NCBI GenBank assembly: GCA_963790185.1
Contig: CAWBNR010000010.1
Coordinates: forward strand, 91,499-155,498
Reading direction: 5' to 3'
From: an uncultured Thermoleophilia bacterium
Lineage (GTDB): Bacteria; Actinomycetota; Thermoleophilia; UBA2241
DNA length: 64,000 nt
Shown: piece by piece, positions 1-64,000 of the stretch
Position numbering within the stretch: the stretch's first letter is position 1
How the letters are laid out: the number at the start of each line of letters is the position of its first letter
Translations under genes and position numbers: made by a program
The notes under the pieces: model-generated
Databases searched by the model: none
What the model was told of the DNA's origin: nothing
The model's input: only the letters and a program-made list of their open reading frames with translations

Positions 1-1695
1 TTCCTCGACGAAGACCCATGGGATCGGTTGCGCGTCATCAAGCGTCACGCCTCCCGCACGCCGCTGCAGATGCTGCTGCGCGGCCAGAACATCGTGGGCT
101 ACCGGCACTACGGCGACGACATCGTGCGGCGCTTCGTCTACAAGGCAGCCGAGAACGGCATCGACGTCTTCCGCGTCTTCGACGCCCTCAACGACGTCCG
201 CAACTTCGAGACGGCCGCCGCGGCCATCAAGGAGACGGGCAAGCACTTCCAGGCGGCGGTCGTCTACACGATCTCGCCGGTGCACTCGCTCGACCACTAC
301 CTCGAGGTGGCCCACAAGCTGGCCGACATGGGCGCCGACTCGATCTGCATCAAGGACATGGCGGCTCTGCTCTCGCCGTTCTACGCCGAGCAGCTCATCC
401 GCCGCCTCAAGGCCGAGCTCGATCTGCCGGTCCAACTGCACTGCCACTACATCGGCGGGCTCGCCCCGATGACCTATCTCAAGGCCATCGAGGCCGGCGT
501 CGACGTGATCGACACGGCCACGGTGCCGCTCGCCTTCGGCAACTCGCAGCCGGCCACCGAGATGGTCGTCACCGCGTTGATCGGCACGCCCTACGACACC
601 GAGCTCGACCTCGAGAAGCTCTTCGAGATCGCCAAGTACTTCGAGGGCGTGCGCAAGTCCGGCGGCTGGGATCGTGGCGTGACCTCGCTCACCCATATGC
701 AGGTCTACTCGCACCAGGTGCCGGGCGGGATGATCTCGAACCTCGAGAGCCAGCTCAAGGAGCAGGACGCACTCGACCGTCTGTCCGAGGTGCTCGAGGA
801 GATTCCCGTCGTGCGCGCCGAGGTCGGGTTCCCGCCGCTGGTGACGCCCATGTCGCAGATCGTCGGCACGCAGGCGGTCCTCAACGTGCTCTCGGGCCGC
901 CGCTGGCACATCGTCCCCGACGAGATGAAGCAGTACCTGCGCGGCCGCTACGGGGCCGCGCCGGGCGCCGTCTCGCAGGAGGTCGTCGGCCGCGTGCTCG
1001 TCGGCGAGAAGCCGATCGACTGCCGCCCGGCCGACCTCGTCGAGGAGACGCTCGAAGACTACCGTGACGAGATCGGCGAGCTGGCGCGCTCCGAGGAGGA
1101 CCTCCTGAGCTACGCGCTCTTCCCGCAGACCGCGCGCACGTACCTCGAGCGGCACAAGGTCGGCCTCGAGTCCGACGTCTTCGGCATGCACGACCGCTGG
1201 ATCCACTCGCAGGCGGGCGCCGACCTGCTCGACCGCTCGGCCGACCGCGTCAAGGACATCCTCGAGATGGTCGAGGAGAGCGGGGTCGACGAGGTCACCA
1301 TCGAGGAGGGCGAGCTCAAGGTCACGGTGCGCAAGACCGGCGTCGCGGCGGCGCCTGCGGCGCCCGCCGCCCCTGCGCCGGCCCAGGCTGCGGTCGCCAC
1401 GGCCGTCGCCGCCACGGTCGGTGGGGGCAACGGCAGCGCGGCCGAGGCCGACGGTCATCACGTCGTGCGCTCGAAGTGGGTCGCGACCTTCTATCGCTCG
1501 CCTTCTCCGGGCTCCCCGTCGTTCGTCAACGTCGGCGACCAGGTGGCGGCCGGCCAGACGCTTTGCATCCTCGAGATGATGAAGATGATGAACGAGCTCA
1601 CCGCCGATATCGACGGTATCGTGCGCGAGATCCTCGTGGACGACGGCGCGACCGTGCAGTACGGGCAGGCGCTCTTCGCCCTCGAACCGGCCTGA
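1..1695 (+). CDS. Carboxyltransferase subunit (oxaloacetate decarboxylase alpha / pyruvate carboxylase B / transcarboxylase 5S type) with a C-terminal biotinyl-carrier domain. The 5' end lies outside the window.
   Basis: The frame is open from nt 1 (FLDEDPWDRLRVIKR...) and continues through ORF 28..1695. An Ala/Pro linker is followed by the biotinylation motif CILEMMKMMNEL near the C-terminus. Confidence 0.8.
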   Translation, partial: FLDEDPWDRLRVIKRHASRTPLQMLLRGQNIVGYRHYGDDIVRRFVYKAAENGIDVFRVFDALNDVRNFETAAAAIKETGKHFQAAVVYTISPVHSLDHYLEVAHKLADMGADSICIKDMAALLSPFYAEQLIRRLKAELDLPVQLHCHYIGGLAPMTYLKAIEAGVDVIDTATVPLAFGNSQPATEMVVTALIGTPYDTELDLEKLFEIAKYFEGVRKSGGWDRGVTSLTHMQVYSHQVPGGMISNLESQLKEQDALDRLSEVLEEIPVVRAEVGFPPLVTPMSQIVGTQAVLNVLSGRRWHIVPDEMKQYLRGRYGAAPGAVSQEVVGRVLVGEKPIDCRPADLVEETLEDYRDEIGELARSEEDLLSYALFPQTARTYLERHKVGLESDVFGMHDRWIHSQAGADLLDRSADRVKDILEMVEESGVDEVTIEEGELKVTVRKTGVAAAPAAPAAPAPAQAAVATAVAATVGGGNGSAAEADGHHVVRSKWVATFYRSPSPGSPSFVNVGDQVAAGQTLCILEMMKMMNELTADIDGIVREILVDDGATVQYGQALFALEPA

Positions 1696-1704
1696 TCGGG
1701 GCGC

Positions 1705-2247
1705 GTGGGGCTCGTGTCGGAGCGTGCACCGAGCCGCAAGCAGGCCCGCCGTGACGCCGTCTTCCTGCTGTACCAGCGCGAGGTGACGCCGCTCTCGCTC
1801 GGCGACCTCGTTCAGGGGCATCGTCTGCGCGAGGGCTATCCGCCGGACGACTTCACGATCGCCGCCGTGAGCGGTGTGATCGCGTGCGTGGACGAGCTCG
1901 ACGCCGAGCTCGGCGCCCACTCGCGCGACTGGCCCGTGGCGCGGATCGCGCCGCTCGAGCGCAGCATCCTTCGGCTCGCCCTCTGGGAGTTGCGGCACAC
2001 CGAGACCCCGCCGCAGGTCGCGATCGACGAGGCCGTGCGCCTCACGAAACGCTACTCGACCGACGCGTCCAGCCGCTTCGTCAACGGCGTGCTCGGTGGG
2101 GTCATGGGCGACCTCCCGGGTACGCCGCCGGGTGGCGGGACGGGCGCTGGGCGTGGGGGCGGCGCCGATCGCGAGACATGGGGCGATGAGGCGGAGGAGG
2201 AGGCCTTGGGCGACGAGGGCCGGGAGAAGGGGACGGACGATGACTGA
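1705..2247 (+). CDS. nusB: Transcription antitermination factor NusB with a Gly/Glu-rich C-terminal tail
   Basis: The 180-aa ORF shows NusB-like RKQARRDAVFLLYQ... and ...DEAVRLTKRYSTDASSRFVNGVLG. Its position ahead of xseB-ispA fits the conserved cluster. Confidence 0.85.
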   Translation: MGLVSERAPSRKQARRDAVFLLYQREVTPLSLGDLVQGHRLREGYPPDDFTIAAVSGVIACVDELDAELGAHSRDWPVARIAPLERSILRLALWELRHTETPPQVAIDEAVRLTKRYSTDASSRFVNGVLGGVMGDLPGTPPGGGTGAGRGGGADRETWGDEAEEEALGDEGREKGTDDD

Positions 2248-2425
2248 GACAGAGGCGGCGGGCGATCTCGCGCGGCTACGCGAGATCGTGGCCGAGCTCG
2301 GCGAGCTCGAGGTCAGACTCGGCGGCTCTTCGAGCGAGGTCGACCTGAGCCTGCTCGAACGGTTCGCCGAGCTCGCCGACGAGGCCTCGCGCCTGCTCGA
2401 GCGCCTGGCGGCGGCGACGGGCTGA
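2240..2425 (+). CDS. xseB: Exodeoxyribonuclease VII small subunit-like protein (61 aa)
   Basis: ATG 2240 lies inside listed ORF 2096..2425 and overlaps the nusB stop. The product is a small acidic helical protein directly upstream of ispA, as in xseB-ispA-dxs strings. No xseA was seen. Confidence 0.5.
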   Translation: MTETEAAGDLARLREIVAELGELEVRLGGSSSEVDLSLLERFAELADEASRLLERLAAATG

Positions 2426-2427
2426 CG

Positions 2428-3345
2428 ATGGGCGAGCCGCCCGTCTCCACGAGTGAGTCGCCGTCCGCCACGGGCGAGCCGCCGTACCCGCTTCATCTGC
2501 AGCGCCTCGCCGAGCAGTACCTCGAGGCGCTCGATTTCGGCGCCGACCGGCGCGCCGCCAGGCTCGTCGAGGCGATGCGCTACTCGCTGCTGGCCGGCGG
2601 CAAGCGGATCCGCCCGGTGCTGGCGCTGGCCGTCGCCGAGAGCCGCGGCGTCGACCCCTCCTCGGTGCTGCCGACGGCGGCCGCGCTCGAGCTGATCCAC
2701 ACCTACTCGCTGATCCACGACGACCTGCCGTCGATCGACGACGACGCGCTGCGCCGCGGCCGCCCGACCTGTCACGTGGTCTACGGCGACGACGTCGCGA
2801 TCCTCGCCGGCGACGGTCTCTTCGCCGAGGCCTTCCACCTCGTGCTTGAGGGCCAGCCGGCGGATGCCGCTACCCTCCTCGCGGTGGTCGCCGAGATCGC
2901 TCGCGCGACCGGCGTGACGGGCATGGTCGGCGGCCAGTACATGGACGTCGCGGGCCTGGCCGCCGACCACGACGACCTCGACACCATGCACGGGCTCAAG
3001 ACCGGGCGCCTCATCGAGGCCGCGGTCGTCGGGGGGGCGTTGCTGACAGGCGCCGGGGAGCGTGAGGTCGCGGCGTACCGGACGTTCGCCGCCGAGATCG
3101 GCCTGCTCTTCCAGGTCGTCGACGACATCCTTGACGAGACCGGCGATGCCGAGGCGCTCGGCAAGACCGCCGGCAAGGACCGTTCGCAGGACAAGACCAC
3201 ATACCCCGCGCTCTTCGGCTTGGACGAGGCGCGCCGGATGGCGGAGGCGAGTCACCGGCGCGCCCTCGACGCGCTGCGCGCCCTCCCGGGTGACACCGCC
3301 GTCCTCGCCCAAGTGGCCGGCTACATCCTGCGCCGCCGGCACTGA
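2428..3345 (+). CDS. ispA: Polyprenyl (farnesyl/geranylgeranyl) diphosphate synthase
   Basis: The first Asp-rich motif LIHDDLPSIDDD and the second motif VVDDILD are present, along with GKRIRP. Confidence 0.9.
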   Translation: MGEPPVSTSESPSATGEPPYPLHLQRLAEQYLEALDFGADRRAARLVEAMRYSLLAGGKRIRPVLALAVAESRGVDPSSVLPTAAALELIHTYSLIHDDLPSIDDDALRRGRPTCHVVYGDDVAILAGDGLFAEAFHLVLEGQPADAATLLAVVAEIARATGVTGMVGGQYMDVAGLAADHDDLDTMHGLKTGRLIEAAVVGGALLTGAGEREVAAYRTFAAEIGLLFQVVDDILDETGDAEALGKTAGKDRSQDKTTYPALFGLDEARRMAEASHRRALDALRALPGDTAVLAQVAGYILRRRH

Positions 3346-3453
3346 GGCCGCGCGCACGGCGTCGCTGCTCGCGGGCATCGTCTCCTGAGGCTATGGGCTG
3401 GGACATCCCTCTATTGTGCTTGGCGACGGGCGCGGGATGCGGCAGTATCCGGT

Positions 3454-4149
3454 GTGAGAGGGCCAGACTCGACTCTGCGACGGACGGGCCGCCGCGGTCG
3501 TCGGGTCGAAGCAGCGCTCAGGCCGACGGAGCTTTGGGGGGTACGGATGGATCAAGGGCGGTCGATGACCGTGCGACAGCCCGGGCAGGGCTACCGCTGG
3601 TACCGTGCCGAGGCTTTCGGGTTCGCGATCGCCGTGCCGCGGCGGTTCGTGCCGCTGGCGGCCGCCGTGGACCCCGTCGCCAGGATGTTCTCCGGCGACA
3701 GGGGGACGGCGGCCGCAGGTCTGCCCCAGGGCTTCAGCGACCCGGAGGTCACGGTCACGGACCGGGACGGCAGCTCACGGCCGCTGCGCTCCCTCGAGTT
3801 CGCGGCGCCCGGCATCGATCCCGGCGAGCGCGCGCCGGGCGCGCGGACCCACGGGTGGCCTCACCTCCACGGCCGCACGACCGTGCCGCCTCTCCTCGAC
3901 TCGCTCCACCTGCCCGGCTTCACGCCGCTCGGCACGAAGGACTGTCGGCTGGGCGCGCACGAGGCCCTCGCCTTCGAGTACACGTGGCATGGCTTCGCCG
4001 GCGGGCGCCACAGCGGCGACCGCGGCCTCTTCGTCTGGTGGCGGAGCCCTGCTCGCGAGTACCACGTCTACCACCACTGCCCGCAGAAGGAGTGGGAGCG
4101 CTGGGAGAACGAGCTCGAGGCGATGTTGTCGACCTTCGTCGCGTTCTAG
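3454..4149 (+). CDS. Hypothetical protein. The start is uncertain, with internal ATGs at about 3547 and 3565.
   Basis: This is the only protein-like ORF in the interval. No recognisable motif was found. Confidence 0.4.
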   Translation: MRGPDSTLRRTGRRGRRVEAALRPTELWGVRMDQGRSMTVRQPGQGYRWYRAEAFGFAIAVPRRFVPLAAAVDPVARMFSGDRGTAAAGLPQGFSDPEVTVTDRDGSSRPLRSLEFAAPGIDPGERAPGARTHGWPHLHGRTTVPPLLDSLHLPGFTPLGTKDCRLGAHEALAFEYTWHGFAGGRHSGDRGLFVWWRSPAREYHVYHHCPQKEWERWENELEAMLSTFVAF

Positions 4150-4663
4150 CGGCGCTGCGAGGTGCGCCGGGGCGGCGTGGGTATCCGTCTGGGGCGTCTG
4201 CTAGCGTCCGCGAACGGTCGGCGCTCTTGGGGCTGGGGCGCCGGCCGCCTTCACACTCCGGTCGATAGCGGCCGACGGGGGGCCGCTACGCGGGCAGTCA
4301 TCGAAAGCGCCATCGTCCACCGGCCATTCGACTGATCTCGCGTTCGACCACCCCTGCGACGCGCGCATTCCGGCGCCGATCCGCGCAAATGTGACGCCCG
4401 CATCGGACGCCCGCGACGGGATCGACGCGGACCGCTCCGCTTGCGGCGTACGGCGAGTCGCTTCGACCCGGTCCAGTCGATTCGATTCGGTCCCGGCATC
4501 TCTGTCGAGGTGCGACGCGCTGAAGGCTTGACAGTGGACCCAGTGCCACAAGAAGGAGACTCGGACGCGGGCCCGGGATAAGGACTGGCGCAACGTGGTG
4601 AGCTGCACGGATCGGCCGTCACGTTTCGGCGGACAATCGCCGGAATGCGTCGGTCTGGGGGTG

Positions 4664-4798
4664 GTGGAACGCGGAATCAGCGGGATTCAGGGTGGGCGAT
4701 TGTGTTTTGAGGTATAGCCTGCGCGAGTGGGCCCGCCGTGCCCCAGACAGTCGCCCGTTCATCACGCGTGGAGCGCGGAATGGGCGTGGAACGCGGAA
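4664..4798. repeat. Three copies of the 13-mer GTGGARCGCGGAA (4664-4676, 4768-4780, 4786-4798). The last two form an 18-nt tandem.
   Basis: Read directly in the non-coding gap 4150-4999. Confidence 0.6.
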
Positions 4799-4851
4799 GG
4801 GGACGTGGCCGGCTGTCAGAGGCGGGCCCGTGGGGCGGCGCAGACGCAGAT

Positions 4852-4880
4852 GGGGCGGCGAGCCACAGGCTCGCCGCCCC
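4852..4880. terminator. GC-rich hairpin with a 13-bp perfect stem and 3-nt loop
   Basis: The sequence is GGGGCGGCGAGCC-ACA-GGCTCGCCGCCCC, lying between convergent genes. There is no U-tract. Confidence 0.5.
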
Positions 4881-4903
4881 GCCCGCGTCGATGTCGACGC
4901 GCC

Positions 4904-4941
4904 GAAAGCGCGGCCGGCCCATGGGGGCCGGCCGCGCTTTC
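4904..4941. terminator. GC-rich hairpin with a 17-bp perfect stem and 4-nt loop, just downstream of the M28 peptidase stop on the minus strand
   Basis: The sequence is GAAAGCGCGGCCGGCCC-ATGG-GGGCCGGCCGCGCTTTC. Confidence 0.55.
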
Positions 4942-4999
4942 CGGGCTGTGTCGGTCGTGGTCAGCCGCGACCGCCGCAGCCGGTGGAGCCGTCAGACTG

Positions 5000-6067
5000 T
5001 CAGAGCACCGCCGGCTCGTAGTCGATCGACTCCGTCACGTCGATGCTCTTCGGGTCGAGCACCCGGAGGAAGTCGAAGACCACCGTCGTGAAGGCGGTGA
5101 GGTGCTCCATGGGCCGCTCCGGGTAGAGCAGCTCGATCATCTCCAGGGTGTCCCAGGGAGTGTGCCAGAAGGATCCGTACTCCTCGGTCTGCTCGTAGCC
5201 GTCGAGGTCGCCGATCTCCCAGTTGGTCGACTCGAAGGCGGCGACCGGGATGTCGATCTGGTTGAAGGCGGTGTAGTCGCTGAAGCCGTTGGGCGTCGTG
5301 CCCGCCGGATACTTGTGGTTGAGCCCAAGCTGCGTCTCGATCGGGAGGTCGTTCAGCTCGGCGAGGCGCAGCATCTCGGTGCGTGCCCAGGTCCAGCCGT
5401 TGGTGCCGGAGTAGACGTAGAGCTTGTCGCCGACGATCAGCGAGTCGAGGTTGATCATGACGATGGCGCGGTCCCTGTCGGCCTTCGACATCGAGCGGGA
5501 GTAGCGGTTCGAGCCGATGAGGCCGACCTCCTCGGCGCCGAAGGCGACGAACACGAGGTCGTAGTCGATCTTGTAGCCCGCCATGCGCTCGGCGACCTCG
5601 AGCATGGCGCCGACGCCCGAGGCGTTGTCGTCGGCGCCCTGGCCGGCCTTCACAGCGTCGTAGTGCGCGCCGACGATGACCAGCGGGGTCGGCGCGCCGT
5701 TGCTCTTGAGATCGGCCGGCCGGTAGGCGACGACGTTCTGGCTCGTGTAGGCGACCCCGTCGCGCGTGTAGGTGAACGGCTGCAGCGCGGGCAGGTACCC
5801 GGCGTCGGCGAACCAGCCCTGCACCGTGAGCGCGGCCGCGTACTCGTCCTCGGTCCCGGCGACGCGCAGGAGGCCGGTGTAGGTGCCGTCCGGGTTGGTG
5901 ATGCGGGTCAGGGCGTCGATGTACGCGTAGGCGCTGTCGCCGATGTCGGACGGCAGCGGTGGCGGCGCCGGGCCCGCCGCCGCCAGCGGCGCCGCCAGCG
6001 CCATCGTCAGCAGCAGGACCGCCGCCAGGAGCAGGAGCGTGAGTGATCTGTGCGCAGTCGTGTGCAT
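5000..6067 (-). CDS. Secreted M28-family aminopeptidase
   Basis: There is an N-terminal signal-like segment (LTLLLLAAVLLLTMALAAPLAAA). M28 metal-ligand context is present: GAHYDAV..., GADDNASGV, and FVAFGAEEVGLIGS. Confidence 0.85.
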   Translation of the reverse strand: MHTTAHRSLTLLLLAAVLLLTMALAAPLAAAGPAPPPLPSDIGDSAYAYIDALTRITNPDGTYTGLLRVAGTEDEYAAALTVQGWFADAGYLPALQPFTYTRDGVAYTSQNVVAYRPADLKSNGAPTPLVIVGAHYDAVKAGQGADDNASGVGAMLEVAERMAGYKIDYDLVFVAFGAEEVGLIGSNRYSRSMSKADRDRAIVMINLDSLIVGDKLYVYSGTNGWTWARTEMLRLAELNDLPIETQLGLNHKYPAGTTPNGFSDYTAFNQIDIPVAAFESTNWEIGDLDGYEQTEEYGSFWHTPWDTLEMIELLYPERPMEHLTAFTTVVFDFLRVLDPKSIDVTESIDYEPAVL

Positions 6068-6164
6068 GGTCCCCCCTCAGAGTGTGTGCACAGGTGCATA
6101 AAGAGTATACGTCGAAGGCGGGCGCCGCTCAACGTTCGACCGCGGTCGCCTCGTGCATCCCGTC

Positions 6165-7331
6165 TCAGTCCACCTTGGGAAAGTCCTTCTCGGACACCTC
6201 CGTGGTGTCCGCCGTGCCTCCCTCGACACCGTACAGCGTCAGGGTCCACGTCGTGTACTGCGTGTTCTGCTGCGTGTAGAGGTAGAACGCATCGGACCAC
6301 GATGAAGTCCAGCTCTTGGTGGAGTAGCTGAGAAGATCCTTGTAGCGGCCCCTGGTATCGGTCGTCAGGAAGCCATGCATGTACCAGTTCCAGTCGCGAC
6401 CGATCCAGTAGTAGACGCGGTACTTGCCGTTGGGGATGCCGGAGAGGGTGCAGGACGCGCGACCACGGGCGTACACGGCGAGCAGCGGCTTGCGCGACGA
6501 AGTCGAAGTCAGGACCACGACCGCATCGGAGCGGTTCTTGTTGTTCTTGAGGAGGAGCGTGCCGAGCCCGCTGCTCAGGTTGCGCTCGATCACGTGCCCG
6601 TTGGCGAAGCGGACCGGCTTGACGACCACGATCTTCTCCTGCCGGTCCCCCAGCTTGATGCGGTACTGGCCGGCGGTCTTCGGCTTCACGACGTACTCGA
6701 GGTCGATGACTTCTCCGGGGTCCACGTCGGCCGGACTGGACTCGAGGATCTTGCCGTTCATCCGCAGCTCGCCGTCGAACGTGCCGGGCACCTCGCCCGT
6801 GTTGGTGACCTCGGCCACCACCTCGACGCGCTGGCCTGGCTTGAGCAGCTTGGGGTAGACATCGAGGTACTCGACCACGAACTCGGCCGGTCGCAGCGCC
6901 GTAAAAACGATCGTCGTGTCGCCCAGTGTCGCCGTGTGGTCGCCGGGGGCGAGGTCGTCGGGCAGCGGCAGGGCGACGGTCTCGCTGCCGCCGCCGTCGA
7001 CGCGCAGCTCGACGTCGTCCTGCGTGGATCCGTCCAAGGCGTAGGAGCACGCGTAGGTGCCACCGACCAGCCCGCCGTTGCGGACGGTCACGAGGAGCTC
7101 GCCGGTCTCGCCGCAGACGATCGGCTCGTCGGCGCTCGCCTGCGCGACCTCATAGGCCGGCAGGGCGAAGAACACGAGGCCGGCGACAGCGAGCGCGACG
7201 ACGACGGGCCCGACGAGGAGGCCGACACGCCGCCGTCCTGCCTTGAAGATCGCCGGCCGCAGCAGGCCGACCACCAGTACGATCGCCGCCACGGCGGCGC
7301 CCAGCGTGAGAACAAGCGCGATCAGACGCAT
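6165..7331 (-). CDS. Membrane-anchored hypothetical protein with two N-terminal TM segments and repeated beta-rich extracellular segments
   Basis: The 388-aa ORF has hydrophobic N-terminal segments (MRLIALVLTLGAAVAAIVLVVGLL and a second TM). No catalytic motif was recognised. Confidence 0.55.
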   Translation of the reverse strand: MRLIALVLTLGAAVAAIVLVVGLLRPAIFKAGRRRVGLLVGPVVVALAVAGLVFFALPAYEVAQASADEPIVCGETGELLVTVRNGGLVGGTYACSYALDGSTQDDVELRVDGGGSETVALPLPDDLAPGDHTATLGDTTIVFTALRPAEFVVEYLDVYPKLLKPGQRVEVVAEVTNTGEVPGTFDGELRMNGKILESSPADVDPGEVIDLEYVVKPKTAGQYRIKLGDRQEKIVVVKPVRFANGHVIERNLSSGLGTLLLKNNKNRSDAVVVLTSTSSRKPLLAVYARGRASCTLSGIPNGKYRVYYWIGRDWNWYMHGFLTTDTRGRYKDLLSYSTKSWTSSWSDAFYLYTQQNTQYTTWTLTLYGVEGGTADTTEVSEKDFPKVD

Positions 7332-7458
7332 GACGCCCCCTCATGAGCCCCCGGCCGGCGTCACCGGCCCCTGTGCCCGTATGGTACGCCAGCGCAGGGA
7401 CGCAAAGGCAGGGGCAGGGAGGCGCGGTCGAGCGGCGAGGAAAGCCTGAGGCGGTCGC

Positions 7459-7986
7459 TCACGCCTCTCGCCGCAGCCGCGTGCGGTACAGCGCCGCGTC
7501 GGCCGCCCCGTAGCAGCAGAAGGTGACGGCGCGCGGCAGCTCGTGCGCCGCAAGCCACTCCGCGACCGCGGCGACCGCGACTTCGCAGGCCTTGGCCTTG
7601 GGGTAGCCGTAGACGCCGGTCGAGATGGCGGGGAAGGCGATCGTCTCGAGCCCGGCCTCGGTGGCGAGCCGCAGCGACTCGAGGTAGCAGGAGCGCAGGA
7701 GCTCGGGCTCGCCGTGGCGGCCGTCGCGCCAGACCGGCCCGACGGTGTGGATCACGTGCCGGGCCGGCAGGTCGTAGCCTCCTGTGAGGCGCGCCTCACC
7801 GGTCGGGCAGCCACCCAGCGTGCGGCACTCGTCGAAGAGGCCCGGTCCGGCGGCGCGATGGATGGCTCCGTCCACGCCGCCGCCCCCGAGCAAACGGCGG
7901 TTGGCGGCGTTGACGATGGCATCGACGGCGAGGCCGGTGATGTCGCCCACGACGACGCGCATGCGAACTCCGGCTGCTTCCGTCAT
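7459..7986 (-). CDS. Macro-domain protein (O-acetyl-ADP-ribose deacetylase / YmdB-like)
   Basis: The motif [37 protein letters not shown] is present. ATG 7986 is preceded by GAGGAG. Confidence 0.85.
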
Positions 7987-8091
7987 GTCTCGCTCCTCGA
8001 CTGTCGCTGCTCGACCGCCGCACACATCGTAGCGCGGGCCGGGGCGAGGTCGTCAGACCTCGCCCCGGCCCGCCTGCCCCGTGATCTGGAG

Positions 8092-10226
8092 CTACTTGAC
8101 GAGGTCGGCGGCGATCTCCTCGGCGTTCGCCACGGCACGCGATGTGAGGGATTGCACGTCGAGCACGGCGTTGTCCTCGAGCACCTGATAGTCGCCCGAG
8201 ACTTCGTCGCCCACCAGCGTGCGCGGGCTGAGCACGGCCTCCTCGTACCAGCGTCCCCAGTCGGTGAGCGTCAGCACTTCGAGAGCCAGGGCGTCGGCGA
8301 CCGCTGCCTTGATCTCCGTGGGTGTGGCCCCGGCGTCCTTAGCCGCGTTGTAGGCCCATAGCAGGCTGCCGGCGGAGTTCTCGCGCTCATAGGAGAAGCG
8401 CCAGGCCGCCTTGTTCTCAACGATGCCCATGATCTCGGTGGCCTGTGGCTCTTCGGCGATGGCCAGCAGGTAGCCCACGCCGATCGTCGTCAGAGCGACG
8501 TCGATCTCCTCGCGCGGGCTGACCATGGCCATCGTGTCCATCGACGTGTGGTACACGTAGTCGGTGAAGTGCCAGGTGAGCGCCGCCGGCTTGGGATCGT
8601 AGCCGTCGCTGTCCTCGTTCCACAGGAAGCTGTCGTGGTCGCTGCCGCCCTCCCAGGGGTTCGAGCCCACCTCATAGTCTGGCGAGATGGCGTTGACCAG
8701 ATCGGCCGACTTGAAGTAGAGGTCGTTGAGGAAGTGGCCCGGGTACGGCCAGAACTTCACCGTGCCCTGCCCCCAGAGCGAGTGCAGGTCGGGCAGCCGT
8801 ACGTAGGCGTCGGGCAGTTCCTGCTCGAGCCCCGGCAGCGTGTCGAGGCCGTACTGGTACACGGCCGCGGGGTCGGGCATCTTCTCGATGCGCATCGGCC
8901 CGCCCGTCTTGGTGGGGTCCTCGCCGACCATGTCGAGCACCAGAGCGGCGACCGTCGCGTCGAAGGCCGCCTTGTTGTCGTGCTTCCACAGCTTGGCCAT
9001 CATCAGCTCGGCGCCCCAGATGAAGGTGAAGGTGCGCTTGGGGGCCGGCAGGGCCTTGGTGTCGATCATCTCTGTGAGGGCACGCGCGATCTCGAGCTGC
9101 GTGCCGATGCCGCTGGCGTTGTCGCAGGCGCCCGGTTCCTGCACGTGGGCGAGCAGCGGGATGCGCTCGTTGGCGACCGGGCCCTCACCGGGGATCTCGG
9201 CGATCAGCGTGCGCAGCGGCTTGTCTTCGGTGTAGCTCTCGCTGCTGCCGATGGCCATGCCTCTCATCGTCACCGGCCCCGCGACGAGCAGCTCCTCGAG
9301 GTAGCGGGCGTCCATCGGCGAGATGTTGAAGCCCAGCGGTCCGCCTGCGGACCCGCTCACACCGGCGTACTTGACCGTGTTCGGGTAGAGCTCCTCGCCG
9401 TCGATCACCGGGTTGTTGTAGTAGTTGATCTGCGGCGAAAGTGCGCCGGCGGCGTGCTCCTGCACGGCGAGGCCGTAGAGCACGGAGCGTGGGGTGCCGA
9501 CCCCGGTCTGCGCGTCGTAGGCGGCGTAGAGGAACTTGCCGGCGAGGGGGCCGGTCTTGGCGGTCCAGACGTACTTGCCCTTGACGAACCTGACGACCCC
9601 GACGTCGACCAGGTCGCCCTCCCTGGCCTGATCCTGTGCCTTGGACAGCTCTGTGCCGGCCGGGCTCGTGAAGGGCGAGCTCGTCGCCAGGTGACAGCGC
9701 TCGTTGATGAGCCGCCTCGGCTTCGCCTGCCGATGTTCTCGAGGAGCCACTCGTACGTGATCTCACTCGGGTAGTACGGGGAGGTGGGGTCGAAGGTGTC
9801 GACCGCGAAGTCGAAGTGGTACGACTGGCCCGGCACCGCGTCGCCGGCCGGGCCGACGATCTCGAGCGCTGCGTACTGCGGCGCCCAGATCGAGTTGCCC
9901 GGGCGCACGTCGTCCTGGAACCAGTAGTGCGGCCCGGGGGCCGTCTTGCCCTCGACGAAGCCGAAGGACTCGAGCTCGTCGGCCAGCCAGTCGAGGCAGG
10001 CGTTGAACCAGGGCCCGCCGTTGGTGCGCCAGCCGAGGTACGGATAGGCGGTGTAGTCCAGGGCGTTCTGGGCGCTGAGCTCCTTGGACGCCGTGTCGCG
10101 GATATCCGCGAGGTCGAGAGGCTCGGTCGTGCTGGATGGCGCGGCCAGCGCCGCCTGTGCGCCGAGGCCGAGCGCGAGGCTCACGACGACGAGTGTCAGC
10201 GCGAGCCGACGGATGAAGTGCGACAT
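8092..10226 (-). pseudogene. Secreted M28-like (DUF4910/aminopeptidase-like) peptidase, split as sequenced by one frame disruption near 9725-9735
   Basis: ORF 9405..10226 supplies the signal peptide and N-terminal domain up to ...EITYEWLLENIG. ORF 8092..9750 continues with ...CDNASGIGTQLEIARAL, FIWGAELMM and LDMVGED. Confidence 0.7.
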
Positions 10227-10371
10227 GCGATTCCCCCTCAGGACGGATGTCGAAGGATGGCTCTGAAGCCGTGCTGTGCGATGTGTGTTCGGCCACCCCC
10301 TCGTGACCGGCGCCCCCAGGCGCCGTGCAGCACGACGCTAGCACGGACTGCCCTCGAGGTGTAGGGGGGGT

Positions 10372-10389
10372 CGTTGCCAGATTTGGCTA
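10372..10389. promoter_or_regulatory. Imperfect palindrome GTTGCC-N6-GGCTAC upstream of the M28-like peptidase gene. It is the third copy of the motif found upstream of both M6 genes.
   Basis: Read directly. It lies 146 nt upstream of start 10226. Confidence 0.35.
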
Positions 10390-10566
10390 CGGAGCGAAGC
10401 CGTGCGTGGCAGCGGAGTCGCGGAGGGGCGAGTGGCGTCGCTCCGCCAGAGCCTGCGCAGCGTGTACTCGTGGGGGGTTCTCCGGCATGGTCTTGGCGAA
10501 GATCCACTGCTGGGCGGCGAGGTCGCGGGCGACGAGCAGTTCGGCGCGGTTGCTCGGGCGACTCGC

Positions 10567-10854
10567 TCAGGATGCGCGGGAGACGAGGCGCAAGTCGGCG
10601 TCGAGCGCCTCGGCGATGCGCTGGAGCGTCCTCGCCGTCGGGCTTGTGGAGCCGCGCTCGATGCGGCTGACGTCACCCTGGTCGATCCCGCAGCGTTCGG
10701 CGAGCTGCTTCTGGGTGAGGCCGTGCTGCTCGCGCAGGTCGATGACTTGCAGCGCGATGTCGTAGGCCTTCTCGAAGACGGCCCGATACTCTGCCGACCG
10801 TGGGTCGCTGCGGGCCTTGCGGCGGGCGAGTATGTCCTTGTAGCTGTTGCTCAT
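10567..10854 (-). CDS. XRE-family HTH antitoxin (HigA-like)
   Basis: The HTH segment HGLTQKQLAERCGIDQGDVSRIERG is present. The gene lies downstream of a Gp49-type toxin gene. Confidence 0.8.
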   Translation of the reverse strand: MSNSYKDILARRKARSDPRSAEYRAVFEKAYDIALQVIDLREQHGLTQKQLAERCGIDQGDVSRIERGSTSPTARTLQRIAEALDADLRLVSRAS

Positions 10855-10930
10855 GCGGGCGTCTCCTCGCCGTCAGTATGGGCAAGACCCCATGTCGCGT
10901 CAACTTCTCTGGTGCAACACGGCGTCGCCT

Positions 10931-11392
10931 TCACGGGTGTCGCCCCGAGCGCCGGCGCCGCTTGAACTGTCTCAGCAGGCGACGGGCTTCGGCGATCTCA
11001 CGCTGCTGTCGTCTGTGCGTCGCGTCGTGACCCTTGTCGTAGCCGCCGAGCAGGAGGACCACCCTGTCCCCGTAGAAGTGAACGAAGACGCGCAGCATGA
11101 CGTTGCCAGGAGGAGCGGTGACGGGTGCGGGGCTGCCGCCGAACATGTGCGCGATCTTGTCCGCGTCATGACGGACACGGAACTCGTGGAGGCCGTGCCC
11201 GAGCGCCTTGAGCCATTCGGTGCGGCCGAGGTCGATACCGCGAACGACAAGAACGCGATCGATCGCGGCAAGGAGTGCCTCCAGCTTGAAGTCCGAGAGC
11301 TCCTCGACGAACCGCTCGAAAGGGAGAGAGCCGTCATCGGCCACGAACGGCTCGGGGCTCCAGGGGCCGGAGTGCGTGAAGGAGGCAGCCAT
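10931..11392 (-). CDS. Gp49/DUF891-type RelE/HigB-superfamily toxin
   Basis: The segments ...WLKALGHGLHEFRVRH..., MLRVFVHFYGDRVVLLLGGYDKG and ...REIAEARRLL are present. The start at ATG 11392 was chosen over the upstream 11437. Confidence 0.7.
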   Translation of the reverse strand: MAASFTHSGPWSPEPFVADDGSLPFERFVEELSDFKLEALLAAIDRVLVVRGIDLGRTEWLKALGHGLHEFRVRHDADKIAHMFGGSPAPVTAPPGNVMLRVFVHFYGDRVVLLLGGYDKGHDATHRRQQREIAEARRLLRQFKRRRRSGRHP

Positions 11393-11733
11393 GGCGCCAA
11401 CGTACGGCCCCGGTCCCGCGGTGGGACCGGGTGACACTGGTGTCGTGCGGTGGACGTCCCCGCTCAGGGAGGGTGACGAGCGGCCGGCGCGGGTGGCTCT
11501 CTCCCTTGCGCCGGCCGCCCGTCTCGGCGCAGGATGACGCCATGCGGCAGGTCGCCATCCCCATCCGACATCAAGGTCAGCCCGTTCTACCTGCGCCTGA
11601 GACAGAGCCCCGCGTCTAGGACGTGCGGGCCTGTGAGAAGGTCGTCCTCGCGCTACGTCCTACCCTGCCTGTAGACTCGGCCATGCGTCGGCCGTAGGTC
11701 GGCGTCAGGGGCAGCGGACCAGGAGGGGGCCGC

Positions 11734-14700
11734 GTGCGCGAAGCTGTCATCGAGAACCCGGTCATCAACTCGGCGTTCGCCGAGCCGCGTCGCCACTTCA
11801 AGTTCGACGACGACGGCATCACCAACGAGATCGTCGACGCTCGCCGCCCGAGCGCCTACTTCATCCCCGTCGCGCAGCCCAAGAAGAAGGGCAAGCAGCT
11901 CGAGCTCGGCACCGAGTGGACCGATGACCGGCTGCGCGAGAACGACTACATCAACGAGGTGCGCGCAGCCGTCGGCGCACTGGCGCGCACGCGACTACCC
12001 GGGCATCACGCGTACGACCCGCCGCCTGCTCGAGTACTGGCAGCGGCGCGACCGCGACCGGCGGCTCTTCTTCTGTCAGATCGAGGCGGTCGAGACGGCC
12101 ATCTTCCTCACGGAGTACGCGCCGAAGCTCGGCACAGCCTCACCTGCTCAACCGCCTGAAGGAAGCGAACGAGGCGGCCAACCCGGGCCTCGACCGCATC
12201 GCCGTCAAGATGGCGACCGGCAGCGGCAAGACCGTCGTCATGGCGATGCTCATCGCCTGGCACGCGCTCAACAAGGTCGAAGACCCGCAGGACGCCCGCT
12301 TCAGCGACTCGTTCCTCATCGTGGCGCCGGGCATCACCATCCGCGACCGCCTGCGCGTGCTGCTGCCCGAACGACCCCGACAACTACTACCGCAAGCTCG
12401 ACGTCGTGCCGCTCGAGCTCATGGAGCGCCTCAACCGCGCCAAGGTCGTCATCACCAACTTCCACGCCTTCCTGCTCCGCGAGAAGGTCTCGGCCGGCAA
12501 GCTGACCAAGACGTCTGCTGGCCGGCCGCGACTCGGCCGCGCAGAGCCCCTTCACCGAGACGCCCGACCAGATGGTGCGCCGCGTCTGCCGCGAGTTCGG
12601 CAGCAAGCGCAACATCGTCGTGATCAACGACGAGGCACACCACTGCTACCGGGGCAAGCCCGCGGAGGCCGACGGACGAGGGCGACGGCGCCGCGCTCAA
12701 GGGCGAGGACAGGCAGGGAAGCCGCAGAAGCGCGACGAAGAGGCCCGCGTCTGGATCAGCGGCCTCGAGGCTGTCAAGAAGAAGATCGGCATCCGCGCCA
12801 TCTACGACCTCTCGGCGACGCCGTTCTTCCTGCGCGGCTCGGGCTACGCGGAGGGCACGCTCTTCCCGTGGGTGGTGAGCGACTTCTCGCTCGTCGACGC
12901 GATCGAGTGCGGCATCGTCAAGGTGCCGCGCGTGCCGGTGGCCGACGACGCCATGACCGTCGCAGATCCCGAAGTACCGCCACCTCTGGCCGCACGTCAA
13001 GGACAGCCTGCCGAAGAAGGGGCGCAAGACCGACGACGTCAGCCGGCGGCATGCCCGAGCTGCCCAAGGAGCTGCGAGGCGGCGCTGCACTCGCTCTACG
13101 GCAACTACGAGAAGTACTACGAGGCGTGGGAACGCGCCGCCGACGAGCGCGGCGAGGGCAGCCGGCTCACGCCGCCGGTCTTCATCGTCGTCTGCAACAA
13201 CACCAACGTCTCGAAGCTCGTCTTCGACTGGATCGCCGGCTGGGAGCAGACGATCAGTGAGGGCGACGAGGCCAAGACGCATCCGTCGCCCCCGGCAACC
13301 TGCAGCTGCTTCAGCAACGTCGAGCACCGGGCGAGTGGACCGACCGCCCCAACACCATCCTCATCGACTCGTCGCAGCTCGAGTCGGGCGAGGCGATGAG
13401 CCCCGACTTCAAGAAGATCGCGGCGCGCGAGATCGAGGAGTTCAAGGCCGAGTACCGCGAGCGCTTCCCCGAGCGCGACCCGGAGGCGATCACCGACGAG
13501 GACCTGCTGCGCGAGGTCATGAACACGGTCGGCAAGCCGGGGCGCCTGGGCGAGCAGATCAAGTGCGTGGTCTCGCGTCTCGATGCTCACCGAGGGCTGG
13601 GACGCGAACACCGTGACGCACGTTCTGGGCGTCCGCGCCTTCTCGACGCAGCTGCTCTGCGAGCAGGTCGTCGGGCGCGCGCTGCGGCGCACCACCTACG
13701 TGACCGACGAGAACGACATGTTCCCGGCCGAGTACGCCGAGGTCTACGGGGTGCCGTTCTCGTTCATCCCGGTCGGGCCGGCGATCAGCACGCCGGTGCT
13801 TGCCCAAGAAGGCGACGCGCGTGCGCGCGCTCGACGGAGCGCGTCGCGCGCGAGATCACCTTCCCGCGCCTCACCGGCTACCGCTACGAGCTGGCCGGCG
13901 AGCGGCTCGACGCGTCGAGTTCGACGACGGCTCCGGCATGGCGCTCTCGACCGCCGACGTGCCGACCAAGGTCGAGAACGCGCCGATCATCGGCGAGGCA
14001 GTCATCCACACGCTCGACGAGCTCAAGGCGCAGCGCCCCCAGGAGGTCGACTTCCTGCTCGCCAAGCTGGTCTACGAGCAGTACTTCTGCGGCGACGACG
14101 GGCGACGCGCAAGCCGTGGCTCTTCCCGCAGATCCTCGCGGCGTCGCAGCGGCTGGCTGCAGCGAGTGCCTGACCTGCAAGGACGACTGCTTCCCGCAGA
14201 TGCTGCTGCTCGTCGAGTACGCGCACAACGCCGCCGACAAGATCTACCGCGCCATCGTCGACGGCGACGCCCGGGCGAGAAGCTGCTGCATGCCGATCCT
14301 GCAGCCCTACGACACGGTGGGCTCGACCAGCTACGTCGACTTCGACACCACGCGCCCGGTCATGGGTGACCGACCCCGACAAGTGCCACATCTCGCACGT
14401 GGTCTGCGACACCGACTCGTGGGAGCAGAAGATGGCGCAGGTGCTCGAGGACATGGACGAGGTCGAGAGCTACGTGAAGAACCACAACCTCGGCTTCTTC
14501 ATCCCGTACACCTTCGACGGCGAGGCGCACAACTACATCCCCGACTTCATCGTGCGGCTGCGCGTCGACGGCGCCGACGGCAGCGAGCCGCTCAACCTCA
14601 TCATCGAGGTCTCGGGCGAGGCCAAGACGGAGAAGGCCGCCAAGGTGCGAGACGGCGCGCACCCTCTGGGTGCCGGCCGTCAACAACCACGGCGGCTTCG

Positions 14701-14789
14701 GCCGCTGGGGCTTCATCGAGATCAGCGACCCGTGGGACGCGAAGAACACGATCCGGGCCGCCCTCGCGGCTGGCGGGGTGCTTGCATGA
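11734..14789 (+). pseudogene. res: Type III restriction enzyme Res subunit (DEAH helicase plus C-terminal PD-(D/E)xK), broken as sequenced by more than 20 single-base frame shifts
   Basis: Chaining the frames gives MREAVIENPVINSAF..., RLFFCQIEAVETAIFLTE, KMATGSGKTVVMA (motif I) and VVINDEAHHCY (DEAH). It continues with [29 protein letters not shown], and YIPDFIVRL...[10 protein letters not shown]. Confidence 0.85.
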
Positions 14790-15536
14790 CTGGCAACCGC
14801 GGCATCGGCTGGGCCGAGGAGAGCTGGAACCCCACTACCGGCTGCACCAAGGTGAGCCCTGGCTGTGCGCACTGCTGGGCCGAGCGCATGGCGTGGCGGC
14901 TGCGGGGGATGGGTCAGGAGCGGTACGTCGCGCGGCTTCCAGGTCACCACGCACGAGGATCTGCTCGAGAAGCCGTTGCACTGGGTGAAGCCGCGGCTGG
15001 TCTACGTGAGCTTCATGGGTGACCTCTTCCACGACGAGGTGCCGGACGAGTTCATCGAGCGCGTGTTCGACGCGATGGAGCGCTCGCCGCGGCACCGCTT
15101 CCACCTGCTCACCAAGCGCCCGGAGCGGCTCGCAGGCTTGAGCCGGCGTCTGCCCTGGCCCGCCAACGTCTGGTCGGGCGCGACGGTGGAGGACGCTGCG
15201 CACCTCGGCCGCGCCGACCAGCTACGCCAGACCGGCGCGGCCGTGAAGTACCTCGTGCTCGAACCCCTCCTCGGCCACGTCGACGACCTCGATCTCACCG
15301 GCATCGACTGGATGATCGTCGGCGGCGAGTCCGGGCCCGGCGCGCGGCCGATGCACGCCGACTGGGTCAGGTCGGTCCGCGACCAGTGCGTCGCGGCCGG
15401 CGTGCCGTTCTACTTCAAGCAGTGGGGTGGCGTGCGCCGCAAGGAGACCGGGCGCGAGCTCGACGGACGGTTGTGGAGTGAGAAGCCGCAGGGCCCCGGC
15501 CAGCTCGGCTTCGGGGGAATGGAGGCGGTCGTCTGA
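14786..15536 (+). pseudogene. DUF5131 (phage Gp37/Gp68 family) protein with one +1 shift near 14930-14945
   Basis: The motif [30 protein letters not shown] is followed by [36 protein letters not shown] and FYFKQWGG. The ATGA overlap with the res stop is at 14786-14789. Confidence 0.8.
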
Positions 15537-18236
15537 TGCCGAGAGCCAGGAAACCCACCGGCCCCAAGCCCGTCGACTCCCTGCCGGCACCAGGACAAGC
15601 GCACCAACATCCCGACCAACGAGCTGCGCGGCTTCGTCGAGGGTGACGAAGCCGCGCCCGGCGCCATGCTCTACCCCCGCGACCCGTCGCTCGACCCGCA
15701 GCTCGTCTGGAAGGGCAAGGACGAGCAGGACGCCCGCGACCTCGAGGTGCCGGTCGTCCCCATCTACATCCAGGAGAAGATCCTGCCGCAGGTGATCATC
15801 GAGAACCTGCGCGACACGGCGCGCAAGGGCGAGCCCGAGCCCGAGATGACGCTCTTCAACGACTACGACGGCATCGAGTTCCAGGAGCTCGTCGAGTTCT
15901 ACCGCCACGAGCAGAACTGGGCCAACCGCATGATCCTCGGCGACTCGCTGCTGGTGATGACCTCGCTGGCCGAGAAGGAGGGCCTCAAGGGCAAGGTCCA
16001 GATGATCTACATGGACCCGCCCTACGGCATCAAGTTCGGCAGCAACTGGCAGGTGAGCACGCGCAAGCGCGACGTGAAGGACGGCAAGGCCGAGGACGCG
16101 ACCCGCCAGCCCGAGCAGATCAAGGCCTTCCGCGACACCTGGGAGCTCGGCATCCACTCGTACCTCGCGTACCTGCGCGACCGCCTGACGGTCGCGCGCG
16201 AGCTCCTCACCGAGAGCGGCAGCATCTTCGTGCAGATCGGCGACGAGAACGTGCACCTCGTGCGGTGCGTGATGGACGAGGTGTTCGGGAGCGAGAACTT
16301 CGTGATCGCAGATCGACTTCAGCAAGACGACCGGGGCAGCAGCCGCGATGCTACGCCGGCACGTCTGCGACTACCTTCTGTGGTACGCGAAGAGATCGAG
16401 AGTCGGCGAAGTACCGCCAGCTCTATCGTCGAGAAGGCCGTTCGGCGGTGAGGGCGGCGGCAAGTACGACGCGGCTGGAGCTGCCGGATGGTACACGACG
16501 ACGCTTGACGTCGCGGGAGCGGACGGATCCGAGCCTGCTGCCCGCCGGCGCTCGGGTCTTCCGACTCGACGACCTCACGTCAGCCAGAGCGTCGCGCGGG
16601 CAGGGACGCACGGCATCGTTCCCGGTCGACGTTGACGGACGGGAGTATCGTCGCCCGTCGAAGCGGCGGCTGGAAGACCAACGAGGAGGGCATGAGCACG
16701 CTCCTCGCGTGCCGGTCGAGCTTCAGGCGTACGGCGAACACCCTCGCGCTACGTGCGCTTCATCGACGACTTCCCGGCGTTTCCGCTGACCAACATCTGG
16801 ACGGACACTGGCAGCGTCCGGCTTCGCGCGACCCGAAGGTCTACGTCGTTCAGACCGCGACGCACGGTCATCGAGCGGTGCATGCTGATGACGACTGACC
16901 CGGGCGACCTGGTGCTCGATCCGACGTGCGGCAGCGGCACGACTGCCGTATGCGGCTGAGCAGTGGGGTCGCCGCTGGATCACGGTCGACACCAGTCGCG
17001 TGGCGCTCGCCCTCGCTCGCACGCGCCTCATGGGCGCGCGCTTCCCGTACTACCTGCTGGCGGACTCGCCCGAGGGCGCGAAGCGCGAGGCCGAGCTGAC
17101 CGGCGTCCCGCCGGCGACCTCGGCCTACTCGGGCGACGTCCGCAAGGGCTTCGTCTACAAGCGCGTCCCGCACATCACGCTGAAGTCGATCGCCAACAAC
17201 CCCGACATCCGCGAGGGCATGTCGCGCGAGGAGATCGACGCCGCCATCCGCCGCCACGCCGACACCGAGCTGCTCTACGACCAGCCCTACGAGGACCGCT
17301 CGCGCATCCGCGTGACCGGGCCGTTCACGGTCGAGAGCCTCTCGCCGCATCGGATGCTGGCGGGCGCGCGACGGCGAGCGAGCGCGGACGGGCCGGCCGG
17401 CGAAGCCCCGCCGGCCCGCGACGCCGCCGACTTCGTCACCATCATCCTCGACAACCTGCGCAAGGCCGGCGTCCAGAACACCTTCAAGGGCGAGCGCCTC
17501 GTCTTCGAGCGCATCGAGCCCTACGCCGGCACCTACGTCCAGGCCGTCGGCGAGTACACCGACGCCGCCGGCAAGACCCTCCGCGCCGCCATCTCCATCG
17601 GCCCCGAGTACGGCACCGTCGACGCCGACCTGGGTCAAGGAGGCCGCCAAGGAGGCGCGCAAGGGCGAGGGCTTCCCGATGCTCGTCGTCTGCGCCTTCG
17701 CCTTCGGTCCCTACGTGAACGAAGAGACCAAGCAGTGGCCCAACCTCACCATCCTCATCACGCGCATGAACCCCGACCTCGCCATGGACACCGCCGACCA
17801 GAAGCTCCTCAAGAGCACCGGCGCCGGCAACCTCTTCATGGTCTTCGGCGAGCCCGACCTCGAGCTGCGCACCCTCCCCGACGGCAAGCTGCAGGTGGAG
17901 CTCCACGGCCTCGACGTCTACGACCCCACCACCGGCGAGATCCGCAGCGACACCACCGACGAGATCGCCTGCTGGTTCATCGACACCGACTACAACGAGG
18001 AGAGCTTCTTCGTGCGCCACGCCTACTTCACCGGCGCCGACGAGCCCTACAAGAAGCTCCAGCGCGCCCTCAAGGCCGAGATCGACGAGGACGCCTGGTC
18101 GACCCTCTACAGCACCGTGAGCCGCCCGTTCGACCCGCCGTCGACCGGCAAGATCGCGGTGAAGGTGATCAACCACTACGGGGACGAGGTGCTGAAGGTG
18201 TACGAGTCTCAGTCGGCGGAAGCAGGATCGCGTTGA
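15536..18236 (+). pseudogene. mod: Type III Mod DNA methyltransferase (beta-class N6A/N4C), with about 14 +1 shifts as sequenced, mostly within 16300-16960
   Basis: MIYMDPPYGIKF (motif IV) lies upstream of LVLDPTCGSGTTAV (motif I). TGATG couples the start to the DUF5131 stop at 15534-15538. The long C-terminal region ends ...KVINHYGDEVLKVYE. Confidence 0.85.
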
Positions 18237-18318
18237 CCCACCACATTGTCGCGCCCTCAGCGGCCCGGGAGCATGAAGGGATTGCCCGGGTGCGCCGGCC
18301 TCGGAGCATCGTGTAGCC

Positions 18319-18807
18319 ATGGATAGTGACCGCTTGGGCGAACTACGGGACTACGCATGGAACTACTTCTCACTCCACACCGACCAGCGGCTCAGGACCT
18401 TTCATTTCTACGTGTTGCTGTCGACTGTGATCGTGGGCGCGCTACTCACCGTCGCCAAGGGGTCGCACGACGCGATTGTGAGCTGCCCGCTGGCCTTCGG
18501 ACTAGCGTTCGTGTCGTTCGTGTTCTGGAAGCTCGACTTGCGAAACAAAGAACTGGTTCGTTACGGCGAGGAGGCCCTGAAGTCGCTCGAGGCAGATTCG
18601 GGGGAGGAGTGCGCGAACGAGGCTGCCAGCCCGATCGCAATCTTCTCACGAGAGGAATCGGTGACGGCGATGCGTCGCCGTGGCTTTCGAGCCTTCGTAG
18701 CGCGGCCCCTCAGCTACTCGGCATGCTTCAATCTCGTCTTTGCCGCTTTCGGGATGTCTGGATTGGTCGCGGGGGTGGCCCTGCTGATCTCGGGCTTGGC
18801 AGGCTGA
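18319..18807 (+). CDS. Hypothetical 3-TM membrane protein
   Basis: The 162-aa ORF has hydrophobic helices at about aa 29-50, 55-78 and 135-160. It lies 82 nt downstream of mod on the same strand. Confidence 0.6.
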   Translation: MDSDRLGELRDYAWNYFSLHTDQRLRTFHFYVLLSTVIVGALLTVAKGSHDAIVSCPLAFGLAFVSFVFWKLDLRNKELVRYGEEALKSLEADSGEECANEAASPIAIFSREESVTAMRRRGFRAFVARPLSYSACFNLVFAAFGMSGLVAGVALLISGLAG

Positions 18808-18981
18808 GGAAGAGAGCCGGTGGCCTTTGCACTCGACCACTATTCTGGTCTCGGTCACCACCTCTGCCGAGACAGCGCGGCCGTCCACCGCGTCTCGTGG
18901 TCCGCGCCGGCTGCGTTGGTACCCCGGGCAGGCCGAGAGGTAACGAGGTCTGTCCTGGCGACCGCGCGCCGCGAAGGGTCC

Positions 18982-18987
18982 TAGAAT
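18982..18987 (+). promoter_or_regulatory. -10 box TAGAAT 9 nt upstream of ATG 18997, giving a leaderless or near-leaderless transcript
   Basis: Read directly. There is no Shine-Dalgarno sequence between the box and the ATG. Confidence 0.4.
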
Positions 18988-18996
18988 AGTCGGGCC

Positions 18997-20469
18997 ATGG
19001 ACTTCCTTCTTGATACAAACGTGCTGATTCCCGCCGAGCCAACCTCGCCGGGCGACGTGGAGATGGGCACGCCCGTTATCGTCGAACTCCTGCGGCTGGT
19101 GCGCACCGCAGGTGGACGCCTTCTCGTGCACCCGGACGCGTACACCGAAATCGGGCGTGACCACGACGAAGTCAGGCGATCCCTGCGCCTCGCCTTGGCC
19201 GGGAAGTACCCTCGTCTCGACTCCCCTCCAGGTCTTTCGGAGGACCTCGCGCGAATAATCGGCGAGCCGGATCCCGAGTCTCATGACGCGGTGGACGCCA
19301 GGCTTCTCGAGGCGATTCGATCCGGGCGCGCCGACATTCTCGTCACCGACGACGCAGGGCTGCATCGAAGGGCGCGGTCGGCCGACCTCGGCGATCGAGT
19401 CCTTACCTTGTCCGATGCTCTACTGCTTGCCCGCCAGCTTCATGAGCCCACGCCGGTCGCCCCACCGGCGGCTCGGGCCGTGTCGGCGGCACAGCTGAGC
19501 TGTGCGGACCCGATATTCGAGGACCTGCGCGCCGAGTACTCGGGCTTTGACGATTGGCTGGCCAAGGCGGCTCGGCTTCATCGGCACGCGTGGGTCGTCG
19601 AGCGCGACGGCAACAGGTACGCAGCGGTGGCCATCGTGAACGAGGAGACTCCTCTCGAACACGGGCTGCCGGGCAAGCTCCTCAAAGTGTGCACCTTCAA
19701 GGTTTCGGACGACCACCAGGGCAACCGCTATGGCGAGCTATTGCTGAAAGCGATCCTCGATTATGCCGCCGCTCACGGTTACGAAACGCTCTTCGTGGAG
19801 GCGAAATCAGACAAGCTGTTTCTTTTCGAGTTCCTCGAGCAGTTCGGCTTCCGTCGGCTTGACGTTCTGAAGGATGGGACCGATCCGGTGCACGCGAAAT
19901 CGTTGCGGCCTCCCGTAGGAGGAGCGGTGGATCTGTCGCCTTTGCAGTTCCACATCGCGTTCGGACCGCCAGCGCTACGATGGGAGGGCGTACCCGCGTT
20001 CATCGTGCCTATCAGGCCGGAGTATCACGAGCGGCTCTTCCCTGAGGCCGAGCCGCAGCTCTCCCTACTGAACGACACCGAGGCACACGGCAACGGGATT
20101 CGCAAGGCGTACCTGTGTCGCGCCAACACGCGACGGATCGAGCCGGGCAACCTTCTGTACTTCTATCGATCCGCCAGCTCCACGCTCACAGTGGTGGGGG
20201 TGGCCGAGGACGTGAACGTGCTATCCGACCCTGCTGGTATCGTGAGGGCGGCAGGAAAGCGTACGCTTTACACGTATCAGCAGATTGAGGAGATGGTCGT
20301 TGGGGAGCGCGAAGTCCTCGTGATTGGTCTTCGACAGGCGCGTGTGCTGAGGCCGCCGGTCGAATACGCCGAGCTCTTTGGGGGAGGCGTCCTCAGAGGA
20401 CGACCGCGAAGCGTGATGTCGATCGGCGAGGAGGCGGCACGATGGCTTGCGCAGAGAGTCGGGTTGTAG
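18997..20469 (+). CDS. PIN-domain / GNAT acetyltransferase / ASCH-like (PUA-fold) triple-domain protein
   Basis: The PIN domain shows MDFLLDTNVLIP... and ILVTDDAGLHRRA. The GNAT domain shows KVSDDHQGNRYGELLLKAILDYAAAHGYETLFVEA...FGFRRL. The C-terminal part (FIVPIRPEYHERLF...LLYFYRS...VVGVAEDV...RPRSVMSI) parallels the next gene. Confidence 0.7.
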   Translation: MDFLLDTNVLIPAEPTSPGDVEMGTPVIVELLRLVRTAGGRLLVHPDAYTEIGRDHDEVRRSLRLALAGKYPRLDSPPGLSEDLARIIGEPDPESHDAVDARLLEAIRSGRADILVTDDAGLHRRARSADLGDRVLTLSDALLLARQLHEPTPVAPPAARAVSAAQLSCADPIFEDLRAEYSGFDDWLAKAARLHRHAWVVERDGNRYAAVAIVNEETPLEHGLPGKLLKVCTFKVSDDHQGNRYGELLLKAILDYAAAHGYETLFVEAKSDKLFLFEFLEQFGFRRLDVLKDGTDPVHAKSLRPPVGGAVDLSPLQFHIAFGPPALRWEGVPAFIVPIRPEYHERLFPEAEPQLSLLNDTEAHGNGIRKAYLCRANTRRIEPGNLLYFYRSASSTLTVVGVAEDVNVLSDPAGIVRAAGKRTLYTYQQIEEMVVGEREVLVIGLRQARVLRPPVEYAELFGGGVLRGRPRSVMSIGEEAARWLAQRVGL

Positions 20470-20957
20470 TGCTTCTGCCGATCAAGCCGCGCTATGCGGA
20501 GCCGATCATGGCCGGCCGCAAGCGCGTGGAGTTCCGTAAGATCCCCTTTGCGCGTGCGCCGTCCCACGTGGTCGTCTACGCGAGCAGTCCGGTCAAGCAG
20601 GTGCTCGGGTACTTCGAGGTCTCTGACATCGATATCGACGACGTTGACGCACTGTGGGCAAAGCACGCGCGGGTCGGCGGCATCGCGGAGGACCAGTTCG
20701 CGCGGTACTTCTGTGGGCGCGATGCCGGCGTGGCCATCGGTGTCGGGCGCGTCGTCACAGCCGGGCGCCCCATGGCGCTCGCTGACCTCGGTCTGAGCGG
20801 GCGGCCTCCTCAGAGCTTCAGTTACGTCGATGCTGCGGTCCTCGGCAGGCTGCAGGACGAGGGTACGCGGAACCAGGATTGGGCAGGCACAGCACGTCGC
20901 GCTCGGTTGCGGGGGCGCCGCTGCTGGCGGACTCGTCCCGGTCTCGAAGCCGGCTGA
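20469..20957 (+). CDS. ASCH-domain protein. The start is taken as GTG 20469, overlapping the upstream TAG, with ATG 20442 as the alternative.
   Basis: The segments LLPIKPRYAEPIMAGRKRVEFRK (GxKxxExR), VVVYASSPVKQVLGYFEV and RPPQSFSYV are present. Confidence 0.7.
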   Translation: MLLPIKPRYAEPIMAGRKRVEFRKIPFARAPSHVVVYASSPVKQVLGYFEVSDIDIDDVDALWAKHARVGGIAEDQFARYFCGRDAGVAIGVGRVVTAGRPMALADLGLSGRPPQSFSYVDAAVLGRLQDEGTRNQDWAGTARRARLRGRRCWRTRPGLEAG

Positions 20958-20979
20958 AGCGGCGCCAGCGAACGGCGAA

Positions 20980-21324
20980 GTGACACCACGCGTCGCCACC
21001 AACGCCTTCATCGCCAACACCGACTTCGGCTGGTTCTCGCACTTCCTGCACCGCGCCGAGCCGCCGGACGAGGTCGACTTCTGGCAGCCCTCGCCGCACG
21101 GCTTCAAGGCGATCCCGCCGGGCGCGCCGTTCTTCTTCCGTCTCGGCGCGCCCCACAAGGCCATCGCCGGCTTCGGCTTCTTCGCGCGCTACGAGCGCGT
21201 GCCCGCGTGGCTCGCCTGGGAGTCCTTCGGCGACCTGAACGGCACCGACACCTTCGCCGAGATGACGGCGCGCATCGAGGCGATCCGCCGCCGCACCGGG
21301 GAACTCCTACTCCAAGGGGCTTGA
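20980..21324 (+). CDS. Truncated N-terminal domain of an actinobacterial family usually annotated HNH endonuclease (possibly a PUA-like reader). No HNH part is present. It may be fused to the next ORF if one extra base is an artefact.
   Basis: The sequence reads FIANTDFGWFSHFLHRAEPPDEVDFWQPSPHGFKAIPPGAPFFFRL...IAGFGFFARYERVPAWLAWESFGDLNGTDTFAEMTARIEAIRRR. The stop at 21322-21324 is followed by ATG 21326 in the +1 frame. Confidence 0.55.
   Translation: MTPRVATNAFIANTDFGWFSHFLHRAEPPDEVDFWQPSPHGFKAIPPGAPFFFRLGAPHKAIAGFGFFARYERVPAWLAWESFGDLNGTDTFAEMTARIEAIRRRTGELLLQGA
21006..21096. repeat. 91-nt direct repeat, copy 1. It matches 25362-25452 at 90 of 91 positions.
   Basis: Manual ungapped alignment at a constant offset of 4356 nt. 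The single mismatch is 21075 C versus 25431 T. Confidence 0.9.
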
Positions 21325-21325
21325 G

Positions 21326-22975
21326 ATGCCGACCAATCGCGAAGTCCTGCCCGACTACCTCGCCCGCTACCAGCGGGTCGTCTTCGTGGGGACTGCGGCA
21401 GGGAACGCCTCCGCGAGCCTCGGTCACTACTACGCCAGCCAGGGCAACGCGTTCTGGGAACTGCTCTACGGTGCGGGCCTCACGACGTCCAGCCTTGAGC
21501 CTCGCGAGGATGCGTGGGTTCTGGTAGACAGGATCGGGCTGACCGATCTCTACAAGCACCACCACGGCATGGACGATACGCTGCCCGCTGACGGCCACGA
21601 CATCGGGCGCTTCGTCGGGAAGATCGAGAAGCACGCGCCTGACTGGGTCGCCTTCACGAGCAAAGCCGCCGCCCGGACCGCCGCGAAGCTTCTGGACCGT
21701 TCCGCAGACTTGGTGCACCTTGGGCCGCAGGCCGACTGGCAGATCGGTCGCAGCCGAGTGTTCGTTCTGCCCAGCCCAAGTGGGGCCAATCGTGGGCGGA
21801 GCGGCCTGGAGGGGAGGGCGAGCCGGCTTGAGTGGTACGCAGAGCTCCGCGACTGCGCGTGGCCGCAGGCAGAAGTTCCCCGTTGCCTGGGCAGGGCGCT
21901 CTGCTCAGAGTTGCTGCGTGCGCTGCGGTTTGGTCACTTGCGCCCGCTGCTCTCGGCAACGCTGAGGGATACCACGCTGGATCTGGAGTTCCGCGGCAAT
22001 GCCTTCAACATCTACTACCGTGGCGGCAGCCTGGTCTCCGTGAACCGCAACCCGTCGACAGGTGAGCTGGTCTGCAAGTTCGATCCTGAGTACACGGACA
22101 CGACCCATAGCCGCGGCCGCGCTCCAAAGAAGGGGGCACCGAAGGCCGCCATGGACCTGCCCGACCGCAAGGTGGACACACTCGACGCTGTCACGGCGTG
22201 GGTCGATCTATTCCCGCGGCTCAAGAGCGCGATGGATGTCTACTTCGGCAACCCCAGCCATCCGAAGGAGGAGCGTCAGTACTCTCAGGAGACGGTGCGC
22301 TCTAACAACTTCGGCTCTGCCTGCGACAAGACGGACTACGTGATGGCCGACCTCGAGTACAAGGCGGCCTGCGCGTGGGAAGACCCCGGCGAGGGGCCGA
22401 GGAAGAAGGGCATGTACTTCGATCTCGTGGGTGCGTACTGGCCGTCCACCGGCGCATCCCGGCGAAACCCCGACAAGCTGCGGCTCTCCATCATCGAGGT
22501 GAAGTACCGCGACGCCGTGCTACAGGGTGAGCAAGGGCTCGTGGAGCACATGCGCGACGTCATGCGCTGGTTCGCACCCGAGAAGGTGGCGGCGCTCAAG
22601 ACGGAGATGCTCGCGGTGCTGCAACAGAAGCACTACCTGGGGCTGATCTCCTCCGCCAAGCCTCCGACGGGCTTCGATGGTGGGCGGGTCGAGTATCTGG
22701 TTCTTCTGGCGGATCACGACCCCGGCTCCCGCGTTCTTCACAACGTGCTGTCACAGGTCGAGCGCGAAAGGCCGCTGGCCGGCCCGGACGGCGTCGATGT
22801 CGTCGATCTTCGCTTCTGCACGGGGACGTTCATGGGCTACGGCATTTGGAGGGAAGGCCTCAAGACGTTGGCAGAGCTGCGGTCCAGCCATGACCGCCAG
22901 ATCTACTCCAGATCGTCGTCACGCGGGACGAGCACACCTGGGATGCCCCCATCTCTGGTACCAGCAGAAGGGTGA
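21326..22975 (+). CDS. MUG/TDG-family (UDG family 2)-like DNA glycosylase domain fused to a C-terminal putative PD-(D/E)xK nuclease domain
   Basis: The N-terminus aligns by eye with E. coli Mug. VVFVGTAAGNASASLGHYYASQGNAFWELLYGAGLT corresponds to VFCGINPGLSS...ANRFWKVIYQAGFT, and VFVLPSPSGAN corresponds to WVLPNPSGLS. The C-terminus has MYFDLVG followed 24 aa later by LSIIEVKY. Confidence 0.65.
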   Translation: MPTNREVLPDYLARYQRVVFVGTAAGNASASLGHYYASQGNAFWELLYGAGLTTSSLEPREDAWVLVDRIGLTDLYKHHHGMDDTLPADGHDIGRFVGKIEKHAPDWVAFTSKAAARTAAKLLDRSADLVHLGPQADWQIGRSRVFVLPSPSGANRGRSGLEGRASRLEWYAELRDCAWPQAEVPRCLGRALCSELLRALRFGHLRPLLSATLRDTTLDLEFRGNAFNIYYRGGSLVSVNRNPSTGELVCKFDPEYTDTTHSRGRAPKKGAPKAAMDLPDRKVDTLDAVTAWVDLFPRLKSAMDVYFGNPSHPKEERQYSQETVRSNNFGSACDKTDYVMADLEYKAACAWEDPGEGPRKKGMYFDLVGAYWPSTGASRRNPDKLRLSIIEVKYRDAVLQGEQGLVEHMRDVMRWFAPEKVAALKTEMLAVLQQKHYLGLISSAKPPTGFDGGRVEYLVLLADHDPGSRVLHNVLSQVERERPLAGPDGVDVVDLRFCTGTFMGYGIWREGLKTLAELRSSHDRQIYSRSSSRGTSTPGMPPSLVPAEG

Positions 22976-23091
22976 GTGTCTGCGGTTGATGGTCTGTGCC
23001 GCGGAGCGACTCCGACTCCACTCGCGTGGCGGCTTGGGCGCTCCCGTGCCTGGTGGCTTGGGCCCTGTCATCGCGCCCGGTCAGCCCGACT

Positions 23092-23241
23092 TCACGCCCC
23101 GCACCCGCGCCTGAACCCGAACACGATGCCGACCAGCAGAAGGATCAGTGCGATGATCAGGATCCAGCGCAGCGCTTCGACGAAGAGACCGATGCCGCCG
23201 AAGATGAGCGCCAGGATCAGCAGGAGAATGACCAACCACAT
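23092..23241 (-). CDS. Small hydrophobic protein of 49 aa with two predicted TM helices. It is below the ORF-track length cut-off.
   Basis: Translated by hand as MWLVILLLILALIFGGIGLFVEALRWILIIALILLLVGIVFGFRRGCGA. The RBS GAGGAGGG lies 5-6 nt upstream of ATG 23241. Confidence 0.55.
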   Translation of the reverse strand: MWLVILLLILALIFGGIGLFVEALRWILIIALILLLVGIVFGFRRGCGA

Positions 23242-23534
23242 GACGAGCCCTCCTCACGTCTGGGGCGGGCCGCCGTCGGGCCCTTGCGTCCGTACTACCC
23301 CTTTAGAACGCTTCGAGAACGCCCTCTCCCTGGTCTTGCGGGTTCACGACCCGTCGTCGCCCAGTCGGCCGCGACGGTCGGCCGCTGGGGGCATCCCGCT
23401 GGGCAGTCTCAGGTCGATGACCGCGTGATGCAGAACAGCTAGCGCCGCCGCTGTGTCCGGCGCACGGGCTGGTAGTCGTCTCGTACACCTTCTGCAGCTG
23501 GGGGAGGGTGAACTCCTCCGGGCAGAAGGCCGTC

Positions 23535-23613
23535 TGGATCGCCCGGGAGTCCTTAGGCGACCTGAGCGGCAGCGACACCTTCGCCGAGATGACGGCGCGC
23601 ATCCAGGCGTTCC
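23535..23613 (+). pseudogene. Internal fragment (...WIARESLGDLSGSDTFAEMTARIQAF) of the same N-terminal domain as 20980..21324
   Basis: It matches 21208-21286 at 72 of 79 nt with no gaps (offset 2327). Confidence 0.7.
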
Positions 23614-23682
23614 CTGTTCAACGAGAACGTCACCCGTGCCCGGCCTTGTGCGCTGCTCGGCAGTAGTGAAGACTCGACGCCA

Positions 23683-24912
23683 ATGAGCAAGGACGATCGA
23701 CTTCCCTATCTCCACGCGCTGGCCCATCTGCGCACGCCGGACGAAGCACCGTGGACTGATCGCCGGTACGGCAAAACCCCTGACGATGATCCGCGACCAG
23801 CCTTCGAGCGGGACCGCGACCGCATCATCCACAGTGAGTACTTCCGCCGGCTGCAGCACAAGACGCAAGTCCTCATCGTGACCGAGGGCGATCTCTACAG
23901 CACGCGTCTCATGCACTCGGTCGAGACAGCGCAGGTTGGCCGGTCTCTTGCCTGCTCACTCGGCCTCAACGCTCCGCTCGCGGAGGCCATCTGCCTCGGC
24001 CACGACGTCGGTCACACACCGTTCGGCCACCAGGGTGAGGAGACTCTCAAGCGGTTACTCGATGATCATGGGGGCTGGGACTCGAACCACCACTCGCTGC
24101 TTGTCCTCGACGAGATCGAGGTGCAGTACCCGGCGCATCTCGGGCTCGATCTCACGATGGCGGTTCGTGAGGGCATCGCGCGCCACAAGACCGCCTACGA
24201 TGACCCTGCGGTGGGCTACGGGTCGGGCTCCGAGCTTGGTGCTCACAAGTCTCCCTCGCTCGAGGCTCAGACCGGCAACGTGGCCGATGAGGTGGCCTAC
24301 GTGAGTCATGATGTTCACGATGCTCTTGAGCACGGGTTGGTCACTCGCGACGAGCTCGGCGACGCGCTCTCTGAGGTGAGCCTGTGGCGGCGAGCGAGTG
24401 TCAAGACCGATGCCGAGATCAAGTCGATTCATCCTGAGGGGTGGAAAGGCGTCGACGAGTGGAAGCTGACGGTCCGGTGGTTGCATCGCAACCTGATCTC
24501 GATACTGCTCGACGACGTGCTGACGGAATCGGCTCGGCGTGGGGCTGGGCACGCCGATCTGCTCGCCGCTCGCGATGACCCAACGCCGGTCATCGCCTTC
24601 TCTGATGAGATGCGTCCACAGCTCGATCGCGTACGCGGCTACCTCCACGAGCGCGTGTACAAGGGCCCGCTGGTCGCGCGGCAGAACGCCAAGGCCGACC
24701 ACGTCCTGGAGAGGCTGTTCGAGACGCTGTGCGCCAAGAGGCTGCTGCTGCCGTGGCATGTCCAGCAGCGGATCAACGGCTCCGAGGACGCCACGGTCAT
24801 CGCCAAGAACGTCGCCCTGTTCCTTGTCAGTCTCACCGACAGGGCCGCCATCGACTTGTACGGCGAGCTGTTCATCCCGTCCGACCGTGCCATGGGGCAC
24901 CATGTGCACTGA
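23683..24912 (+). CDS. dGTPase-family dNTP triphosphohydrolase (HD domain)
   Basis: The segments FERDRDRIIHSEYFRRLQHKTQV, RLMHSVETAQVGRSL and GHDVGHTPFGHQGEE are present. Confidence 0.85.
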   Translation: MSKDDRLPYLHALAHLRTPDEAPWTDRRYGKTPDDDPRPAFERDRDRIIHSEYFRRLQHKTQVLIVTEGDLYSTRLMHSVETAQVGRSLACSLGLNAPLAEAICLGHDVGHTPFGHQGEETLKRLLDDHGGWDSNHHSLLVLDEIEVQYPAHLGLDLTMAVREGIARHKTAYDDPAVGYGSGSELGAHKSPSLEAQTGNVADEVAYVSHDVHDALEHGLVTRDELGDALSEVSLWRRASVKTDAEIKSIHPEGWKGVDEWKLTVRWLHRNLISILLDDVLTESARRGAGHADLLAARDDPTPVIAFSDEMRPQLDRVRGYLHERVYKGPLVARQNAKADHVLERLFETLCAKRLLLPWHVQQRINGSEDATVIAKNVALFLVSLTDRAAIDLYGELFIPSDRAMGHHVH

Positions 24913-24998
24913 TGCGACGCTAGTGGCGAGACTTCCGTTCCCAGTGCCGGGTAGGATACGCGTGGCGACTGCGGAACCAGAGAGTAGAGGAGGGCGCT

Positions 24999-25259
24999 GT
25001 GGCCATCGATCTCAATCGTGAAGCCGAGAACATCCGCGCTGAGGGCGCGAAGTTGGCGCACGAGGGCTGGATCAGCGATAGCGCTTCTCCCAGTCAGGTG
25101 GCGACGTACGTTGCCGCGAGCGAGCACGTGGAGTCTTTGAGCGCCGGCGAAGTGGTCGAGATCGTGCGGCAAGGACTCGACGTCGACGTCGCCAGCGGCA
25201 ACGCGTCCGCAGTGCGCGGTCTGGCGCGCGACGTTCTCTTGAAGCGCGCCGAGGCCTAG
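24999..25259 (+). CDS. Hypothetical small acidic protein (86 aa)
   Basis: The GTG start is preceded by GGAGG. The gene lies 86 nt downstream of the dGTPase on the same strand. Confidence 0.45.
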   Translation: MAIDLNREAENIRAEGAKLAHEGWISDSASPSQVATYVAASEHVESLSAGEVVEIVRQGLDVDVASGNASAVRGLARDVLLKRAEA

Positions 25260-25323
25260 CGCTTCTCCCTTCGGCGATGTGTGCGGTGGCCGGACCGCCG
25301 GACGAACCTGTTGTGCTGTAGGC

Positions 25324-25539
25324 ATGCCTCAGAGCGCCCGGCCAACCTCTGCGGCATCCGGCTTCATCGCCAACACCGACTTCGGCTGGTTCTCGCACTT
25401 CCTGCACCGCGCCGAGCCGCCGGACGAGGTTGACTTCTGGCAGCCCTCGCCGGCTATGGCTTGGACGGGGTGTGGTACTACGGCGCGGCTGAGCCACGGG
25501 TTGCTTGACCGGCGCGCGCCGGACGTGTTCCGCGGCTGA
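25324..25539 (+). pseudogene. Third copy of the same N-terminal domain, covering only the 5' part (aa 1 to about 43), then unrelated sequence and a stop
   Basis: The translation is MPQSARPTSAASGFIANTDFGWFSHFLHRAEPPDEVDFWQPSP, then it diverges. It contains repeat copy 2. Confidence 0.6.
25362..25452. repeat. 91-nt direct repeat, copy 2, paired with 21006-21096
   Basis: See copy 1. Confidence 0.9.
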
Positions 25540-25658
25540 ACGTCACCTCTGCTCGGCAATAGTCACCCCGGTGCCACACGGAGACTCCGGTTAGGCTCCG
25601 GGTGGCATGAAACGGCCAGATAGGCAGAGTGGTCAGGAGGCGGTGACCTGCGAGTCCC

Positions 25659-25694
25659 TTGAAAGGTCGCTGGGTATGACGTATCATCATACCC
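25659..25694 (+). promoter_or_regulatory. mazEF promoter with -35 TTGAAA (25659-25664), a 17-nt spacer and -10 TATCAT (25682-25687). It is overlapped by the inverted repeat GGGTATGA-N7-TCATACCC (25672-25694).
   Basis: Read directly. RBS GGAGG lies at 25695-25699 and the ATG at 25706. Confidence 0.55.
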
Positions 25695-25705
25695 GGAGGT
25701 GCATC

Positions 25706-25948
25706 ATGGGGCGCTCGAAGATAGCCATCACCATCGATGAGGAGACGCTCGGCGCGATCGACCGGCTGGTGGCCGAGCACCGTTTCCCCAACCGCAGTCA
25801 AGCCATCCAGGAGGCTCTCGACGAGAAGCTGACGCGACTCGCTCACAGCCGCTTGGCGCAGGAGTGCACGAAGCTCGACCCGGGCTTCGAGCAGGCTCTG
25901 GCCGACGAAGGCATGGGCGGAGAGCTGGCCGAGTGGCCCGAATACTGA
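25706..25948 (+). CDS. mazE: Ribbon-helix-helix (CopG/MazE-type) antitoxin
   Basis: The sequence reads [42 protein letters not shown]. It overlaps the toxin start. Confidence 0.75.
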
Positions 25949-26271
25949 GGGGCGCCGTCCACTGGGCCGATCTGGACCCGACCCGCGGGCACGAGCAGTC
26001 GGGCCGGCGGCCCGTCCTCATCCTGAGCGCCGACGTCTTCAACGAGCGCTCGGGCACGGTGATCGCGGTTGCGCTGACGACACAGTCTCAACGAGCCGGC
26101 TTCCCTCTGACCTTGGAGCTGGGCGCTGCGCGGTTTCCCAAGCCATCGTGGATCAAGATCAGCCAGATCCGCACCCTGTCGGTGCAGCGCATCGGCCGCA
26201 AGCTCGGGGCCGCCTCACCGGAGGAAGTCGCGCAGGTCATCGAGGGCCTGAATGAGATCTTGGGGGCGTGA
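25933..26271 (+). CDS. mazF: MazF/PemK-family endoribonuclease toxin
   Basis: The sequence reads [46 protein letters not shown]...[21 protein letters not shown] 25933 overlaps the mazE stop by 16 nt. Confidence 0.8.
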
Positions 26272-26289
26272 CCAGCCTTTCAAGTAGAC

Positions 26290-26650
26290 GCGCAGTCGGC
26301 TTGCACCAGACCGCAGCGGCGGCGAGATCCGCAGCTTCACCTCCGACGACATCGCGTATCCCGCCCACAAGTACGGCCGGGTCATCTACGAAGCCGCCCG
26401 AAGAAGCCTCTGAAGGCGTTCCTCGTTTGGAACCAGGTGGAGTCTCCGAAGACGCACGACATCACGCGTCTGCTCGCGCTGTGCCGGTCTGTCGACCCGG
26501 GATTGGCCGAGTCCCTCGGCGGCGCCACGGGGTCGAGTATCGCTATCCCGGTGAATATCCGACGGTCCCGATCGCGGCGGCCAAGGAGAGCGTGGAGCGG
26601 CCGCTGATCGATCCTGTCACGAAGTGGAAGGCCAGCAATGCTGACATGGC
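26290..26650 (+). pseudogene. HEPN-domain protein, spread over three frames as sequenced. Both ends are approximate.
   Basis: One frame gives KPLKAFLVWNQVESPKTHDITRLLALCRSVDPGLAESL. The next frame gives VEYRYPGEYPTVPIAAAKESVE. Confidence 0.5.
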
Positions 26651-27133
26651 AGTCACAGCCTACCTCAACCGGGAGACCGGCGACCTCTGTACGATCCAAG
26701 AGGAGGAAGCGGTCTTGGCCGAGGACCTGGCTCCCCCTGCCTACGAGGTTCGACATCCATCTGAAGCGCCACGACGTCGCGGCAGCCGCTGCACAACAGG
26801 AGCTTCATCGGTCTGACTCCTCGGGCTGGTCGCCGCTCCGCTCTAGGGTGATTATCGGACGTCCGTCTCGGACTTCTCATCGACTGGGAGGTAGGTCCGC
26901 TTGAGAACGGCTGGATTCGGGTGCGTGCTTCTCGACCCCGGCATGCCGTTTCGAAAGACCATGTCGTTTCGTCGGGCACGGCCGCTCGGGCGGACTTGGC
27001 TGTTCCGCCACACTCGGCGGAAGGCCTGAATGACTGGGGGCCTCAACCGACAGCCGGTCAAACGCGCCACTTCCTGCCGCGGTTCGGGGTTTGCCGCCTG
27101 ACGTCATGCCAGATACGTGAACCACAAGAGGCC

Positions 27134-27163
27134 TTGCTGTGACGTCCGACGCCATGCGATAAT
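27134..27163 (+). promoter_or_regulatory. Candidate promoter with -35 TTGCTG, an 18-nt spacer and -10 GATAAT, upstream of the XRE-ImmA-PIN operon
   Basis: Read directly. TGACGTC half-sites lie at about 27100 and 27140. Confidence 0.4.
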
Positions 27164-27196
27164 AGCAACGCTTCACGAGTGGCGGAGGGAGGCGCT

Positions 27197-27517
27197 GTGA
27201 AGATTCGCTCAGACAGAGACATCGGGGTGCGTATTGCCGGCCTGCTTGGCGATCGGCCCCAGCGAGAGCTTGCCGAGGCGGTGGGCATGCAGCCACCCGT
27301 GCTGAGTCGGGCACTGGCGGGCGAGAGGGCGTTCAACATGTCTGAGGTCGTCGATATCGCTGACTACCTTGGAGTCCCCGCCGAGGAGCTGCTGTTCGAT
27401 GAGCAGCCGGCGTTCGTCAAGCGCGGTGCGGCGGACGATGGCGCCACGAACGACGCCATCGTCCGCTGTTCGAGACTCATCGACGCCATGCTGCAGATCG
27501 AGGCCGTCGGCCGATGA
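27197..27517 (+). CDS. XRE-family HTH regulator
   Basis: The HTH segment RELAEAVGMQPPVLSRALAGERAFNMSEVVDIADYLGV is present. GTG 27197 follows GGAGGGAGG. Confidence 0.7.
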   Translation: MKIRSDRDIGVRIAGLLGDRPQRELAEAVGMQPPVLSRALAGERAFNMSEVVDIADYLGVPAEELLFDEQPAFVKRGAADDGATNDAIVRCSRLIDAMLQIEAVGR

Positions 27518-28308
27518 CCTACATCTCCGAGCTCGAGAGGGGTGAGGCGGCCGCCAGACTGGCTCGCGTTCGCCTCGGCCTGGGGCTCGAGGTGCCGGTG
27601 GCGGACATCGTGCTCGGGATCGAGGACCTCGCGGGCATCCCCGTCACGGTGCTCGCGCTGCCGGGGGGGCTTGCCGGCCTCCAAGGCCGCAAGCACGACC
27701 GCAGCTTCATCTTTGTGAATGGGGCCGACTCGGCGGTGCGGCAGCGTTTCACCCTCGCTCATGAGTTCGGGCACGTCGAGCTGGGTCACATCGGGTCGGT
27801 GGACTACACGACGGACGTGTTCGGTGAACGGGGCCGGCCGCCGGCAGAGGTCCAGGCCGACGGGTTCGCGAGCGAGTTCCTCGCTCCAGCCGATGGGGTA
27901 CGACGCTGGCTGGCAGCGATGGGCGAGCCACCTGACGACCTCGATACCGTCGTGCGTCTCGCGGAGTACTTCCATGTCAGCGCTGAAGCCGCTCTCTATC
28001 GCCTGCAGAGGGCACGGCACCTGACCAAAGGCAGGGTCGAGGCCATCAAGTCGCGCATCGCTGCGGGCGAGCACAGTGCACTCTGCCGTCGTCTGGGCCT
28101 GGGCGAGCACGAAGACACACTGAGCCACGCACACGGCGACCTGCCGCGCATGCCTCGGGCCACCATCACGGAGGCCGCCACCGCCTACGAGCGCGGCCTC
28201 CTGACGGTCGAGCAGATCGCGCGACTTCTCGAGGTCGACCCGGATCGCGTGCACGGCGAGTTCGACCGTCGCGGCATTCAGCCGGGCCGCCACGAGCCAG
28301 ACTACTGA
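27514..28308 (+). CDS. ImmA/IrrE-family (COG2856) zinc metallopeptidase
   Basis: The HEXXH motif lies within FTLAHEFGHVELGH. There is an ATGA overlap with the XRE stop. Confidence 0.8.
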   Translation: MTYISELERGEAAARLARVRLGLGLEVPVADIVLGIEDLAGIPVTVLALPGGLAGLQGRKHDRSFIFVNGADSAVRQRFTLAHEFGHVELGHIGSVDYTTDVFGERGRPPAEVQADGFASEFLAPADGVRRWLAAMGEPPDDLDTVVRLAEYFHVSAEAALYRLQRARHLTKGRVEAIKSRIAAGEHSALCRRLGLGEHEDTLSHAHGDLPRMPRATITEAATAYERGLLTVEQIARLLEVDPDRVHGEFDRRGIQPGRHEPDY

Positions 28309-28314
28309 GTCTTC

Positions 28315-28899
28315 ATGCGCTCGCAGTCGGCAGAGGAGCTTCTGCTCGACGCCAGCGTGCTCTGTCGCTTCGCCGAGCACGGGCTGCTTGCTGCACTCCG
28401 TAGCTACCTGGCCGACCGTGCTCGCATCACGCGTGAGGTCGAGCGCGAGCTGCTTCGTCTTGCCGATACTTCGGAGTTCCGGCAGCTCCATGACCACCTC
28501 GCCAGCGCTGGGTCGGTTGCGCGAGTGCGAGGAAGGTGGCCCAAGCGGACCAAGAACCTGCCCGATGGTCTGAAGCCCGAGTTCGCGAGGATCCTCGGCC
28601 TGAAGCGCTCGCTCGGCGAGCACGAGCGCGCCCACGCGGGCGAGATTGCCACGGTACTCATGGCCGCTCACCGCCACACGAGCTTGGTTGTGATCGATGA
28701 CAACTGGGGGAGCGACCTCGCGAGGAAGACCTACGGCCTCGATGTGATGTCGACCGCACGGCTCGCTCAGGAGATGGTCGTCGCCGGTGCGCTTCCCGTG
28801 GGCGAGGGTTTCAAGGTGTTCGACAGCGCCACGCCTCGCGACGTAGGACGCGCGCGATACGACGCGAGCCTGCAACGACTGCGTTCGAAGGGCTCATGA
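28315..28899 (+). CDS. PIN-like nuclease domain protein
   Basis: The acidic quartet context is LLLDASVL, TREVEREL, AGEIATVLMA and LVVIDDNWG. Confidence 0.55.
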   Translation: MRSQSAEELLLDASVLCRFAEHGLLAALRSYLADRARITREVERELLRLADTSEFRQLHDHLASAGSVARVRGRWPKRTKNLPDGLKPEFARILGLKRSLGEHERAHAGEIATVLMAAHRHTSLVVIDDNWGSDLARKTYGLDVMSTARLAQEMVVAGALPVGEGFKVFDSATPRDVGRARYDASLQRLRSKGS

Positions 28900-28994
28900 G
28901 CGCACCAGGGGCGTCGCGCCTGTCACGCTCCGCACTGGGCTGGCTGTCCCGCGCCTGCCGCTCCGTCCGGGCCGGCTGCTACGCTGTCGTCTGA

Positions 28995-30349
28995 GCCGGC
29001 ATCGACTTCCTGGGGTTTCCGCAACGCACCACATCATTCACCGCGGCCAGCACGAGATCGGCGGCATGTGCATCGAGGTTGCCGCCGATGACGGCACGCG
29101 TGCCGCGAGAGACGGGACGTGCGCGCGGCCGGCGGCACGCGCGTACTGCTCGACCTCGGCATGCCGCTCACGGCGCCGGACGGCGGCGACTTCCCGCGCG
29201 GCACGCCGCAGCGGCCGACCGAGGAGCTGATCGCCGAGGGCGTCCTGCGCGACGTCCCCGGCGTCTTCCCGCACGACCCGACGGCGCCGGCCGTCGCGGC
29301 CATCGTCCTCACGCACTCGCACCTCGACCACTACGGCCTCGCCCACCACGCGCACCCGGCCATCCCGGTGTACGGCAGCGAGGGGACGATCGCGATCCTC
29401 GAGGTCGGGCGCGTGTTCTTCCCCGACGCCGCGCTGCCGCCGACCTGCGCCTGCTTCCCGACCGACGAGACGCTGCGCTTCGGCGGCGGCTCGACGCGGC
29501 TGCACCGTGACGCATCCCCGTCGACCACGCGGCGCCGGACTCGCGCGCGCTGCTCGTCGAGGCCGACGGGCAGCGCCTGCTCTACACCGGCGACCTGCGC
29601 GCCCACGGCCGCACCGGCTTCCGCTTCGAGAACCTGCTCGCCGACGAGCGCGTGCGCGGCGTCGACTGGCTGCTCGTGCGAGGGCACGACGCTGGGCTCG
29701 TCCGGCGGCACGCACGGGCTGCGCTCGCGAGGCCGACGTCGAGGAGCGAGCTCGCTCGAGCTCGCGCGCGGCGAGCCGGACAAGCTCATCGCCGTCGCCG
29801 CCTCGGGCCAGAACCTCGACCGCCTCGTCTCCTGCTTCCGCGCCGCGAGGCGCAGCGGCCGCCAGCTCGTCGTCGACGCCTACCAGGCCTACGTGCTCAT
29901 GCAGCTCGCGCCGCTCTCGCCGAGCATCCCGCAGGTCGACTGGGACGGCGTGCGCGTCAAGCTTCGCGCCGCACCAGGTCGAGCGCCTCAAGGAGGCCGG
30001 CCTCATGGACCTCGCCCGCGAGATGAGCGAGCAGGGCCGCGTCTCGAGCGACCGAGCTCGCCGCGCAGCCGGGGCGCTTCCTCATGTGCACGCGCGGCAG
30101 CTGCGGCGTGACGAAGCTCTTCGACAAGGTCGGCGCCGGACCGCGTCGTCCTCGTCTGGTCGATGTGGCGCGGCTACTGGGAGCGCGACGGCGCGCGATG
30201 CGCGAGTGGGCCGACGCGCCACGGCGTCGAGGCGCACTTCGTCCACAGCGGCGGCCACGCGTGGCCCGAGGACCTCGCGCCGGCTGGTCGAGGCGATCGC
30301 GCCGAAGCACAAGCCGGTATGGGTGCATACGGAGGCGGCTGCCGGCTGA
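28995..30349 (+). pseudogene. MBL-fold metallo-hydrolase (RNA-processing/beta-CASP-like), with several +1 shifts as sequenced and an unresolved 5' end
   Basis: The fragments are HEIGGMCIEV, GTRVLLDLGMPL, IVLTHSHLDHYG, LLYTGDLRAHG and ...GGHAWPEDLARLVEAIAPKHKPVWVHTE. Confidence 0.6.
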
Positions 30350-30500
30350 TCCTGCAGCCCCCCTGATGAACGTCACACCTGCCGACGGTCAGCATCCTTG
30401 AGCGCCTTCCCGCCACCGGCGAAGCTCGGGGGCTGCGCCGGGGTTGGGCTCACACCCATCGTCGTTGGCCGCTACGGCGCGCCGTCGAAGGGTGCATCAT

Positions 30501-30884
30501 TTGTGGTACACTGGCAGCAGAGCGACGACAGGCGGCGGCAGGGGGCCGATCCTGCATGTCGTCTTCTATCGCTCCGGCATCGGCAGCGAGCCGGTGCGCG
30601 AATGGCTTCTGGCCCTGAATCGTGAAGATCGAAGGACCATCGGCGACGACATCAAGACGGCACAGTACGGGTGGCCTCTGGGTATGCCCCTGATCGGCAA
30701 GCTCGAGCCGGGTCTCTGGGAAGTGAGGTCTCGCGTTCGCAGTGGGACTGCGCGAGTGATGTTCACGGTCGACGGCGACACCATGGTCCTCCTGCACGGT
30801 TTCGTCAAGAAGTCGGCGAAGACCCCGACGGCGGACCTCAAGACAGCGCGCCGGCGCCTCGCGAGAGCACAGGGAGCAACGTGA
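30501..30884 (+). CDS. Gp49/DUF891-type HigB/RelE-superfamily toxin. The start is uncertain, with in-frame candidates 30444, 30492, 30501 and 30552.
   Basis: The sequence reads VVFYRSGIGSEPVREWLLALNREDRRTIGDDIKTAQYGWPLGMPLIGKLEPGLWEVRSRV...VLLHGFVKKSAKTP. Confidence 0.75.
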   Translation: MWYTGSRATTGGGRGPILHVVFYRSGIGSEPVREWLLALNREDRRTIGDDIKTAQYGWPLGMPLIGKLEPGLWEVRSRVRSGTARVMFTVDGDTMVLLHGFVKKSAKTPTADLKTARRRLARAQGAT

Positions 30885-31165
30885 TGGATGAGCCGCATAT
30901 CGGCAGTGACTTCGACGACTTCCTGCGGGACGAAGGCCTTCTGGACGACGCGGAGGCTACCGCCGCGAAGCGTGTGGTCGCCTTTCAGATCGGGCAGGAG
31001 ATGAAGCGCGCACGGCTGACGAAGTCGGAGATGGCGCACCGCATGAAGACGAGCCGGCCCGCAGTCGATCGTCTCCTCGACCCGGCCAACCGCTCCGTCA
31101 CGCTCTCAACGCTCGAGCGTGCGGCGGCGGCAGTCGGCAAGAAGCTCAGGATCGAGCTGATGTAG
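30884..31165 (+). CDS. XRE/HigA-like antitoxin
   Basis: There is a TGATG overlap with the toxin stop. The segment GQEMKRARLTKSEMAHRMKTSRPAVDRLLDP is present. Confidence 0.7.
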   Translation: MDEPHIGSDFDDFLRDEGLLDDAEATAAKRVVAFQIGQEMKRARLTKSEMAHRMKTSRPAVDRLLDPANRSVTLSTLERAAAAVGKKLRIELM

Positions 31166-31262
31166 AGGCTCGGCCAGCGGGAGGGCATGACCGTCCCGAG
31201 CTCAGGTCCCGGTGAGCCTGTCGTAGATCCGCGACGAGGTCTTCGCGGCGGCGCAATTGTCG

Positions 31263-31298
31263 GCGGCCGGCCGGCCCGTTCCCGGGCCGGCCGGCCGC
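31263..31298. terminator. Perfect 16-bp GC hairpin between the convergent higA-like and M6 peptidase genes
   Basis: The sequence is GCGGCCGGCCGGCCCG-TTCC-CGGGCCGGCCGGCCGC. Confidence 0.55.
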
Positions 31299-31437
31299 CG
31301 TTGTCGCCGCCGCTGCAGAGCTGTCGGCGCTCCTCAGATATGTGTGAGCGCCCGTTGCCGCTCCGTCAGGCTGCGGCCCCCCCTGAGCGCTGCAACGCGT
31401 GCCTCAGCGCCCTCTTGGGCTCAGCGTCGCCTTTCCC

Positions 31438-33549
31438 TCAGCTCCGCTTCGCCTTACCTTTCGTGATTGTGATCTTGGCCGGGGCGGCGAAGGTGCCGTC
31501 CGGGTGGTTGGACACGATCCCGTAGATCTTGCCCTTGATGTTGGCGGTCGCGATGGTGGCGCGACCGGCGAGGCCGGGCTCCATCTCGGGGCCGACGAGC
31601 GACTTGACGACGTAGGGCACGTCGCCGGCCTCCGTGTAGGCGGCGTAGGCGTCGGCCGTCCAGTCGTTGTTCTGCAGGCCGGTCGTGAAGGTCCAGCCGT
31701 CGGCGACCCAGTCGTTCTCGGTGTCGCACGGGTCGACGAAGGCTCCGGCGGAGATGTCGTCGACGTACCAGCCCTGGCCGTTCACGGCCTCGTCGGTCAT
31801 GTAGCGGAAGCGCACGAAGACGGTGCCGCTGAAGCCGGTGAGATCGAAGCTCGCCGGCTGCCAGTCGCCGGACTTGCCCGTGAAGCCGCCGACGCCGTCG
31901 AAGGCGGTGGAGGCGTTCACGTCCTCAGTCGCGACCGGCAGGCTGCTGAGCTGGGGCAGGACACTCCAGTTCGTGCCGTCGCTCGAGGCCTCGACGTAGC
32001 CGTAGTCCCACTCGGACTCGATGTCGAACCAGGTGAGGAAGTCGAGCGTTGCGCCCTCGGGCACGTCGTCGATCTGCCGCGCCAGTGTGTTGACCAGCAG
32101 AGCGCCCATGCCGCCGTACCACTCGTACTCACCGGTGGTCGGTGGCAGACCCGTCTCCGCCGGGCCCTTGAAGACGACGGTGACGCCCGGCTTCGTGGGC
32201 GTGAGGTAGCGGTAGTACGCGCCCCACGGCTCGGTCATCGCGCGGCGCTCGGCCGGCTTCATCGTCGGCATCGCGAAGTTGTAGCCGGTCTTGTAGAAGT
32301 TGATGCCGTCGTCGATCGTCACGAAGTCGGAGTCCTCGGTGCCGATCGCGAGGTTCGTGTAGTTCCACTGCGGCTCGTCGACCTTGCCGTCGAGCAGGTT
32401 GCAGAGCGTCCAGTCGTGGAAGAGACGCTCGATCTCGTCCATCCCGCCGCAGAAGTCGGCCTGACCCTCGAGGCCGTTGGTCTGGTTGTGCATGATGTTC
32501 CAGATCAGGGCGTCGCCCGGGTCGGCGAACTTGGCGTCGGTCTCGGCGAACATGTCGTCCTCGAAACCGGCGGCGATGCGGTCATCGAGCGGTGCCATCA
32601 TCGGGATCCGGTCCTCGTAGCCCGGGACCTGCTCCCACAGGTAGTCGGTCCACAGGGTCACGCTGCCGTAGTCCTCGAGCGCTACGCCGTTCCACGTGAT
32701 GAGCGAGTCGCGGTGCAGCCAGAGATACGAGCCGATCTGGCCGGCGCTGGCGTAGTTGCCGTAGAGGAGCTGCTCGGCGATGCAGGCCATGCCCTCGTCG
32801 ACGAAGCCGTCCTCGTCGGCGTCCACGTCGTGATGGATCAGATGCTCGAACTCATGGGCTACGACGCCCTCGTAGAGGTACGGGCGAGCCACGTCCTCAC
32901 CGAGGCGGTCCCTCCAGTTGTACGAGTCGATGAAAACCGCGTTGATCCCCATCTCGTCGTTGAAGCCGCCCCAGAAGTAGCCCGCGATGTAGTACGGGTA
33001 GTCCGAGTAGTACGCCTCGTCACGGATGTTGTAGACGAGGATCGCCGCGCGACTGCCGTCCATGCCCGTCTCGAAGGCGCGCGCTTCGTAGTTGCCGAAG
33101 TGGAAGACGTCGGACTCCCAGATCTTCGCGTCGAACTCGGCGCCTATGTAGGCGATCTGCTCGGCTGTGATCTCCTGATCCTGCTGCGTCGAGGCCTCGG
33201 GCGCCGCCAGGTCGTTCCAGCCGATGTAGATGTCGGCGTGCTCGCCCTCGTACTCCTTCCAGAACGCGACGTCGAACGTCTCGGGGTTGTTCGGGTCGTC
33301 GCTGGTCAGGGTGAGGATGAAGTCGGCCGTGCTCTCGTCGTAGACCTCGCCCGCGGCCAGGATCTCGTTGAGCAGGGATCCCAGTGGTGCGGTCTGGACG
33401 GGCGGCGCGACGTTCTTGAGCGCCTGCGTGCTGTCGTACGGGATGTCTGTCTGCGGCAGCGTCGTGGCGGCGATGGCCGGTGCGGCCGCGAGCAGAAGGA
33501 CCGTCACGGCGAACACCACCGCGACCGTCAGGAAACGGAACCCCCTCAT
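31438..33549 (-). CDS. Secreted M6-family metalloprotease (immune inhibitor A-like), intact
   Basis: The start MRGFRFLTVAVVFAVTVLLLAAAPAIAA (ATG 33549 after AGGAGAGG) was chosen over 33744. The HEXXH motif lies within VVAHEFEHLIHHDVDADEDG. Confidence 0.85.
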   Translation of the reverse strand: MRGFRFLTVAVVFAVTVLLLAAAPAIAATTLPQTDIPYDSTQALKNVAPPVQTAPLGSLLNEILAAGEVYDESTADFILTLTSDDPNNPETFDVAFWKEYEGEHADIYIGWNDLAAPEASTQQDQEITAEQIAYIGAEFDAKIWESDVFHFGNYEARAFETGMDGSRAAILVYNIRDEAYYSDYPYYIAGYFWGGFNDEMGINAVFIDSYNWRDRLGEDVARPYLYEGVVAHEFEHLIHHDVDADEDGFVDEGMACIAEQLLYGNYASAGQIGSYLWLHRDSLITWNGVALEDYGSVTLWTDYLWEQVPGYEDRIPMMAPLDDRIAAGFEDDMFAETDAKFADPGDALIWNIMHNQTNGLEGQADFCGGMDEIERLFHDWTLCNLLDGKVDEPQWNYTNLAIGTEDSDFVTIDDGINFYKTGYNFAMPTMKPAERRAMTEPWGAYYRYLTPTKPGVTVVFKGPAETGLPPTTGEYEWYGGMGALLVNTLARQIDDVPEGATLDFLTWFDIESEWDYGYVEASSDGTNWSVLPQLSSLPVATEDVNASTAFDGVGGFTGKSGDWQPASFDLTGFSGTVFVRFRYMTDEAVNGQGWYVDDISAGAFVDPCDTENDWVADGWTFTTGLQNNDWTADAYAAYTEAGDVPYVVKSLVGPEMEPGLAGRATIATANIKGKIYGIVSNHPDGTFAAPAKITITKGKAKRS

Positions 33550-33655
33550 AGTGCCTCTCCTTGTCCGGTTTCTCCCATCCAAAGAGCGGGAAGGCGGGCC
33601 CAACGCCCGGCGCGCTGTGATGCGCGACGGGCCGTCTCCGCCCATTCTCGGGCAC

Positions 33656-33745
33656 ATAGTAGACCCTTTGGCGTGCCGTTGTACACGCATTGCAGGACGA
33701 CCAAAGTCGTGGAGTCGTGAGGGATGTGTTGCCAACCGTGGCAAC
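33656..33745 (-). promoter_or_regulatory. Promoter-like region of the intact M6 gene. It has -10 TACTAT (33661-33656), an 18-nt spacer, -35-like TGTACA (33685-33680), then 42 nt to the palindrome GTTGCC-N6-GGCAAC (33728-33745).
   Basis: The same architecture with identical spacings occurs at 36272-36361. Confidence 0.5.
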
Positions 33746-33770
33746 GGACCTGATGGTGACGAAAAGATGC

Positions 33771-33804
33771 GACGAGGCCCCCGGATCGCTCCGGGGGCCT
33801 CGTC
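33771..33804. terminator. Perfect 14-bp hairpin downstream of the second M6 paralog
   Basis: The sequence is GACGAGGCCCCCGG-ATCGCT-CCGGGGGCCTCGTC. Confidence 0.55.
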
Positions 33805-33852
33805 GCCTTACTCGCTGCGGACGCGTCGTGCGACGTGCCGCGATGCGTCCCG

Positions 33853-36126
33853 CTACTCGATGAGCTGAGGCGCGGTCACCTGGATGGCCATGTACGAGCC
33901 GCCGTCGGCCGACATGACTGTGCTGAGGACTTCGATCATCGTCCCCGAGTGCGGGTGATCGACGCTGTTGAGCGGGATCCGCTCGTTGTAGTACTCCAGC
34001 AGGTCGTCGAAGACCGAGACCGCCGGCAGGCTCGGGATGTGTAGAGCTTGGAGTTGTAGTGGAGCGGGAGCGCGTCGGTCGGCTGCGAGCCCGAACGTCG
34101 AGTCGTACGACTGGATCCGGTTGCGCCAGCAGCTGGCGCTCTTGTTGTTCTTGCCGCCGCGCGTCAGCGCTACCGGGTGCGCGTCGACCGGCAGCGCGAA
34201 GCCGTGACCCGGATGCACGCGCGGTGTTGTTGTCCGCCTGCGACGTGTCGCAGTACCACACGAGCAGTCCGTCCTGGTACGGGAAGCGCTCGGCCCAGTT
34301 CGGCATGGCGTCCTTGCCCGTCAGGTTGCCCCAGTTGTAGCGTTGGTGAGCGCCACGTCGTAGCCCCAGTACTGCCGGTACTCGGCCAGGTAGTAGTTCC
34401 AGTAGTAGCCGCTCTCGTAGCCGGTCGTCGTCTTGAAGCCGTCGAACGTCCAGCCGGCGTCGGTCTCGGCGCCGTCGAGCTCCGGCACCGGTGATGCGCG
34501 ATGTCGTCGACCATGAACCCGACCTCGGCCACGCCACCGTCGGTGATGTAGCTGAAGCCGAGCAGCACGTCGCCCTCGTATGCCGAGAGGTCGGCGGTGA
34601 GGTCGACCCAGTCCGTCGGAGAACCCGTCGATGCCGTTCGCCTCCACCGTGGAGTCGACAGGTTCGTGGGCACCGTGTCCCACGTGAGCGCCGCCGTCGG
34701 TCGAGACGATGAGGTTCGCGTAGTCGTAGCCCTTCTCGATGCCGTAGTTCACCATGCGCCGAGAGCGCGCGCCCGCAGGCAGCGTGAACGCCTTCGTCAT
34801 CTCGTTGCGGAGGTTGTCGCCCTTGCCGCTGTAGTAGAAGTTCTCGCCCGCGTACGGATCGCCGATGTTCCACGACACGAACTTGTCGGGCAGGTTCACC
34901 GAGCAGCGCCTGCGGCTGCGTGGAGTTGTACTCCACCGGCCCCAGCGTGCAGCTCGGCGGTCTCGCCCGGCTCGGCGACCGCGTAGTCGAGCCAGCCGAG
35001 CTGCAGCTTCTCCCACGGACCCTGGTGGTCGGGCGCCGAGCCGAGGTCGTAGTCCAGCTGTCGGACAGCCACGAACCGCAGTACATGAGCGTCCAGAAGC
35101 CGTGCCGTTGTCGCCGTAGTGTGTCGTAGAGGTCCGGCAGCGCCGAGGTCGTGCGTGTACTCGTGCGCGAACACGCCCACGCCGCCGTTCTCCGGCTGGA
35201 TCGTGTAGTCGCCGATCCAGTAGCTGCTGTCGCCGATCTTGATGCCGCCGAGCAGGTACTCCGCCGACGGGCCGGTCTTGCCGATGTCGGCGTAGTTCGC
35301 GTACCAGCTGTGGCTCCAGATGGCCTCGTCGCCGAGCTCGCCGCCGCCGGCCTCTTCACCCTCGCCCGAGTGCAGCGACTGGTAGTGGTCGATGTAGCCG
35401 TCCGGCTCGTTGAAGTCGCCGTCGCCGTCCCAGTCGTAGCGGTCGTACTCGTCGAACTGCGCCAGGTACGCGTCGATCTCGGCGGGCGTCTTGCCCGCCG
35501 CGATCTGCTGCTCGTACCAGCCGTCGAGCGAGTCCGCGAGGAACAGCCACACGTTCTCGGAGGTGTCGTCGTTGGCGTTGCCGTCGTCGTAGACGGTCGT
35601 GAGTCTCCGGGCACCGTCACCCAGTCGACACAGTCGCCGTCGACCGTGTAGCGCCCGCTCGACATCTCGAGGAAGTACTCGGCCATCGAGTTGACGCCCT
35701 CGCCGCGCGTGTACAGCATCTCGTCGAAGTAGGCCTCGCTGAAGTCCTCGACCCAGATCGTGGTGTTGTCGACGGTCGCGGTCGGGCTCCGGGATGCTGT
35801 TGTGCGGGTAGTCCGAGAACTCGCCGGGGACCGTCCACACCATGCCGGTACCCGTGATCGCGAGCGCCACGAACTCGCCCGGCGCGACCTCGTAGATCGT
35901 CGCCCTTGGCCTGACCCGTGACCTTGTCCTCGAGCGCCGTCGCCTTGAGCGCGGCCTTCTTGTCGCCGAGCGGGTGTGAGCGCTTGTCCACCCTCTTCAC
36001 GACCTTGGCCTTCGCCGGCGAGTCGGCGGCGATCCGCGCCGACGCGATCGGGACGGCGACTACCGCCACGAGTGCCAGCACGAGCAGCGTCAGGATGACG
36101 GCCGTGCGGCGTGTGGTACCCCTCAT
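33853..36126 (-). pseudogene. Second M6 immune-inhibitor-A-like metalloprotease paralog, fragmented as sequenced by many frame shifts
   Basis: The signal peptide is MRGTTRRTAVILTLLVLALVAVVAVPIASA (ATG 36126). Fragments include WTVPGEFSDYPHNS, TIWVEDFSEAYFDEMLYTRGEGVNSMAEYF and GVGVFAHEYTHDLG (HEXXH). The C-terminus is ...GGSYMAIQVTAPQLIE. Confidence 0.75.
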
Positions 36127-36271
36127 ACCCCTCTCCTCTCTTCGCTGTCTGCACTTGTCGTGCGTCGTTCTGGTCTTCTGGGGCGCCGCGCCGGCGGATG
36201 CCGGTGCGGCTGCGAGTGCAGGGACAAGCCGATGTCGGCCCCCCGGCCGTCTCCACCCCTTCTTGCGCGCC

Positions 36272-36361
36272 ATTCTAGGCGCTTTCGCGTGCCCTTGTAC
36301 ACATATCGCAGGACGAGCAGCGTCGTGGGGACGGGGACGAGGTGTTGCCAAGGCCGGCAAC
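36272..36361 (-). promoter_or_regulatory. Promoter-like region of the second M6 paralog. It has -10 TAGAAT (36277-36272), an 18-nt spacer, TGTACA (36301-36296), then 42 nt to the palindrome GTTGCC-N6-GGCAAC (36344-36361).
   Basis: It is alignable over about 120 nt with 33620-33745. Confidence 0.5.
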
Positions 36362-36393
36362 GCGGGCGTGTCGCGCGAGCCGGCCGGCAGATC

Positions 36394-37401
36394 TCAGAGC
36401 GCCTTCGAGCTTCTGCCGAAGCGCCATCTGCCGACGCCCGAGGGCAGGATCGTGACCGTGATCGTGCCGTTCTTCTGTGTCGTGTAGACGCGGGCGCCGG
36501 AAGTGCGCAGACGCCCCACCGTGTCGGGCGTGGGGTGGCCGTAGGAGTTCGGGCCCACCGAGATGACCGCGAACCGCGGCCGCGTATCGCCGAGGAACCC
36601 CGTGCACGTGGAGTAGCGCGAACCGTGATGTGCGACCTTGAGGAGGAAGAGCGGTGGGCCGCGCGCGCAGATCGAGCCGACGGCGGCCTCGTTCGGCCCG
36701 GTCAGGTCGCCGGTCAGGAGGATCCTGCGGCCGGCGACCTCGAGCAGAAGGACGAGGCTGTCCTCGTTGGCATCGCCGCTGATCGTCGCGGGGCTCAGGA
36801 CCTTCACCCTGAGAGCGCCCCAGCGAAAGGCGTCGCCGCGGCGAGCCTGTTTGAGCTTGCCTCCGGCGCCGCGGAGCGCGTCCTTGAGGGTAGACGAGCA
36901 CGCTCCGGCGAGCAGGAGCTTCTGCGGCCGGTAACGCTCGATGAGCTCGTCGGTCGCTCCGACGTGGTCCGCGTGCATGTGGGTCGCGACGACCACGCCG
37001 AGGTCGTCCATGCCGGCCCTGCGCATGGCCGCGGCGACGGCGGCGTCCGAACCCTCGGGGCCGCCGTCGACGAGGACGTCGGTCTTGCCCGAGGTGATGA
37101 GGATCGCATCGCCTTGGCCGACGTCGACGAAGACGATCTTGGTGACGGTCTTGCTGGCGGTCGCGGCGCCCGCGGCCGCCGTCGGAGTGGGCTTCGGCGA
37201 GGGAGCAGGGGCGGGGGTCGCCGGCGTGCCCGAGGGGGTGGGGGCGGCGGGCGGCGGCGCGGCAGCGCCGCCGCCCGCCGCCCCGTCGTCCACCGCGCTG
37301 CAGCCGGTCAGCCCGGCCACCGCGCAGAAGGCGACCAAGACGCAGAGGGCGAGCGACAACCAGAGCCTGTCGGTCCGCGGCTGCATCGCTCTCCTCGTCA
37401 T
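36394..37401 (-). CDS. Lipoprotein with a ComEC/Rec2-type metallo-beta-lactamase domain
   Basis: The lipobox is AGLTGC. The segments VFVDVGQGDAILITSGK, THMHADHVG, ILLTGDL and KVAHHGSRYS are present. Confidence 0.75.
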   Translation of the reverse strand: MTRRAMQPRTDRLWLSLALCVLVAFCAVAGLTGCSAVDDGAAGGGAAAPPPAAPTPSGTPATPAPAPSPKPTPTAAAGAATASKTVTKIVFVDVGQGDAILITSGKTDVLVDGGPEGSDAAVAAAMRRAGMDDLGVVVATHMHADHVGATDELIERYRPQKLLLAGACSSTLKDALRGAGGKLKQARRGDAFRWGALRVKVLSPATISGDANEDSLVLLLEVAGRRILLTGDLTGPNEAAVGSICARGPPLFLLKVAHHGSRYSTCTGFLGDTRPRFAVISVGPNSYGHPTPDTVGRLRTSGARVYTTQKNGTITVTILPSGVGRWRFGRSSKAL

Positions 37402-37580
37402 CACCCTACCGAATGGTGTCACCACGCCGTGTTTCGTCAACCTAGTCCTTTGCCAGGACGGATCCGCGCAGCGTCGTGCGGGGCTCGCGACGGCGACCGC
37501 TGGGTTCAAGCTCTCGCGGCTGCGTGACGAACAAGACCGTAGGATATGCGGGTCTTGCGCGGACGACCTTGGGGGAATGC

Positions 37581-38403
37581 GTGCCGATCAAACCACTGGC
37601 CGGGCTCACTCGGCCGCTCCGCGTGCTGCTGATCGCCTGCGTCGCCGTCTCCGCGCTCGCGGTGGCGGCCGACCTCTACAGCTACGCCGAGTACTCGGCG
37701 CTGCCCGCGAACGCAGTGATCGCGGACCAGTTCCTCGCCTCCGATGCCGTGCGCGGCCTCGTGGCGTTCCTCCAATTCGGGCTGCTCGTCGCGTGCACCG
37801 TCGTGTTCCTGATGTGGGCGTACAGGGCCAACAAGAACCTGCGCGCTCTCGCGGGTGTCGCGATGCGCTTCACGCCCGGCTGGACCGTGTGGTGGTTCTT
37901 CATCCCGATCGCCTCCCTGTTCAAGCCGTATCAGGCGGTCAAGGAGATCTGGCATGTCAGTCATGGGACGACCGACGACGGGCACGCCGCGGTCAAATGG
38001 TGGTGGTTCCTGTTCCTGCTGTCGAACCTGGTCGGCAGCGCGATCTTCCAGCTGTCCGCGGACGTGCAGGACACGGCGAGCTTCCTCGTCTCGACGGGCG
38101 CCTACGCGGTGGCGGACACGATCGACGTGCTGGGGTACGCGGTGACGCTGATCATGGTGCTGCGGGTCGCGGTCGCCTACGCGGCGCGCATCGACGAGAC
38201 GGCGGCCGTGGTGGCGTGGGCGGGGCGGCGTCGTCGTAGCGGCGCCCAGCGCCGCCGGGGCGTGGACGGCGGCCGGGACGGCGCTTCCGCCGGCCGCCTG
38301 GCACCCGGATCCAGCCCGCCGACATCAGCTGCGCTGGTGGGACGGCGCGGAGTGGAGCAGATTCGTCGCCGACGCGGGGGTGTCGTCCGAAGACCCGCTC
38401 TGA
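37581..38403 (+). pseudogene. DUF4328 membrane protein with a C-terminal DUF2510-like WWDG motif, with a frame disruption near 38230-38290
   Basis: One frame gives FLMWAYRANKNLRAL...FTPGWTVWWFFIPIASLFKPYQAVKEIW. Another frame gives WHPDPARRHQLRWWDGAEWSRF, ending at TGA 38401-38403. Confidence 0.6.
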
Positions 38404-38413
38404 CGCCCGGTGC

Positions 38414-38419
38414 TATACT
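38414..38419 (+). promoter_or_regulatory. -10 box TATACT 9 nt upstream of the dxs ATG (leaderless-type)
   Basis: Read directly. It has the same geometry as 18982-18987. Confidence 0.4.
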
Positions 38420-38428
38420 CGCCGCACG

Positions 38429-40394
38429 ATGCAGTATCTCTCCCGGATCGCCTCCCCGGCCGATCTCAGGCAGCTCTCCGAACCCGAACTCGAGCTTCTC
38501 TGCCACGAGATCCGCCAGCACATTCTCGAGTGTGTGAGCGAGACCGGCGGCCACCTCGCCGCCAGCCTCGGCACCGTCGAGTTGACCGTCGCCCTGCACA
38601 GCATGATGGACAGCCCGCGTGACAAGATCGTCTGGGACGTGGGCCACCAGTGCTACGCCCACAAGATCCTGACGGGGCGCCGCGACGTCTTCGAGACGAT
38701 CCGCCAGGAGGGCGGGCTCTCCGGGTTCCCGTGCCGCTTCGAGTCGGAGCACGATGTGACCGGCACGGGGCACGCTTCGACGTCGGTGAGCTACGGGCTT
38801 GGGCTTGTCGAGGCCGCGCGACTCGCAGGTGAAGCGCGCGGCCGGGTCTGCTGCGTCATCGGCGACGGCGCTCTCACCGGCGGCACCGCCTTCGAGGCTC
38901 TGAACAACGCCGGCCACCTGCGTTCGCCGCTGGTGGTCCTCCTCAACGACAACCAGATGTCGATCAAGCCCAACGTGGGCGCGCTGCAGCTCTATCTCAA
39001 TCGTCTCCGCCTCGACCCGACCCTCACCCGCCTGCGCGAGGATCTCGAGCACATCCTGCAGCGTGTCCCGGCCATCGGCGAGCGCGCCTACGCCCTCGGC
39101 AAGGATGTCAAGGAGTCGATGAAGGCCCTGATCCTGCCGGGGATGCTCTTCGAGGAGCTCGGTCTCGCGTACCTCGGTGTGATCGACGGCCACGACCTCA
39201 AGGCGCTGCGCGAGGCGCTGCGCCAAGCCTTCGAGACCGAGCGTCCGGTCGTCGTGCACGCGCGCACCGTCAAGGGCAAGGGATACGAGCCGGCCGAGGC
39301 GAGTCCCGACAAGTACCACGGGACGGGACCGTTCTTCATCGGCAACGGCGAGCGCAAGGAGCAGGGCGGAACGGCGAGCCGGGCGACGTACACGCAGGCG
39401 TTCGGCGAGGCCGTCGTGAGGCTCGCCGAGGAGGACCTGCGCATCGTCGCCATCACCGCCGCCATGACGCAGGGGACCGGTCTGGACGCCTTCGAGGAGC
39501 GCTTCCCCGAGCGCTTCTACGACGTCGGCATCGCCGAGGAGCACGCCGCGGTCTTTGCGGCGGGCCTCGCTCTCGGCGGCCTGAGGCCCGATCGTCGCCA
39601 TCTACTCGACCTTCCTGCAGCGCGCCTTCGACATGATGATCCAGGACGTGAGCCTGCAGCAGGTGCCCGTCGTCTTCGCCGTCGACCGCGCCGGGCTCGT
39701 CGGCGACGACGGTCCCACGCACCACGGCGCCTTCGATCTCTCGTACCTGCGGATGATCCCCGGGATGACCGTGATGGCGCCGGCCTCGCAGCTCGAACTG
39801 CAGCACATGCTCGCGACGGCGCTGACCCTCGACGGGCCGGCGGCGCTGCGCTACCCGCGCGGCATGGCCGCGCCGTTCGAGCGGCCCGAGGCCCTCGAGA
39901 TCCTCGAGATCGGCAAGGCCGAGGTGCTGGCCGAGGGCGCCGACGTGGCGCTCGTGGGCATCGGCACCGGCGTCGGCATCGCCGTCGAGGCCGCCCGGTT
40001 GCTGCGCGAGCGCGCAGTCGCCCCGACTGTCGTCAACGCACGCTTCGTCAAGCCGCTCGACCGCGAGCTCCTGGGTCGGCTGACGGCGACACACCGCCTG
40101 CTCGTGACCGTCGAGGAGAACGCCCTCGCCGGCGGCTTCGGCAGCGCCGTCCTCGAGGAGGTCGCCGCGAGCGGCGTCGAGGTCCTGCGCTTCGGCCTGC
40201 CCGACGCCTTCGTCCCGCACGGCGACCGCGCGAGCCTGCTGGCGCACGTCGGCCTCACTTGCGAGGCCGTCGTGGCGGCCGTCGTCGAGGCCTCGGCGGC
40301 CGGCGCGAGCAAGACCGCCCGCAAGCCGCGCGGCAACGGTCGCAAGGCCGCCGGCACCGCATTTGAGGGCGACCCGACGAAGCTCGCGCGCTGA
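38429..40394 (+). pseudogene. dxs: 1-deoxy-D-xylulose-5-phosphate synthase with one +1 shift near 39590-39600
   Basis: The sequence MQYLSRIASPADLRQLS...GGHLAASLGTVELTVALH runs to ...AAGLALGGLRP, then continues in the next frame with IVAIYSTFLQRAFDMMIQDV...DRAGLVGDDGPTHHGAFD. Confidence 0.9.
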
Positions 40395-40398
40395 GGCC

Positions 40399-41245
40399 GT
40401 GCGCGAGCGGCTCGACACGCTGCTCGTCGCGCGCGGCCTCTTCGACTCCCGGGCCCGCGCCCGCGCCGCCGTGCTCGCCGGCGAGGTCAGAGTCGACGAC
40501 GTCGTCGTCGACAAGGCCGGTACGCCGATCGCCGCCGGAGCGGAGCTCACGGTCGCCGCGCGACGGCGCTACGTCTCGCGCGGCGGCGACAAGCTCGACC
40601 ACGCCATGACCGTGTTCGAAGTCGACGTCGAGGGCCAGGATGCGATCGACCTCGGCAGCTCGACCGGCGGGTTCGTCGAGCGGCTGCTCGAAGGAAAAGC
40701 CGCTCGGGTCGTGGCCGTCGATGTCGGCTACGGTCAGCTTGACTGGGGCCTCCGCCAGGACTCGCGCGTCACCGTGATGGAGCGCACTAATGCCCGCGAA
40801 CTCACGGCGGATCGTCTCCCGTTCCGGCCCTCCTTCGTGACCGCCGATGTGTCCTTCATCTCGCTGACGGTCGCGCTCAGGCCCGTGCTAGAATGCCTGC
40901 GCTCCGGCTACCGAGGGCTCGTGCTCGTCAAACCGCAGTTCGAGGCCGGCCGTGACCATGTCGGCAAGGGGGGCGTCGTGCGCGACCAGGCCGTGCACGT
41001 TGAAGTGCTCGCGCGCGTCGGCGCTTGGCTCGAGGAGCGCGGCGCCGCGGTGCTCGGCATGACCGACTCTGCTCACCCCGGACCGAAGGGCAACGTTGAG
41101 TACTTCGTCTACTTCTCCGACGGCTGCGCTCCAGGGGATCGCGTGAGCCCCGCCGATGCCGCCCGGCGCGCGGTCGACACAGTCCACCGCGCGCAGCCGG
41201 CGGCGGCGCGCCGAAGGCTGCCGACCCGGAGCCCACCGATGCCTG
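40399..41245 (+). CDS. tlyA: TlyA-family rRNA 2'-O-methyltransferase. The 3' end is unresolved because no in-frame stop occurs before nadK.
   Basis: The S4-like N-terminus is RLDTLLVARGLFDSRARARAAVLAGEVRV. The segments YVSRGGDKL and AIDLGSSTGGFVERLL are present. Confidence 0.75.
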
Positions 41246-42110
41246 AGCCCCTGCGCCGCGTCGCCGTGGCCACCCACTTGGCCGACGCGCCCACGAACGC
41301 CGCGCTGGCGGAGCTCGTGCAGCTCGCGGCAGGGCTCGATCTCGAGCTCTTCATGACCGCCGACGAGGTCGCCAAGCACCCACGTCAGGCCAAGCTCGGC
41401 TACCGGCGCGCCTCCGACGACGAGCTTGCGCGCGGTCGATCTCGCCCTGGTCTTCGGCGGCGACGGCACGATTCTGCGCTCGCTGGGCCGGCCTCATGGG
41501 CAGCGGTGTTCCCACCCTGGGCGTCAACTTCGGGCACGTGGGCTTTCTCGCGAGCCTTCCGCTGGAGGGCTGGCAGGAGGGCCTCGCTCAGATCCTTCGC
41601 GGCGACTATCGCATCGCCGAGCTCCTGACCGTCGCCGCCGAGATCAACGGCGAGCGCTTCTGCGGGGTCAACGACGTCGTGCTCTCGCGGGTCGCGCCGC
41701 GGCACGTGCTGCACCTCGAGTACGAGGTGTCGGGGGTGACCATCGGGCGCATGCTCTGCGACGGGCTCATCGCTGCCTCGCCGAGCGGCTCGACCGCCTA
41801 CAACCTCTCGTGCGACGGGCCGGTGGTCGTGTGGGACGCCAACGTGCTCGTCCTCAACTTCATCGCGCCGCACTCGCTCGGCTTCAGGCCGATCGTGCTG
41901 CGGCCCGACCACGAGATCATCGCGCGCAACGTCTCCTACGCCCAGGAGGCCGAGATCATGGTCGACGGCTCCTCGGTCGGTCGCATGCGCGGCGGCGACG
42001 AGGTGCGCATCCGTGCCGGCGAACGCCGCGCCCGGCTCATGCAGCGCAGCGCGGGCTCGTTCTACCAGAACGTCGAGGAGAAGCTCTTCGACCGCAAGCA
42101 TGCTCGCTGA
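41239..42110 (+). pseudogene. nadK: NAD kinase with two +1 shifts (about 41430 and 41490)
   Basis: The fragments are VDLALVFGGDGTILRSL, TLGVNFGHVGFLAS, NDVVLSR and STAYNLS. Confidence 0.8.
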
Positions 42111-43761
42111 GCTGCAGATAGACGATCTCGTGCTGATCGAGGCCGCCCGCCTCGAGCTCTCGCCGGGCCTCAACGTCATCACCGGCGAGACCGGCGCCGG
42201 CAAGTCGCTGCTCGCTCAGGCGATCGGTCTGCTCATGGGCCAGAAGGGCGGGGAGGACATGATCCGCCCCGGCGCCGAGCGCGCGCTGGTACAGGCGCTG
42301 TTCGAGCCGGCCGACGGTGGCGAGGAGACCCTGGCGGTGGCGCGCGAGCTGCCGCGAGGCGCGCGCGCGCGTGCCCGCATGAACGGTCTCCTCAGTTCGG
42401 CCGGCGCCATCGAGGAGGCGCTCCACGAGCGCCTTGCGTTCTACGGGCAGCTCGAGCACACGCGCCTGCTGCAGCTCGAGCGTCAGCTCGACCTGCTCGA
42501 CGGCTACGCCCCGGCCGAGCTCGGCCCGCTCGCCCACGACTATGGTGAGGCGTATCGCAGGGCGCAGGCGCTCGTGCGCGAGCTCGACGAGCTGCGCTCC
42601 GCGGGTCGCGAGCGCGAGCGTGAGATCGACATGCTGCGCTTCCAGGTCGACGAGATCGACGCGGCGCAGCTCGAGCCCGGCGAAGACGAGCGCCTCGCCG
42701 CCGAGCGCGAGCGTTTGCGGCACGCGGGCAAGCTGCTCGAGCGCGTGGGCGGCGCCCTCGCCCTGCTCGCAGGGGAGGGCGAGCACGCCGCCCTCGACGC
42801 GCTGCGTGTCGCCCAGCGGCTCGTCGGTGAGGCGGCCGTGCTCGATGAGAGCTTGGCCAAGTCGGCGGCGCGCCTCGACGGGCTTGCCGCCGAGGTCGAC
42901 GACACGGTCGCGGGGTTGCGCGGCTACCTCGACGAGCTCGACGTCGAGCCCGCCCACCGCGACGCGCTGGAGACGCGCTACGATCGGGTGCGCGCCCTGC
43001 AGCGCAAGTACGGCGCCTCGGTCGATGAGGTGCTGAGCTACGTCGACGAGGCCCGTGAGCGGCTCGCCCGCCTCGAGCAGTACGAGGCCGACGCCGAGGC
43101 GTTGACGGGCGCCGCCGAGGAGGCCCGTGCGGCCGCCATCGCGGCCGCCGGCCGCCTGACGGCCGCACGGGCCGCCGTGGCGCCGGTGTTCGCCGGCCGC
43201 GTCGAGGAGGAGCTCCACCAGCTCGCGATGCCGCACGGGCGCTTCGAGGCGCGCGTGTCGCCGCGCGGGGAGGGCTGGGAGGCTCTGGGCTCTCGCGGCG
43301 CCGACGAGGTCGAGTTCGTCTTCAGCGCCAACCCCGGCCTGCCGCTGCGGCCGCTGCGCGACACGGCCTCGGGCGGCGAGCTCTCCCGTGTCATGCTCAC
43401 GATCCGCGGCATGGTCACGCTCGGCGACGACGTCGAGACGCTGATCTTCGACGAGGTCGACGCCGGCATCGGCGGGGTCACGGCGGTGGCGCTCGGCGAG
43501 CGGCTGGCGCGGCTCGCCGAGCGCCGCCAGATCGTCTGCATCACCCACTTGCCGCAGGTCGCCGCCTGCGCCGCCCGCCAGTACGCGATCGTCAAGGTCA
43601 GCGACGCGAAGGCCGCGACGACGCGCACCGAGGTGCGTATGGTCGAAGGGGAGGATCGCCTCGCCGAGCTCTGCCGCATGCTCGGCGCCGCACCCGACGA
43701 CGCCGCCGCCCGCCGGCACGCCCAGGGGCTGCTGAAGCGGGCGAAGACGTCGGCACGCTGA
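42100..43761 (+). CDS. recN: DNA repair protein RecN
   Basis: The N-terminus is MLAELQIDDLVLIEAARLELSPGLNVITGETGAGKSLL. The C-terminal signature ASGGELSRVMLTI and the Walker B segment LIFDEVDAGIGG are present. Confidence 0.9.
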   Translation: MLAELQIDDLVLIEAARLELSPGLNVITGETGAGKSLLAQAIGLLMGQKGGEDMIRPGAERALVQALFEPADGGEETLAVARELPRGARARARMNGLLSSAGAIEEALHERLAFYGQLEHTRLLQLERQLDLLDGYAPAELGPLAHDYGEAYRRAQALVRELDELRSAGREREREIDMLRFQVDEIDAAQLEPGEDERLAAERERLRHAGKLLERVGGALALLAGEGEHAALDALRVAQRLVGEAAVLDESLAKSAARLDGLAAEVDDTVAGLRGYLDELDVEPAHRDALETRYDRVRALQRKYGASVDEVLSYVDEARERLARLEQYEADAEALTGAAEEARAAAIAAAGRLTAARAAVAPVFAGRVEEELHQLAMPHGRFEARVSPRGEGWEALGSRGADEVEFVFSANPGLPLRPLRDTASGGELSRVMLTIRGMVTLGDDVETLIFDEVDAGIGGVTAVALGERLARLAERRQIVCITHLPQVAACAARQYAIVKVSDAKAATTRTEVRMVEGEDRLAELCRMLGAAPDDAAARRHAQGLLKRAKTSAR

Positions 43762-44178
43762 CGCTGCGCGTGACGCCGCCCGCGAGGGCGCCGGGCGGCT
43801 CCGTGCCACGCAGTCATCGAAAGCGCGAACGTCACCCCGCCAGACCGCAGGATCGGTCGTCCGACGGCCCCGCTGTCGCGCGTTCCGTCGTCGAGCGGCC
43901 GATTTCTGACGCCCGAGCCGCATGAGAGTCGGCGTCATGATGCCGGCGCCACGCCACCGGTAGCGACCCCGCGGCGCCGATCGACGCCCGGCCGACGACG
44001 GCCGCTTTGTCGGGGGGTCCCTCGTCGATATATACTTGGGGCCGTGATCCGTGGCCCAGCCGGTCAGAGCCTCGCGCCGGCCCGTTCGAGACGTACGGGC
44101 TCGCGACCGGCCCCACAAATCCCGTGCAGCACAGGGCTCGCCCCGGCGTGGGCGTCGGCGTGCCCGGGGACGGCCTGA

Positions 44179-45844
<1,666 letters not shown>

Positions 45845-45848
<4 letters not shown>

Positions 45849-46975
45849 GTGCGCGGGCGACGACCGACGAGCTGCTCGCGCGCTTCCTCGAGCTCGTCGC
45901 CGTGCCGTCGCCGTCGGGCTGCGAGCGCGCGATCTCCGACCTGATCCAGGAGAGGCTGAAGGCGGCGGGGCTGAGCGTGAGCGAAGACCAGTCCGCCGCC
46001 CAGACGGGGCTCGCGAGCGGTAACCTGGTCGCCACCGTGAGGGGCACGGGTGGCGGTGTCCCCATCGCCTTCTCCGCCCACATGGACACGGTGCCGATCG
46101 AGCGGGCGCCGACGGTCGTCGTCGAGAACGGCGTCGTCGCCACCGACGGCGAGACGATCCTCGGCGCGGACGACAAAGCCGCCGTGGCCGTCCTGCTGCA
46201 GCTCGCCGAGGACCTGGCCGCCGAACCGCCGGCCGGCGACGTGACCTTCGTGATCTCCGCCGGCGAGGAGATCGGCCTCAAGGGCGCCTCCGCTCTCGAC
46301 GTCGCTTCCGTCCCCGCCGCGGCCTGCTTCGTGTTCGACAGCGAGGGGCCGGTCGGTACGCTCATCATGTCCGCGCCGACCCTGAAACGCCTTACCGTCG
46401 GCTTCACGGGACGCAGCGCGCACGCCGGCATCGAGCCCGAGAAGGGCCGCAGCGCCGTCGTCGCCGCGTCGCGCGCCGTCGCCGCCATGCGGCTCGGGCG
46501 CATCGACGCCCAGACGACCGCCAACGTCGGCCTCATCGAGGGCGGCTCGGCGGCCAACATCGTGCCGGAGCGCTGCGTCGTCACCGCCGAGGCCCGCGGC
46601 CGCGACGAAGTGAGCCTCTCCGCACAGGTCGGCCACATGGTCGAGGCCTGCAACCTGGCGGCTGCCGAGACGGACGTCGATGTGACGGTCACCATCGACG
46701 AGGATTTCCACGGGTACGTCCACGACGACGAGAGCCTGCCGGTGCGGCTCGCCCTCAGGGCCTTCGCCGAGTGCGGCTTCGAGCCGCTTCGCATCGGCGG
46801 CGGGGGCGGCTCCGACGCCAACGTGTTCAACCTGCGCGGCCTGCCGGCCGTGACCCTCGGCCTCGGCTTCGAAGACCTCCACTCGCCGCACGAGCGGCTT
46901 GCCGTGGCGCGTCTTACGGATGTCTATCGCGTCGCTCACGCGCTCGTGCACGTGGCCTCCGGCGCGACGTTCTGA
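45845..46975 (+). CDS. M20/M42-family metallopeptidase (PepT-like)
   Basis: There is an ATGA overlap with the pyrG stop. The segments AFSAHMDTVP, GADDKAAVAVLL and ISAGEEIGLKGA are present. Confidence 0.75.
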
Positions 46976-46989
46976 GCGCAGAGGCCCAG

Positions 46990-47934
46990 ATGGGCGAGAC
47001 CAGACGCGTCGATGCGCTGGACCGCGACGCACAGGACTTCCTCGACTATCTTGCCTTCGAGCGCGGCGTCAGCCCCAACACGGTCGCCGCCTACCGGCGC
47101 GACCTCGGGCGGTTCCTCGCGTACCTACACGAGCGCGGCCCGAGCGCGCGTACGGCCGACGAAGACGACCTGGAGGCCTACTTCGTCGGCCCGGGCAGCG
47201 CCGGGGCGAGCGCGACCGTCGCCCGGCGCCTGGCGGCCGTTCGCGGACTGTACGGCTATCTCGTCCGCGAGGGGGTGCTCGAGCGGGACCCGACCGAACG
47301 CGTGCGGACGCCCAAGCGTCGCCAGGACCTGCCGCGCGTCCTCTCCGTCGAGGAGGTCGAACGCGTGCTCGCGCGGATCGTGCCGACCGGGCCGCTCGGC
47401 CAGCGCGATCTCGCCGCCCTCGAGCTTCTCTACGGCTGCGGTCTGCGTGCCTCCGAGCTGGTCGGTCTGCGCGAGGGGGACGTCGACCTCGAGGGCGGTC
47501 TCGTGCGTTGCGTCGGCAAAGGCGACAAGGAGCGCGTCGTCCCGCTCGGCAAGGCGGCCGCCGATGCCGTGCGGCGCTACGTGCGCGACGGGCGCCGCAC
47601 GCTCGTGCGCGGCCGGCGGCGCGACCGGTTGCTGCTGAACGCGAGGGGAGCGCCTCTCACCAGGCAGGGCCTCGACTACGTCCTTCGCCGGGCACTGCGG
47701 CGCGCCGACCTCCTCGGCCGCGCCAGCGCCCACACCTTCCGCCACTCGTTCGCCACACACCTCCTCACGGCCGGCGCCGACCTGCGCAGCGTGCAGGAGA
47801 TGCTGGGGCACGCCTCGGTCGCGACGACGCAGATCTACACCCACGTGAGCGTCGAACACCTGCGTGAGGTCTTCCTCGAGACGCACCCGCGGGCGCGACG
47901 CGGTCGGGGCGCCGCCGACGAGGACTCACCATGA
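46990..47934 (+). CDS. xerD: Tyrosine recombinase XerD/XerC
   Basis: The segments FLDYLAFERGVSPNTVAAYRRDL, YGCGLRASELVGL, HTFRHSFATHLL and LGHASVATTQIYTHV are present. Confidence 0.85.
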   Translation: MGETRRVDALDRDAQDFLDYLAFERGVSPNTVAAYRRDLGRFLAYLHERGPSARTADEDDLEAYFVGPGSAGASATVARRLAAVRGLYGYLVREGVLERDPTERVRTPKRRQDLPRVLSVEEVERVLARIVPTGPLGQRDLAALELLYGCGLRASELVGLREGDVDLEGGLVRCVGKGDKERVVPLGKAAADAVRRYVRDGRRTLVRGRRRDRLLLNARGAPLTRQGLDYVLRRALRRADLLGRASAHTFRHSFATHLLTAGADLRSVQEMLGHASVATTQIYTHVSVEHLREVFLETHPRARRGRGAADEDSP

Positions 47935-49097
47935 CGCGCGTCGCCATCGTCGTGCTGGATGGTGTCGGCGCCGGCGCCCTGCCCGACGCCGCCGCCTACG
48001 GCGACGAGGGCGCGGACACGCTGCGCCACGTGCTCGAGGTCACCGGCGTGGCGCTGCCGAACTTGAACGCCCTGGGGCTCGCCGAGGTCGTGGGGAGACT
48101 GGACCGCCCCGGCTCCGCGCCGCAGCCGCCGCGCCCCGAAGCGACCTTCGGTCGCCTGCTCGAGCGCGGCGCCGGCAAGGACACGACCGCCGGCCACTGG
48201 GAGCTGATGGGGCTCGTCGTCGAGCATCCGTTCCCGACCTATCCCGACGGCTTTCCTCTCGACGTCATCGAGCCCTTCGAGCGCGCCGTCGGCCGGCAGG
48301 TCCTCGGCAATCGCCCTGCGTCGGGCACCGCCCTCATCGAGGAGCTCGGCGACGAGCACGTCGCCAGCGGCCGGCCCATCGTCTACACGTCGGCCGACTC
48401 GGTGTTCCAGATCGCCTGCCACGAGGACGTGGTCCCCGTCGAGCAGCTCTACGAGTGGTGCCGGATCGCACGCGAGATCCTGCGCGGCGAGCACGCCGTC
48501 GGCAGGGTGATCGCGCGGCCGTTCACCGGCCGCAGCGGGGGCTACGTGCGCACCGAGCGCCGCCGCGATCTCGCGCTGCCGCCGACAGGGCCGACCTACC
48601 TCGACCTGCTGCAGGAGCGCGGCGTGCCGGTCGTCGGCGTCGGCAAGATCGGGGAGATCTTCGCCCAGCGCGGCGTCGACGTGGACGATCACACCACCAA
48701 CAACACGGACGGCCTGGCCGCCTGCGAGCGCCATTTGACCGAGATGGACGAAGGTCTCCTGTTCGCCAACCTCGTCGACTTCGACATGGTCTACGGTCAC
48801 CGCAACGACGCCGCGGGCTTCGCGCGCGGGCTCGCGCAAGTGGACGCCTTCGTGCCTCGTCTCGAGGCGCTGCTTCGCCCGCGCGATGTGCTCGTCTTCT
48901 GCGCCGATCACGGCGTCGACCCGACCACGGCGAGCACCGACCACTCACGTGAGTACGCGCCGCTGCTGGCGCTCGGACTGCGGGGCGGCCGGCACGACGG
49001 CGCCTTCTCGGACGTCGGCGCGACGGCGTTCGCCGCGCTCGCCGGCGAGCCGCCGCCGCTGGCCGGCCGTCCGATCCCCGCGGGGGCCCGGCGGTGA
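47931..49097 (+). CDS. deoB: Phosphopentomutase
   Basis: The segments VVLDGVGAGALPDAAAYGDEGADTL, GHWELMG, VYTSADSVFQIA and DHGVDPT are present. Confidence 0.9.
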   Translation: MTRVAIVVLDGVGAGALPDAAAYGDEGADTLRHVLEVTGVALPNLNALGLAEVVGRLDRPGSAPQPPRPEATFGRLLERGAGKDTTAGHWELMGLVVEHPFPTYPDGFPLDVIEPFERAVGRQVLGNRPASGTALIEELGDEHVASGRPIVYTSADSVFQIACHEDVVPVEQLYEWCRIAREILRGEHAVGRVIARPFTGRSGGYVRTERRRDLALPPTGPTYLDLLQERGVPVVGVGKIGEIFAQRGVDVDDHTTNNTDGLAACERHLTEMDEGLLFANLVDFDMVYGHRNDAAGFARGLAQVDAFVPRLEALLRPRDVLVFCADHGVDPTTASTDHSREYAPLLALGLRGGRHDGAFSDVGATAFAALAGEPPPLAGRPIPAGARR

Positions 49098-49897
49098 CCA
49101 CGGCGGCACTCCCAGCGCTCGACCTCGCCGTCGTCTTCGGCTCCGGTCTCGCCGTCGTGCCGGACGGACTCGAGGTCGAGGCCGAGCTTGACTACGGCGA
49201 GCTCGGCTGGCCTGTCAGCGCCGTCGGCGGTCACCCCTCACGGCTACTCGTCGCGAGCTGCGGTCCGCTGCGCGTCGGTCTGGCGTGGGGGAGACCCCAC
49301 CTCTACGAGGGCTGGAGCCGCGAGGAGCTCGAGCGCCCGGTGCGCGATCTCTGCGCGGCGGGCGCACGGCGAGTCGTCCTCACCAACACGTGCGGCGCGC
49401 TGCGACCGGCAGTCGCGCCGGGCGACGCGGTGATCGTCGTCGAGGTCGTCGACCTTCAAGGACCGACGGAGACCGAGCCCGAACGTCTGACGGCGACGTC
49501 GGTGACGCGCGCCGGCGCGCTGTGCGCCGTCCTGACGGCGCACCTGCCGGCGCGGGTGGGCACGTACGTCGCCGTCCCCGGACCACAGTACGAGACTCCG
49601 GCCGAGGTCGCCTGGCTCGCGACCTACGGCGATGTCGTCGGCATGTCGACGGCGCCCGAGGTGCGGGCGGCCCGCGCCTGCGGCTGCGAGGTCGAGCTGA
49701 TCTCGCTGGTCGTGAACCGGGCGGCCGCCGTGAGCGAGCACGGAGACGTGCTCGCGGCGGCGGCCGGCTTCGAGGCGGCGCTCGCCGCCGCCCTCGGGGC
49801 GGTCGTCGCGGGCTTCCTGCCCGACAGTGCCCTGGCCGGCGAAGTCAGCGCCGGCAGCCTTTCGTCATCCCTGACCGACTCCGACCACTCGAGGTGA
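49094..49897 (+). CDS. punA: Purine nucleoside phosphorylase (PunA/PNP-I family)
   Basis: The segments [23 protein letters not shown] and LVVNRAA are present. Confidence 0.8.
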
Positions 49898-51190
49898 CCG
49901 TGGACGTCGTGACCGACATCATCGCCTGGAAGCGCGACGGGCGTGAGCTCGACGCGGAACGCATGGACTTCTTCGTCCAGGGTGTCGTCAAAGGCACCAT
50001 CCCCGCGTATCAGACGAGCGCCCTGCTCATGGCGATGGTCCTGCGGGGCCTGAGCGACGAGGAGACTCTCGCCTTGGCGCAGGCGATGGTGGCGAGCGGC
50101 AAGACGCTCGACCTCGGCGTCGTGGGCCGGCCAGTGCTCGACAAGCACTCGAGCGGCGGCGTCGGCGACAAGGTGACGCATCGTCCTGGCGCCGCTGGTC
50201 GCCGCCTGCGGCGGCGTCTTCGGCAAGATGTCGGGGAGGGGCCTCGGCCACACCGGCGGCACGCTCGACAAGCTCGAGTCCGTCGTAGGGTTCAAGGTGC
50301 AACTCTCGCAGGGCGAGTTCCTGCGGCAGCTGGAGCGCATCGGCATCGCGGTGGTCAGCCAGAGCGAGCGCGTGGTCCCGGCGGACCGCATCCTCTACGG
50401 GCTGAGGGACGTGACCGCGACCATCGAGGATGCTGGGCTGATCGCGGCCAGCATCATGGCGAAGAAGGTGGCGAGCGGCACGTCGGTGCTCGCCCTCGAC
50501 ATCAAGATCGGACGCGGGTCGTTCATGCGCGACCTCGAACAGGGCCGCGACCTCGCGCGCCGTTGCCGCCTCATCGGTGAGGCGTATGGGCGTCGGGTGG
50601 CCTGCCTCTACACGGCGATGGACGCGCCGCTCGGTATGACCGTGGGCAACCGGCTCGAGGTCGAGGAGGCCTGGCAGGTACTCGAGGGCGGCGGTCCCGA
50701 GGACGTACGCGCCATCGCAGTCGAGCTGGCGGCGATCCTGCTGGCGGCATCCGATCTCGGGATCGACGAGAGCGAGGCTCGCCGCCGGGCTATCGCCGCC
50801 CTCGACGAAGGCCGCGCCGCTGAGGCCTTCGAGCGCTGGTGTTACGTGCAGGGCGCGCGCTGGAAGCCGGGCGAGTTCCACCGGCTGGCCGAGGTGCAGG
50901 TGGCGGCTGAGCAGGGAGGCACGGTCGTCGCGATCGACGCCCTGGCGGTCGGGCAGGCCGCCCAGCTCTCGGGCGCCGGCCGTCGCACGATCGAGGACGA
51001 GGTCGATCCCGCGGCCGGGGTCGTGCTGTCCTGTCGCGTGGGTGACGAGGTCGAGAAGGGCGACAGGCTGGGCACGGTGCACTCGCGCGACCGGCGCCGC
51101 CGTGATGTGGCCGGGGAGCGGCTCCGTGAGGCATTCACGATCGGTGACGGGCCCATCGCGCGCCCGCCGATCATCCTCGGGAGAGACTGA
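49894..51190 (+). pseudogene. pdp: Pyrimidine-nucleoside (thymidine) phosphorylase with one +1 shift near 50180
   Basis: One frame gives [12 protein letters not shown]...[13 protein letters not shown]. The next frame gives [19 protein letters not shown]. Confidence 0.85.
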
Positions 51191-51210
51191 CGGCGCGACG
51201 GCTCGTCGCG

Positions 51211-51489
51211 TCAGTCGCCGGCGGCGCGGGCCGGGCGCCGGCGGTCGCGCCACGCGCCGTAGAGGCGCGCCCCGGCGAGCTGCCCGGCGACCGCGCCGAC
51301 CAGCAGGAACGGGACGACCGCGTAGCCGTAGCCCACCGCGAGCCGCGCGACGATCAGCAGCGGCACCGGCACGTGGATGGCGAGGAACCACAGCGGCGAG
51401 AAGCGCTGCGTGGTCAGCCGCCAGGCCCCGAAAGGCAGGTTGAGCGCGGTGGCCAGCGCGACGAGGATGTAGGGTGTGGCGTCCGTCAT
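51211..51489 (-). CDS. Small integral membrane protein (92 aa), function unknown
   Basis: This is the C-terminal part of ORF 51211..52083, starting at ATG 51489. It has three hydrophobic helices. Confidence 0.45.
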   Translation of the reverse strand: MTDATPYILVALATALNLPFGAWRLTTQRFSPLWFLAIHVPVPLLIVARLAVGYGYAVVPFLLVGAVAGQLAGARLYGAWRDRRRPARAAGD

Positions 51490-51537
51490 GGGGAAGGGCC
51501 GATCCGTGCAGGAGTATAGAGGAAGACTGGGAGCGCC

Positions 51538-52200
51538 ATGCGCGTCGTAGGCGGCGGGTGGCGGGGCCGTCCGCTGCGAGCCCCGTCGGGCCGCGCCACG
51601 CGGCCGACGTCCGATCGCGTGCGTGAGGCCGTGTTCGACGTGCTCCAGGGACTCGCCGCCGAACTCGACGACGGGTCGGACGGCGCCCTGGGCGGCCATC
51701 GCGTCCTCGACCTCTTCGCCGGCAGCGGTGCGCTCGGCATCGAGGCGCTGTCGCGCGGCGCGGCGCACTGCACGTTCGTCGAGCGCGGACTCCCCGCCCT
51801 CGAGGCGCTGCGGGCGAACTTGGCCGCCTTCGGCGTCGACGTCGTGCGCCGGCCGACGGTGTCTGTGACTCCGCCGGCGCCGACAGCGCGGGTCGTCGCC
51901 GCCGACGCGCGCCGCGCTCTCGCCGCTGACGCTCGCGGCGGCGAGATGTATACTCTCGTCTTTGCGGACCCGCCGTACGCACGCTACGGGGAGCTCGAGG
52001 GCGACCTCGCACGTCTGCTGACGCCGCTGCTGGCGTCGGCGGCGGTCGTCGTGTTCGAGACGCGTCGAGATCAGACTTTGCATCTGCCCTGGCGCGCGGC
52101 GCGGGTCAAACGCTACGGTGACACGCAGGTCGCCTTCATGGTGGCCGGCGATGGGCCGGGCGCCGCGAGCGACCCGTCGATCGACGAGGAGCGAGTGTGA
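51538..52200 (+). CDS. rsmD: 16S rRNA (guanine966-N2)-methyltransferase RsmD
   Basis: The segments RPTSDRVREAVFDVL, LDLFAGSGALGIEALSRGA and VFADPPY are present. Confidence 0.85.
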   Translation: MRVVGGGWRGRPLRAPSGRATRPTSDRVREAVFDVLQGLAAELDDGSDGALGGHRVLDLFAGSGALGIEALSRGAAHCTFVERGLPALEALRANLAAFGVDVVRRPTVSVTPPAPTARVVAADARRALAADARGGEMYTLVFADPPYARYGELEGDLARLLTPLLASAAVVVFETRRDQTLHLPWRAARVKRYGDTQVAFMVAGDGPGAASDPSIDEERV

Positions 52201-52718
52201 TGCCGCGCAACGTGACCGCGATCTGCCCAGGTACCTATGACCCGGTCACCGTCGGGCATCTCGACATCATCAAGCGCGGCGCCTGCAAGTTCGGGCGTGT
52301 GATCGTGGGGCTCATCGACGAGCCGACGCGCAAGGAGACGCTGTTCTCCGCCGAGGAGCGGGAGGGATTCCTGCGCGAGGCCCTGAAGGAGCACCCGAAC
52401 ATCGTCGTCGACCGTTTCCACGTGCTCGTCGTCGAGTTCGCGCAGCTCTGGGACGCGCATGTGATCCTCAAGGGTCTGCGCGCCATCTCGGACTTCGAGT
52501 ACGAGTTCGCGATGGCGCAGCTCAATAGGAAGCTGGCCCCCGACATCGAAACAGTGTTCATGATGGCTTCACCCGAGTACAGCTTCCTGAGCTCGAGTGG
52601 TATCAAGGAGATCGCTGCGTTCGGCGGCGAGATCGAGGATCTCGTGCCGCCGCCCGTGGCCCGCTGCTTGCGGGACAAGTTCCCGCCGCGCGGGCAGGCG
52701 GCCAAGGAGGATCGCTGA
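52197..52718 (+). CDS. coaD: Phosphopantetheine adenylyltransferase
   Basis: The segments CPGTYDPVTVGHLDIIKRG and ISDFEYEFAMAQLN are present. Confidence 0.9.
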   Translation: MMPRNVTAICPGTYDPVTVGHLDIIKRGACKFGRVIVGLIDEPTRKETLFSAEEREGFLREALKEHPNIVVDRFHVLVVEFAQLWDAHVILKGLRAISDFEYEFAMAQLNRKLAPDIETVFMMASPEYSFLSSSGIKEIAAFGGEIEDLVPPPVARCLRDKFPPRGQAAKEDR

Positions 52719-52720
52719 AG

Positions 52721-53191
52721 ATGGATGTTCTGGTGTTGATCGACAAGCTCGACGACCTGGTGCACAACGCCCGCACCGTCCCCTTGACGGACAGTGTGAT
52801 GGTCGACCGTGAGGAGATCTACGACCTCCTCGACCAGATGCGCTCGACCATCCCCGAAGAGATCAAGCAGGCGCGCTGGATCGTCAAGGAGCGACAGGAG
52901 ATGCTGGCCGAGGCCAAGCAGGAGTCCGAGCGCGTGCTCCAGGAGGCCCAGGACCGCGCCGAGCAGCTTGCCTCCGAGATGGAGGTCGTCCGCCTCGCCG
53001 ACCGGCAGGCGGCGCAGATCCTCGAGGAGGCACGCGAGCGCGAGCGCGAGATCCGTCTCGGCGCCGAGGATTACGCCGACGAGGTGCTCGGCAACCTCGA
53101 GGTGAACCTCGACAAGTTCCTCGCGGCGGTGCGCCGCGGCCGCGAGCGGCTGCAGGGCCGTACCGAAGCCGACGAGGAACTGCAGCCCTGA
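52721..53191 (+). CDS. Conserved coiled-coil protein of unknown function
   Basis: The 156-aa ORF is charged and heptad-rich, and lies between coaD and yceD. Confidence 0.5.
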   Translation: MDVLVLIDKLDDLVHNARTVPLTDSVMVDREEIYDLLDQMRSTIPEEIKQARWIVKERQEMLAEAKQESERVLQEAQDRAEQLASEMEVVRLADRQAAQILEEAREREREIRLGAEDYADEVLGNLEVNLDKFLAAVRRGRERLQGRTEADEELQP

Positions 53192-53229
53192 CCCGCGGCT
53201 AGACCCCGCTCTCCCGGCGGAGGCGCCCT

Positions 53230-53698
53230 GTGCGTCGCTTCGATCTGCGTTCCCTGCGTTTCGGCCCCGACAGCGAGGCGTGGCGCAGCTTGCCCGTCGA
53301 GACTGCGCCCTTCGTCTTCGGCGGGGTCGAGTACGCCGTCGAGGGCGGCGTGGTCGAGCTCGAGCTGGCCGCCGCCCGGGTCGACGACGGGCTGACTCTC
53401 AAGGCATGGCTCGACGCGGCGCTCGAGGGCCCGTGTCAGCGCTGCCTCGCGGACGCGCGCGTACCGGTGGAGGCGAGCGGCTTCGACTACGTCCATCACG
53501 GCGATTCCGAGGGCGGGGATGACGAAGCCGCCGAGGGCTACGCCCGCGGCTTCGCCCTCGACGTCGAGCGCTGGGTGCGTGACCTGATCGGCGACGCGCT
53601 CCCCGCTGCAGCTCCTGTGCTCGGAGGACTGCGCCGGCCTCTGTCCGGTCTGCGGCGCCGACTTGAACGAGGAGCCCGACCACGCTCACGAGGCGTAG
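53230..53698 (+). pseudogene. yceD: YceD/DUF177 (23S rRNA accumulation) protein with one +1 shift near 53600
   Basis: The CxxC motif is GPCQRCL. In the next frame [20 protein letters not shown] ends at TAG 53696-53698. Confidence 0.75.
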
Positions 53699-53807
53699 CG
53701 ACCCGGCGGCCACGCTCCGCGGGTCTGCGAGAGATGCGCCGTGGTGTACTATCTTCGAGGGGTGCAGTAGAATGCGCCGCTCGATCCGAACCTAGGAGCC
53801 CGGACAG

Positions 53808-53991
53808 ATGCCCGTCCCCAAGAGGAAGACGTCGCAGTCCAAGCGCGACAGCCGGCGCGCCCAGCAGAAGCTCGACCGTCGAGACGGCCAGCTGCTGCCC
53901 GCAGTGCAAGAGCCCCAAGCTGCCGCACCGGGCCTGCCCGAAGTGCGGCACGTACAAGGGCCGCGAGGTGATCGTCCTGGAAGCGCAGTAG
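53808..53991 (+). pseudogene. rpmF: 50S ribosomal protein L32 with one +1 shift near 53875-53890
   Basis: The sequence [22 protein letters not shown] continues in the next frame with [25 protein letters not shown]. Confidence 0.85.
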
Positions 53992-54019
53992 TCTCCTCCC
54001 GAGCGTGGAGGGCCCGCGC

Positions 54020-55095
54020 ATGAAGTCGCTCTACGTCGCCTCGACCCAGGGTAGCGGCGGCAAGACGACCACGTCCGTCGGTCTCTGCCTCGCGTTGCGC
54101 ACACGCGGCATCAACGCCGGCTACTTCAAGCCCGTCGGCACGCTCGGCCGCCGCGCGCCGACGACCGCACCTCGTCGACGAGGACGCGGCCTTCGTCGCC
54201 GGGCTTCCTCGGCCTCGACGACGACCCCGCGGACATCTGCCCGGTCGTGCTCGACGAGGACGCGCTCCACGACGTGCTCACCGGCTCCGAGCGTCGACGC
54301 GATGAGCCGCGTCGAGGCCGCTTTCGGGCGCGTCTCCAAGGGCAAGGACATGCGTCGTCTGCGAGGGCCTCGGCGAGATCTGGCAGGGTCGCTTTCTGCG
54401 CACGAGCGGCGCCGAGGTCGTGCGCCATCTCGATCTCGCGACGCTGCTCGTCGCCAAGTTCGCCGGCGCGCGCCTGCTCGACGACATCTGCTACGTCAAG
54501 GACGCGCTTCAGGCGCACCTGCTCGGCGTGATCTTCAACATGGTGCCCGAGACGCCGGCTCGCCGTCGTGAAGGGCGAGTACACGCGGTTTCTCGACGGG
54601 CAGCGGCATCGCCAGCTACGGCGCCATCGCCGCCGACAGCCGGCTCTCGGCCGTCTCCGTGGGCGAGATCGCCGACGCCCTCGACGGCACCTACGTGTGC
54701 GGCGAGGAGTATGAGCGACTCGCTCGCCGAGACGCTACATGATCGGCGCGATGAGTCCCGAGCACGCGCTGCGCTACTTCCGAGCTCACGCCGAACAAGG
54801 TCGTGATCGTCGGCGGCGACCGCGCCGAGGTCATCCTCGCCGCGCTCGATACGCCGACCGTCGCGGTCGTGCTCACCGGCAACTACGTGCCGAGCGCCTC
54901 GGTGCTCGAGCCGCGCCGAGGAGAGCGGGCGTGCCGCTGATCTCCGTCGACGTGGACACGGTGACGGCGGCCGACGACCTGCGCCGGCTCTTCGGCCGCC
55001 TGCGCGTGAAGGAGCCGGCCAAGGTCGAGCTCGTCGCGCGCATCTTCGCGGAGCTCGTCGACCTCGACCGGCTCGTCGCCGATCTGAACGCATGA
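54020..55095 (+). pseudogene. AAA-like / DRTGG-domain protein (phosphotransacetylase N-terminal-like) with multiple +1 shifts
   Basis: The N-terminus is MKSLYVASTQGSGGKTTTSVGLCLAL. The C-terminus is ...ISVDVDTVTAADDLRRLFGRLRV. Confidence 0.6.
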
Positions 55096-55176
55096 GCGAA
55101 GGGCGTTCGCGCCGCTACACCTCACCCCACGAAGTCACCGCCGCCTGGAGCGCTGCCGGCGACGACCGGCAGGTCC

Positions 55177-56170
55177 GTGTCGCGCGTCGACGCGGCCGGC
55201 GGCGACAACGCGCCCGAGCGCCGTCGTCACCGGCGCGCTCGAGGTCGCCGGCCCCTCGCTGACCGTGGTGCTGTTCGGCGACGAGGCGCGGCTGCGCCCC
55301 CGCGTCGCCGGCGCTCCGCACGTCGAGATCGTGCACGCCGACGGACGTCATCGGCTCGGGCGACGAGCCGGCGAGCGCGGCGCGGCACAAGACGGCGTCG
55401 TCCATGGTCGTCGGCGCCAAGGCGGTCGCCGACGGCGACGCCGATGCCTTCGTCGGCGCCGGCAACACCGGCGCCGTGCTCGCCTGCGCGGCCTGCTCTA
55501 CATCCGCCGGCAGCGAAGGGCGTGCAGCGGCCGGCGATCTGCACCATCATGCCGGCCGCTGCCGACCCCGATCGCCATGCTCGACATCGGCGCCAACGCC
55601 GACGTGCGTGCGGACCACCTGCGGCAGTTCGCCCTGATGGGCCAGATCTTCGCCCGCGAGCTCATGGGCATCGAGCGGCCCCGGGTGGGTCTGCTCTCGA
55701 TCGGCGAGGAGCCGACCAAGGGCAGTCAGCTCGTCCTCGAGGCGCACAAGCTCATCGCCGCCGACGAGCGCATCGACTTCTACGGCAACGTCGAGGGCCG
55801 CGACGTGATGAACCGCTTGGTCGATGTGGTGGTGACCGACGGCTTCACCGGCAACGTCGCGCTCAAGACCGTGGAGGGGACGGCGCGCGCGGTCATGAAG
55901 GCGCTGCGCTCGGCCATCGACCACTCGGCGCTGACGAAGCTCGGGGCGCTCGCCTTGCGCGGCGAGCTGCTGCGCATTCGCGCCGCGCTCGACCCGGAGG
56001 AGTACGGCGGCGCGTTTCTCGTCGGCATGAGCGCGCCGGTCGTGATCGCCCACGGCAGCTCCGGACCGCGCGGCATCGCCAACGCGATCCGCGTGGGTCG
56101 TCGCGGCGTCGTGACCGGTCTGCTGCCGACGATCGCCGCGGAACTGGGGGAGGAGCGAAGTGCGACGTGA
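55177..56170 (+). pseudogene. plsX: Phosphate acyltransferase PlsX with about 5 frame shifts, all within 55215-55565
   Basis: The fragments are [58 protein letters not shown] and VIAHGSS. Confidence 0.85.
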
Positions 56171-56236
56171 GGCGGCTTTCTCCCCTCGGACGCATTCGGT
56201 AGACTACGCCAAACGTTCACTGTGGAGGTTGACTAC

Positions 56237-56494
56237 ATGACGCGTGAAGAGGTCTTCGAACACGTCAAGACGATCCTCGTCGAGACCCTCTCGGTCGACG
56301 AGGACAAGGTCACCTTGGAGGCACGTTTCCAGGAGGACCTCGAGACTGACTCTCTCGACCTTGTCGAGCTTGTGATGACGATGGAGGAGCGGTTCGGCAT
56401 CAAGATCAGCGACGAAGAAGCCGCCGAGATCAAGACGGTCGGCGACGCCATCGAGTTCGTCATGGCGCGCGCCGACGACGCGAAGCTCCAGTAA
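56237..56494 (+). CDS. acpP: Acyl carrier protein
   Basis: The phosphopantetheine-attachment segment is DLETDSLDLVELVMTMEERF. RBS GGAGG lies upstream of ATG 56237. Confidence 0.9.
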   Translation: MTREEVFEHVKTILVETLSVDEDKVTLEARFQEDLETDSLDLVELVMTMEERFGIKISDEEAAEIKTVGDAIEFVMARADDAKLQ

Positions 56495-56570
56495 CCCGAC
56501 GGTGCGCGGAGGACGAGGGGAGGTCTCCTCGCTGAGGGAGCCCTCCCCTCGCCCCCTGCGGGGGACGGTG

Positions 56571-57506
56571 ATGGACAGGAGACTGCTCAGCCTCGCCGAG
56601 CAGCTCGATGACGCGATGCTGACGAAGGTGTTCACGCACACTTCGTGGGCGAGCGAGCGTGGGGAGTCCTACGAGCGTCTCGAGTTCCTCGGCGACAGCG
56701 TGCTCGGTCTGAGCGTGACGACCGAGCTCTACCGCTGCTATCCGGCCTTCAGCGAGGGTCATCTGGCACGCCTGCGTGCCTACGTGGTGAGTCGCGCCAC
56801 CTGTGCCAAGGTGGCCGTCAAGCTGGGCCTGGGGCGGATGCTGCGCGACCGCGCCGGCGGCGCGGCCGCGGGCGAGGCGACGCAGCTCATGACCAACACC
56901 AACGTGCTCGCCGACCTGACCGAGGCGCTGATCGGCGCGCTCTACGTCACCTTCGGATATGAGGCGGTGCGCCCCGCCGTGGTGGAGGCCTTCGCCGAGC
57001 ACATCACCTTCGCCGAGCTGAGCTACGTCGACTTCAAGACCGAGCTGCAGGAGCACGTCGCGCGGCTCGGGAGCGGGATCACCTATCGTCTGGTGGCGAC
57101 GGCCGGACCGGCGCATCATCGCGAGTTCGAGATCGCTGCCGTGGTCGACGGGGAGATCATGGGTCGCGGCGCGGGTACGAGCAAGAAACGTGCCGAGCAA
57201 GATGCCGCGGCCGAGGCCCTCGCCGAGCTGCAGGAGCGCGCCCGGCTCAGCCGCCGCCGGCCGCGTCTGCGCAGCCGCCGCCGGCCCGACTCGGGTGAGC
57301 CTGGCGCGGACCTCGCCGGCACGAGCGACGAGGTCGCGGAGGAGCCCGCGGCGGCGACGGCGGGTCTCGCCGAGGATGCGGCGCCGTCCGGCGACGCCCC
57401 CGCGAAGAAGACTCGGCGCAGACGCTCCGGCGCGAAGAGGGCGTCGTCGAGCGGCGAGCAGGAGTCGCCGTCGGAGCCGGGCCACCGCCGACCCAGGGCT
57501 CGCTAG
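56571..57506 (+). CDS. rnc: Ribonuclease III with an Arg/Ala/Pro-rich C-terminal extension of about 90 aa
   Basis: The segments FTHTSWASERGESYERLEFLGDSVLGL and a dsRBD (GPAHHREFEI...GAGTSKKRAEQDAAAEAL) are present. Confidence 0.9.
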   Translation: MDRRLLSLAEQLDDAMLTKVFTHTSWASERGESYERLEFLGDSVLGLSVTTELYRCYPAFSEGHLARLRAYVVSRATCAKVAVKLGLGRMLRDRAGGAAAGEATQLMTNTNVLADLTEALIGALYVTFGYEAVRPAVVEAFAEHITFAELSYVDFKTELQEHVARLGSGITYRLVATAGPAHHREFEIAAVVDGEIMGRGAGTSKKRAEQDAAAEALAELQERARLSRRRPRLRSRRRPDSGEPGADLAGTSDEVAEEPAAATAGLAEDAAPSGDAPAKKTRRRRSGAKRASSSGEQESPSEPGHRRPRAR

Positions 57507-57527
57507 ATGGCGAGGGCTCGCTAGATG
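57495..57527 (+). repeat. 18-nt tandem duplication of the rnc-stop/start junction (AGGGCTCGCTAGATG repeated twice). It creates a 5-codon mini-ORF (57507-57524) between rnc and smc.
   Basis: Read directly. The order is TAG 57504-57506, ATG 57507, TAG 57522-57524, and smc ATG 57525. Confidence 0.8.
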
Positions 57528-60500
57528 TACCTGCGCGCCCTGCGCTTGCGCGGCTTCAAATCCTTCCCGACGCGTACCGAGCTCCTCTTCGAGCCGGGCG
57601 TGGCGGTCATCATCGGCCCGAACGGCAGCGGCAAGAGCAACATCGCCGACGCCGTGCAGTGGGCGCTCGGTGAGCAAAGCCCGACGGAGGTGCGCGGTTC
57701 CTCCATGCAGGACGTGATCTTCGCCGGCAGCGACGGCCGCCGGGCGAGTGCAGCCGCCGAGGTGGAGCTTCTCTTCGACAACGCCGACGGCGCGCTGCCG
57801 CTGCCGACGCCCGAGATCAGTATCATCCGCCGCATCGGCCGCGACGGTGGGTCGCAGTACCTCATCAACCAGAGCTCGTGCCGGCTCACCGACGTGGTCG
57901 AGCTGATGGCCGGCGTCGGCTTGGGGAAGGAGTTGCACTCGATCATCGGGCAGGGCAAGGTCGAGTCGTTCCTTGCCGGCAGACCCGAGGACCGCCGTGA
58001 CCAGATCGAGGAGGCGGCGGGGCTCGGAGTCTACAAGCGCCGCCGAGAACGCTCCGAGCTCAAGTTACGCGAGGTGAGCCGCAACCTCGAACGTGCCGGG
58101 ATGCTCGAACGCGAGGTGAACGGCCAGCTGAATCCGCTGCGGCGGCAGGCGAGCGCCGCCGAGCAGCACCGCGCCGTCGAGGCCGAGATCGTCGGCGTGC
58201 GCGGACGGCTCCTGTCGGGTGAGCTGGCCGCGGCCGCGGCTGCCCTCGCCGAGCGTCGTGCCGAAGAGGTAGCTCTCGGCGCGCAGCGGGGCGCGGTCGA
58301 ACGGCGTCTCGAGGCGCTGGCAGCCCAGCGGGCCGACGAGGAGGATGCGTTCACGCGGCGACTCGCGGAGCGGGAGCGCCGCACCCGGCGGCTGCTGCGC
58401 GTCCGGGCGCTCGACGGGCGTCTCGAGGCCGCCGAGCGTCTCGCCGCTCAGCGCGTGCGCCTGCTCGACGAGGTCGAGCGCGCTGGGCGTGCCGAGCGGG
58501 AGCGGCTGCTGGCTGAGCTGGCCGGCGGCGGGGAAGAGGCCGACGCTGAGGTCTGGCGGCGTGAGGAGCAGGGTCTCGAGGACGCGGCGGGCGAGGCCGT
58601 GCGCGCGCAGGCCGAGGTGCAGGCCGCTCTCGAGGCCGCCCAAGGCGAGGCCGCGCGACTCCGTGCCGAGGCCGGGCAGGTGCGGCTCGAGCGCGAGCAC
58701 GCCCTCTCCGGAGCGGCGCGTCTCGACCGTCGGATGGAGGCCGTGGCCGCCGAGCGCGAACGGCTGGAGCGCCAGACCGCCGTGCTGTCGGCGGAACTCG
58801 AGGGACGCCGCGAGGGGCTCGATGCTGCGCTCAAGGAGGAGCGGGCCACTCGGACCGATGCCGCCACGGCCGCCGCGGCGGCTACGGCGGGGGCCGCCGC
58901 GACGGCGCAGGCGGTCCGCGACCTCGACGAAGCCGAGGCTCGGCGCGGCCAGACCGGGCGCGAGCGCGCCGCCATCGAACGCGAGATCGAGGATCTGCGC
59001 GCGGCGCTCACCGACCTGCAGGATGTGGAGGCCGACGTGCTCGCCGTGGCGGCCGAGTACCCCGGGACTGTGGGTGTCGCGGGCCTCCTCGGTTGTGAGC
59101 CAGGGTACGAGCGCGCTCTTGCGGCGGCGCTCGCCCAGCTGTCGGGCGGTCTCGCCGTGCCTGAGCGCGTGGATCAATGGGCTCTGCTGGGGGCGCTGAA
59201 GCGCGCCGGGGTGGGGCTGGTCCGTCTCGTGCTGTCGCGGCGTGACCGGCGCCCGGCGACCGGGTTTCCCCGGTGCGGCTCCGCTTCTCGACAAGGTCAA
59301 CGTCGAGGGCGACGAGGAGCTCGCATCCGTGCTGGCGGACGTCGTGATCGTAGACGACCTGCGCGCGGTGCCTGCTTCGTTCACGGGTCTCGCGGTGACG
59401 CGGGACGGAGAGTTCTACCGGCCTGTGGTCGGTCAGATGGGTATCGCCGGCAGCGTGCCGGCGGCGATCGCGCTGGAGCGCAGGGCGTCGCTCGAGACGC
59501 TGCAGGGGAGGCTCGACGCGGCGCGGGCGCGTGAGGTGCGAGAGGCGGCGACCCTCGAGCGCTCGCGGTCGCAGGCGCAGGAGCGCCGGACGGCTGCAGA
59601 CGAGGCGGCGGATGCGGAGCGCAGGGCGCGGATCGCGGCCGAAGGCGCCGAGCGCGCCTTGGCCTCGCTGCGGTCGCGGGTGGCCGATCTCGAGGAGGGA
59701 CTGGCCCGTGCGACACGCGGCGCGGAGGCGCTGGCGGGCGAGATCGCCGAGGCTCAGGCCGAGGTCGAGCGCCTGAACGAGAGCGCGGCCGCGAGCCTGG
59801 TGCGCGGTAAGCAGCTCGAGCCCGGGCTGGTCGCCGCTGAGGCCGCGGCCGCGACTGCGACGGCCGATCACGAGCAGGCGCTGGCGCGCGCGCTGCGCGC
59901 GCGCGTCGAGCTGACGGAGCGTCGCCGCGCCCGCGAGCGCGCCGAGGCCGAACAGCGACGCGTGCGCGAGCGCGCTGAGGCCGGGCGTCTTCGACTCGCG
60001 GAGCTCGAGCTCCGGCTGGAAGTGGCGCCCGGTGTGCGCGAGGCCTGCGATGGCCTCGGCGCTCACCTTCGACGCGCTCGCGAGTGCGCTCAGGCTCTCG
60101 CCGGTCGCCTCGACGATGGCGGTGCGGCGGATGAGGGCCTCGACCGCGGAGGGTTGCGGAGGCTCGCCGAGCGTGAGGCCGAGGAGCGACGCCTTCTCCA
60201 GGACGTCGTCGCGCGGCGCGCGGAGATCGAGGTGGCGCTGGCACGCCTCGAGGACCGCAGGAGCGACGTCGCCGCAGAGCTCGAGGTCGTGGCCGCGGCG
60301 CTCGAGCAGGCGGCGTTCACGCCGCCGGGCGACGACGGCGAGGCGGCGGCGTTGCGCGAGACCATCGTCCGCCTGGAGCGCCGCCGCGAGCGGATCGGTC
60401 CGATCAACCCGCTGGCCGAGACGGAGTGCGCCGAGCTCGGCGAGCGCGCCGCCTTCTTGCGCGAGCAGCGGCGCGACCTCGAACGTTCGCTCGAGGAGCT

Positions 60501-61083
60501 CGGGGGTCTTATCCGTGAGCTGACCGAGCGCATCGACGTCGAGTTCGCGGAGACGTTCGCGGCCGTGCAGGCGCAGTTCAGTCACATGGTCGGCGTGCTC
60601 TTCCCGGGCGGCCGCGGTCGCCTGGTCCTCGCCGCCCCCGGCGAGGATGGGGCGGCCGGCGGCGTCGCCGTCGAGGTGAAGCCTGCCAAGAAGCTCGGCA
60701 AGAGGCTGCAGCTGCTCTCGGGCGGGGAGCGCGCTCTGGTGGCGATCGCCTTCCTGATGGCGCTCGTCCTGGCGCGCCCGTGCCCGTTCTACATCCTTGA
60801 CGAGATCGAAGCGGCCCTCGACGACGTCAACATCTCGCGCCTCGTGTCGCTGCTCCGGGACTACCGGGACCGCACGCAGTTCGTGCTCATCACCCACCAG
60901 AAGCGGACGATGGAGGCGGCGGACGTGCTGTACGGTGTGACCATGGGTCCCGACGGCGCCTCGCAGGTTGTGAGTGCCAGAATGGCCGAAGAGGAGATCG
61001 AGCGCGAGCAGCGGTCGCGGAAGGCCGCAGCCCCCGAGGTCGCGACCGCCGGCGACGGCGCGGGCGACGACGGAACGAGGTAG
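57525..61083 (+). pseudogene. smc: Chromosome partition protein SMC with one +1 shift near 59235-59260
   Basis: The N-terminus is MYLRALRLRGFKSFP...IIGPNGSGKSNI, followed by long coiled coils. The C-terminus has LSGGERALVAIAFLMAL and FYILDEIEAALD. Confidence 0.9.
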
Positions 61084-61087
61084 CGCG

Positions 61088-62092
61088 GTGGAGTGGCACG
61101 AAGTCTTCAAGGGCGTCGAGGAGGCGGAGGTGCCGCCCGAGGTGATCGCCGAAGAGGAGCGCGAGCGCCAGGGGCTCTTCGGGAGGCTGCGCTCGAATCT
61201 GAGCAAGGCGCGCTGCGCCGTCCAGGACCAGCTCAAGGGTGCCCTGTACGTCGGCGTCGACCGCCGCCTCTACGAGCAGACCGAGGAGGCGCTGATCTTC
61301 GCCGACGTCGGCGTGGACGCCACCGTGAAGATCGTCCACGAGCTCGAACGGCGCGCCGACGCGAAGCACATCGAGGCGCGCGATCCGTTCATGGACGAGC
61401 TTGCCGAGGTGATCGCGGGGACACTGCGCCCAGACGACCCCGAGCAGCAGCGCATCGACGTCAGCGCCGACCCCAGCGTGGTGCTCGTGGTCGGCGTCAA
61501 CGGGACCGGCAAGACGACCACGATCGGCAAGCTCGCCTGGCGCCTTCGGCAGCTCGGCAAGACGCCGCTCATGGTCGCGGGCGACACCTTCCGCGCGGCC
61601 GCGGTGGAGCAGCTCAGCGAGTGGGCGTCGCGCGTGGGCTGCGACATCGTGAAGCAGGCCCCCGACGCCGACCCGGCGGCCGTGGTGTACGACGGCATCG
61701 CCGCGGCCCGCTCGCGCGGCGCGGACGTCGTCCTCGTCGACACCGCCGGGCGGCTGCACACGCAGGTCAACCTCATGCGCGAGCTGGAGAAGGTGCGACG
61801 TGTGATCGAACGGCAGATGCCGGGCGCGCCACACGAGACGCTGCTCGTCCTCGACGCCACCACCGGGCAGAACGGGCTGCGGCAGGCGCAGGAGTTCCGG
61901 CAGGCCGTCGACGTGACCGGCGTCGTGCTGACCAAGCTCGACGGCACGGCCAAGGGCGGCATCGTGGTCGCGATCCACGACGCCCTGCGCATCCCCATCA
62001 AGCTCATCGGCGTCGGGGAGCAACTCGAGGACCTGCGGCCTTTCGACCCCGATGTGTTCGCGCGGGCCATCTTCGGCAGCGACGACTCGTGA
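61088..62092 (+). CDS. ftsY: Signal recognition particle receptor FtsY
   Basis: The segments VVGVNGTGKTTTIGKLA, DTAGRLH and LTKLDGTAKGG are present. Confidence 0.9.
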   Translation: MEWHEVFKGVEEAEVPPEVIAEEERERQGLFGRLRSNLSKARCAVQDQLKGALYVGVDRRLYEQTEEALIFADVGVDATVKIVHELERRADAKHIEARDPFMDELAEVIAGTLRPDDPEQQRIDVSADPSVVLVVGVNGTGKTTTIGKLAWRLRQLGKTPLMVAGDTFRAAAVEQLSEWASRVGCDIVKQAPDADPAAVVYDGIAAARSRGADVVLVDTAGRLHTQVNLMRELEKVRRVIERQMPGAPHETLLVLDATTGQNGLRQAQEFRQAVDVTGVVLTKLDGTAKGGIVVAIHDALRIPIKLIGVGEQLEDLRPFDPDVFARAIFGSDDS

Positions 62093-62174
62093 GGACGGGG
62101 GGGCTGGTGATCAGAGAGATGATCGACGCAGCGCACTGTTGCCGTGACGCGAGTCGGCCTCGCTTGGGAGCCTC

Positions 62175-62981
62175 ATGAAGGCGGATGAGCTGCGCGCCCT
62201 GCTGGAGCGCGTCCGTGACGGAAGCGCCGAGATCGACGCGGTCGTCGAGCGGCTCCGCGCCTTGCCGTACGAGGAGCTCGGCTTCGCCCACGTGGATCAT
62301 CATCGCGAACTGCGCCGGGGGTACGCCGAGGCCATCTTCTGCTCCGGCAAGACGGTCGCGCAGGTCGTGACGATCGCCGAGCGCATGGTGGCCTACGGAC
62401 ACACCAACGTGCTGGCGACGCGCGCCGATCAGGCGACGCTCGAGGAGCTCGAGCGCCGGGTGCCGGCGCGCGTCTACTCCGAGGCTGGGATCGCCGTCCT
62501 GAACCCGGCGCCGGTCACGCCCGCCGGTCTCGTCTGCGTCTGCAGCGCCGGGACCTCCGACGTGCCCGTCGCCGAGGAAGCCGCGGTCACGGCCGAGTGC
62601 TCCGGCAGCCGTGTCGAACGCGTGTACGACGTCGGCGTGGCCGGCATCCACCGGCTGCTGGCCTACCGGGAGCTGCTCGGCGAGGCGAACGTCGTGGTGG
62701 CCGTGGCGGGCATGGAGGGCGCGCTCCCCAGCGTCGTGGGAGGTTTGGTAACTTCTCCCGTGATCGCCGTGCCGACGAGCGTCGGCTACGGCGCCAGTCT
62801 CGGCGGGATCGCGGCGCTCCTCGCCATGCTGAATTCGTGTGCGCCGGGGGTGTCGGTCGTGAACATCGACAACGGCTTCGGCGCGGGCTACCTCGCGAAC
62901 GTCATCAACCTCATGGCCGCCGGCGTGACGGCGGGAGGGGGCGAGGGGGAGAGCTCACAGGCGGTCGCGGACCGGCAGTGA
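62175..62981 (+). CDS. larB: Nickel-pincer cofactor biosynthesis protein LarB (PurE-like)
   Basis: The segments HVDHHRELRRGYAEAIFCSGKT and AVAGMEGALPSVVGGLV...VIAVPTSVGYG are present. Confidence 0.75.
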   Translation: MKADELRALLERVRDGSAEIDAVVERLRALPYEELGFAHVDHHRELRRGYAEAIFCSGKTVAQVVTIAERMVAYGHTNVLATRADQATLEELERRVPARVYSEAGIAVLNPAPVTPAGLVCVCSAGTSDVPVAEEAAVTAECSGSRVERVYDVGVAGIHRLLAYRELLGEANVVVAVAGMEGALPSVVGGLVTSPVIAVPTSVGYGASLGGIAALLAMLNSCAPGVSVVNIDNGFGAGYLANVINLMAAGVTAGGGEGESSQAVADRQ

Positions 62982-63718
62982 GGATCGCCCACCTCGACCC
63001 TTTCAGCGGCGTCAGCGGCGATCTGTTTCTCGGCGCGCTGGTCGACATAGGCGTGTCGCTCGAGGTCCTCCAGGCCGCCGTCGACACCCTCGGGGTCCAG
63101 GGCCTGACGCTGAGCGCTACGCGGACCCGCCGTAGCGGCGTCGAGGCCACCAAGGTCGACGTCAGCTTCCCGCCGCAGCACGTCCGCCGCTGCCTTCGTG
63201 ACATCGTCGCGATGATCGAGGAGAGCGGCCTGCCGCCGGGGGCGACGGAGAAAGCGATCGCGGTCTTCACGCGGCTCGCCGAGGTCGAGGCGGCGGTGCA
63301 CGGCGTCTCGGCTCAGGACGTGCACTTTCACGAGGTCGGCGCGGCCGACGCCCTCGCCGACGTCGTCGGCGCGGTCGTCGGCCTCGATGCGCTCGACGTC
63401 GAGCGGCTGCTGGTGGGGCCGGTCAACGTGGGCGCCGGACGCGTCGCGTGCGCACACGGTTCGCTGTCGGTGCCGGCGCCGGCAACGCGTGGCTTGCTCG
63501 AAGGATGGACCTGCTTCACGGCGGGCCCTCATCGCGAGCTGACCACGCCGACCGGCGCCGCCCTCGTCACGACGCTGGGCGCCCAGGTGGAGACCATGCC
63601 GGCGCTGCGCGTCGAACGCACCGGCCACGGCGCCGCCGACAGCGACCCTCCGGGCTGGCCGAACGTGCTGCGTCTGATCGTCGGCGAGACAGACGCCGCC
63701 TCATTGGTCACCGGCTGA
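62978..63718 (+). CDS. larC: LarC-family nickel insertion protein, N-terminal half only (246 aa)
   Basis: The sequence reads VRIAHLDPFSGVSGDLFLGALVDIGV...FHEVGAADALADVVG. The ORF ends where the C-terminal domain normally begins. Confidence 0.65.
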   Translation: MRIAHLDPFSGVSGDLFLGALVDIGVSLEVLQAAVDTLGVQGLTLSATRTRRSGVEATKVDVSFPPQHVRRCLRDIVAMIEESGLPPGATEKAIAVFTRLAEVEAAVHGVSAQDVHFHEVGAADALADVVGAVVGLDALDVERLLVGPVNVGAGRVACAHGSLSVPAPATRGLLEGWTCFTAGPHRELTTPTGAALVTTLGAQVETMPALRVERTGHGAADSDPPGWPNVLRLIVGETDAASLVTG

Positions 63719-63929
63719 GGGTCGCCGGTCGCCACGGCGCGCATCGAACATGTCCCGCGCGTCGAGCTCTGGCTCACGACGCGCTTCACGACCTCTTACG
63801 CTGGCCTGTCTCAGACGGTAGACTCCAGCTGGGCGGGGGCTGCCTGGTGCGTCTGCGTACGGCATGTGGAGCCGCGGGCGCGCAAGGCGGCGGAGAGGGA
63901 GGTCGAGTTTGGAGAGGCGGTCAAGGGGC

Positions 63930-64000
63930 ATGCCTGACGCTGTCGCGGTCGCCGGTTGGGACATCGGCGGCGCGCACGTGAAGGCCGCGCGCGCGATCGT
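63930..64000 (+). CDS. 5' end of a hydantoinase/ASKHA-like protein (possibly of the H4MPT-linked C1-transfer pathway family), truncated by the window end
   Basis: Only 23 codons are visible (MPDAVAVAGWDIGGAHVKAARAI). Confidence 0.3.
   Translation, partial: MPDAVAVAGWDIGGAHVKAARAI

Follow-up and report, generated by a model that had tools for sequence, protein, structure and literature searches.

A PIN-GNAT-PUA-like and ASCH gene pair of an uncultured Thermoleophilia bacterium as a member of the PDC-M11 family of candidate toxin-antidote or defence cassettes

Introduction

What could a protein that joins a PIN, a GNAT and a PUA-like domain do in the company of a small ASCH protein whose gene overlaps its own? 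The question is raised by two genes, here called ORF1 and ORF2, that lie next to each other in a 64,000-nucleotide stretch of DNA from an uncultured Thermoleophilia bacterium (the whole stretch is referred to below as the window). An earlier reading of the sequence alone (the original prediction) took the pair for a possible, undescribed toxin-antidote or abortive-infection module located in a conflict-system island. Here we describe the gene pair, its relatives and its surroundings, and weigh the functions that could be assigned to it.

Results

The gene pair and its junction

The features of the locus are collected in Table 1. All elements on which the original prediction was built were found in the sequence, that is a 490-aa ORF1 with the motifs quoted for it, an ORF2 with GRKRVEFRK, TAGTG at 20467-20471 and TAGAAT at 18982-18987. 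The codon-position GC of ORF1 (0.72/0.44/0.74) is coding-like. Its homologues are full-length proteins of ~490 aa, across which the N-terminus MxFLxDTNVLIP is kept, and the closest of them, a protein from a Thermoleophilia MAG, shows 65% identity. A consensus scan of positions 18200-23200, including the region upstream of ORF1, revealed no full sigma-70 promoter, and no Shine-Dalgarno motif was present between TAGAAT and the ATG at 18997. The original prediction had taken TAGAAT for a -10 box, and on that view the hexamer would be the putative promoter of a leaderless or nearly leaderless mRNA.

Table 1. Positions of the genes, protein domains and signals of the cassette in the window
Feature	Position	Strand	Description
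TAGAAT, -10-like hexamer	18982..18987	+	contains an in-frame stop just upstream of ORF1
ORF1	18997..20469	+	490 aa; PDC-M11A-type PIN-GNAT-PUA-like protein; predicted effector/toxin
PIN domain of ORF1	18997..19470	+	aa 1-158; conserved acidic D6, E14, E51, D55, D100, D119
GNAT domain of ORF1	19489..19929	+	aa ~165-311; Pfam PF00583, PDB GNAT matches, column frequencies
C-terminal PUA-like domain of ORF1	19930..20466	+	aa 312-490; paralogue of ORF2/ZmASCH
GAGGAGG, Shine-Dalgarno motif for ORF2	20428..20434	+	inside ORF1 (EE codons), 7 nt before ATG 20442
ORF1/ORF2 overlap	20442..20469	+	28 nt; ORF2 ATG is formed by the last base of codon 482 and TG of Trp483
ORF2	20442..20957	+	171 aa; PDC-M11B-type ASCH protein, ZmASCH/GevA family; predicted enzymatic antidote

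The two genes had been described as coupled through TAGTG. The tight pairing stood up to comparison (see below), but TAGTG as the preferred junction did not: the ORF2 start is most likely the ATG at 20442 rather than the GTG at 20469. The ORF2 start falls within the conserved Trp codon of ORF1 in 74 of the 80 loci (59 ATG, 11 GTG and 4 TTG), this codon (Trp483) being invariant. In 60 of the 80 loci the corresponding position carries a Shine-Dalgarno-like run, and the offset between the two genes is -28 in 40. The 171-aa form of ORF2 is present in public records and the 162-aa form, which the GTG would give, is absent from them. A frameshift near 20440-20470 that would turn the two genes into a single polypeptide had also been considered; this was ruled out, as two ORFs, with ORF2 in the other frame, were seen in 79 of 79 loci.

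Domains of ORF1

The three-domain architecture proposed for ORF1 was borne out by Pfam for the GNAT domain, by the family together with AlphaFold and Foldseek for the PIN domain, and by Foldseek for the PUA-like domain.

The GNAT domain was recognized by Pfam Acetyltransf_1 (PF00583) at residues 178-285 (E=9.6e-9, 36 bits vs. a cut-off of 20.7), and in a PDB profile search the ORF1 family profile matched PaiA, Naa50 and RimI; chains of the TacT/AtaT type (TacT, AtaT, KacT) were not among its matches at E<=5. Motif A is family-specific, K230-x-C-T-F-K-V-x5-G242-x-R244-Y-G246-E-L-L-L-K, and carries Arg in place of the canonical pyrophosphate-loop Gly, while motif B reads F283-G284-F285, the usual Tyr being absent. 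Column frequencies of the core are 100% for K230 and G246 and at least 94% for E247-L250. The GNAT motif of this operon type has been described before as non-canonical and the domain as probably inactive (Matelska et al. 2017).

For the PIN domain a structure model was needed, because the full-length ORF1 profile gave no PIN chain in the PDB at E<=5. In Pfam, the window ORF1 itself matched PIN_3 under the cut-off (E=0.0044), and 18 of 25 N-terminal domains of the family matched this model, the best with E=6.8e-7. Foldseek searches with the AlphaFold model of the region (pLDDT 87.6) retrieved almost only PIN nucleases, at modest E values of 5e-3 to 5e-2. The acidic residues D6, E/D51, D100 and D119 are conserved at 98-100% in the family.

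The C-terminal domain was modelled with a pLDDT of 90.3, and its best Foldseek match in the PDB was ZmASCH (E=1.2e-7, target-normalised TM 0.81), followed by EVE and YTH folds; the EVE structures 2ar1, 2gbs and THYN1 ranked behind it with E values of 3e-4 to 2e-3. Weak EVE sequence matches were also obtained (1zce and 2ar1, E~0.02), and the Pfam ASCH and EVE models gave no match to the domain at E<=1. On the basis of the model, a PUA-like fold of the ORF1 C-terminus is confirmed and the EVE label that others have used is in part supported. An unrelated beta-rich fold was ruled out by the Foldseek search. The original prediction had aligned this domain with the next gene by eye, and the four segment pairs that it listed were recovered when the domain was compared with the ORF2 family by profile-profile alignment (hhalign E=1.9e-4, probability 47%). 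When aligned to ORF2, the domain shows neither the catalytic Lys nor the catalytic Glu that the ASCH octapeptide carries, and it is therefore predicted to be a reader or targeting domain.

The ASCH partner

ORF2 scored above the Pfam ASCH (PF04266) cut-off (24.3 bits vs. 21.2), and its family profile matched the Zymomonas mobilis protein ZmASCH (PDB 5GUQ/5GUS; Kim et al. 2017) over the full length with E=1e-30. As far as profile comparison can assign it, ORF2 belongs with ZmASCH to one family of ASCH enzymes. Its conserved core spans aa ~10-140, and the Arg-rich tail (aa ~141-171), which is extra to ZmASCH, is unconserved. The octapeptide G-x-K-x-x-E-x-R (GRKRVEFR; G25, K27, E30, R32) is common to both proteins and is of the GKER type, a subgroup defined in the published ASCH scheme. 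Invariant among 43 sequences are K27, E30, R32, Y46, P50, W72, Y89 and P123. The profile alignment equates Y46 with ZmASCH Y47, and the ZmASCH residues tested, Y47, K53 and S128, correspond to ORF2 Y46, K52 and S125. ZmASCH was studied alone, with no mention of an operon or an acetyltransferase (Kim et al. 2017). The YqfB-type amidohydrolases are more distant: these are stand-alone proteins of ~100 aa with a GK[T/S]R octapeptide, whereas ORF2 has Glu at this place and 171 aa, and its closest solved relative is ZmASCH and not YqfB.

Relation to known families and systems

Both genes match a system of the PADLOC database. [quoted passage not shown] PDC-M11 stands for phage defence candidate, multi-gene no. 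11, one of 145 candidate PDCs, which go back to genes located inside BREX, DISARM or type I RM systems (Payne et al. 2024, bioRxiv 10.1101/2024.01.29.577857). Since PDC-M11 is a computational candidate only, membership says nothing on mechanism.

The operon type has also been described in comparative genomics. It figures as a PIN-GNAT-PUA nucleic-acid acetylation system in Iyer 2013, as that work is cited by Bell 2020 and Matelska 2017; its PIN families were named PIN_15/PIN_17 (Matelska et al. 2017), and the operons were later named (PIN)-GNAT-EVE + ASCH in a study that reports their linkage to type I RM and further defence systems as well as an ASCH-HsdS fusion and HTH-ASCH fusions, and that proposes a TA function (Bell, Wolf & Koonin 2020). 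The cassette shares with these operons the PIN-GNAT-PUA-like fusion followed by an ASCH gene, the proximity to RM and defence genes, and the predicted TA or modification role; the C-terminal domain is called EVE there, whereas the nearest structure to that of the window ORF1 is ZmASCH. Rhizobial variants carry an HTH on the ASCH protein and an AAA_17 ATPase gene, and the window member is without both. The claim that no TA or defence family of this architecture had been described thus had to be given up, since both proteins match PDC-M11A/B and the operon is in all three of these works. By its sequence matches, the cassette is already catalogued and described, and widespread, and is not an undescribed system.

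A PIN-less relative is found in the lambdoid phage PhiR47_2 (GenBank PV340567.1), where a GevT toxin and a GevA antitoxin are annotated directly after cI, these labels coming from the GenBank record only. The two proteins matched the PDC-M11 families with E=2e-133 and 7e-52, respectively, and their genes overlap by 23 nt. GevA is homologous to the ORF2 family (hhalign E=1.2e-39, 100% probability). GevT has 357 aa and can be aligned with residues 171-443 of ORF1 (24% identity, E=7e-22), ORF1 having the PIN domain in addition. Lambda carries rexAB at this position after cI. Our literature search found neither a publication behind the GevTA annotation nor experiments, including anti-phage defence, on the PIN-bearing form.

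The GNAT/RHH type II TA systems (TacAT, AtaRT, ItaRT, KacAT) also have a presumed toxin of GNAT fold in a two-gene module. Their antitoxin is an upstream RHH/DUF1778 protein whereas the window partner is a downstream ASCH protein, they show no specific sequence kinship to ORF1 in the PDB profile search at E<=5, and in ORF1 the GNAT domain shares one polypeptide with a PIN and a PUA-like domain. With VapBC the cassette has in common the PIN fold and a conserved acidic quartet, and VapC11, VapC15 and VapC4 were among the structural matches, though these were weak (TM 0.5-0.64, E>=2e-2); VapC is a stand-alone PIN protein of ~130 aa with an upstream VapB, whereas the PIN domain of ORF1 is part of a 490-aa fusion without a VapB-type antitoxin. 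Compared by description, the Brig3-BapA system resembles the cassette in having an ASCH-fold eraser of a nucleobase modification in an anti-phage operon: BapA is an ASCH-fold deglucosylase, structurally compared to ZmASCH, and Brig3 is a 5hmC DNA glycosylase (Mejia-Pitta et al. 2026, preprint). BapA, however, has two beta-barrels and works with this UDG-family glycosylase on phage DNA, whereas the partner in the window is a PIN-GNAT-PUA protein. As to gene order, the putative toxin comes first in the window, an unusual arrangement among classical type II TA modules.

Pairing, distribution and genomic context

An ASCH gene lies directly downstream of the ORF1 homologue in 79 of 79 loci, and every other neighbour family is confined to 8 or fewer of 80 loci. 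The family comprises 1008 representative clusters at E<=1e-30. Among 185,579 species representatives, at least 232 have a relative, with a patchy spread over many phyla, and relatives are also carried by 28 plasmids, the archaeal prophage psiM100 and lambdoid phages; the PIN-less form is present in 275 of 5,426 complete E. coli genomes (5%).

In the window, the cassette lies in a conflict or defence island, as had been predicted, and this island is of lower GC: the GC of the locus is below that of its flanks, and type III methyltransferase fragments (upstream), a DUF5131 protein, a dGTPase and a CapP-like peptidase are encoded nearby. A Mug-type glycosylase pair is located downstream of the cassette, and the gene upstream of ORF1, 190 nt away, encodes an 8xMP-like membrane protein. 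In other loci, type I methyltransferases, MADS and type IIG genes are present among the neighbours. In a PADLOC scan of the 118 nearest neighbours in 38 loci, which yields counts per model rather than per-locus rates set against a background, each model matched 4 neighbours at most. On these counts, the defence linkage of this subfamily may fall short of being universal. As the neighbours are unconserved, the cassette would function autonomously.

Discussion

The observations from which an interpretation must start are the folds, the catalytic-type residues, the strict pairing with overlap and the mobile, defence-linked distribution. We lean, by a little over even confidence, towards a mobile, self-contained PDC-M11 cassette acting as a toxin-antidote or abortive-infection pair, in which ORF1 is the effector and ORF2 an enzymatic antidote. 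The catalytically dead PUA-like domain would place ORF1 on a specific nucleic acid, probably tRNA or another RNA and possibly a modified base, the GNAT-fold domain would modify or sense this target, and the PIN domain with its intact acidic site would cleave RNA. Through the overlapping, Shine-Dalgarno-driven start inside ORF1, ORF2 would be made in fixed proportion to it and may keep it harmless via the same nucleic-acid feature, either by removing an acyl mark or by processing the site or competing for it, instead of simply masking the ORF1 protein. An enzymatic antidote is favoured because K27, E30 and R32 of the octapeptide and Y46 are invariant in ORF2, and the C-terminal domain of ORF1 is without the Lys and Glu. 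The original prediction had arrived at a two-gene toxin-antidote or abortive-infection module; this is supported, and Bell et al. 2020 and the GenBank GevT/GevA annotation came independently to the same conclusion. The non-canonical GNAT motifs, the moderate structural support for the modelled PIN domain (Foldseek E>=5e-3), the toxin-first gene order and the failure of ZmASCH to lower ac4C in vivo count against this reading, and we infer, rather than observe, the toxicity of ORF1, its target, the acyl transfer and phage defence.

It is conceivable, if rather unlikely, that the pair is an acetyl writer/eraser TA, the specific model of the original prediction, in which a nucleobase or aminoacyl-tRNA chosen by the PUA-like domain receives an acetyl group from the GNAT domain, PIN cuts the marked RNA and ORF2 deacetylates. 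ASCH chemistry, the amide hydrolysis of N4-acylcytidine, is in line with this, and a preprint describes how 19 ASCH proteins, ZmASCH among them, took ac4C34 off tRNA in vitro; the GNAT domain has a significant fold assignment and an extremely conserved core, the ORF2 octapeptide is invariant, and nucleic-acid acetylation is the very role attributed to the operon by Iyer 2013, as conveyed by Bell 2020 and Matelska 2017. However, ZmASCH did not lower ac4C in vivo (preprint) and left the ac4C nucleoside unhydrolysed, motif A departs from the canonical form and motif B has no Tyr, and no TacT, AtaT or KacT structure was matched in the PDB profile search at E<=5. Put more specifically, the GNAT domain would acylate a nucleobase (e.g., N4 of cytidine) in tRNA or invading nucleic acid singled out by the dead ASCH/EVE-like reader domain, PIN would cut the marked RNA, and the co-translated ASCH deacylase would continuously reverse the mark until infection upsets the balance; in this form we judge the proposal unlikely. 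Alternatively, ORF1 may be toxic through RNA cleavage by PIN alone and the GNAT domain may be catalytically dead, serving as a ligand (acyl-CoA?) sensor or scaffold, with ORF2 competing, trimming RNA or binding ORF1. This would suit the conserved acidic quartet, the degenerate GNAT motifs and the properties of ZmASCH, which binds ssRNA and ssDNA and with Mg2+ cleaves ssRNA (Kim et al. 2017), and the paralogous C-terminal domain and ORF2 could heterodimerise or compete. We find it distinctly doubtful all the same: PIN-less GevT-type proteins of the same family are annotated as toxins, so toxicity cannot rest on PIN alone, and so highly conserved a GNAT core points to a ligand or catalytic site that has been kept.

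That the pair is instead a DNA base-modification accessory of restriction-type immunity, a variant of the Iyer 2013 and Bell 2020 proposals in which ORF1 acylates DNA bases or targets modified phage DNA, the ASCH protein is a reader or eraser of DNA modifications, and the pair works with adjacent modification or restriction genes and not as a TA, seems very improbable. It would account for the type I RM association and the ASCH-HsdS and HTH-ASCH fusions of Bell 2020, for the definition of PDCs by embedding in RM, BREX or DISARM, for the type I methyltransferase, MADS and type IIG neighbours, and for the type III methyltransferase fragments and Mug-type glycosylase pair in the window; BapA erases DNA base glucosylation, and ZmASCH binds ssDNA. 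Against it, the neighbours are unconserved and the copies in lambdoid phages sit alone after cI. Moreover, VapC-type PIN domains are RNases, and ZmASCH does not cleave DNA. A housekeeping RNA-modification pair, e.g., a tRNA acetylation writer/eraser with no conflict role, was already disfavoured and is hardly credible. PUA, ASCH and GNAT domains are indeed common in translation-related RNA modification (Bell 2020), but the patchy distribution, the variable neighbours, the lower local GC, the copies on plasmids and prophages and the small share of E. coli genomes with the PIN-less form all speak for something other than housekeeping.

As a discovery the cassette adds little, since its family is listed by a defence-prediction database and treated in three comparative-genomics papers, and its PIN-less relative bears toxin and antitoxin names in GenBank. 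Its value is that of a pointer to a sizeable family (~1000 representative clusters at E<=1e-30) which is apparently biochemically unexplored, and it joins topics that have been kept separate, the structure and the nuclease and deacetylase activities of ZmASCH on the one side and the GNAT-PUA 'toxins' on the other. It also offers handles: a C-terminal domain that is a dead paralogue of the partner, invariant active-site residues in the partner, and a partner start placed in an invariant Trp codon. If the writer/eraser reading were true, the cassette would be the first TA or defence system based on reversible nucleobase acylation, and it would provide a physiological substrate for ASCH proteins of the ZmASCH type.

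Identity and Distribution of the Cassette

ORF1, encoding the predicted effector, and ORF2, encoding an ASCH protein that is its predicted antidote, matched the PADLOC families PDC-M11A (E=4.9e-162) and PDC-M11B (E=5.7e-39), and we regard the identity of the cassette as PDC-M11, i.e., PIN-GNAT-PUA + ASCH, as close to certain. Payne et al. (2024) proposed the PDCs as candidates on the ground that their genes lie inside BREX, DISARM and type I RM systems. Matelska et al. (2017) described the PIN-GNAT-PUA fusion together with a second PUA/ASCH gene and classed its PIN domains as PIN_15/PIN_17. Bell, Wolf and Koonin (2020) reported "(PIN)-GNAT-EVE" operons, which almost always encode an ASCH protein, in proximity to defence systems, type I RM among them, and suggested that they function as TA; according to their text, the first description and the nucleic-acid acetylation hypothesis are due to Iyer et al. 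(2013). The original prediction of an undescribed module thus does not stand, since the family is found in PADLOC and in these three papers, and the pair in the window is another member of a known candidate family.

An exhaustive profile search with the ORF1 family, whose members are uniformly about 490 aa long, returned 1008 representative clusters at E<=1e-30. Relatives are present in at least 232 GTDB species representatives, from phyla including Actinomycetota, Chloroflexota, Myxococcota, Planctomycetota, Verrucomicrobiota, Armatimonadota, Spirochaetota, Cyanobacteria and Acidobacteriota, and on 28 plasmids, haloarchaeal ones among them. The ASCH gene was immediately 3′ of the ORF1 homologue in 79/79 loci having downstream DNA; other neighbour families each occurred in at most 8 of 80 loci. 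By sequence comparison, the cassette is present in an archaeal virus too: the Methanothermobacter prophage psiM100 (NC_002628.3; locus L084, 2501-4346) carries ORFD, a 492-aa full-length PIN-GNAT-PUA protein, and the overlapping ORF5 (129 aa), an ASCH homologue (hhalign E=1.9e-32). ORFD is carried by the 'inserted fragment IFa', the segment distinguishing psiM100 from psiM2. The Rhizobium etli plasmid pRetIE4771b (locus L083, 5106-8090) has a variant gene order, in which the PIN-GNAT-PUA gene is preceded and overlapped by that of a helix-turn-helix protein (presumably HTH-ASCH), a small AAA ATPase overlaps its 3′ end, and NACHT and ABC-3C genes are nearby. This order agrees with the alpha-proteobacterial variant of Bell et al. 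(2020).

A PIN-less form of the cassette was found in lambdoid E. coli phages, and its DNA (>=99% identity) in 275 of 5,426 complete E. coli genomes, in which the two genes carry the RefSeq labels 'hypothetical protein' and 'ASCH domain-containing protein'. In the Escherichia phage PhiR47_2 (GenBank PV340567.1; locus L081, 3944-5372) the PIN-less pair is labelled GevT toxin and GevA antitoxin. Both proteins fall in the same PADLOC families as ORF1 and ORF2 and can be aligned to them; our literature search found no publication behind the two names. The phage pair is located directly after cI, which we take to be the site where lambda has rexAB.

Domain Structure of ORF1 and Its Kinship to ORF2

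The peptide motifs first quoted, as well as the TAGTG and TAGAAT elements, were all located in the window sequence (Table). The codon-position GC of ORF1 (0.72/0.44/0.74) and ORF2 (0.72/0.53/0.79) is what would be expected of genuine genes in a sequence as GC-rich as this. The PIN-GNAT-PUA-like architecture, read at first from raw sequence, proved correct on analysis with Pfam, family profiles and AlphaFold models compared with the PDB. The GNAT domain matched PF00583 above the curated Pfam threshold (residues 178-285, E=9.6e-9), and a family profile of ORF1 (62 sequences) matched solved GNATs such as PaiA, Naa50 and RimI in the PDB. The PIN domain of ORF1 alone gave a sub-threshold Pfam match to PIN_3 (E=0.0044); 18 of 25 family N-terminal domains matched PIN_3 (best E=6.8e-7), and others matched PIN_5 or PIN. 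Its AlphaFold model (pLDDT 87.6) retrieved from the PDB almost only PIN nucleases (Utp24, SMG6, VapC11/15/4, HARP/PRORP), at modest E-values of 5e-3 to 5e-2 and TM of 0.4-0.64. The residues D6, E/D51, D100 and D119, conserved at 98-100% in the family, fit the acidic site expected of a PIN domain.

The C-terminal domain (C-domain, aa 312-490) had no Pfam match. The top PDB match of its AlphaFold model (pLDDT 90.3, pTM 0.87) was the Zymomonas mobilis ASCH protein, ZmASCH (E=1.2e-7, TM 0.81 on target, RMSD 2.4 A), followed by EVE proteins (2ar1, 2gbs, THYN1) and YTH domains with E-values of 1e-4 to 1e-2. ORF2 itself scored above the Pfam ASCH threshold, and its family profile (43 sequences) matched ZmASCH (5gus, 5guq, 5y6b, 5y6c) over the full length with E=1e-30, so that on this profile evidence ORF2 and ZmASCH, cited originally as background, belong to one family, of which ZmASCH is a member with a known structure. 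Mutagenesis of ZmASCH had addressed Y47, K53 and S128 (PMC5615036), whose equivalents in ORF2 are Y46, K52 and S125; Y46 is invariant in the ORF2 family, as are the ASCH octapeptide residues K27, E30 and R32. Profile-profile comparison of the C-domain with the ORF2 family (E=1.9e-4, probability 47%, 132 columns) paired exactly those segments that had been matched in the original prediction. It places P353 and S356 of ORF1 opposite the Lys and Glu of the octapeptide, and the C-domain looks for this reason like a catalytically dead paralogue of ORF2.

The ORF1/ORF2 Junction

TAGTG had been taken for the overlap of the two genes and the start of ORF2; the motif is there, but the functional start is probably ATG 20442. 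The nearest in-frame ORF2 start was 28 nt inside the ORF1 3′ end in 40/80 fetched loci, the homologues begin with MA-x(5-8)-V-x-LL-x-I-x-P, and the public record has the 171-aa ORF2 product and no 162-aa form. Across 80 loci (79 fetched loci and the window), the conserved C-terminal Trp codon of ORF1 supplied the TG of the start, and the preceding base its first letter, in 74 (59 ATG, 11 GTG, 4 TTG); an SD-like run was present upstream of the start in 60. A single frameshifted ORF1-ORF2 polypeptide is excluded by the same start and overlap data. A promoter scan found no full sigma-70 promoter near ORF1. ATG 18997 lacks an upstream Shine-Dalgarno motif, so that the ORF1 mRNA may be leaderless or nearly so, as had been proposed from the TAGAAT hexamer.

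Genomic Neighbourhood

Features of the window in and around the cassette
Feature	Position	Strand	Description
DUF5131 protein	14865-15536	+	Pfam E=6e-71; PDC-M41B E=2.9e-76, PDC-M30B E=4e-72
Type III-like DNA methyltransferase fragments	15666-18236	+	PADLOC PDLC03632, three reading frames
Predicted membrane protein, 162 aa	18319-18807	+	weak 8xMP similarity, E=8e-5, below cut-off
TAGAAT	18982-18987
ORF1	18997..20469	+	490 aa, contains the originally quoted peptide motifs
ORF2	20442-20957	+	start ATG 20442; frame other than that of ORF1; GAGGAGG 7 nt upstream of ATG
TAGTG	20467-20471
114-aa ORF	20980-21324	+	homologous to N-terminal domain of 'HNH endonuclease'/'putative restriction endonuclease' proteins
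549-aa glycosylase fusion	21326-22975	+	abuts 114-aa ORF; aa 7-175 Mug/TDG family
HD-domain dGTPase	23683-24912	+	PADLOC defence dGTPase model, E=3.5e-77
IrrE/M78 peptidase	27514-28308	+	CapP/RmrA-like, E=3.8e-22
194-aa ORF	28315-28899	+	weak PDC-S70 (PIN-type) similarity only; 7 nt after IrrE/M78 peptidase

The GC content of the 18-28 kb stretch is 0.64-0.66 vs. 0.70-0.75 in the flanks, and this, with the defence-type genes around the cassette (Table), supports the conflict-island setting proposed at the outset. The DUF5131 protein is a further candidate defence component just upstream of methyltransferase remnants. The latter cover positions 78-290, 647-788 and 795-981 of the 983 in PDLC03632, with the middle of the model missing, and are either a decayed pseudogene or the product of assembly indels. 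The 8xMP-like protein is 190 nt upstream of ORF1, an adjacency not conserved in other loci. Downstream, the 114-aa ORF shows 40-46% identity to the non-catalytic N-terminal domain of the annotated endonucleases, with no Pfam, NCBIfam, PADLOC or PDB-sequence match, and aa 7-175 of the 549-aa protein match Deinococcus MUG (E=1.4e-18), the remaining ~370 aa having no assigned function. Together they may constitute an anti-phage glycosylase pair resembling Brig1/Brig3, with the glycosylase partnered by a sensor domain that is usually attached to HNH; the pair is not conserved beside the cassette elsewhere. The IrrE/M78 peptidase and the 194-aa ORF may be a regulator-effector pair.

Proposed Function

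Strict pairing, fixed-ratio co-translation, mobility and defence-linked contexts point to an autonomous toxin-antidote/abortive-infection module, and we give a toxin-antidote or defence function with ORF1 as effector slightly better than even chances. ORF1 would act through its intact PIN site, highly conserved GNAT core and targeting PUA-like domain. Because the ASCH active site is kept invariant, ORF2 would neutralise as an enzyme with nucleic acid as its substrate and not merely by inhibiting a protein. For ZmASCH, binding of ssRNA and ssDNA and Mg2+-dependent cleavage of ssRNA are on record (PMC5615036), and a further precedent for such a role is BapA, an ASCH-fold hydrolase that is encoded in a defence operon and erases a modification of DNA bases.

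A specific mechanism of reversible acylation, with an acetyl writer and an eraser, had also been put forward. It is coherent, given the BapA precedent and the removal of ac4C34 from tRNA by ZmASCH in vitro (2026 preprint); ZmASCH was inactive on the ac4C nucleoside and without effect in vivo. In its favour, K230, G246 and E247-L250 in the GNAT core are extremely conserved, as would be expected if a ligand or catalytic site had remained functional. However, motif A of the family reads x-G242-x-R244-Y-G246, with Arg replacing the canonical Gly, the usual motif B Tyr is absent, and the family profile showed no specific similarity to TacT/AtaT toxins among PDB structures; Matelska et al. (2017) argued that the GNAT is without motif A. 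We consider this mechanism unlikely.

For the candidate family outlined here, the new points are that among solved structures ZmASCH comes closest to the C-domain, that the C-domain appears to be without the catalytic residues still present in its paralogue ORF2, and that the ORF2 start codon is conserved within a Trp codon of ORF1. ZmASCH and GevA are also newly connected to one and the same cassette.

Follow-up and report, generated by a model that had tools for sequence, protein, structure and literature searches.

A Mug-like glycosylase domain fused to a putative PD-(D/E)xK nuclease in an actinobacterial defence island

Genetic organization of the locus

The window analyzed here is a 64,000-nucleotide stretch of DNA from an uncultured Thermoleophilia bacterium (assembly GCA_963790185.1, contig CAWBNR010000010.1, positions 91,499 to 155,498). 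It contains a gene whose product joins an N-terminal Mug-like glycosylase domain to a C-terminal PD-(D/E)xK-like domain of a family designated here the X family. The locus was compared with related loci, including L001, a Logan contig, and L088–L095, JGI contigs, whose assemblies are independent of that of the window. The features are listed below in window coordinates.

11734..18236, + strand: res, DUF5131, and mod genes of a type III restriction-modification system, fragmented into numerous ORFs (by homology to L088; DUF5131 by Pfam)
18997..20957, + strand: the two PDC-M11 genes (a candidate system in PADLOC), encoding PIN-GNAT and ASCH proteins (PDC-M11A, E = 4.9e-162; PDC-M11B, E = 1.1e-39)
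20980..21324, + strand: remnant A, the 5' part of an HNH_2 'putative restriction endonuclease' gene (residues 1–108 of about 322; no HNH part)
21326..22975, + strand: fusion gene, Mug-like glycosylase domain and PD-(D/E)xK-like X-family domain (ORF, 549 aa)
21326..21877, + strand: family-2 (Mug-like) member domain of the UDG superfamily, D. radiodurans MUG type (residues 1–184; Pfam PF03167, PDB 2c2p)
21878..22938, + strand: X-family domain, PD-(D/E)xK-like (residues 185–538; family profile, alignment and AF2 model)
22939..22975, + strand: window-specific tail, the last 12 codons and the stop (by blastn against L001, L002 and L088)
23529..23613, + strand: remnant B, residues 75–101 of the same HNH_2 gene (89% DNA identity to 21203–21286)
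23683..24912, + strand: dGTP triphosphohydrolase, anti-phage type (PADLOC dGTPase, E = 3.5e-77; NCBIfam dGTPase models)
25342..25452, + strand: remnant C, residues 3–39 of the same HNH_2 gene (25359–25452 98% DNA-identical to 21003–21096)
29020..30350, + strand: frameshifted beta-CASP metallo-beta-lactamase family member (tblastn with the partner proteins of L003 and L004)

Judged by its neighbors, the fusion gene sits in a mosaic actinobacterial defence island. The type III restriction-modification region is 88–90% identical at the DNA level to intact ResIII, DUF5131, and N6_N4_Mtase genes of L088, from which the window record differs by insertions only. Pfam recognizes GNAT, PIN_3, and ASCH domains in the PDC-M11 genes. 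The island, throughout which base composition is flat, also holds a MazEF-like pair and an HTH/M78 peptidase pair. In L088, the fusion gene lies amid KAP NTPase, REase-ARP, AbiE, HicAB, and HEPN/MNT genes. The gene for P0005, a related Asn-less glycosylase, is flanked by an MmeI-like restriction-modification gene on one side and an Abi_2 gene on the other, and approximately 4 kb further on there is a gene for an integrase.

Integrity and distribution of the fusion gene

Re-reading of the sequence reproduced the ORF coordinates, the length of 549 aa, the stop/ATG junction, and the 114-aa upstream ORF of the original prediction, which was made from the DNA letters before any database search. The full-length homologues P0001–P0003 have lengths of 531–539 aa and show 83–92% identity. 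Since the architecture recurs in these three further clusters at 90% identity, the 549-aa arrangement is not due to chance. In a blastn comparison of window positions 21266–22938, the gene is colinear with L001 with zero indels, and it differs from L002 by one in-frame 3-nt indel. The similarity to all relatives (L001, L002, and L088) stops at 22938, just ahead of the relatives' stop codon. The dN/dS ratio of the whole gene against L002 is 0.19, and the values per domain are 0.18–0.27, except for the C-terminal domain against L001, a shallow comparison, with 0.48. By these ratios, both halves of the gene are under purifying selection. The artefactual joining of two genes at 21830–21900, the flaw that would have undone the predicted fusion, is ruled out by the three full-length colinear homologues together with the purifying selection on both halves.

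These comparisons indicate that the fusion gene at 21326..22975 is real and rare, its known members forming four clusters at 90% identity. It travels as a gene-sized cassette between differing neighbors and is preceded in L002 by an unrelated 246-aa gene. In L088–L095, an IS30-like element interrupts the gene, which is therefore dispensable there. Searches of plasmid and phage collections by tblastn gave zero matches, and a scan of IMG/VR found no fusion gene and only three X-family members, all at contig edges. A genome-collection scan with a single protein query returned only the query's own genome. No promoter or terminator signal around the gene exceeded the shuffled expectation.

The N-terminal Mug-like domain

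The Pfam UDG profile (PF03167) matches residues 11–174 with an E-value of 5.5e-13 over profile positions 3–140 of 141, and its score of 49.6 bits lies above the curated gathering cut-off of 24.3, placing the domain in the UDG superfamily. The NCBIfam Mug equivalog model gives 62.9 bits (E = 2.8e-17), under its cut-off of 144. The best relative of solved structure is D. radiodurans MUG (PDB 2c2p, E = 1.4e-18, residues 7–175), and E. coli Mug (1mug) is matched with an E-value of 1.9e-12. The similarity to Mug that had been predicted by eye is thus recovered by profiles, and every motif string quoted in that prediction was located, both in this domain (GTAAG, LPSPSGAN) and in the C-terminal one (KEERQYSQE, MYFDLVG, SIIEVKY). 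Motif 1 reads GTAAG (residues 22–26) in place of the classical E. coli-type GINPG with its catalytic Asn. Motif 2, LPSPSGAN (residues 148–155), aligns with the corresponding loop of both 2c2p and 1mug; in E. coli Mug this motif is NPSGLS, an xPSG-type loop.

Residues 7–109 align without gaps to residues 17–119 of 2c2p, and in this alignment Asp83 (D83) coincides with D93 of D. radiodurans MUG, the residue replaced by Ala in the D93A mutant entry 2c2q. We take D93 to be the catalytic residue of that enzyme, and Moe et al. in 2006 reportedly described it as such. P0001–P0005 all retain D83 and the GTA motif, and the Asp is conserved in every homologue seen. The Asn-less GTA-type motif 1 and the Asp at the D93 position assign the domain to the D. 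radiodurans MUG-type subclass, with D83 as the candidate catalytic residue. The uracil-DNA glycosylase activity of D. radiodurans MUG is reported as confirmed (PMC9796141). The absence of the Asn had been noted correctly in the original prediction, but the possibly non-catalytic fold deduced from it does not follow: since D. radiodurans MUG, with GTAPS in motif 1, is equally Asn-less and is reported to be active, and D93 is conserved as D83, the missing Asn is no evidence of inactivity. No matches to helix-hairpin-helix (HhH) families were found in the fusion protein with Pfam or NCBIfam. A short string, SKLLHF, is common to the gene upstream in L002 and the N-terminal domain of P0005, a link that is not significant (E = 0.12).

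The C-terminal X-family domain

The C-terminal domain comprises an N-terminal helix/beta-hairpin subdomain carrying YYRGG (residues 230–234), followed by a PD-(D/E)xK-like core with the motifs KEERQYSQE (314–322), MYFDLVG (363–369), and SIIEVKY (388–394). It represents a family of at least 740 representative clusters at 50% identity (E ≤ 0.001), spanning bacteria and some archaea. In an alignment of 117 members, 30–40% identical to the window protein, the invariant residues are E316, D337, D342, E344, D366, E391-x-K393, H408, and H464. The nuclease core motifs picked out in the original prediction coincide exactly with invariant residues. Its spacing of 24 aa does not hold for the quoted strings, which lie 17 aa apart, and corresponds instead to the distance between D366 and E391.

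An AF2 model of the domain (pLDDT 89.9, pTM 0.88) contains, in model positions, a helix at 131–144, strands at 154–162, 180–187, and 201–210, a further helix, and a strand at 271–278. The predicted alpha-beta-beta-beta-alpha-beta core has the element order of the restriction-endonuclease fold, and the residues follow the PD-(D/E)xK layout: E316 lies on helix 131–144, D366 starts strand 180–187 (strand 2), and strand 201–210 (strand 3) carries E391-x-K393. The Pfam family PDDEXK_9 gives sub-threshold matches in 46 of the 117 members (best E = 0.0044), and the match of P0207 has an E-value of 0.0008. Weak matches to UPF0102, which we take to be another fold of the PD-(D/E)xK superfamily, occur in five of the 117, and any unrelated Pfam family is matched in at most four. 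A Foldseek search with the model yielded no significant neighbor (best in PDB, BsmI, E = 0.078; best in BFVD, E = 0.015), a profile search of PDB sequences was empty, and library searches did not find the X family in PADLOC, Pfam, NCBIfam, or PHROGs. Given these results, the assignment is based on the motifs, the predicted topology, and the sub-threshold profile matches, by which the domain is probably a PD-(D/E)xK nuclease.

Extra modules are present in 17 of 264 X-family members, and those at the N-terminus belong to at least three unrelated families. This scatter of N-terminal modules is what would be expected if sensors were exchanged on an effector that stays constant. Uracil-glycosylase-like N-terminal extensions were not found in other X-family members.

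Gene context of the X family

The X-family gene usually stands alone and is followed directly by a gene for a beta-CASP metallo-beta-lactamase nuclease. Of 54 informative non-redundant loci, 42 have this partner directly 3' of the X gene. The two genes share a strand in 48 of 50 loci, and where the partner lies downstream, the gap is −34 to +57 nt in 42 of 46 loci. Stand-alone members are frequently flanked by housekeeping genes, a setting also compatible with a function in repair or nucleic-acid processing, and only a minority of their neighbors match defence models. A conserved third partner beside the pair was not found, the commonest neighbor being REase-ARP with five of 150 ORFs.

In the window, a member of the partner family lies 6 kb downstream of the fusion gene on the same strand, broken by several frameshifts; tblastn recovers it in three frame segments with 27–47% identity and E-values of 1e-35 to 1e-46. 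A beta-CASP gene adjoins the fusion gene in none of its four contexts, and the 10 kb around the fusion gene in L088–L095 did not yield one either.

The upstream open reading frame

The upstream ORF begins with GTG at 20980 and ends with a stop at 21322–21324, and a single base separates it from the ATG of the fusion gene at 21326. Its 114-aa product, on record as called protein P0006, aligns with the N-terminal portion of proteins in a family named 'HNH endonuclease' or 'putative restriction endonuclease', an intact member of which has 322 aa with Pfam HNH_2 (PF13391) at residues 219–267. As originally predicted, the HNH part is missing: a tblastn search of the window with full-length family members recovered residues 1–111, 3–39, and 75–101 only. 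The ORF ends at about residue 108, while the domain extends to about residue 135–150, so that a predicted core strand is lost. The frame of the fusion gene is indeed open from 21266, 20 codons upstream of its ATG. The stop-N-ATG junction is identical in L001 and L088–L095; the same remnant is present in L001, and it is frameshifted in L088–L095. A gap of 70 nt separates remnant B from the dGTPase gene downstream of it, and the order of an HNH_2 gene followed by a dGTPase gene is present in L098. By these sequence comparisons, the 114-aa ORF is a leftover piece of an HNH_2 gene beside the cassette and has no part in the fusion protein.

The predicted model of the N-terminal domain of this HNH family (pLDDT 58.8) is too weak to decide its fold. 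Foldseek with this weak model places ASCH, EVE, and DUF984 structures on top (E = 0.03–5, TM 0.2–0.3), a hint of a PUA-like fold, and for the same domain a Pfam search gave no match and a PDB sequence-profile search was empty. The HNH_2 gene of remnant A probably belongs to the type IV restriction class with PUA-like sensors, and the HNH_2 fragments bracketing the cassettes may be the mark of an unrecognised way of stacking defence cassettes.

Proposed mechanism and alternatives

The sequence comparisons show to which families the two domains belong, that the candidate catalytic residues are conserved, that the fusion is intact and under selection in both of its parts, and that it lies in an island. 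From these findings we infer the defence role, the glycosylase and nuclease activities, the coupling of the domains, and the nature of the substrate. The fusion protein would be a single-polypeptide, base-directed defence enzyme consisting of a Mug-type glycosylase and a putative PD-(D/E)xK-type endonuclease, a reading to which we assign a probability of about 0.5. In this mechanism, the Mug-type domain, with Asp in place of the classical Asn, would flip a non-standard pyrimidine (for example uracil, uracil or cytosine with a substituent at position 5, or an etheno adduct) out of incoming DNA and would then probably excise it. The C-terminal domain, as a metal-dependent endonuclease, would cleave the DNA at the flipped base or abasic site or close to it, by which base recognition would be turned into strand breaks. 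The original prediction had likewise proposed a base-directed defence nuclease, and in the defence-island setting this appears to be the best reading.

The Mug-like domain might instead flip and read unusual bases without glycosidic cleavage and thereby license the nuclease, in the manner of the END nucleases, which use an inactivated EndoIII fold (PMC12191111); this is the version favored in the original prediction. The GTAAG motif without the classical family-2 Asn and the equivalog score far under its cut-off (62.9 against 144) are consistent with this alternative, which is nevertheless rather unlikely: the closest solved relative lacks the same Asn with a glycosylase activity reported as confirmed (PMC9796141), the Asp at the position mutated in D93A is conserved in every homologue seen, and motif 2 is kept. 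A housekeeping fusion is also conceivable, in which Mug and the nuclease would process an abasic site or nearby structure as a short-cut of base-excision repair with no part in phage defence. Mug and TDG enzymes are repair enzymes, the stand-alone X genes and their beta-CASP partners often lie amid housekeeping genes, and only a minority of their neighbors match defence models. However, the rarity of the fusion (four clusters at 90% identity), its cassette-like movement between different neighbors, its position inside a mosaic defence island, its disruption by an insertion sequence in one population, and the presence of a related Asn-less glycosylase in another island of restriction-modification, Abi, and integrase genes make such a repair function unlikely.

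Two further readings concern additional components. The fusion protein might work together with the beta-CASP nuclease encoded 6 kb downstream, as the stand-alone X proteins presumably do with their adjacent partners. The tight arrangement of X gene and partner (directly following in 42 of 54 loci, same strand in 48 of 50) and the same-strand copy in the window are in line with such cooperation, but the partner is adjacent in none of the four fusion contexts and was not found within 10 kb in L088–L095, and several frameshifts disrupt the window copy, which is separated from the fusion gene by cassettes with functions of their own, so we consider a two-part system quite improbable. The original prediction had also suggested that a sequencing frameshift in the +1 direction splits a single three-domain protein, and the upstream ORF could accordingly be a PUA-like reader forming one polypeptide or an obligatory pair with the fusion protein. 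This idea draws on the 1-nt distance between the genes, the 20 open codons upstream of the ATG, the many insertion differences elsewhere in the record, and the PUA-superfamily structures that top the fold search with the weak model (E ≥ 0.03). It is highly improbable in view of the same stop and frame arrangement in the Logan and JGI assemblies, with no indel at the junction against L001, and it conflicts with the different upstream gene in L002, the end of the ORF at about residue 108 with loss of a core strand, the frameshifted remnant in L088–L095, and the two further fragments of the same gene downstream.

If the proposed mechanism of base excision followed by cleavage holds, the recently recognized part of DNA-repair glycosylase folds in anti-phage immunity, as represented by Brig1–3, Dag1/2, and the END nucleases, would extend to the Mug/TDG family and to a design that couples a nuclease to a glycosylase which is probably active. 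The mechanism would also provide a first functional handle on the large unannotated X family and its conserved beta-CASP partner, and a base-specific glycosylase-nuclease could serve to detect or cut DNA with particular modified bases. More tentatively, the fusion may offer a first view of a new class of base-directed restriction enzymes that combine a Mug-type glycosylase with an unrecognised PD-(D/E)xK nuclease family, with the X gene and its beta-CASP neighbor forming a widespread two-nuclease module not described in databases, in which recognition would come from the partner or from add-on domains (Mug and at least three others).

Comparison with known systems

The N-terminal domain is closest to D. 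radiodurans MUG (DR0715; 2c2p, 2c2q), with which it shares the Asn-less motif 1 (GTAPS there, GTAAG here) and the Asp (D93 there, D83 here). The identity is moderate, and D. radiodurans MUG is a stand-alone repair enzyme of 199 aa without a nuclease domain. For the C-terminal domain, the weak matches to PDDEXK_9 (PF08011) and UPF0102 cover the region of strands 1–3, with agreement in the order of E, D, and ExK and in the predicted topology. No match reaches a curated cut-off, and the X family differs by its extra YYRGG subdomain and its own conserved His residues. The modular build of a sensor and a nuclease is shared with modification-dependent (type IV) restriction enzymes, which combine a PUA-like sensor with an HNH or PD-(D/E)xK nuclease; here, however, the sensor has a glycosylase fold rather than a PUA, EVE, SRA, or ASCH domain, and the window lacks an HNH domain.

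No match to the fusion protein was found in PADLOC-DB v2 (2023). In contrast to the original prediction, which was aware of no characterised system of this kind, close analogues have been published (PMC11078745; 10.1101/2025.10.29.685425; PMC12191111). Brig1 and Brig2 are anti-phage glycosylases of the UDG fold that are encoded in defence islands and remove modified pyrimidines from the DNA of phages; the known homologues of Brig1 are mostly actinobacterial (PMC11078745; 10.1101/2025.10.29.685425). By their published descriptions, they share the UDG-superfamily fold with the fusion protein and differ in being monofunctional, single-domain proteins with no fused nuclease; furthermore, the closest structural relative of Brig1 is a Sulfolobus uracil DNA glycosylase rather than Mug. 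The END nucleases, in which an inactive EndoIII fold is fused to a PLD or PD-DExK nuclease, defend against phages with hypermodified DNA (PMC12191111). They resemble the fusion protein in combining a glycosylase fold that reads non-canonical bases with an endonuclease in one polypeptide. Their sensor, which is C-terminal in END-PaCF1, is a catalytically dead helix-hairpin-helix fold (EndoIII/Ogg1) and their nuclease families differ from the X family, whereas the fusion protein carries a UDG fold.

Architecture and integrity of the fusion gene

The fusion gene encodes 549 amino acids, in which a Mug-like domain (residues 1–184) is followed by a domain of an unannotated family, here called X (residues 185–538). 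It lies in a mosaic defence island that is shared in part with related JGI contigs.

Features of the island in the window, whose G+C content is 64–70%
11.7–18.2 kb: type III restriction–modification (RM) genes, first in the island
between the type III RM genes and PDC-M11: small membrane-protein ORF
18997–20957: PDC-M11, a PADLOC candidate system (A, E 4.9e-162; B, E 1.1e-39)
20980–21324, +: ORF preceding the fusion gene (GTG at 20980, stop at 21322–21324, one base between stop and ATG of the fusion gene); remnant A, HNH_2 5' piece, residues 1–108
21326..22975, +: fusion gene, 549 aa
23529–23613, +: remnant B, HNH_2 residues 75–101, 89% DNA identity, shortly upstream of the dGTPase gene
23683–24912: intact dGTP triphosphohydrolase gene, anti-phage type
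25342–25452, +: remnant C, HNH_2 residues 3–39, 98% DNA identity
25607–26271: RHH antitoxin and MazF/PemK toxin
27179–28308: HTH_3 regulator and M78 (IrrE/ImmA-type) peptidase
28315–28899: unannotated 194-aa ORF
~29020–30350: frameshifted metallo-β-lactamase gene
30671–31165: HTH_37 protein gene, last in the island

All motifs named in the original prediction were found in the protein (GTAAG at 22–26, LPSPSGAN at 148–155, KEERQYSQE at 314–322, MYFDLVG at 363–369, and SIIEVKY at 388–394), and the frame is open from 21266, as had been stated. The observation is confirmed, and its interpretation is partly supported. The same architecture occurs in three more 90%-identity clusters (531–539 aa, 83–92% identical), and the window's own cluster comprises 11 members from NCBI, JGI, ENA, and Logan. 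The region 21266–22938 aligns with Logan contig L001 over 1673 nt with zero indels. Comparison of the gene with contig L002 revealed a single in-frame 3-nt indel, with a dN/dS of 0.24 in the glycosylase half and of 0.18 in the X half. An erroneous joining of two genes, a possibility raised in the original prediction, is excluded by the homologues of the same architecture, the indel-free alignment, and the low dN/dS in both halves. In eight JGI contigs (L088–L095), which represent one metagenome population in different samples, the gene is broken by an IS30-like element (HTH_38 and rve; e.g. L088 11403–12637), inserted at the point corresponding to window 22728/22730.

The N-terminal domain belongs to an Asn-less Mug subclass

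Residues 11–174 match Pfam UDG (PF03167) above the cut-off (E 5.5e-13), and the match to the NCBIfam Mug equivalog (E 2.8e-17, 62.9 bits) is far under its cut-off of 144. The best solved-structure match is D. radiodurans MUG (2c2p, E 1.4e-18); E. coli Mug (E 1.9e-12) and human TDG rank lower. Motif 1 is GTAPS in D. radiodurans MUG versus GINPG in E. coli Mug, and the Asn is absent in the former as well. Asp93 of D. radiodurans MUG, which is changed to Ala in PDB entry 2c2q, corresponds to D83 of the window protein in a gap-free alignment; we take Asp93 to be the catalytic residue. Both D83 and the GTA motif are retained in all five homologues recovered. Judged by sequence, these features place the N-terminal domain in the known Asn-less Mug subclass, and on the same grounds the earlier reading of the missing Asn as a sign of a possibly inactive domain is not borne out; uracil-DNA glycosylase activity has reportedly been confirmed for D. 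radiodurans MUG (PMC9796141).

The same Asn-less Mug type is joined to a different N-terminal domain of ~190 aa in the protein P0005 (contig L096, 8001–9068), whose gene has an MmeI-like RM gene on one side and an Abi_2 gene on the other; an integrase gene lies ~4 kb further on. This N-terminal domain shares an SKLLHF stretch with the gene that precedes the fusion gene in L002 (12–752), but their pairwise match is not significant (E 0.12).

The X domain is a probable PD-(D/E)xK nuclease

Residues 185–549 have no match among Pfam, NCBIfam, and PADLOC models. HMMER, run exhaustively on 1.84 billion representatives, yielded 740 X-family clusters at E ≤ 0.001, 125 of which reach E ≤ 1e-30; the matches are nearly all stand-alone proteins of 300–330 aa, aligned end to end. 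A profile search of a 5.8-billion-protein set yielded 854 clusters, all "hypothetical" and none with a Pfam domain, from very diverse bacteria and at least one archaeon. Residues invariant across an alignment of 117 sequences (window-protein numbering) are D215, R223, Y230-Y231-R232-G233-G234, K300, E316, Q321, N327, D337, D342, E344, D366, W372, E391, K393, H408, H464, and G504.

The AlphaFold2 model from this alignment (pLDDT 89.9, pTM 0.88; window residue = model position + 184) contains a small helix/β-hairpin subdomain bearing YYRGG, a helix (131–144) bearing E316 followed by a strand (154–162), a strand (180–187) starting with D366, and a strand (201–210) bearing E391-x-K393. A long helix, a strand (271–278), a helix, and a strand (309–314) follow. 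In the model, the elements follow one another as in the restriction-endonuclease (PD-(D/E)xK) fold, and the motif residues sit at the places expected for it. In Pfam scans of the 117 members one by one (E ≤ 1), 46 matched PDDEXK_9, all under its cut-off, and five matched UPF0102, which is also a PD-(D/E)xK family. The PDDEXK_9 match of one family member reaches E 0.0008. Every other Pfam family was matched by at most four members, the UDG domain of the three included fusion homologues excepted. Foldseek searches with the model gave no significant match in BFVD or in the PDB; the top-ranked PDB match was the restriction enzyme BsmI (E 0.078, low TM-score). The X domain is therefore assigned as a probable PD-(D/E)xK nuclease of a new family.

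Stand-alone X genes are usually paired with a β-CASP gene

The 80 metagenome X-family loci surveyed for neighbours form 66 clusters at 95% identity, 54 of them with enough flank. A metallo-β-lactamase-fold gene of ~420 aa lies immediately 3' of the X gene in 42 of these 54 non-redundant clusters. The two genes share a strand in 48 of 50 loci and are separated by −34 to +57 nt in 42 of the 46 loci with the partner downstream. L003 and L004 also carry the pair. The partner protein is matched by the models of RNase J and other β-CASP proteins. The stand-alone X gene and this β-CASP metallo-β-lactamase nuclease gene form a tight two-gene unit that is not in Pfam, NCBIfam, or PADLOC, and both proteins are missing from PADLOC.

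The genes flanking X loci are varied, REase-ARP being the commonest (5/150), and defence-model matches are scattered. A PDDEXK_13/REase-ARP gene is found in the X-family locus L038 (2493–3482), and, in two relatives, one faces the fusion gene in convergent orientation (L001 1638–2600 (−), L088 12810–13910 (−)). Extensions were found in 17 of 264 X proteins; the N-terminal ones represent at least three unrelated families, none UDG-like. The X family was not found in plasmid and phage collections and is nearly absent from IMG/VR.

The upstream ORF is an HNH_2 gene remnant

The upstream ORF has 102 database relatives, nearly all short, in which similarity ends at many different points and several of which are visibly frameshifted or internally deleted. 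Overlapping fragments and an intact 322-aa copy in contig L098 identify the parent as an HNH_2 (PF13391) "putative restriction endonuclease" gene with an unannotated N-terminal domain. The ORF spans only residues 1–108 of this protein, and no HNH part occurs anywhere within the 64-kb window; the original assignment to an "HNH endonuclease" family without its HNH part was thus correct. L001 and the eight JGI contigs show an identical stop-N-ATG junction between this ORF and the fusion gene, and in the JGI contigs the remnant has a 1-nt deletion. In L002, an unrelated 246-aa gene precedes the fusion gene and the 3' HNH part of the HNH_2 gene follows it. Similarity across the four fusion-gene contexts is confined to 21333–22938, the ORF itself. 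Therefore, the upstream ORF is what is left of a gene at the border of a cassette, and is neither a domain nor a partner of the fusion protein. The HNH_2-family N-domain model is poor (pLDDT 58.8), and its top Foldseek matches, ASCH and EVE (PUA-like), have non-significant E-values; the intact enzyme may possibly carry a PUA-like reader.

HNH_2 fragments recur between different defence cassettes in the window island and related contigs (elsewhere, L088 9641–9963 and 16832–17733; L002 2356–2481; L098 6101–7069 and 9992–10947). The fusion gene is flanked by the 5' piece in the window, L001, and L088, and by the 3' piece in L002. The database protein P0022 is an HNH_2 5' piece joined to the 3' end of a type III mod gene, and a stray mod fragment lies in L088 at 18450–18664. 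The annotated parts of the window island showed no recombinase gene. A dGTPase-like gene of L098 (11319–12266) follows a frameshifted, otherwise complete second HNH_2 copy. Since the window (with a fragment) and L098 share it, the HNH_2-then-dGTPase order seems ancestral.

The defence island

PDC-M11, a candidate defence system with a PUA-like reader, comprises a PIN-GNAT protein (A) and an ASCH-domain protein (B) and lies directly upstream of remnant A and the fusion gene, which are followed by remnant B, the dGTPase gene, and remnant C. Downstream of P0002, a close homologue of the fusion protein, are an HTH-M78 fusion and a PemK toxin. The JGI relatives have the type III backbone in common with the window (88–90% identity), and it is followed there by a KAP NTPase, a remnant, the IS30-interrupted fusion gene, REase-ARP, AbiE, a second, near-complete HNH_2 copy, and HicAB.

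Relative to the intact res gene of L088, window 12739–14758 (2 kb) has 20 small insertions but not a single deletion. Three insertions occur in the following 1.5 kb (14792–16331), and the ORF of the fusion gene itself is free of them; the single indel in a 1.7-kb stretch aligned with L088 is inside the upstream remnant. This uneven insertion-only pattern, which splits the res, mod, and metallo-β-lactamase genes into many ORFs, looks like an assembly artefact and not natural decay.

Proposed function and relation to known systems

Domain identities, conservation, fusion integrity, and island context are shown by the analysis. The best-supported reading, drawn from sequence, is that the fusion protein would be a single-polypeptide, base-directed nuclease. 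The Mug-type domain would recognise an unusual pyrimidine and probably excise the same base, and the PD-(D/E)xK-type domain would then cut the DNA. We infer that both enzyme activities exist and are coupled, and likewise the substrate and the role in defence.

It is unlikely that the Mug-like domain is a sensor only, and somewhat less likely still that the protein is a DNA repair enzyme. Dependence on a distant β-CASP gene is improbable: the window has one partner-family member, 6 kb downstream of the fusion gene, but this copy is frameshifted, and no partner adjoins the fusion gene in any of the four contexts. The single three-domain protein first proposed, which would include the upstream ORF, did not hold up and is highly improbable, since that ORF is an HNH_2 remnant at a cassette boundary whose junction is the same in L001 and the eight JGI contigs, and the upstream gene in L002 is unrelated.

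The architecture combining Mug and X-family domains is new, and it exposes a large unannotated family of probable nucleases with a conserved partner. Glycosylase-based and glycosylase-fold-guided defence is already established. Brig1 and Brig2 are defence glycosylases of the UDG fold (PMC11078745; 10.1101/2025.10.29.685425), and the base-directed nuclease proposed here fits their published logic. The closest match in logic is provided by the END nucleases, which join a glycosylase fold to a nuclease of the PLD or PD-DExK type (PMC12191111). In contrast to the END nucleases, the window fusion combines another glycosylase superfamily with another nuclease family, and its glycosylase chemistry is likely retained.

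Follow-up and report, generated by a model that had tools for sequence, protein, structure and literature searches.

What are the three partial copies of one domain that bracket two effector genes in the DNA of an uncultured Thermoleophilia bacterium, an actinobacterium of soil or sediment, and how did they come to lie there? In the 64,000-nt stretch that we analyzed (the window), a reading made from the sequence alone had noticed these copies, together with a near-perfect direct repeat of 91 nt that flanks 4.36 kb, and had offered (i) a portable N-terminal sensor module whose conserved junction serves to swap effectors; (ii) att-like scars of a single 4.36 kb insertion; or (iii) a chimeric assembly. 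We favor another answer, to which we assign a probability of roughly three in four: the window contains pseudogene remnants of tandem HNH copies at an integrase-free defense-island hotspot that was built by recombination among hotspot alleles.

Three remnants of one restriction-nuclease gene

A repeat search of the window confirmed the 91-nt repeat and extended it to 94 nt (D1, 21003–21096 and 25359–25452; 92 of 94 positions, or 98%, identical; spacing 4356 nt). D1 and a second direct repeat of 84 nt (D2, 21203–21286 and 23530–23613; 89% identical) are the sole long direct repeats of the island and are among the longest two-copy repeats in the 64-kb window. Searching the window with copy 1 by tblastn returned three pieces only (E-values of 2e-108, 3e-19, and 4e-8). 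The partial copies are therefore real, although they proved to be remnants of a PUA-HNH gene rather than copies of a portable sensor.

Among the ~150 loci on related contigs that we compared (L-numbers), the uninterrupted gene, for which a search in relatives had been suggested, is present intact in related Thermoleophilia MAGs (L001, L002, L006, and L009; 87–95% nucleotide identity). It encodes 315 amino acids and, outside the window, immediately follows a Type III-like res-mod pair. The protein matches HNH_2 at aa 212–260 (Pfam) and, in sequence, VcaM4I (PDB 6yex). Its N-terminal domain matches no Pfam model and fits ASCH at least as well as EVE. The AF2 model of a full-length homologue, P0105 (pLDDT 83, N-terminal blocks above 90), matches VcaM4I (E 1e-7), TagI, and ASCH domains (TMt 0.60–0.67), with 6yex and 6ghs among the fold matches. 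In calling the domain sensor-like, the earlier reading was thus right: it belongs to the PUA superfamily (ASCH/EVE-like) and makes up the N-terminal portion of a PUA-HNH nuclease. We consider the intact ~315-aa gene to encode a candidate modification-dependent (Type IV) restriction enzyme, in which an N-terminal PUA-like (ASCH/EVE-type) domain, the predicted reader of modified DNA, is combined with a C-terminal HNH domain. In size and in architecture, a PUA-like reader at the N-terminus and HNH at the C-terminus, the intact relatives agree with the EVE-HNH enzyme VcaM4I and with TagI (PMC7897488, PMC6765204), whereas the window carries non-functional remnants only.

Copy 1 (20980–21324, plus strand) holds the 5′ 318 nt of this gene (homology at 21003–21300), its resemblance to the intact gene running to gene nt 318 (...IRRRTG) and giving way to eight foreign codons. 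A 295-nt segment of it is 99.3% identical to L002, and its exact version of the gene's 5′ 90 nt is present in five other contigs. Because these 90 nt are extremely conserved, the 98% identity of D1 is no sign of a fresh duplication. Copy 2 (23530–23613, plus strand) comprises gene nt 221–304 only, ending at ...ARIQA; the homology of copies 1 and 2 does not, as had been proposed, end at one point (nt 318 versus nt 304). Copy 2 is decaying: all seven codon differences over its 26 codons are nonsynonymous, and the near-invariant W80 is lost. A 20-nt stretch behind it (23625–23644) resembles the sequence just past the copy 3 stop at 17 positions, a score reached in 0 of 500 shuffles, and by this resemblance copy 2 looks like a gene remnant that has kept its 3′ flank, as copy 3 has.

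Copy 3 (25324–25539, plus strand) had been read as aa 1–43 alone, but it also retains a degenerate C-terminal tail and the 3′ flank. Gene nt ~21–114 (25359–25452) is joined to a degenerate 3′ end (25501–25539, ...VFRG and stop); the ORF, which runs to 25539, terminates in ...LLDRRAPDVFRG, a degenerate form of the intact protein's C-terminal tail ...LLDWHAAEVFRG, and the sequence downstream matches the flank behind HNH in L072 and L092. Given this tail and the L072/L092-type flank, copy 3 is an internally deleted gene, that is, a pseudogene. Neither tblastn nor alignment to the intact gene detected the HNH nuclease domain in any of the three copies. All three are broken, non-functional pieces of a single restriction-nuclease gene and show where cassettes piled up.

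Across the loci, 24 HNH copies are intact and 45 disrupted. The first 68 codons show a pN/pS of 0.32 in both classes alike; therefore, either most disruptions are recent or they stem from sequencing indels, or the fragments remain under constraint.

Anchor genes and cassettes

On the left, the island is bounded by a conserved operon, all on the plus strand. It begins with res (11698–14760), a Type III-like restriction (helicase-type) gene whose frame is interrupted in the window; res is syntenic with L002, L013, and L036 (83–89% nucleotide identity) and its translation contains a DEAH-type motif (...NDEAHHCYRG), while the res fragment tested had no Pfam match. Between res and mod lies a DUF5131 gene (14856–15536; Pfam PF07505, E 6e-71), found in the window and in L013 and missing from L002 (tblastn, blastn). 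The product of mod (15537–18236) is a Type III-like N6/N4 DNA methyltransferase (Pfam N6_N4_Mtase) that carries a long extension at its C-terminus; in the window, the gene is split into four frame segments (tblastn). In the central target-recognition region, identity to L099, whose intact mod homologue matches the Mod subunits 6k0w and 4zcf (PDB), is only 36%. The last ~147 mod codons (ModC, 17766–18206) form the left homology anchor, in which conservation ends abruptly at ...CTGAAGGTGTACGAG (18206). ModC is the least diverse part of mod; partial or stand-alone copies recur in other loci, and 73 of 88 internal right ends fall at nt 1200–1224 of the query. Altogether, window 11.7–18.2 kb is syntenic with L002, L013, L014, and L036. 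The right-hand flank is a conserved metallo-beta-lactamase-fold (MBL) gene (29119–30111, plus strand; Pfam), syntenic with L003, L009, L010, and L016, where it lies about 0.7–3.6 kb behind an HNH copy. As split ORFs also occur outside the island, frame-level details may be assembly errors.

The slot between these flanks is filled by cassettes, again on the plus strand unless stated otherwise. The first gene in the mod-HNH slot encodes an 8xMP-like membrane protein (18319–18807; Pfam PF24838, E 8e-5, below cut-off). It is followed by a candidate defense pair (18997–20957), PDC-M11A (PIN-GNAT, 18997–20469) and PDC-M11B (ASCH, 20442–20957), recognized by PADLOC (E 5e-162 and 1e-39); the order M11A-M11B-HNH start is also found in L140 (86%). 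Cassette 2, behind copy 1, is a complete gene (21326–22975) with a Mug/TDG-family glycosylase domain at aa 7–175 (Pfam UDG, E 5.5e-13; PDB 2c2p, E 1.4e-18) and a C-terminal region in which a PD-(D/E)xK-like motif, FDLVG...IIEVKY, was spotted by eye. Only three close full-length homologues were found, and the Mug unit also occurs at the mod/HNH locus in L147 and L148. On the minus strand there follow a 49-aa hydrophobic ORF from the ORF listing (23092–23241; no family match) and a putative remnant of the winged-helix part of an NrtR/Nudix-type regulator (23450–23530; Pfam NrtR_WHD, E 1.2e-4, weak and below cut-off), which breaks off where copy 2 begins. Two features, the join of the Mug 3′ flank to copy 2 and the copy 3 deletion, are seen in the window assembly alone.

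Cassette 3 consists of a dGTPase (HD and HD_assoc; 23683–24912; PADLOC E 3.5e-77; NCBIfam TIGR01353 above cut-off), a known type of anti-phage effector, and orf86 (24999–25259). The dGTPase adjoins HNH pieces in L015, L102, L119, L120, L142, and L096; orf86 has tblastn matches in L015, L074, L085, L102, L119, and L141, and lies upstream of an HNH start in loci where this was observed. Cassette 4, behind copy 3, is a MazE-like (RHH) and MazF/PemK toxin-antitoxin pair (25607–26271; Pfam) that follows a truncated HNH in L136 (91%). Next come a degenerate remnant of the mod 3′ end (26309–26355, repeat D4) and a segment, together spanning 26309–26598; elsewhere (L075, L076, L086, L092, and L138) this segment separates the end of mod from the start of HNH. 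Cassette 5 comprises an XRE-type regulator, an ImmA/IrrE peptidase, and a 194-aa protein (27179–28899; Pfam), and the XRE-ImmA unit follows an HNH copy in L076, L141, and L143 (75–77% nucleotide identity). The 4.36 kb between the D1 repeats is two units with separate histories and not one insertion.

A hypervariable slot in related loci

In ~100 related contigs, the mod/HNH junction together with the HNH gene forms a hypervariable slot, in which stacked cassettes are parted by partial copies of HNH and of the mod 3′ end. The same conserved flanks, the mod 3′ end and the HNH start, enclose unrelated content in many genomes, and the edges are sharp. An empty site, which had been proposed as a check, exists in L128, where the stop of the mod-3′ ORF overlaps the HNH start (ATGA); a variant without just the window's 4.36 kb was not found among the related loci. 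Measured in 57 cases, these two flanks lie as little as 32 nt and as much as 5019 nt apart. The slot carries defense genes: PDC-M11A/B, dGTPase, MazEF, ImmA/XRE, AAA_21 with DUF4276, AAA_13, SLFN/AlbA_2, and RhuM. Among the 51 loci of at least 6 kb, which come from many projects, 20 have at least two HNH pieces and 15 at least two mod-3′ pieces.

A model for growth of the island

These observations bear out the suggestion that the repeats mark recombination boundaries of effector cassettes. We propose that cassettes would be exchanged between genomes through two homology arms, one being the HNH gene and the other the conserved 3′ end of mod. Alternative units might be joined in series by a homologous crossover in one arm and an illegitimate join at the other; cassettes already flanked by HNH could also have been transferred wholesale. 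The result would be the present array, which reads mod; 8xMP-M11A-M11B; HNH; Mug-nuclease...; HNH; dGTPase-orf86; HNH; MazEF; mod remnant...; XRE-ImmA; MBL. Redundant HNH copies would then decay by deletion, with copy 1 missing everything from nt 319 onward, copy 2 reduced to nt 221–304, and copy 3 missing nt 115 to ~890. The remaining direct repeats may still be able to mediate cassette loss or gain.

Third-position diversity is 0.11–0.13 in HNH nt 25–294, about half that of the rest (0.17–0.24), and the low diversity of this segment and of the mod 3′ end fits the expectation for arms that are repeatedly exchanged. The left ends of HNH pieces lie at nt 15–29 in 105 of 149 cases, and the right ends are spread over nt 53–801. 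Truncation breakpoints cluster at gene nt ~290–390, with ~15 distinct events in nt 321–390 versus ~11 in nt 390–930, a cluster that random illegitimate joins do not predict. What we see are the products of recombination; the mechanism itself was not observed.

Tentatively, one may go further, although this reading is less likely than not. ModC, and with it the initial ~300 nt of HNH, could be built-in "handles" of an integrase-free cassette-exchange system in the res-mod-HNH operon, in which handle-cassette-handle units move between genomes by homologous recombination and this traffic keeps the handles homogeneous. The stand-alone mod-C ORFs would then be selected, for example, for translationally coupled cassette expression or for partnering the HNH nuclease. 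Such ORFs have an in-frame ATG in at least six contexts and are open in all of them, which speaks against the favored model insofar as it suggests selection or some process of greater specificity. If this reading is true, the breakpoint cluster at HNH nt 290–390 is the functional edge of the right handle.

Other explanations

If an integrase had inserted small integrative or cis-mobilizable elements by tandem accretion, with HNH and the 3′ end of mod as targets, the repeats would be attL/attR-type sites. Target-gene fragments that stand as direct repeats between cassettes do look like accretion arrays, the HNH truncations bunch as described, and the left ends of mod-3′ fragments cluster at nt ~755–764 and ~855–899; four tandem GGCCGATAA repeats adjoin one class of these ends (L008, L074, L099, and L102). 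However, the ends vary by several nucleotides across contexts, within each cluster, and have no common core; the repeated segments are coding sequence of variable extent, tens to hundreds of nucleotides long; and viral contigs gave zero matches. Moreover, scans of proteins from the window island, its cassettes and flanks, L099, and L108 turned up no integrase, tyrosine or serine recombinase, or transposase. SCC elements at rlmH/orfX, which accrete in tandem at the 3′ end of their target gene, rely on a dedicated recombinase and on direct repeats that are short and precise. Both systems stack units serially with repeated target-gene ends, but such a recombinase and such repeats were not found at the window locus. 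Site-specific integration is therefore unlikely, and the att-like scars of one 4.36 kb insertion are not supported as first stated.

An integron was also considered and rejected: there is no integrase among the proteins scanned, and an inverted-repeat scan of 19–28 kb gave weak, scattered pairs with no recurring element at cassette ends.

A portable N-terminal sensor, with a conserved junction that attaches or controls different effectors (HNH, glycosylase-nuclease, dGTPase), we consider very unlikely. Several observations would suit it: copy 1 is an open ORF of 114 aa that stops 1 nt short of the Mug ATG, a junction kept in L147; an HNH fragment accompanies the dGTPase in L102 despite 17% divergence; truncation points bunch just past aa ~100–125; one homologue, P0152, joins the domain in frame to Ntox15; and disrupted copies have the pN/pS of 0.32 noted above. 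Yet Mug (ATG 21326) and the dGTPase (ATG 23683), correctly placed in the +1 frame by the sequence-only reading, are complete, separate genes with their own starts, aligned from their N-termini to the family models. Nor do homologues show a variety of effectors. The search yielded 1622, and the 150 listed are all proteins of at most 365 aa with the domain N-terminal or nearly so. Of those scanned that are at least 200 aa long, 19 of 51 carry HNH_2, which shorter homologues cannot reveal because it begins near aa 212, and only P0152, with its Ntox15, has any other domain. Copy 1 stops at aa ~107 and lacks two strands of the PUA-like barrel, and since this barrel requires strands to aa ~143, aa 1–107 are an incomplete fold (pLDDT 49.6 when modelled alone). 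Copy 2 is down to 26 decaying codons, and the tails beyond HNH breakpoints are mutually unrelated and often out of frame. Arrays of orphan C-terminal toxin/immunity cassettes at rhs and cdiA are similar in that each cassette is preceded by a fragment of the conserved gene that can be used as a homology patch. There, a variable toxin domain continues the reading frame of the fragment, and a fusion protein is restored by recombination, whereas the window cassettes are autonomous genes and no fusion arises.

Finally, chimeric joining of contigs of different strains at repeats of an abundant, strain-variable gene is highly improbable: although in many MAGs the related loci are found close to contig ends, L149, a short-read contig, breaks within copies 2 and 3, and the window has frame-interrupted genes, L149 matches window 23574–25387 over 1814 nt with 0 mismatches, junctions are independently reproduced in L147 (copy 1-Mug, 94%), L102 (copy 2-dGTPase-orf86-HNH start, 82.6%), and L140 (M11B-HNH), and multi-copy arrays recur across projects.

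Relation to known defense islands

The locus is a real and tidy example of defense-island growth, and such hotspots are already a known kind; it is no new kind of system. According to a review (PMC12707154), the enterobacterial Immigration Control Region (ICR, hotspot 36) has conserved anchors, variable restriction, Type IV, and toxin-antitoxin content, a known empty site, and no mobilizing enzyme at the anchors, and cassette-like variation of restriction genes is credited there to Sibley & Raleigh 2004. On this account, the window locus shares with the ICR an island between conserved anchors, variable defense content, an empty site, and the lack of a mobilizing enzyme. It differs from the ICR in that the anchors are themselves defense genes of one operon (mod and PUA-HNH), with the slot at their overlapping stop and start, and in that the cassettes are not simply replaced but are stacked serially, parted by partial copies of the anchors.

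Identity of the repeated domain

The 114-aa fragment annotated from copy 1 (20980-21324) had no match in Pfam, NCBIfam, PADLOC or PDB sequence searches; its identity could be recovered solely via intact relatives. Among 5.8 billion proteins it has 102 relatives, all of at most 199 aa and many of them 85–97% identical with unrelated or frame-shifted tails. The search of related genomes for an uninterrupted gene that the sequence-only reading had proposed was successful: copy 1 corresponds to the 5' third of a ~315-aa gene in Thermoleophilia MAGs, intact in L001, L002, L006 and L009. The intact protein contains HNH_2 at aa 212-260 and matches in sequence the EVE-HNH enzyme VcaM4I (6yex). An AlphaFold2 model of the copy 1 fragment (20-sequence alignment; pLDDT 49.6) was unusable for fold search, and the full-length homologue P0105 was modelled in its place; that model (pLDDT 83.1) matches VcaM4I (E 1e-7) and TagI, and its N-domain matches ASCH domains (TMt 0.60–0.67). 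On the strength of these domain, sequence and fold matches, the family is predicted to combine a PUA-like reader with an HNH nuclease (hereafter the HNH gene), which is an architecture of modification-dependent restriction enzymes (PMC7897488, PMC6765204). As the barrel strands of the P0105 model extend to aa ~143, copy 1, spanning aa 1-107, is an incomplete domain, and the 114-aa "protein" is most likely a gene fragment, a caution for annotation.

We considered whether the domain is a portable sensor that swaps effectors, as had been suggested. A HMMER scan of 1.84 billion representatives yielded 1622 homologues. Every one of the 150 listed has the domain at or near its N-terminus and is no longer than 365 aa. 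Among the 51 members of at least 200 aa, HNH_2 is found in 19 and an in-frame Ntox15 fusion in one (P0152); the remainder represent the same gene in forms that are too short or frame-shifted. Furthermore, the supposed effectors in the window, Mug (ATG 21326) and dGTPase (ATG 23683), align to their own families from their own N-termini. The C-terminus is therefore essentially fixed, an outcome that the sequence-only reading had itself named as refuting its proposal, and the effectors start independently, so that sensor swapping is not supported. P0152 (365 aa) is the sole homologue in which another effector, the Ntox15 toxin domain, is joined in frame to the PUA-like N-domain, which is cut at about the same place as copy 1.

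The repeats and the three copies

The repeats themselves are present as originally described. Scanning 19-28 kb of the window, which has a G+C content of 69%, identified direct repeats at 21003-21096 and 25359-25452 (94 nt, 98%, spacing 4356) and at 21203-21286 and 23530-23613 (84 nt, 89%); a scan of the whole window detected no further copies of them, and tblastn with the copy 1 ORF returned three pieces only. Three details had to be revised. Copies 1 and 2 (23530-23613), thought to share one end point, end at different points, as homology to the intact gene stops at nt 318 and nt 304, respectively. Copy 3 (25324-25539) is not confined to aa 1-43: its ORF extends to 25539, and its final residues before the stop (...LLDRRAPDVFRG) are a degenerate form of the C-terminus of the intact HNH protein. 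The flank 3' of copy 3 matches that behind the HNH gene in L072/L092. As multiple alignment of dGTPase upstream regions was too noisy, pairwise local alignment with shuffles was used instead; the 20 nt after copy 2 resemble sequence just past the copy 3 stop at 17 positions (0 of 500 shuffles). All seven codon differences between copies 2 and 1 are nonsynonymous.

Copies 1 and 3 are 98% identical, which might indicate recent duplication or gene conversion. Both were rejected: five other contigs carry the first 90 nt of copy 1 unchanged, so this identity reflects conservation. Shufflon-like phase-variable inversion was rejected as well, since the copies and cassettes all share one orientation, as direct repeats.

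A slot between mod and the HNH gene

Window 11.7-18.2 kb contains a Type III-like res, a DUF5131 gene and mod, syntenic with L002, L013, L014 and L036, and the conserved right flank is an MBL-fold gene (29119). When the 3'-terminal 1.2 kb of mod was mapped together with the HNH gene onto 146 loci from genomes and metagenomes, conservation of mod stopped abruptly at ...GTGTACGAG, and that of the HNH gene began at TTCATCGCCAAC, 8–9 poorly conserved codons past its start. Most mod-3' pieces (73 of 88) end at one point, and of the 149 HNH pieces, 105 begin within nt 15-29. The spacing between mod-3' and HNH ranges from 32 to 5019 nt (57 cases), while L128, with an overlap of stop and start (ATGA), represents an empty slot. 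Of the 51 loci of at least 6 kb, 20 contain at least two pieces of HNH and 15 at least two of mod-3'; the HNH copies amenable to assessment comprise 24 intact and 45 disrupted ones. A functional mod-HNH linkage across phyla was rejected, distant HNH homologues having no adjoining related mod save for one weak case in ~45 loci.

Variation is also seen within the operon. The DUF5131 gene (14856-15536), between res and mod, is present in the window and L013 but not in L002, suggesting a second small variable slot at this position. Central mod (16324-16947) shares just 36% identity with the corresponding aa 262-463 in L099, compared with ~91% on both sides, and looks like a swapped target-recognition region. 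Mod (15546-18218) lies in four frame segments (frames 3, 1, 2, 3), res is split into several ORFs, and an InhA-like M6 peptidase outside the island (31438-35996) is split into three; these may be single-base assembly indels or decaying genes, and the segmentation of mod and the peptidase makes frame-level statements on the window uncertain. Just left of res, the minus strand (10567-11659), judged by eye from its translation, encodes a putative HTH protein and, upstream of it, an ORF similar to a RelE/HigB-type toxin; the larger ORF here had no Pfam match.

Recurrence of the cassettes

The units of the window array recur separately in other loci. The M11A-M11B-HNH start arrangement is also found in L140 (86%), and the copy 1-Mug junction in L147, at 94% over 1673 nt with an identical join; in L148, the Mug gene has a slot cassette on one side and HNH from nt 629 on the other. 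The order HNH fragment-dGTPase-orf86-HNH start recurs in L102 (82.6% over 1887 nt), and dGTPase also adjoins HNH in L015, L119, L120, L142 and L096. MazEF follows a truncated HNH in L136 (91%), and the XRE-ImmA unit follows HNH in L076, L141 and L143. Window 26344-26598, preceded by a degenerate mod remnant (26309-26355), corresponds to sequence from the mod-HNH slot of L075, L076, L086, L092 and L138. The 4.36 kb between the repeats, which had been offered as a possible single insertion, thus comprises at least two units with separate histories. A chimeric assembly, also proposed earlier, is unlikely, because junctions recur in L147, L102 and L140, and because the short-read contig L149 is identical to window 23574-25387 (0 mismatches), ending inside copies 2 and 3. 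Sequencing run ERR12035932 contains an identical segment.

The Mug unit (21326-22975) encodes a Mug/TDG-type glycosylase fused to a C-terminal region containing a PD-(D/E)xK-like motif, and is a candidate for a defence nuclease directed at modified bases. A search of 5.8 billion proteins detected just three close full-length homologues, each apparently located at this hotspot or adjoining XRE-ImmA/PemK genes, and stand-alone homologues of the C-terminal region adjoin the MBL flank in L003, L016 and L002. Exact-sequence look-ups returned no record for the Mug protein of the window or for protein P0001. Orf86 (24999-25259), which belongs to no assigned family, occurs in six other loci, behind dGTPase or upstream of an HNH start, and given this placement may be a partner or regulator of dGTPase.

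Proposed exchange anchored in the flanking genes

No integrase or transposase was detected in the island, its flanks or the scanned cassettes, and no relatives were found in viral contigs. Remnant end-points vary, the cassettes consist of defence genes, and nucleotide diversity is lowest beside the slot: third-position diversity is 0.11–0.13 at HNH nt 25-294 versus 0.17–0.24 further on, and the 3' end is the least diverse stretch of mod. We infer flank-anchored exchange with later deletional decay, in which a homologous crossover in mod-3' or HNH would be paired with an illegitimate join, or cassettes already bounded by two HNH copies would be transferred, the redundant HNH copies then decaying by deletion. 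The proposal that the repeats are recombination scars is supported in this modified form, not as the trace of a single insertion.

To our knowledge, how defence islands gain and shuffle systems when they lack dedicated mobility genes has been poorly documented beyond model Proteobacteria. The locus provides a clear, replicated record (~100 contigs) of island growth in an uncultured actinobacterial lineage, with an operon junction as slot, anchor genes as probable homology arms, and serial stacking with datable scars. The slot can also be mined for candidate defence genes by guilt by association, among them orf86, the Mug-nuclease fusion, a 348-aa gene in L099 and a 194-aa protein at 28315. The array is a variant of an already known kind of defence-island hotspot, its closest described analogue being the enterobacterial Immigration Control Region, which likewise has anchor genes and no mobilising enzyme (PMC12707154).

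Breakpoint clusters and stand-alone mod-3' ORFs

A GC-rich part of the HNH gene, nt ~290-390 (GATCCGCCGCCGCACCGG...CGCCCGCCCCC; from window 21270-21300 on), has truncation and insertion breakpoints at about ten times the density found further downstream; truncations cluster here, with ~15 distinct events at nt 321-390 versus ~11 at nt 390-930. The left ends of mod-3' fragments cluster at nt ~755-764 and ~855-899, and the former class always retains an in-frame ATG, in at least six contexts. The last ~147 codons of mod, equivalent to window 17766-18206, also occur as stand-alone ORFs (L108:7593-8063, L099:9401-9842, L106:7820-8260, L128:5555-5993, L076:1627-2067, L115:501-942), in which, across at least six upstream contexts, homology begins no more than 12 nt from a shared in-frame ATG (MNPDLAMDTADQ...). 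All seven ungapped copies are open ORFs (pN/pS ~0.31), and the stand-alone ORF in L128 overlaps the HNH start (ATGA). Instead of a scar, such an ORF may be an expression leader or a small protein under selection. The pN/pS of HNH 5' parts does not discriminate between disrupted and intact copies (0.32 versus 0.32). The clusters, the retained ATG and the equal pN/pS would be compatible with a "handle" function or process of a more specific kind.

Two motifs accompany these fragments. A ~10–11-nt motif (GGCCGATAA), repeated four times in tandem, immediately precedes the stand-alone mod-3' ORFs of one class (L099:9333-9392, L008:4823-4882, L074:3764-3823, L102:7247-7306) and could form a putative operator or recombinase-binding array. 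An AT-richer palindromic motif (TTCTTCACA...TGTGAAGAA) lies immediately next to HNH copies with different truncation points, nt 330 and 246 (L011:10318-10387, L118:6318-6387, L078:267-336), and may be the operator or the end of a cassette that recurs; the same tail is also found in proteins P0019, P0049 and P0077.
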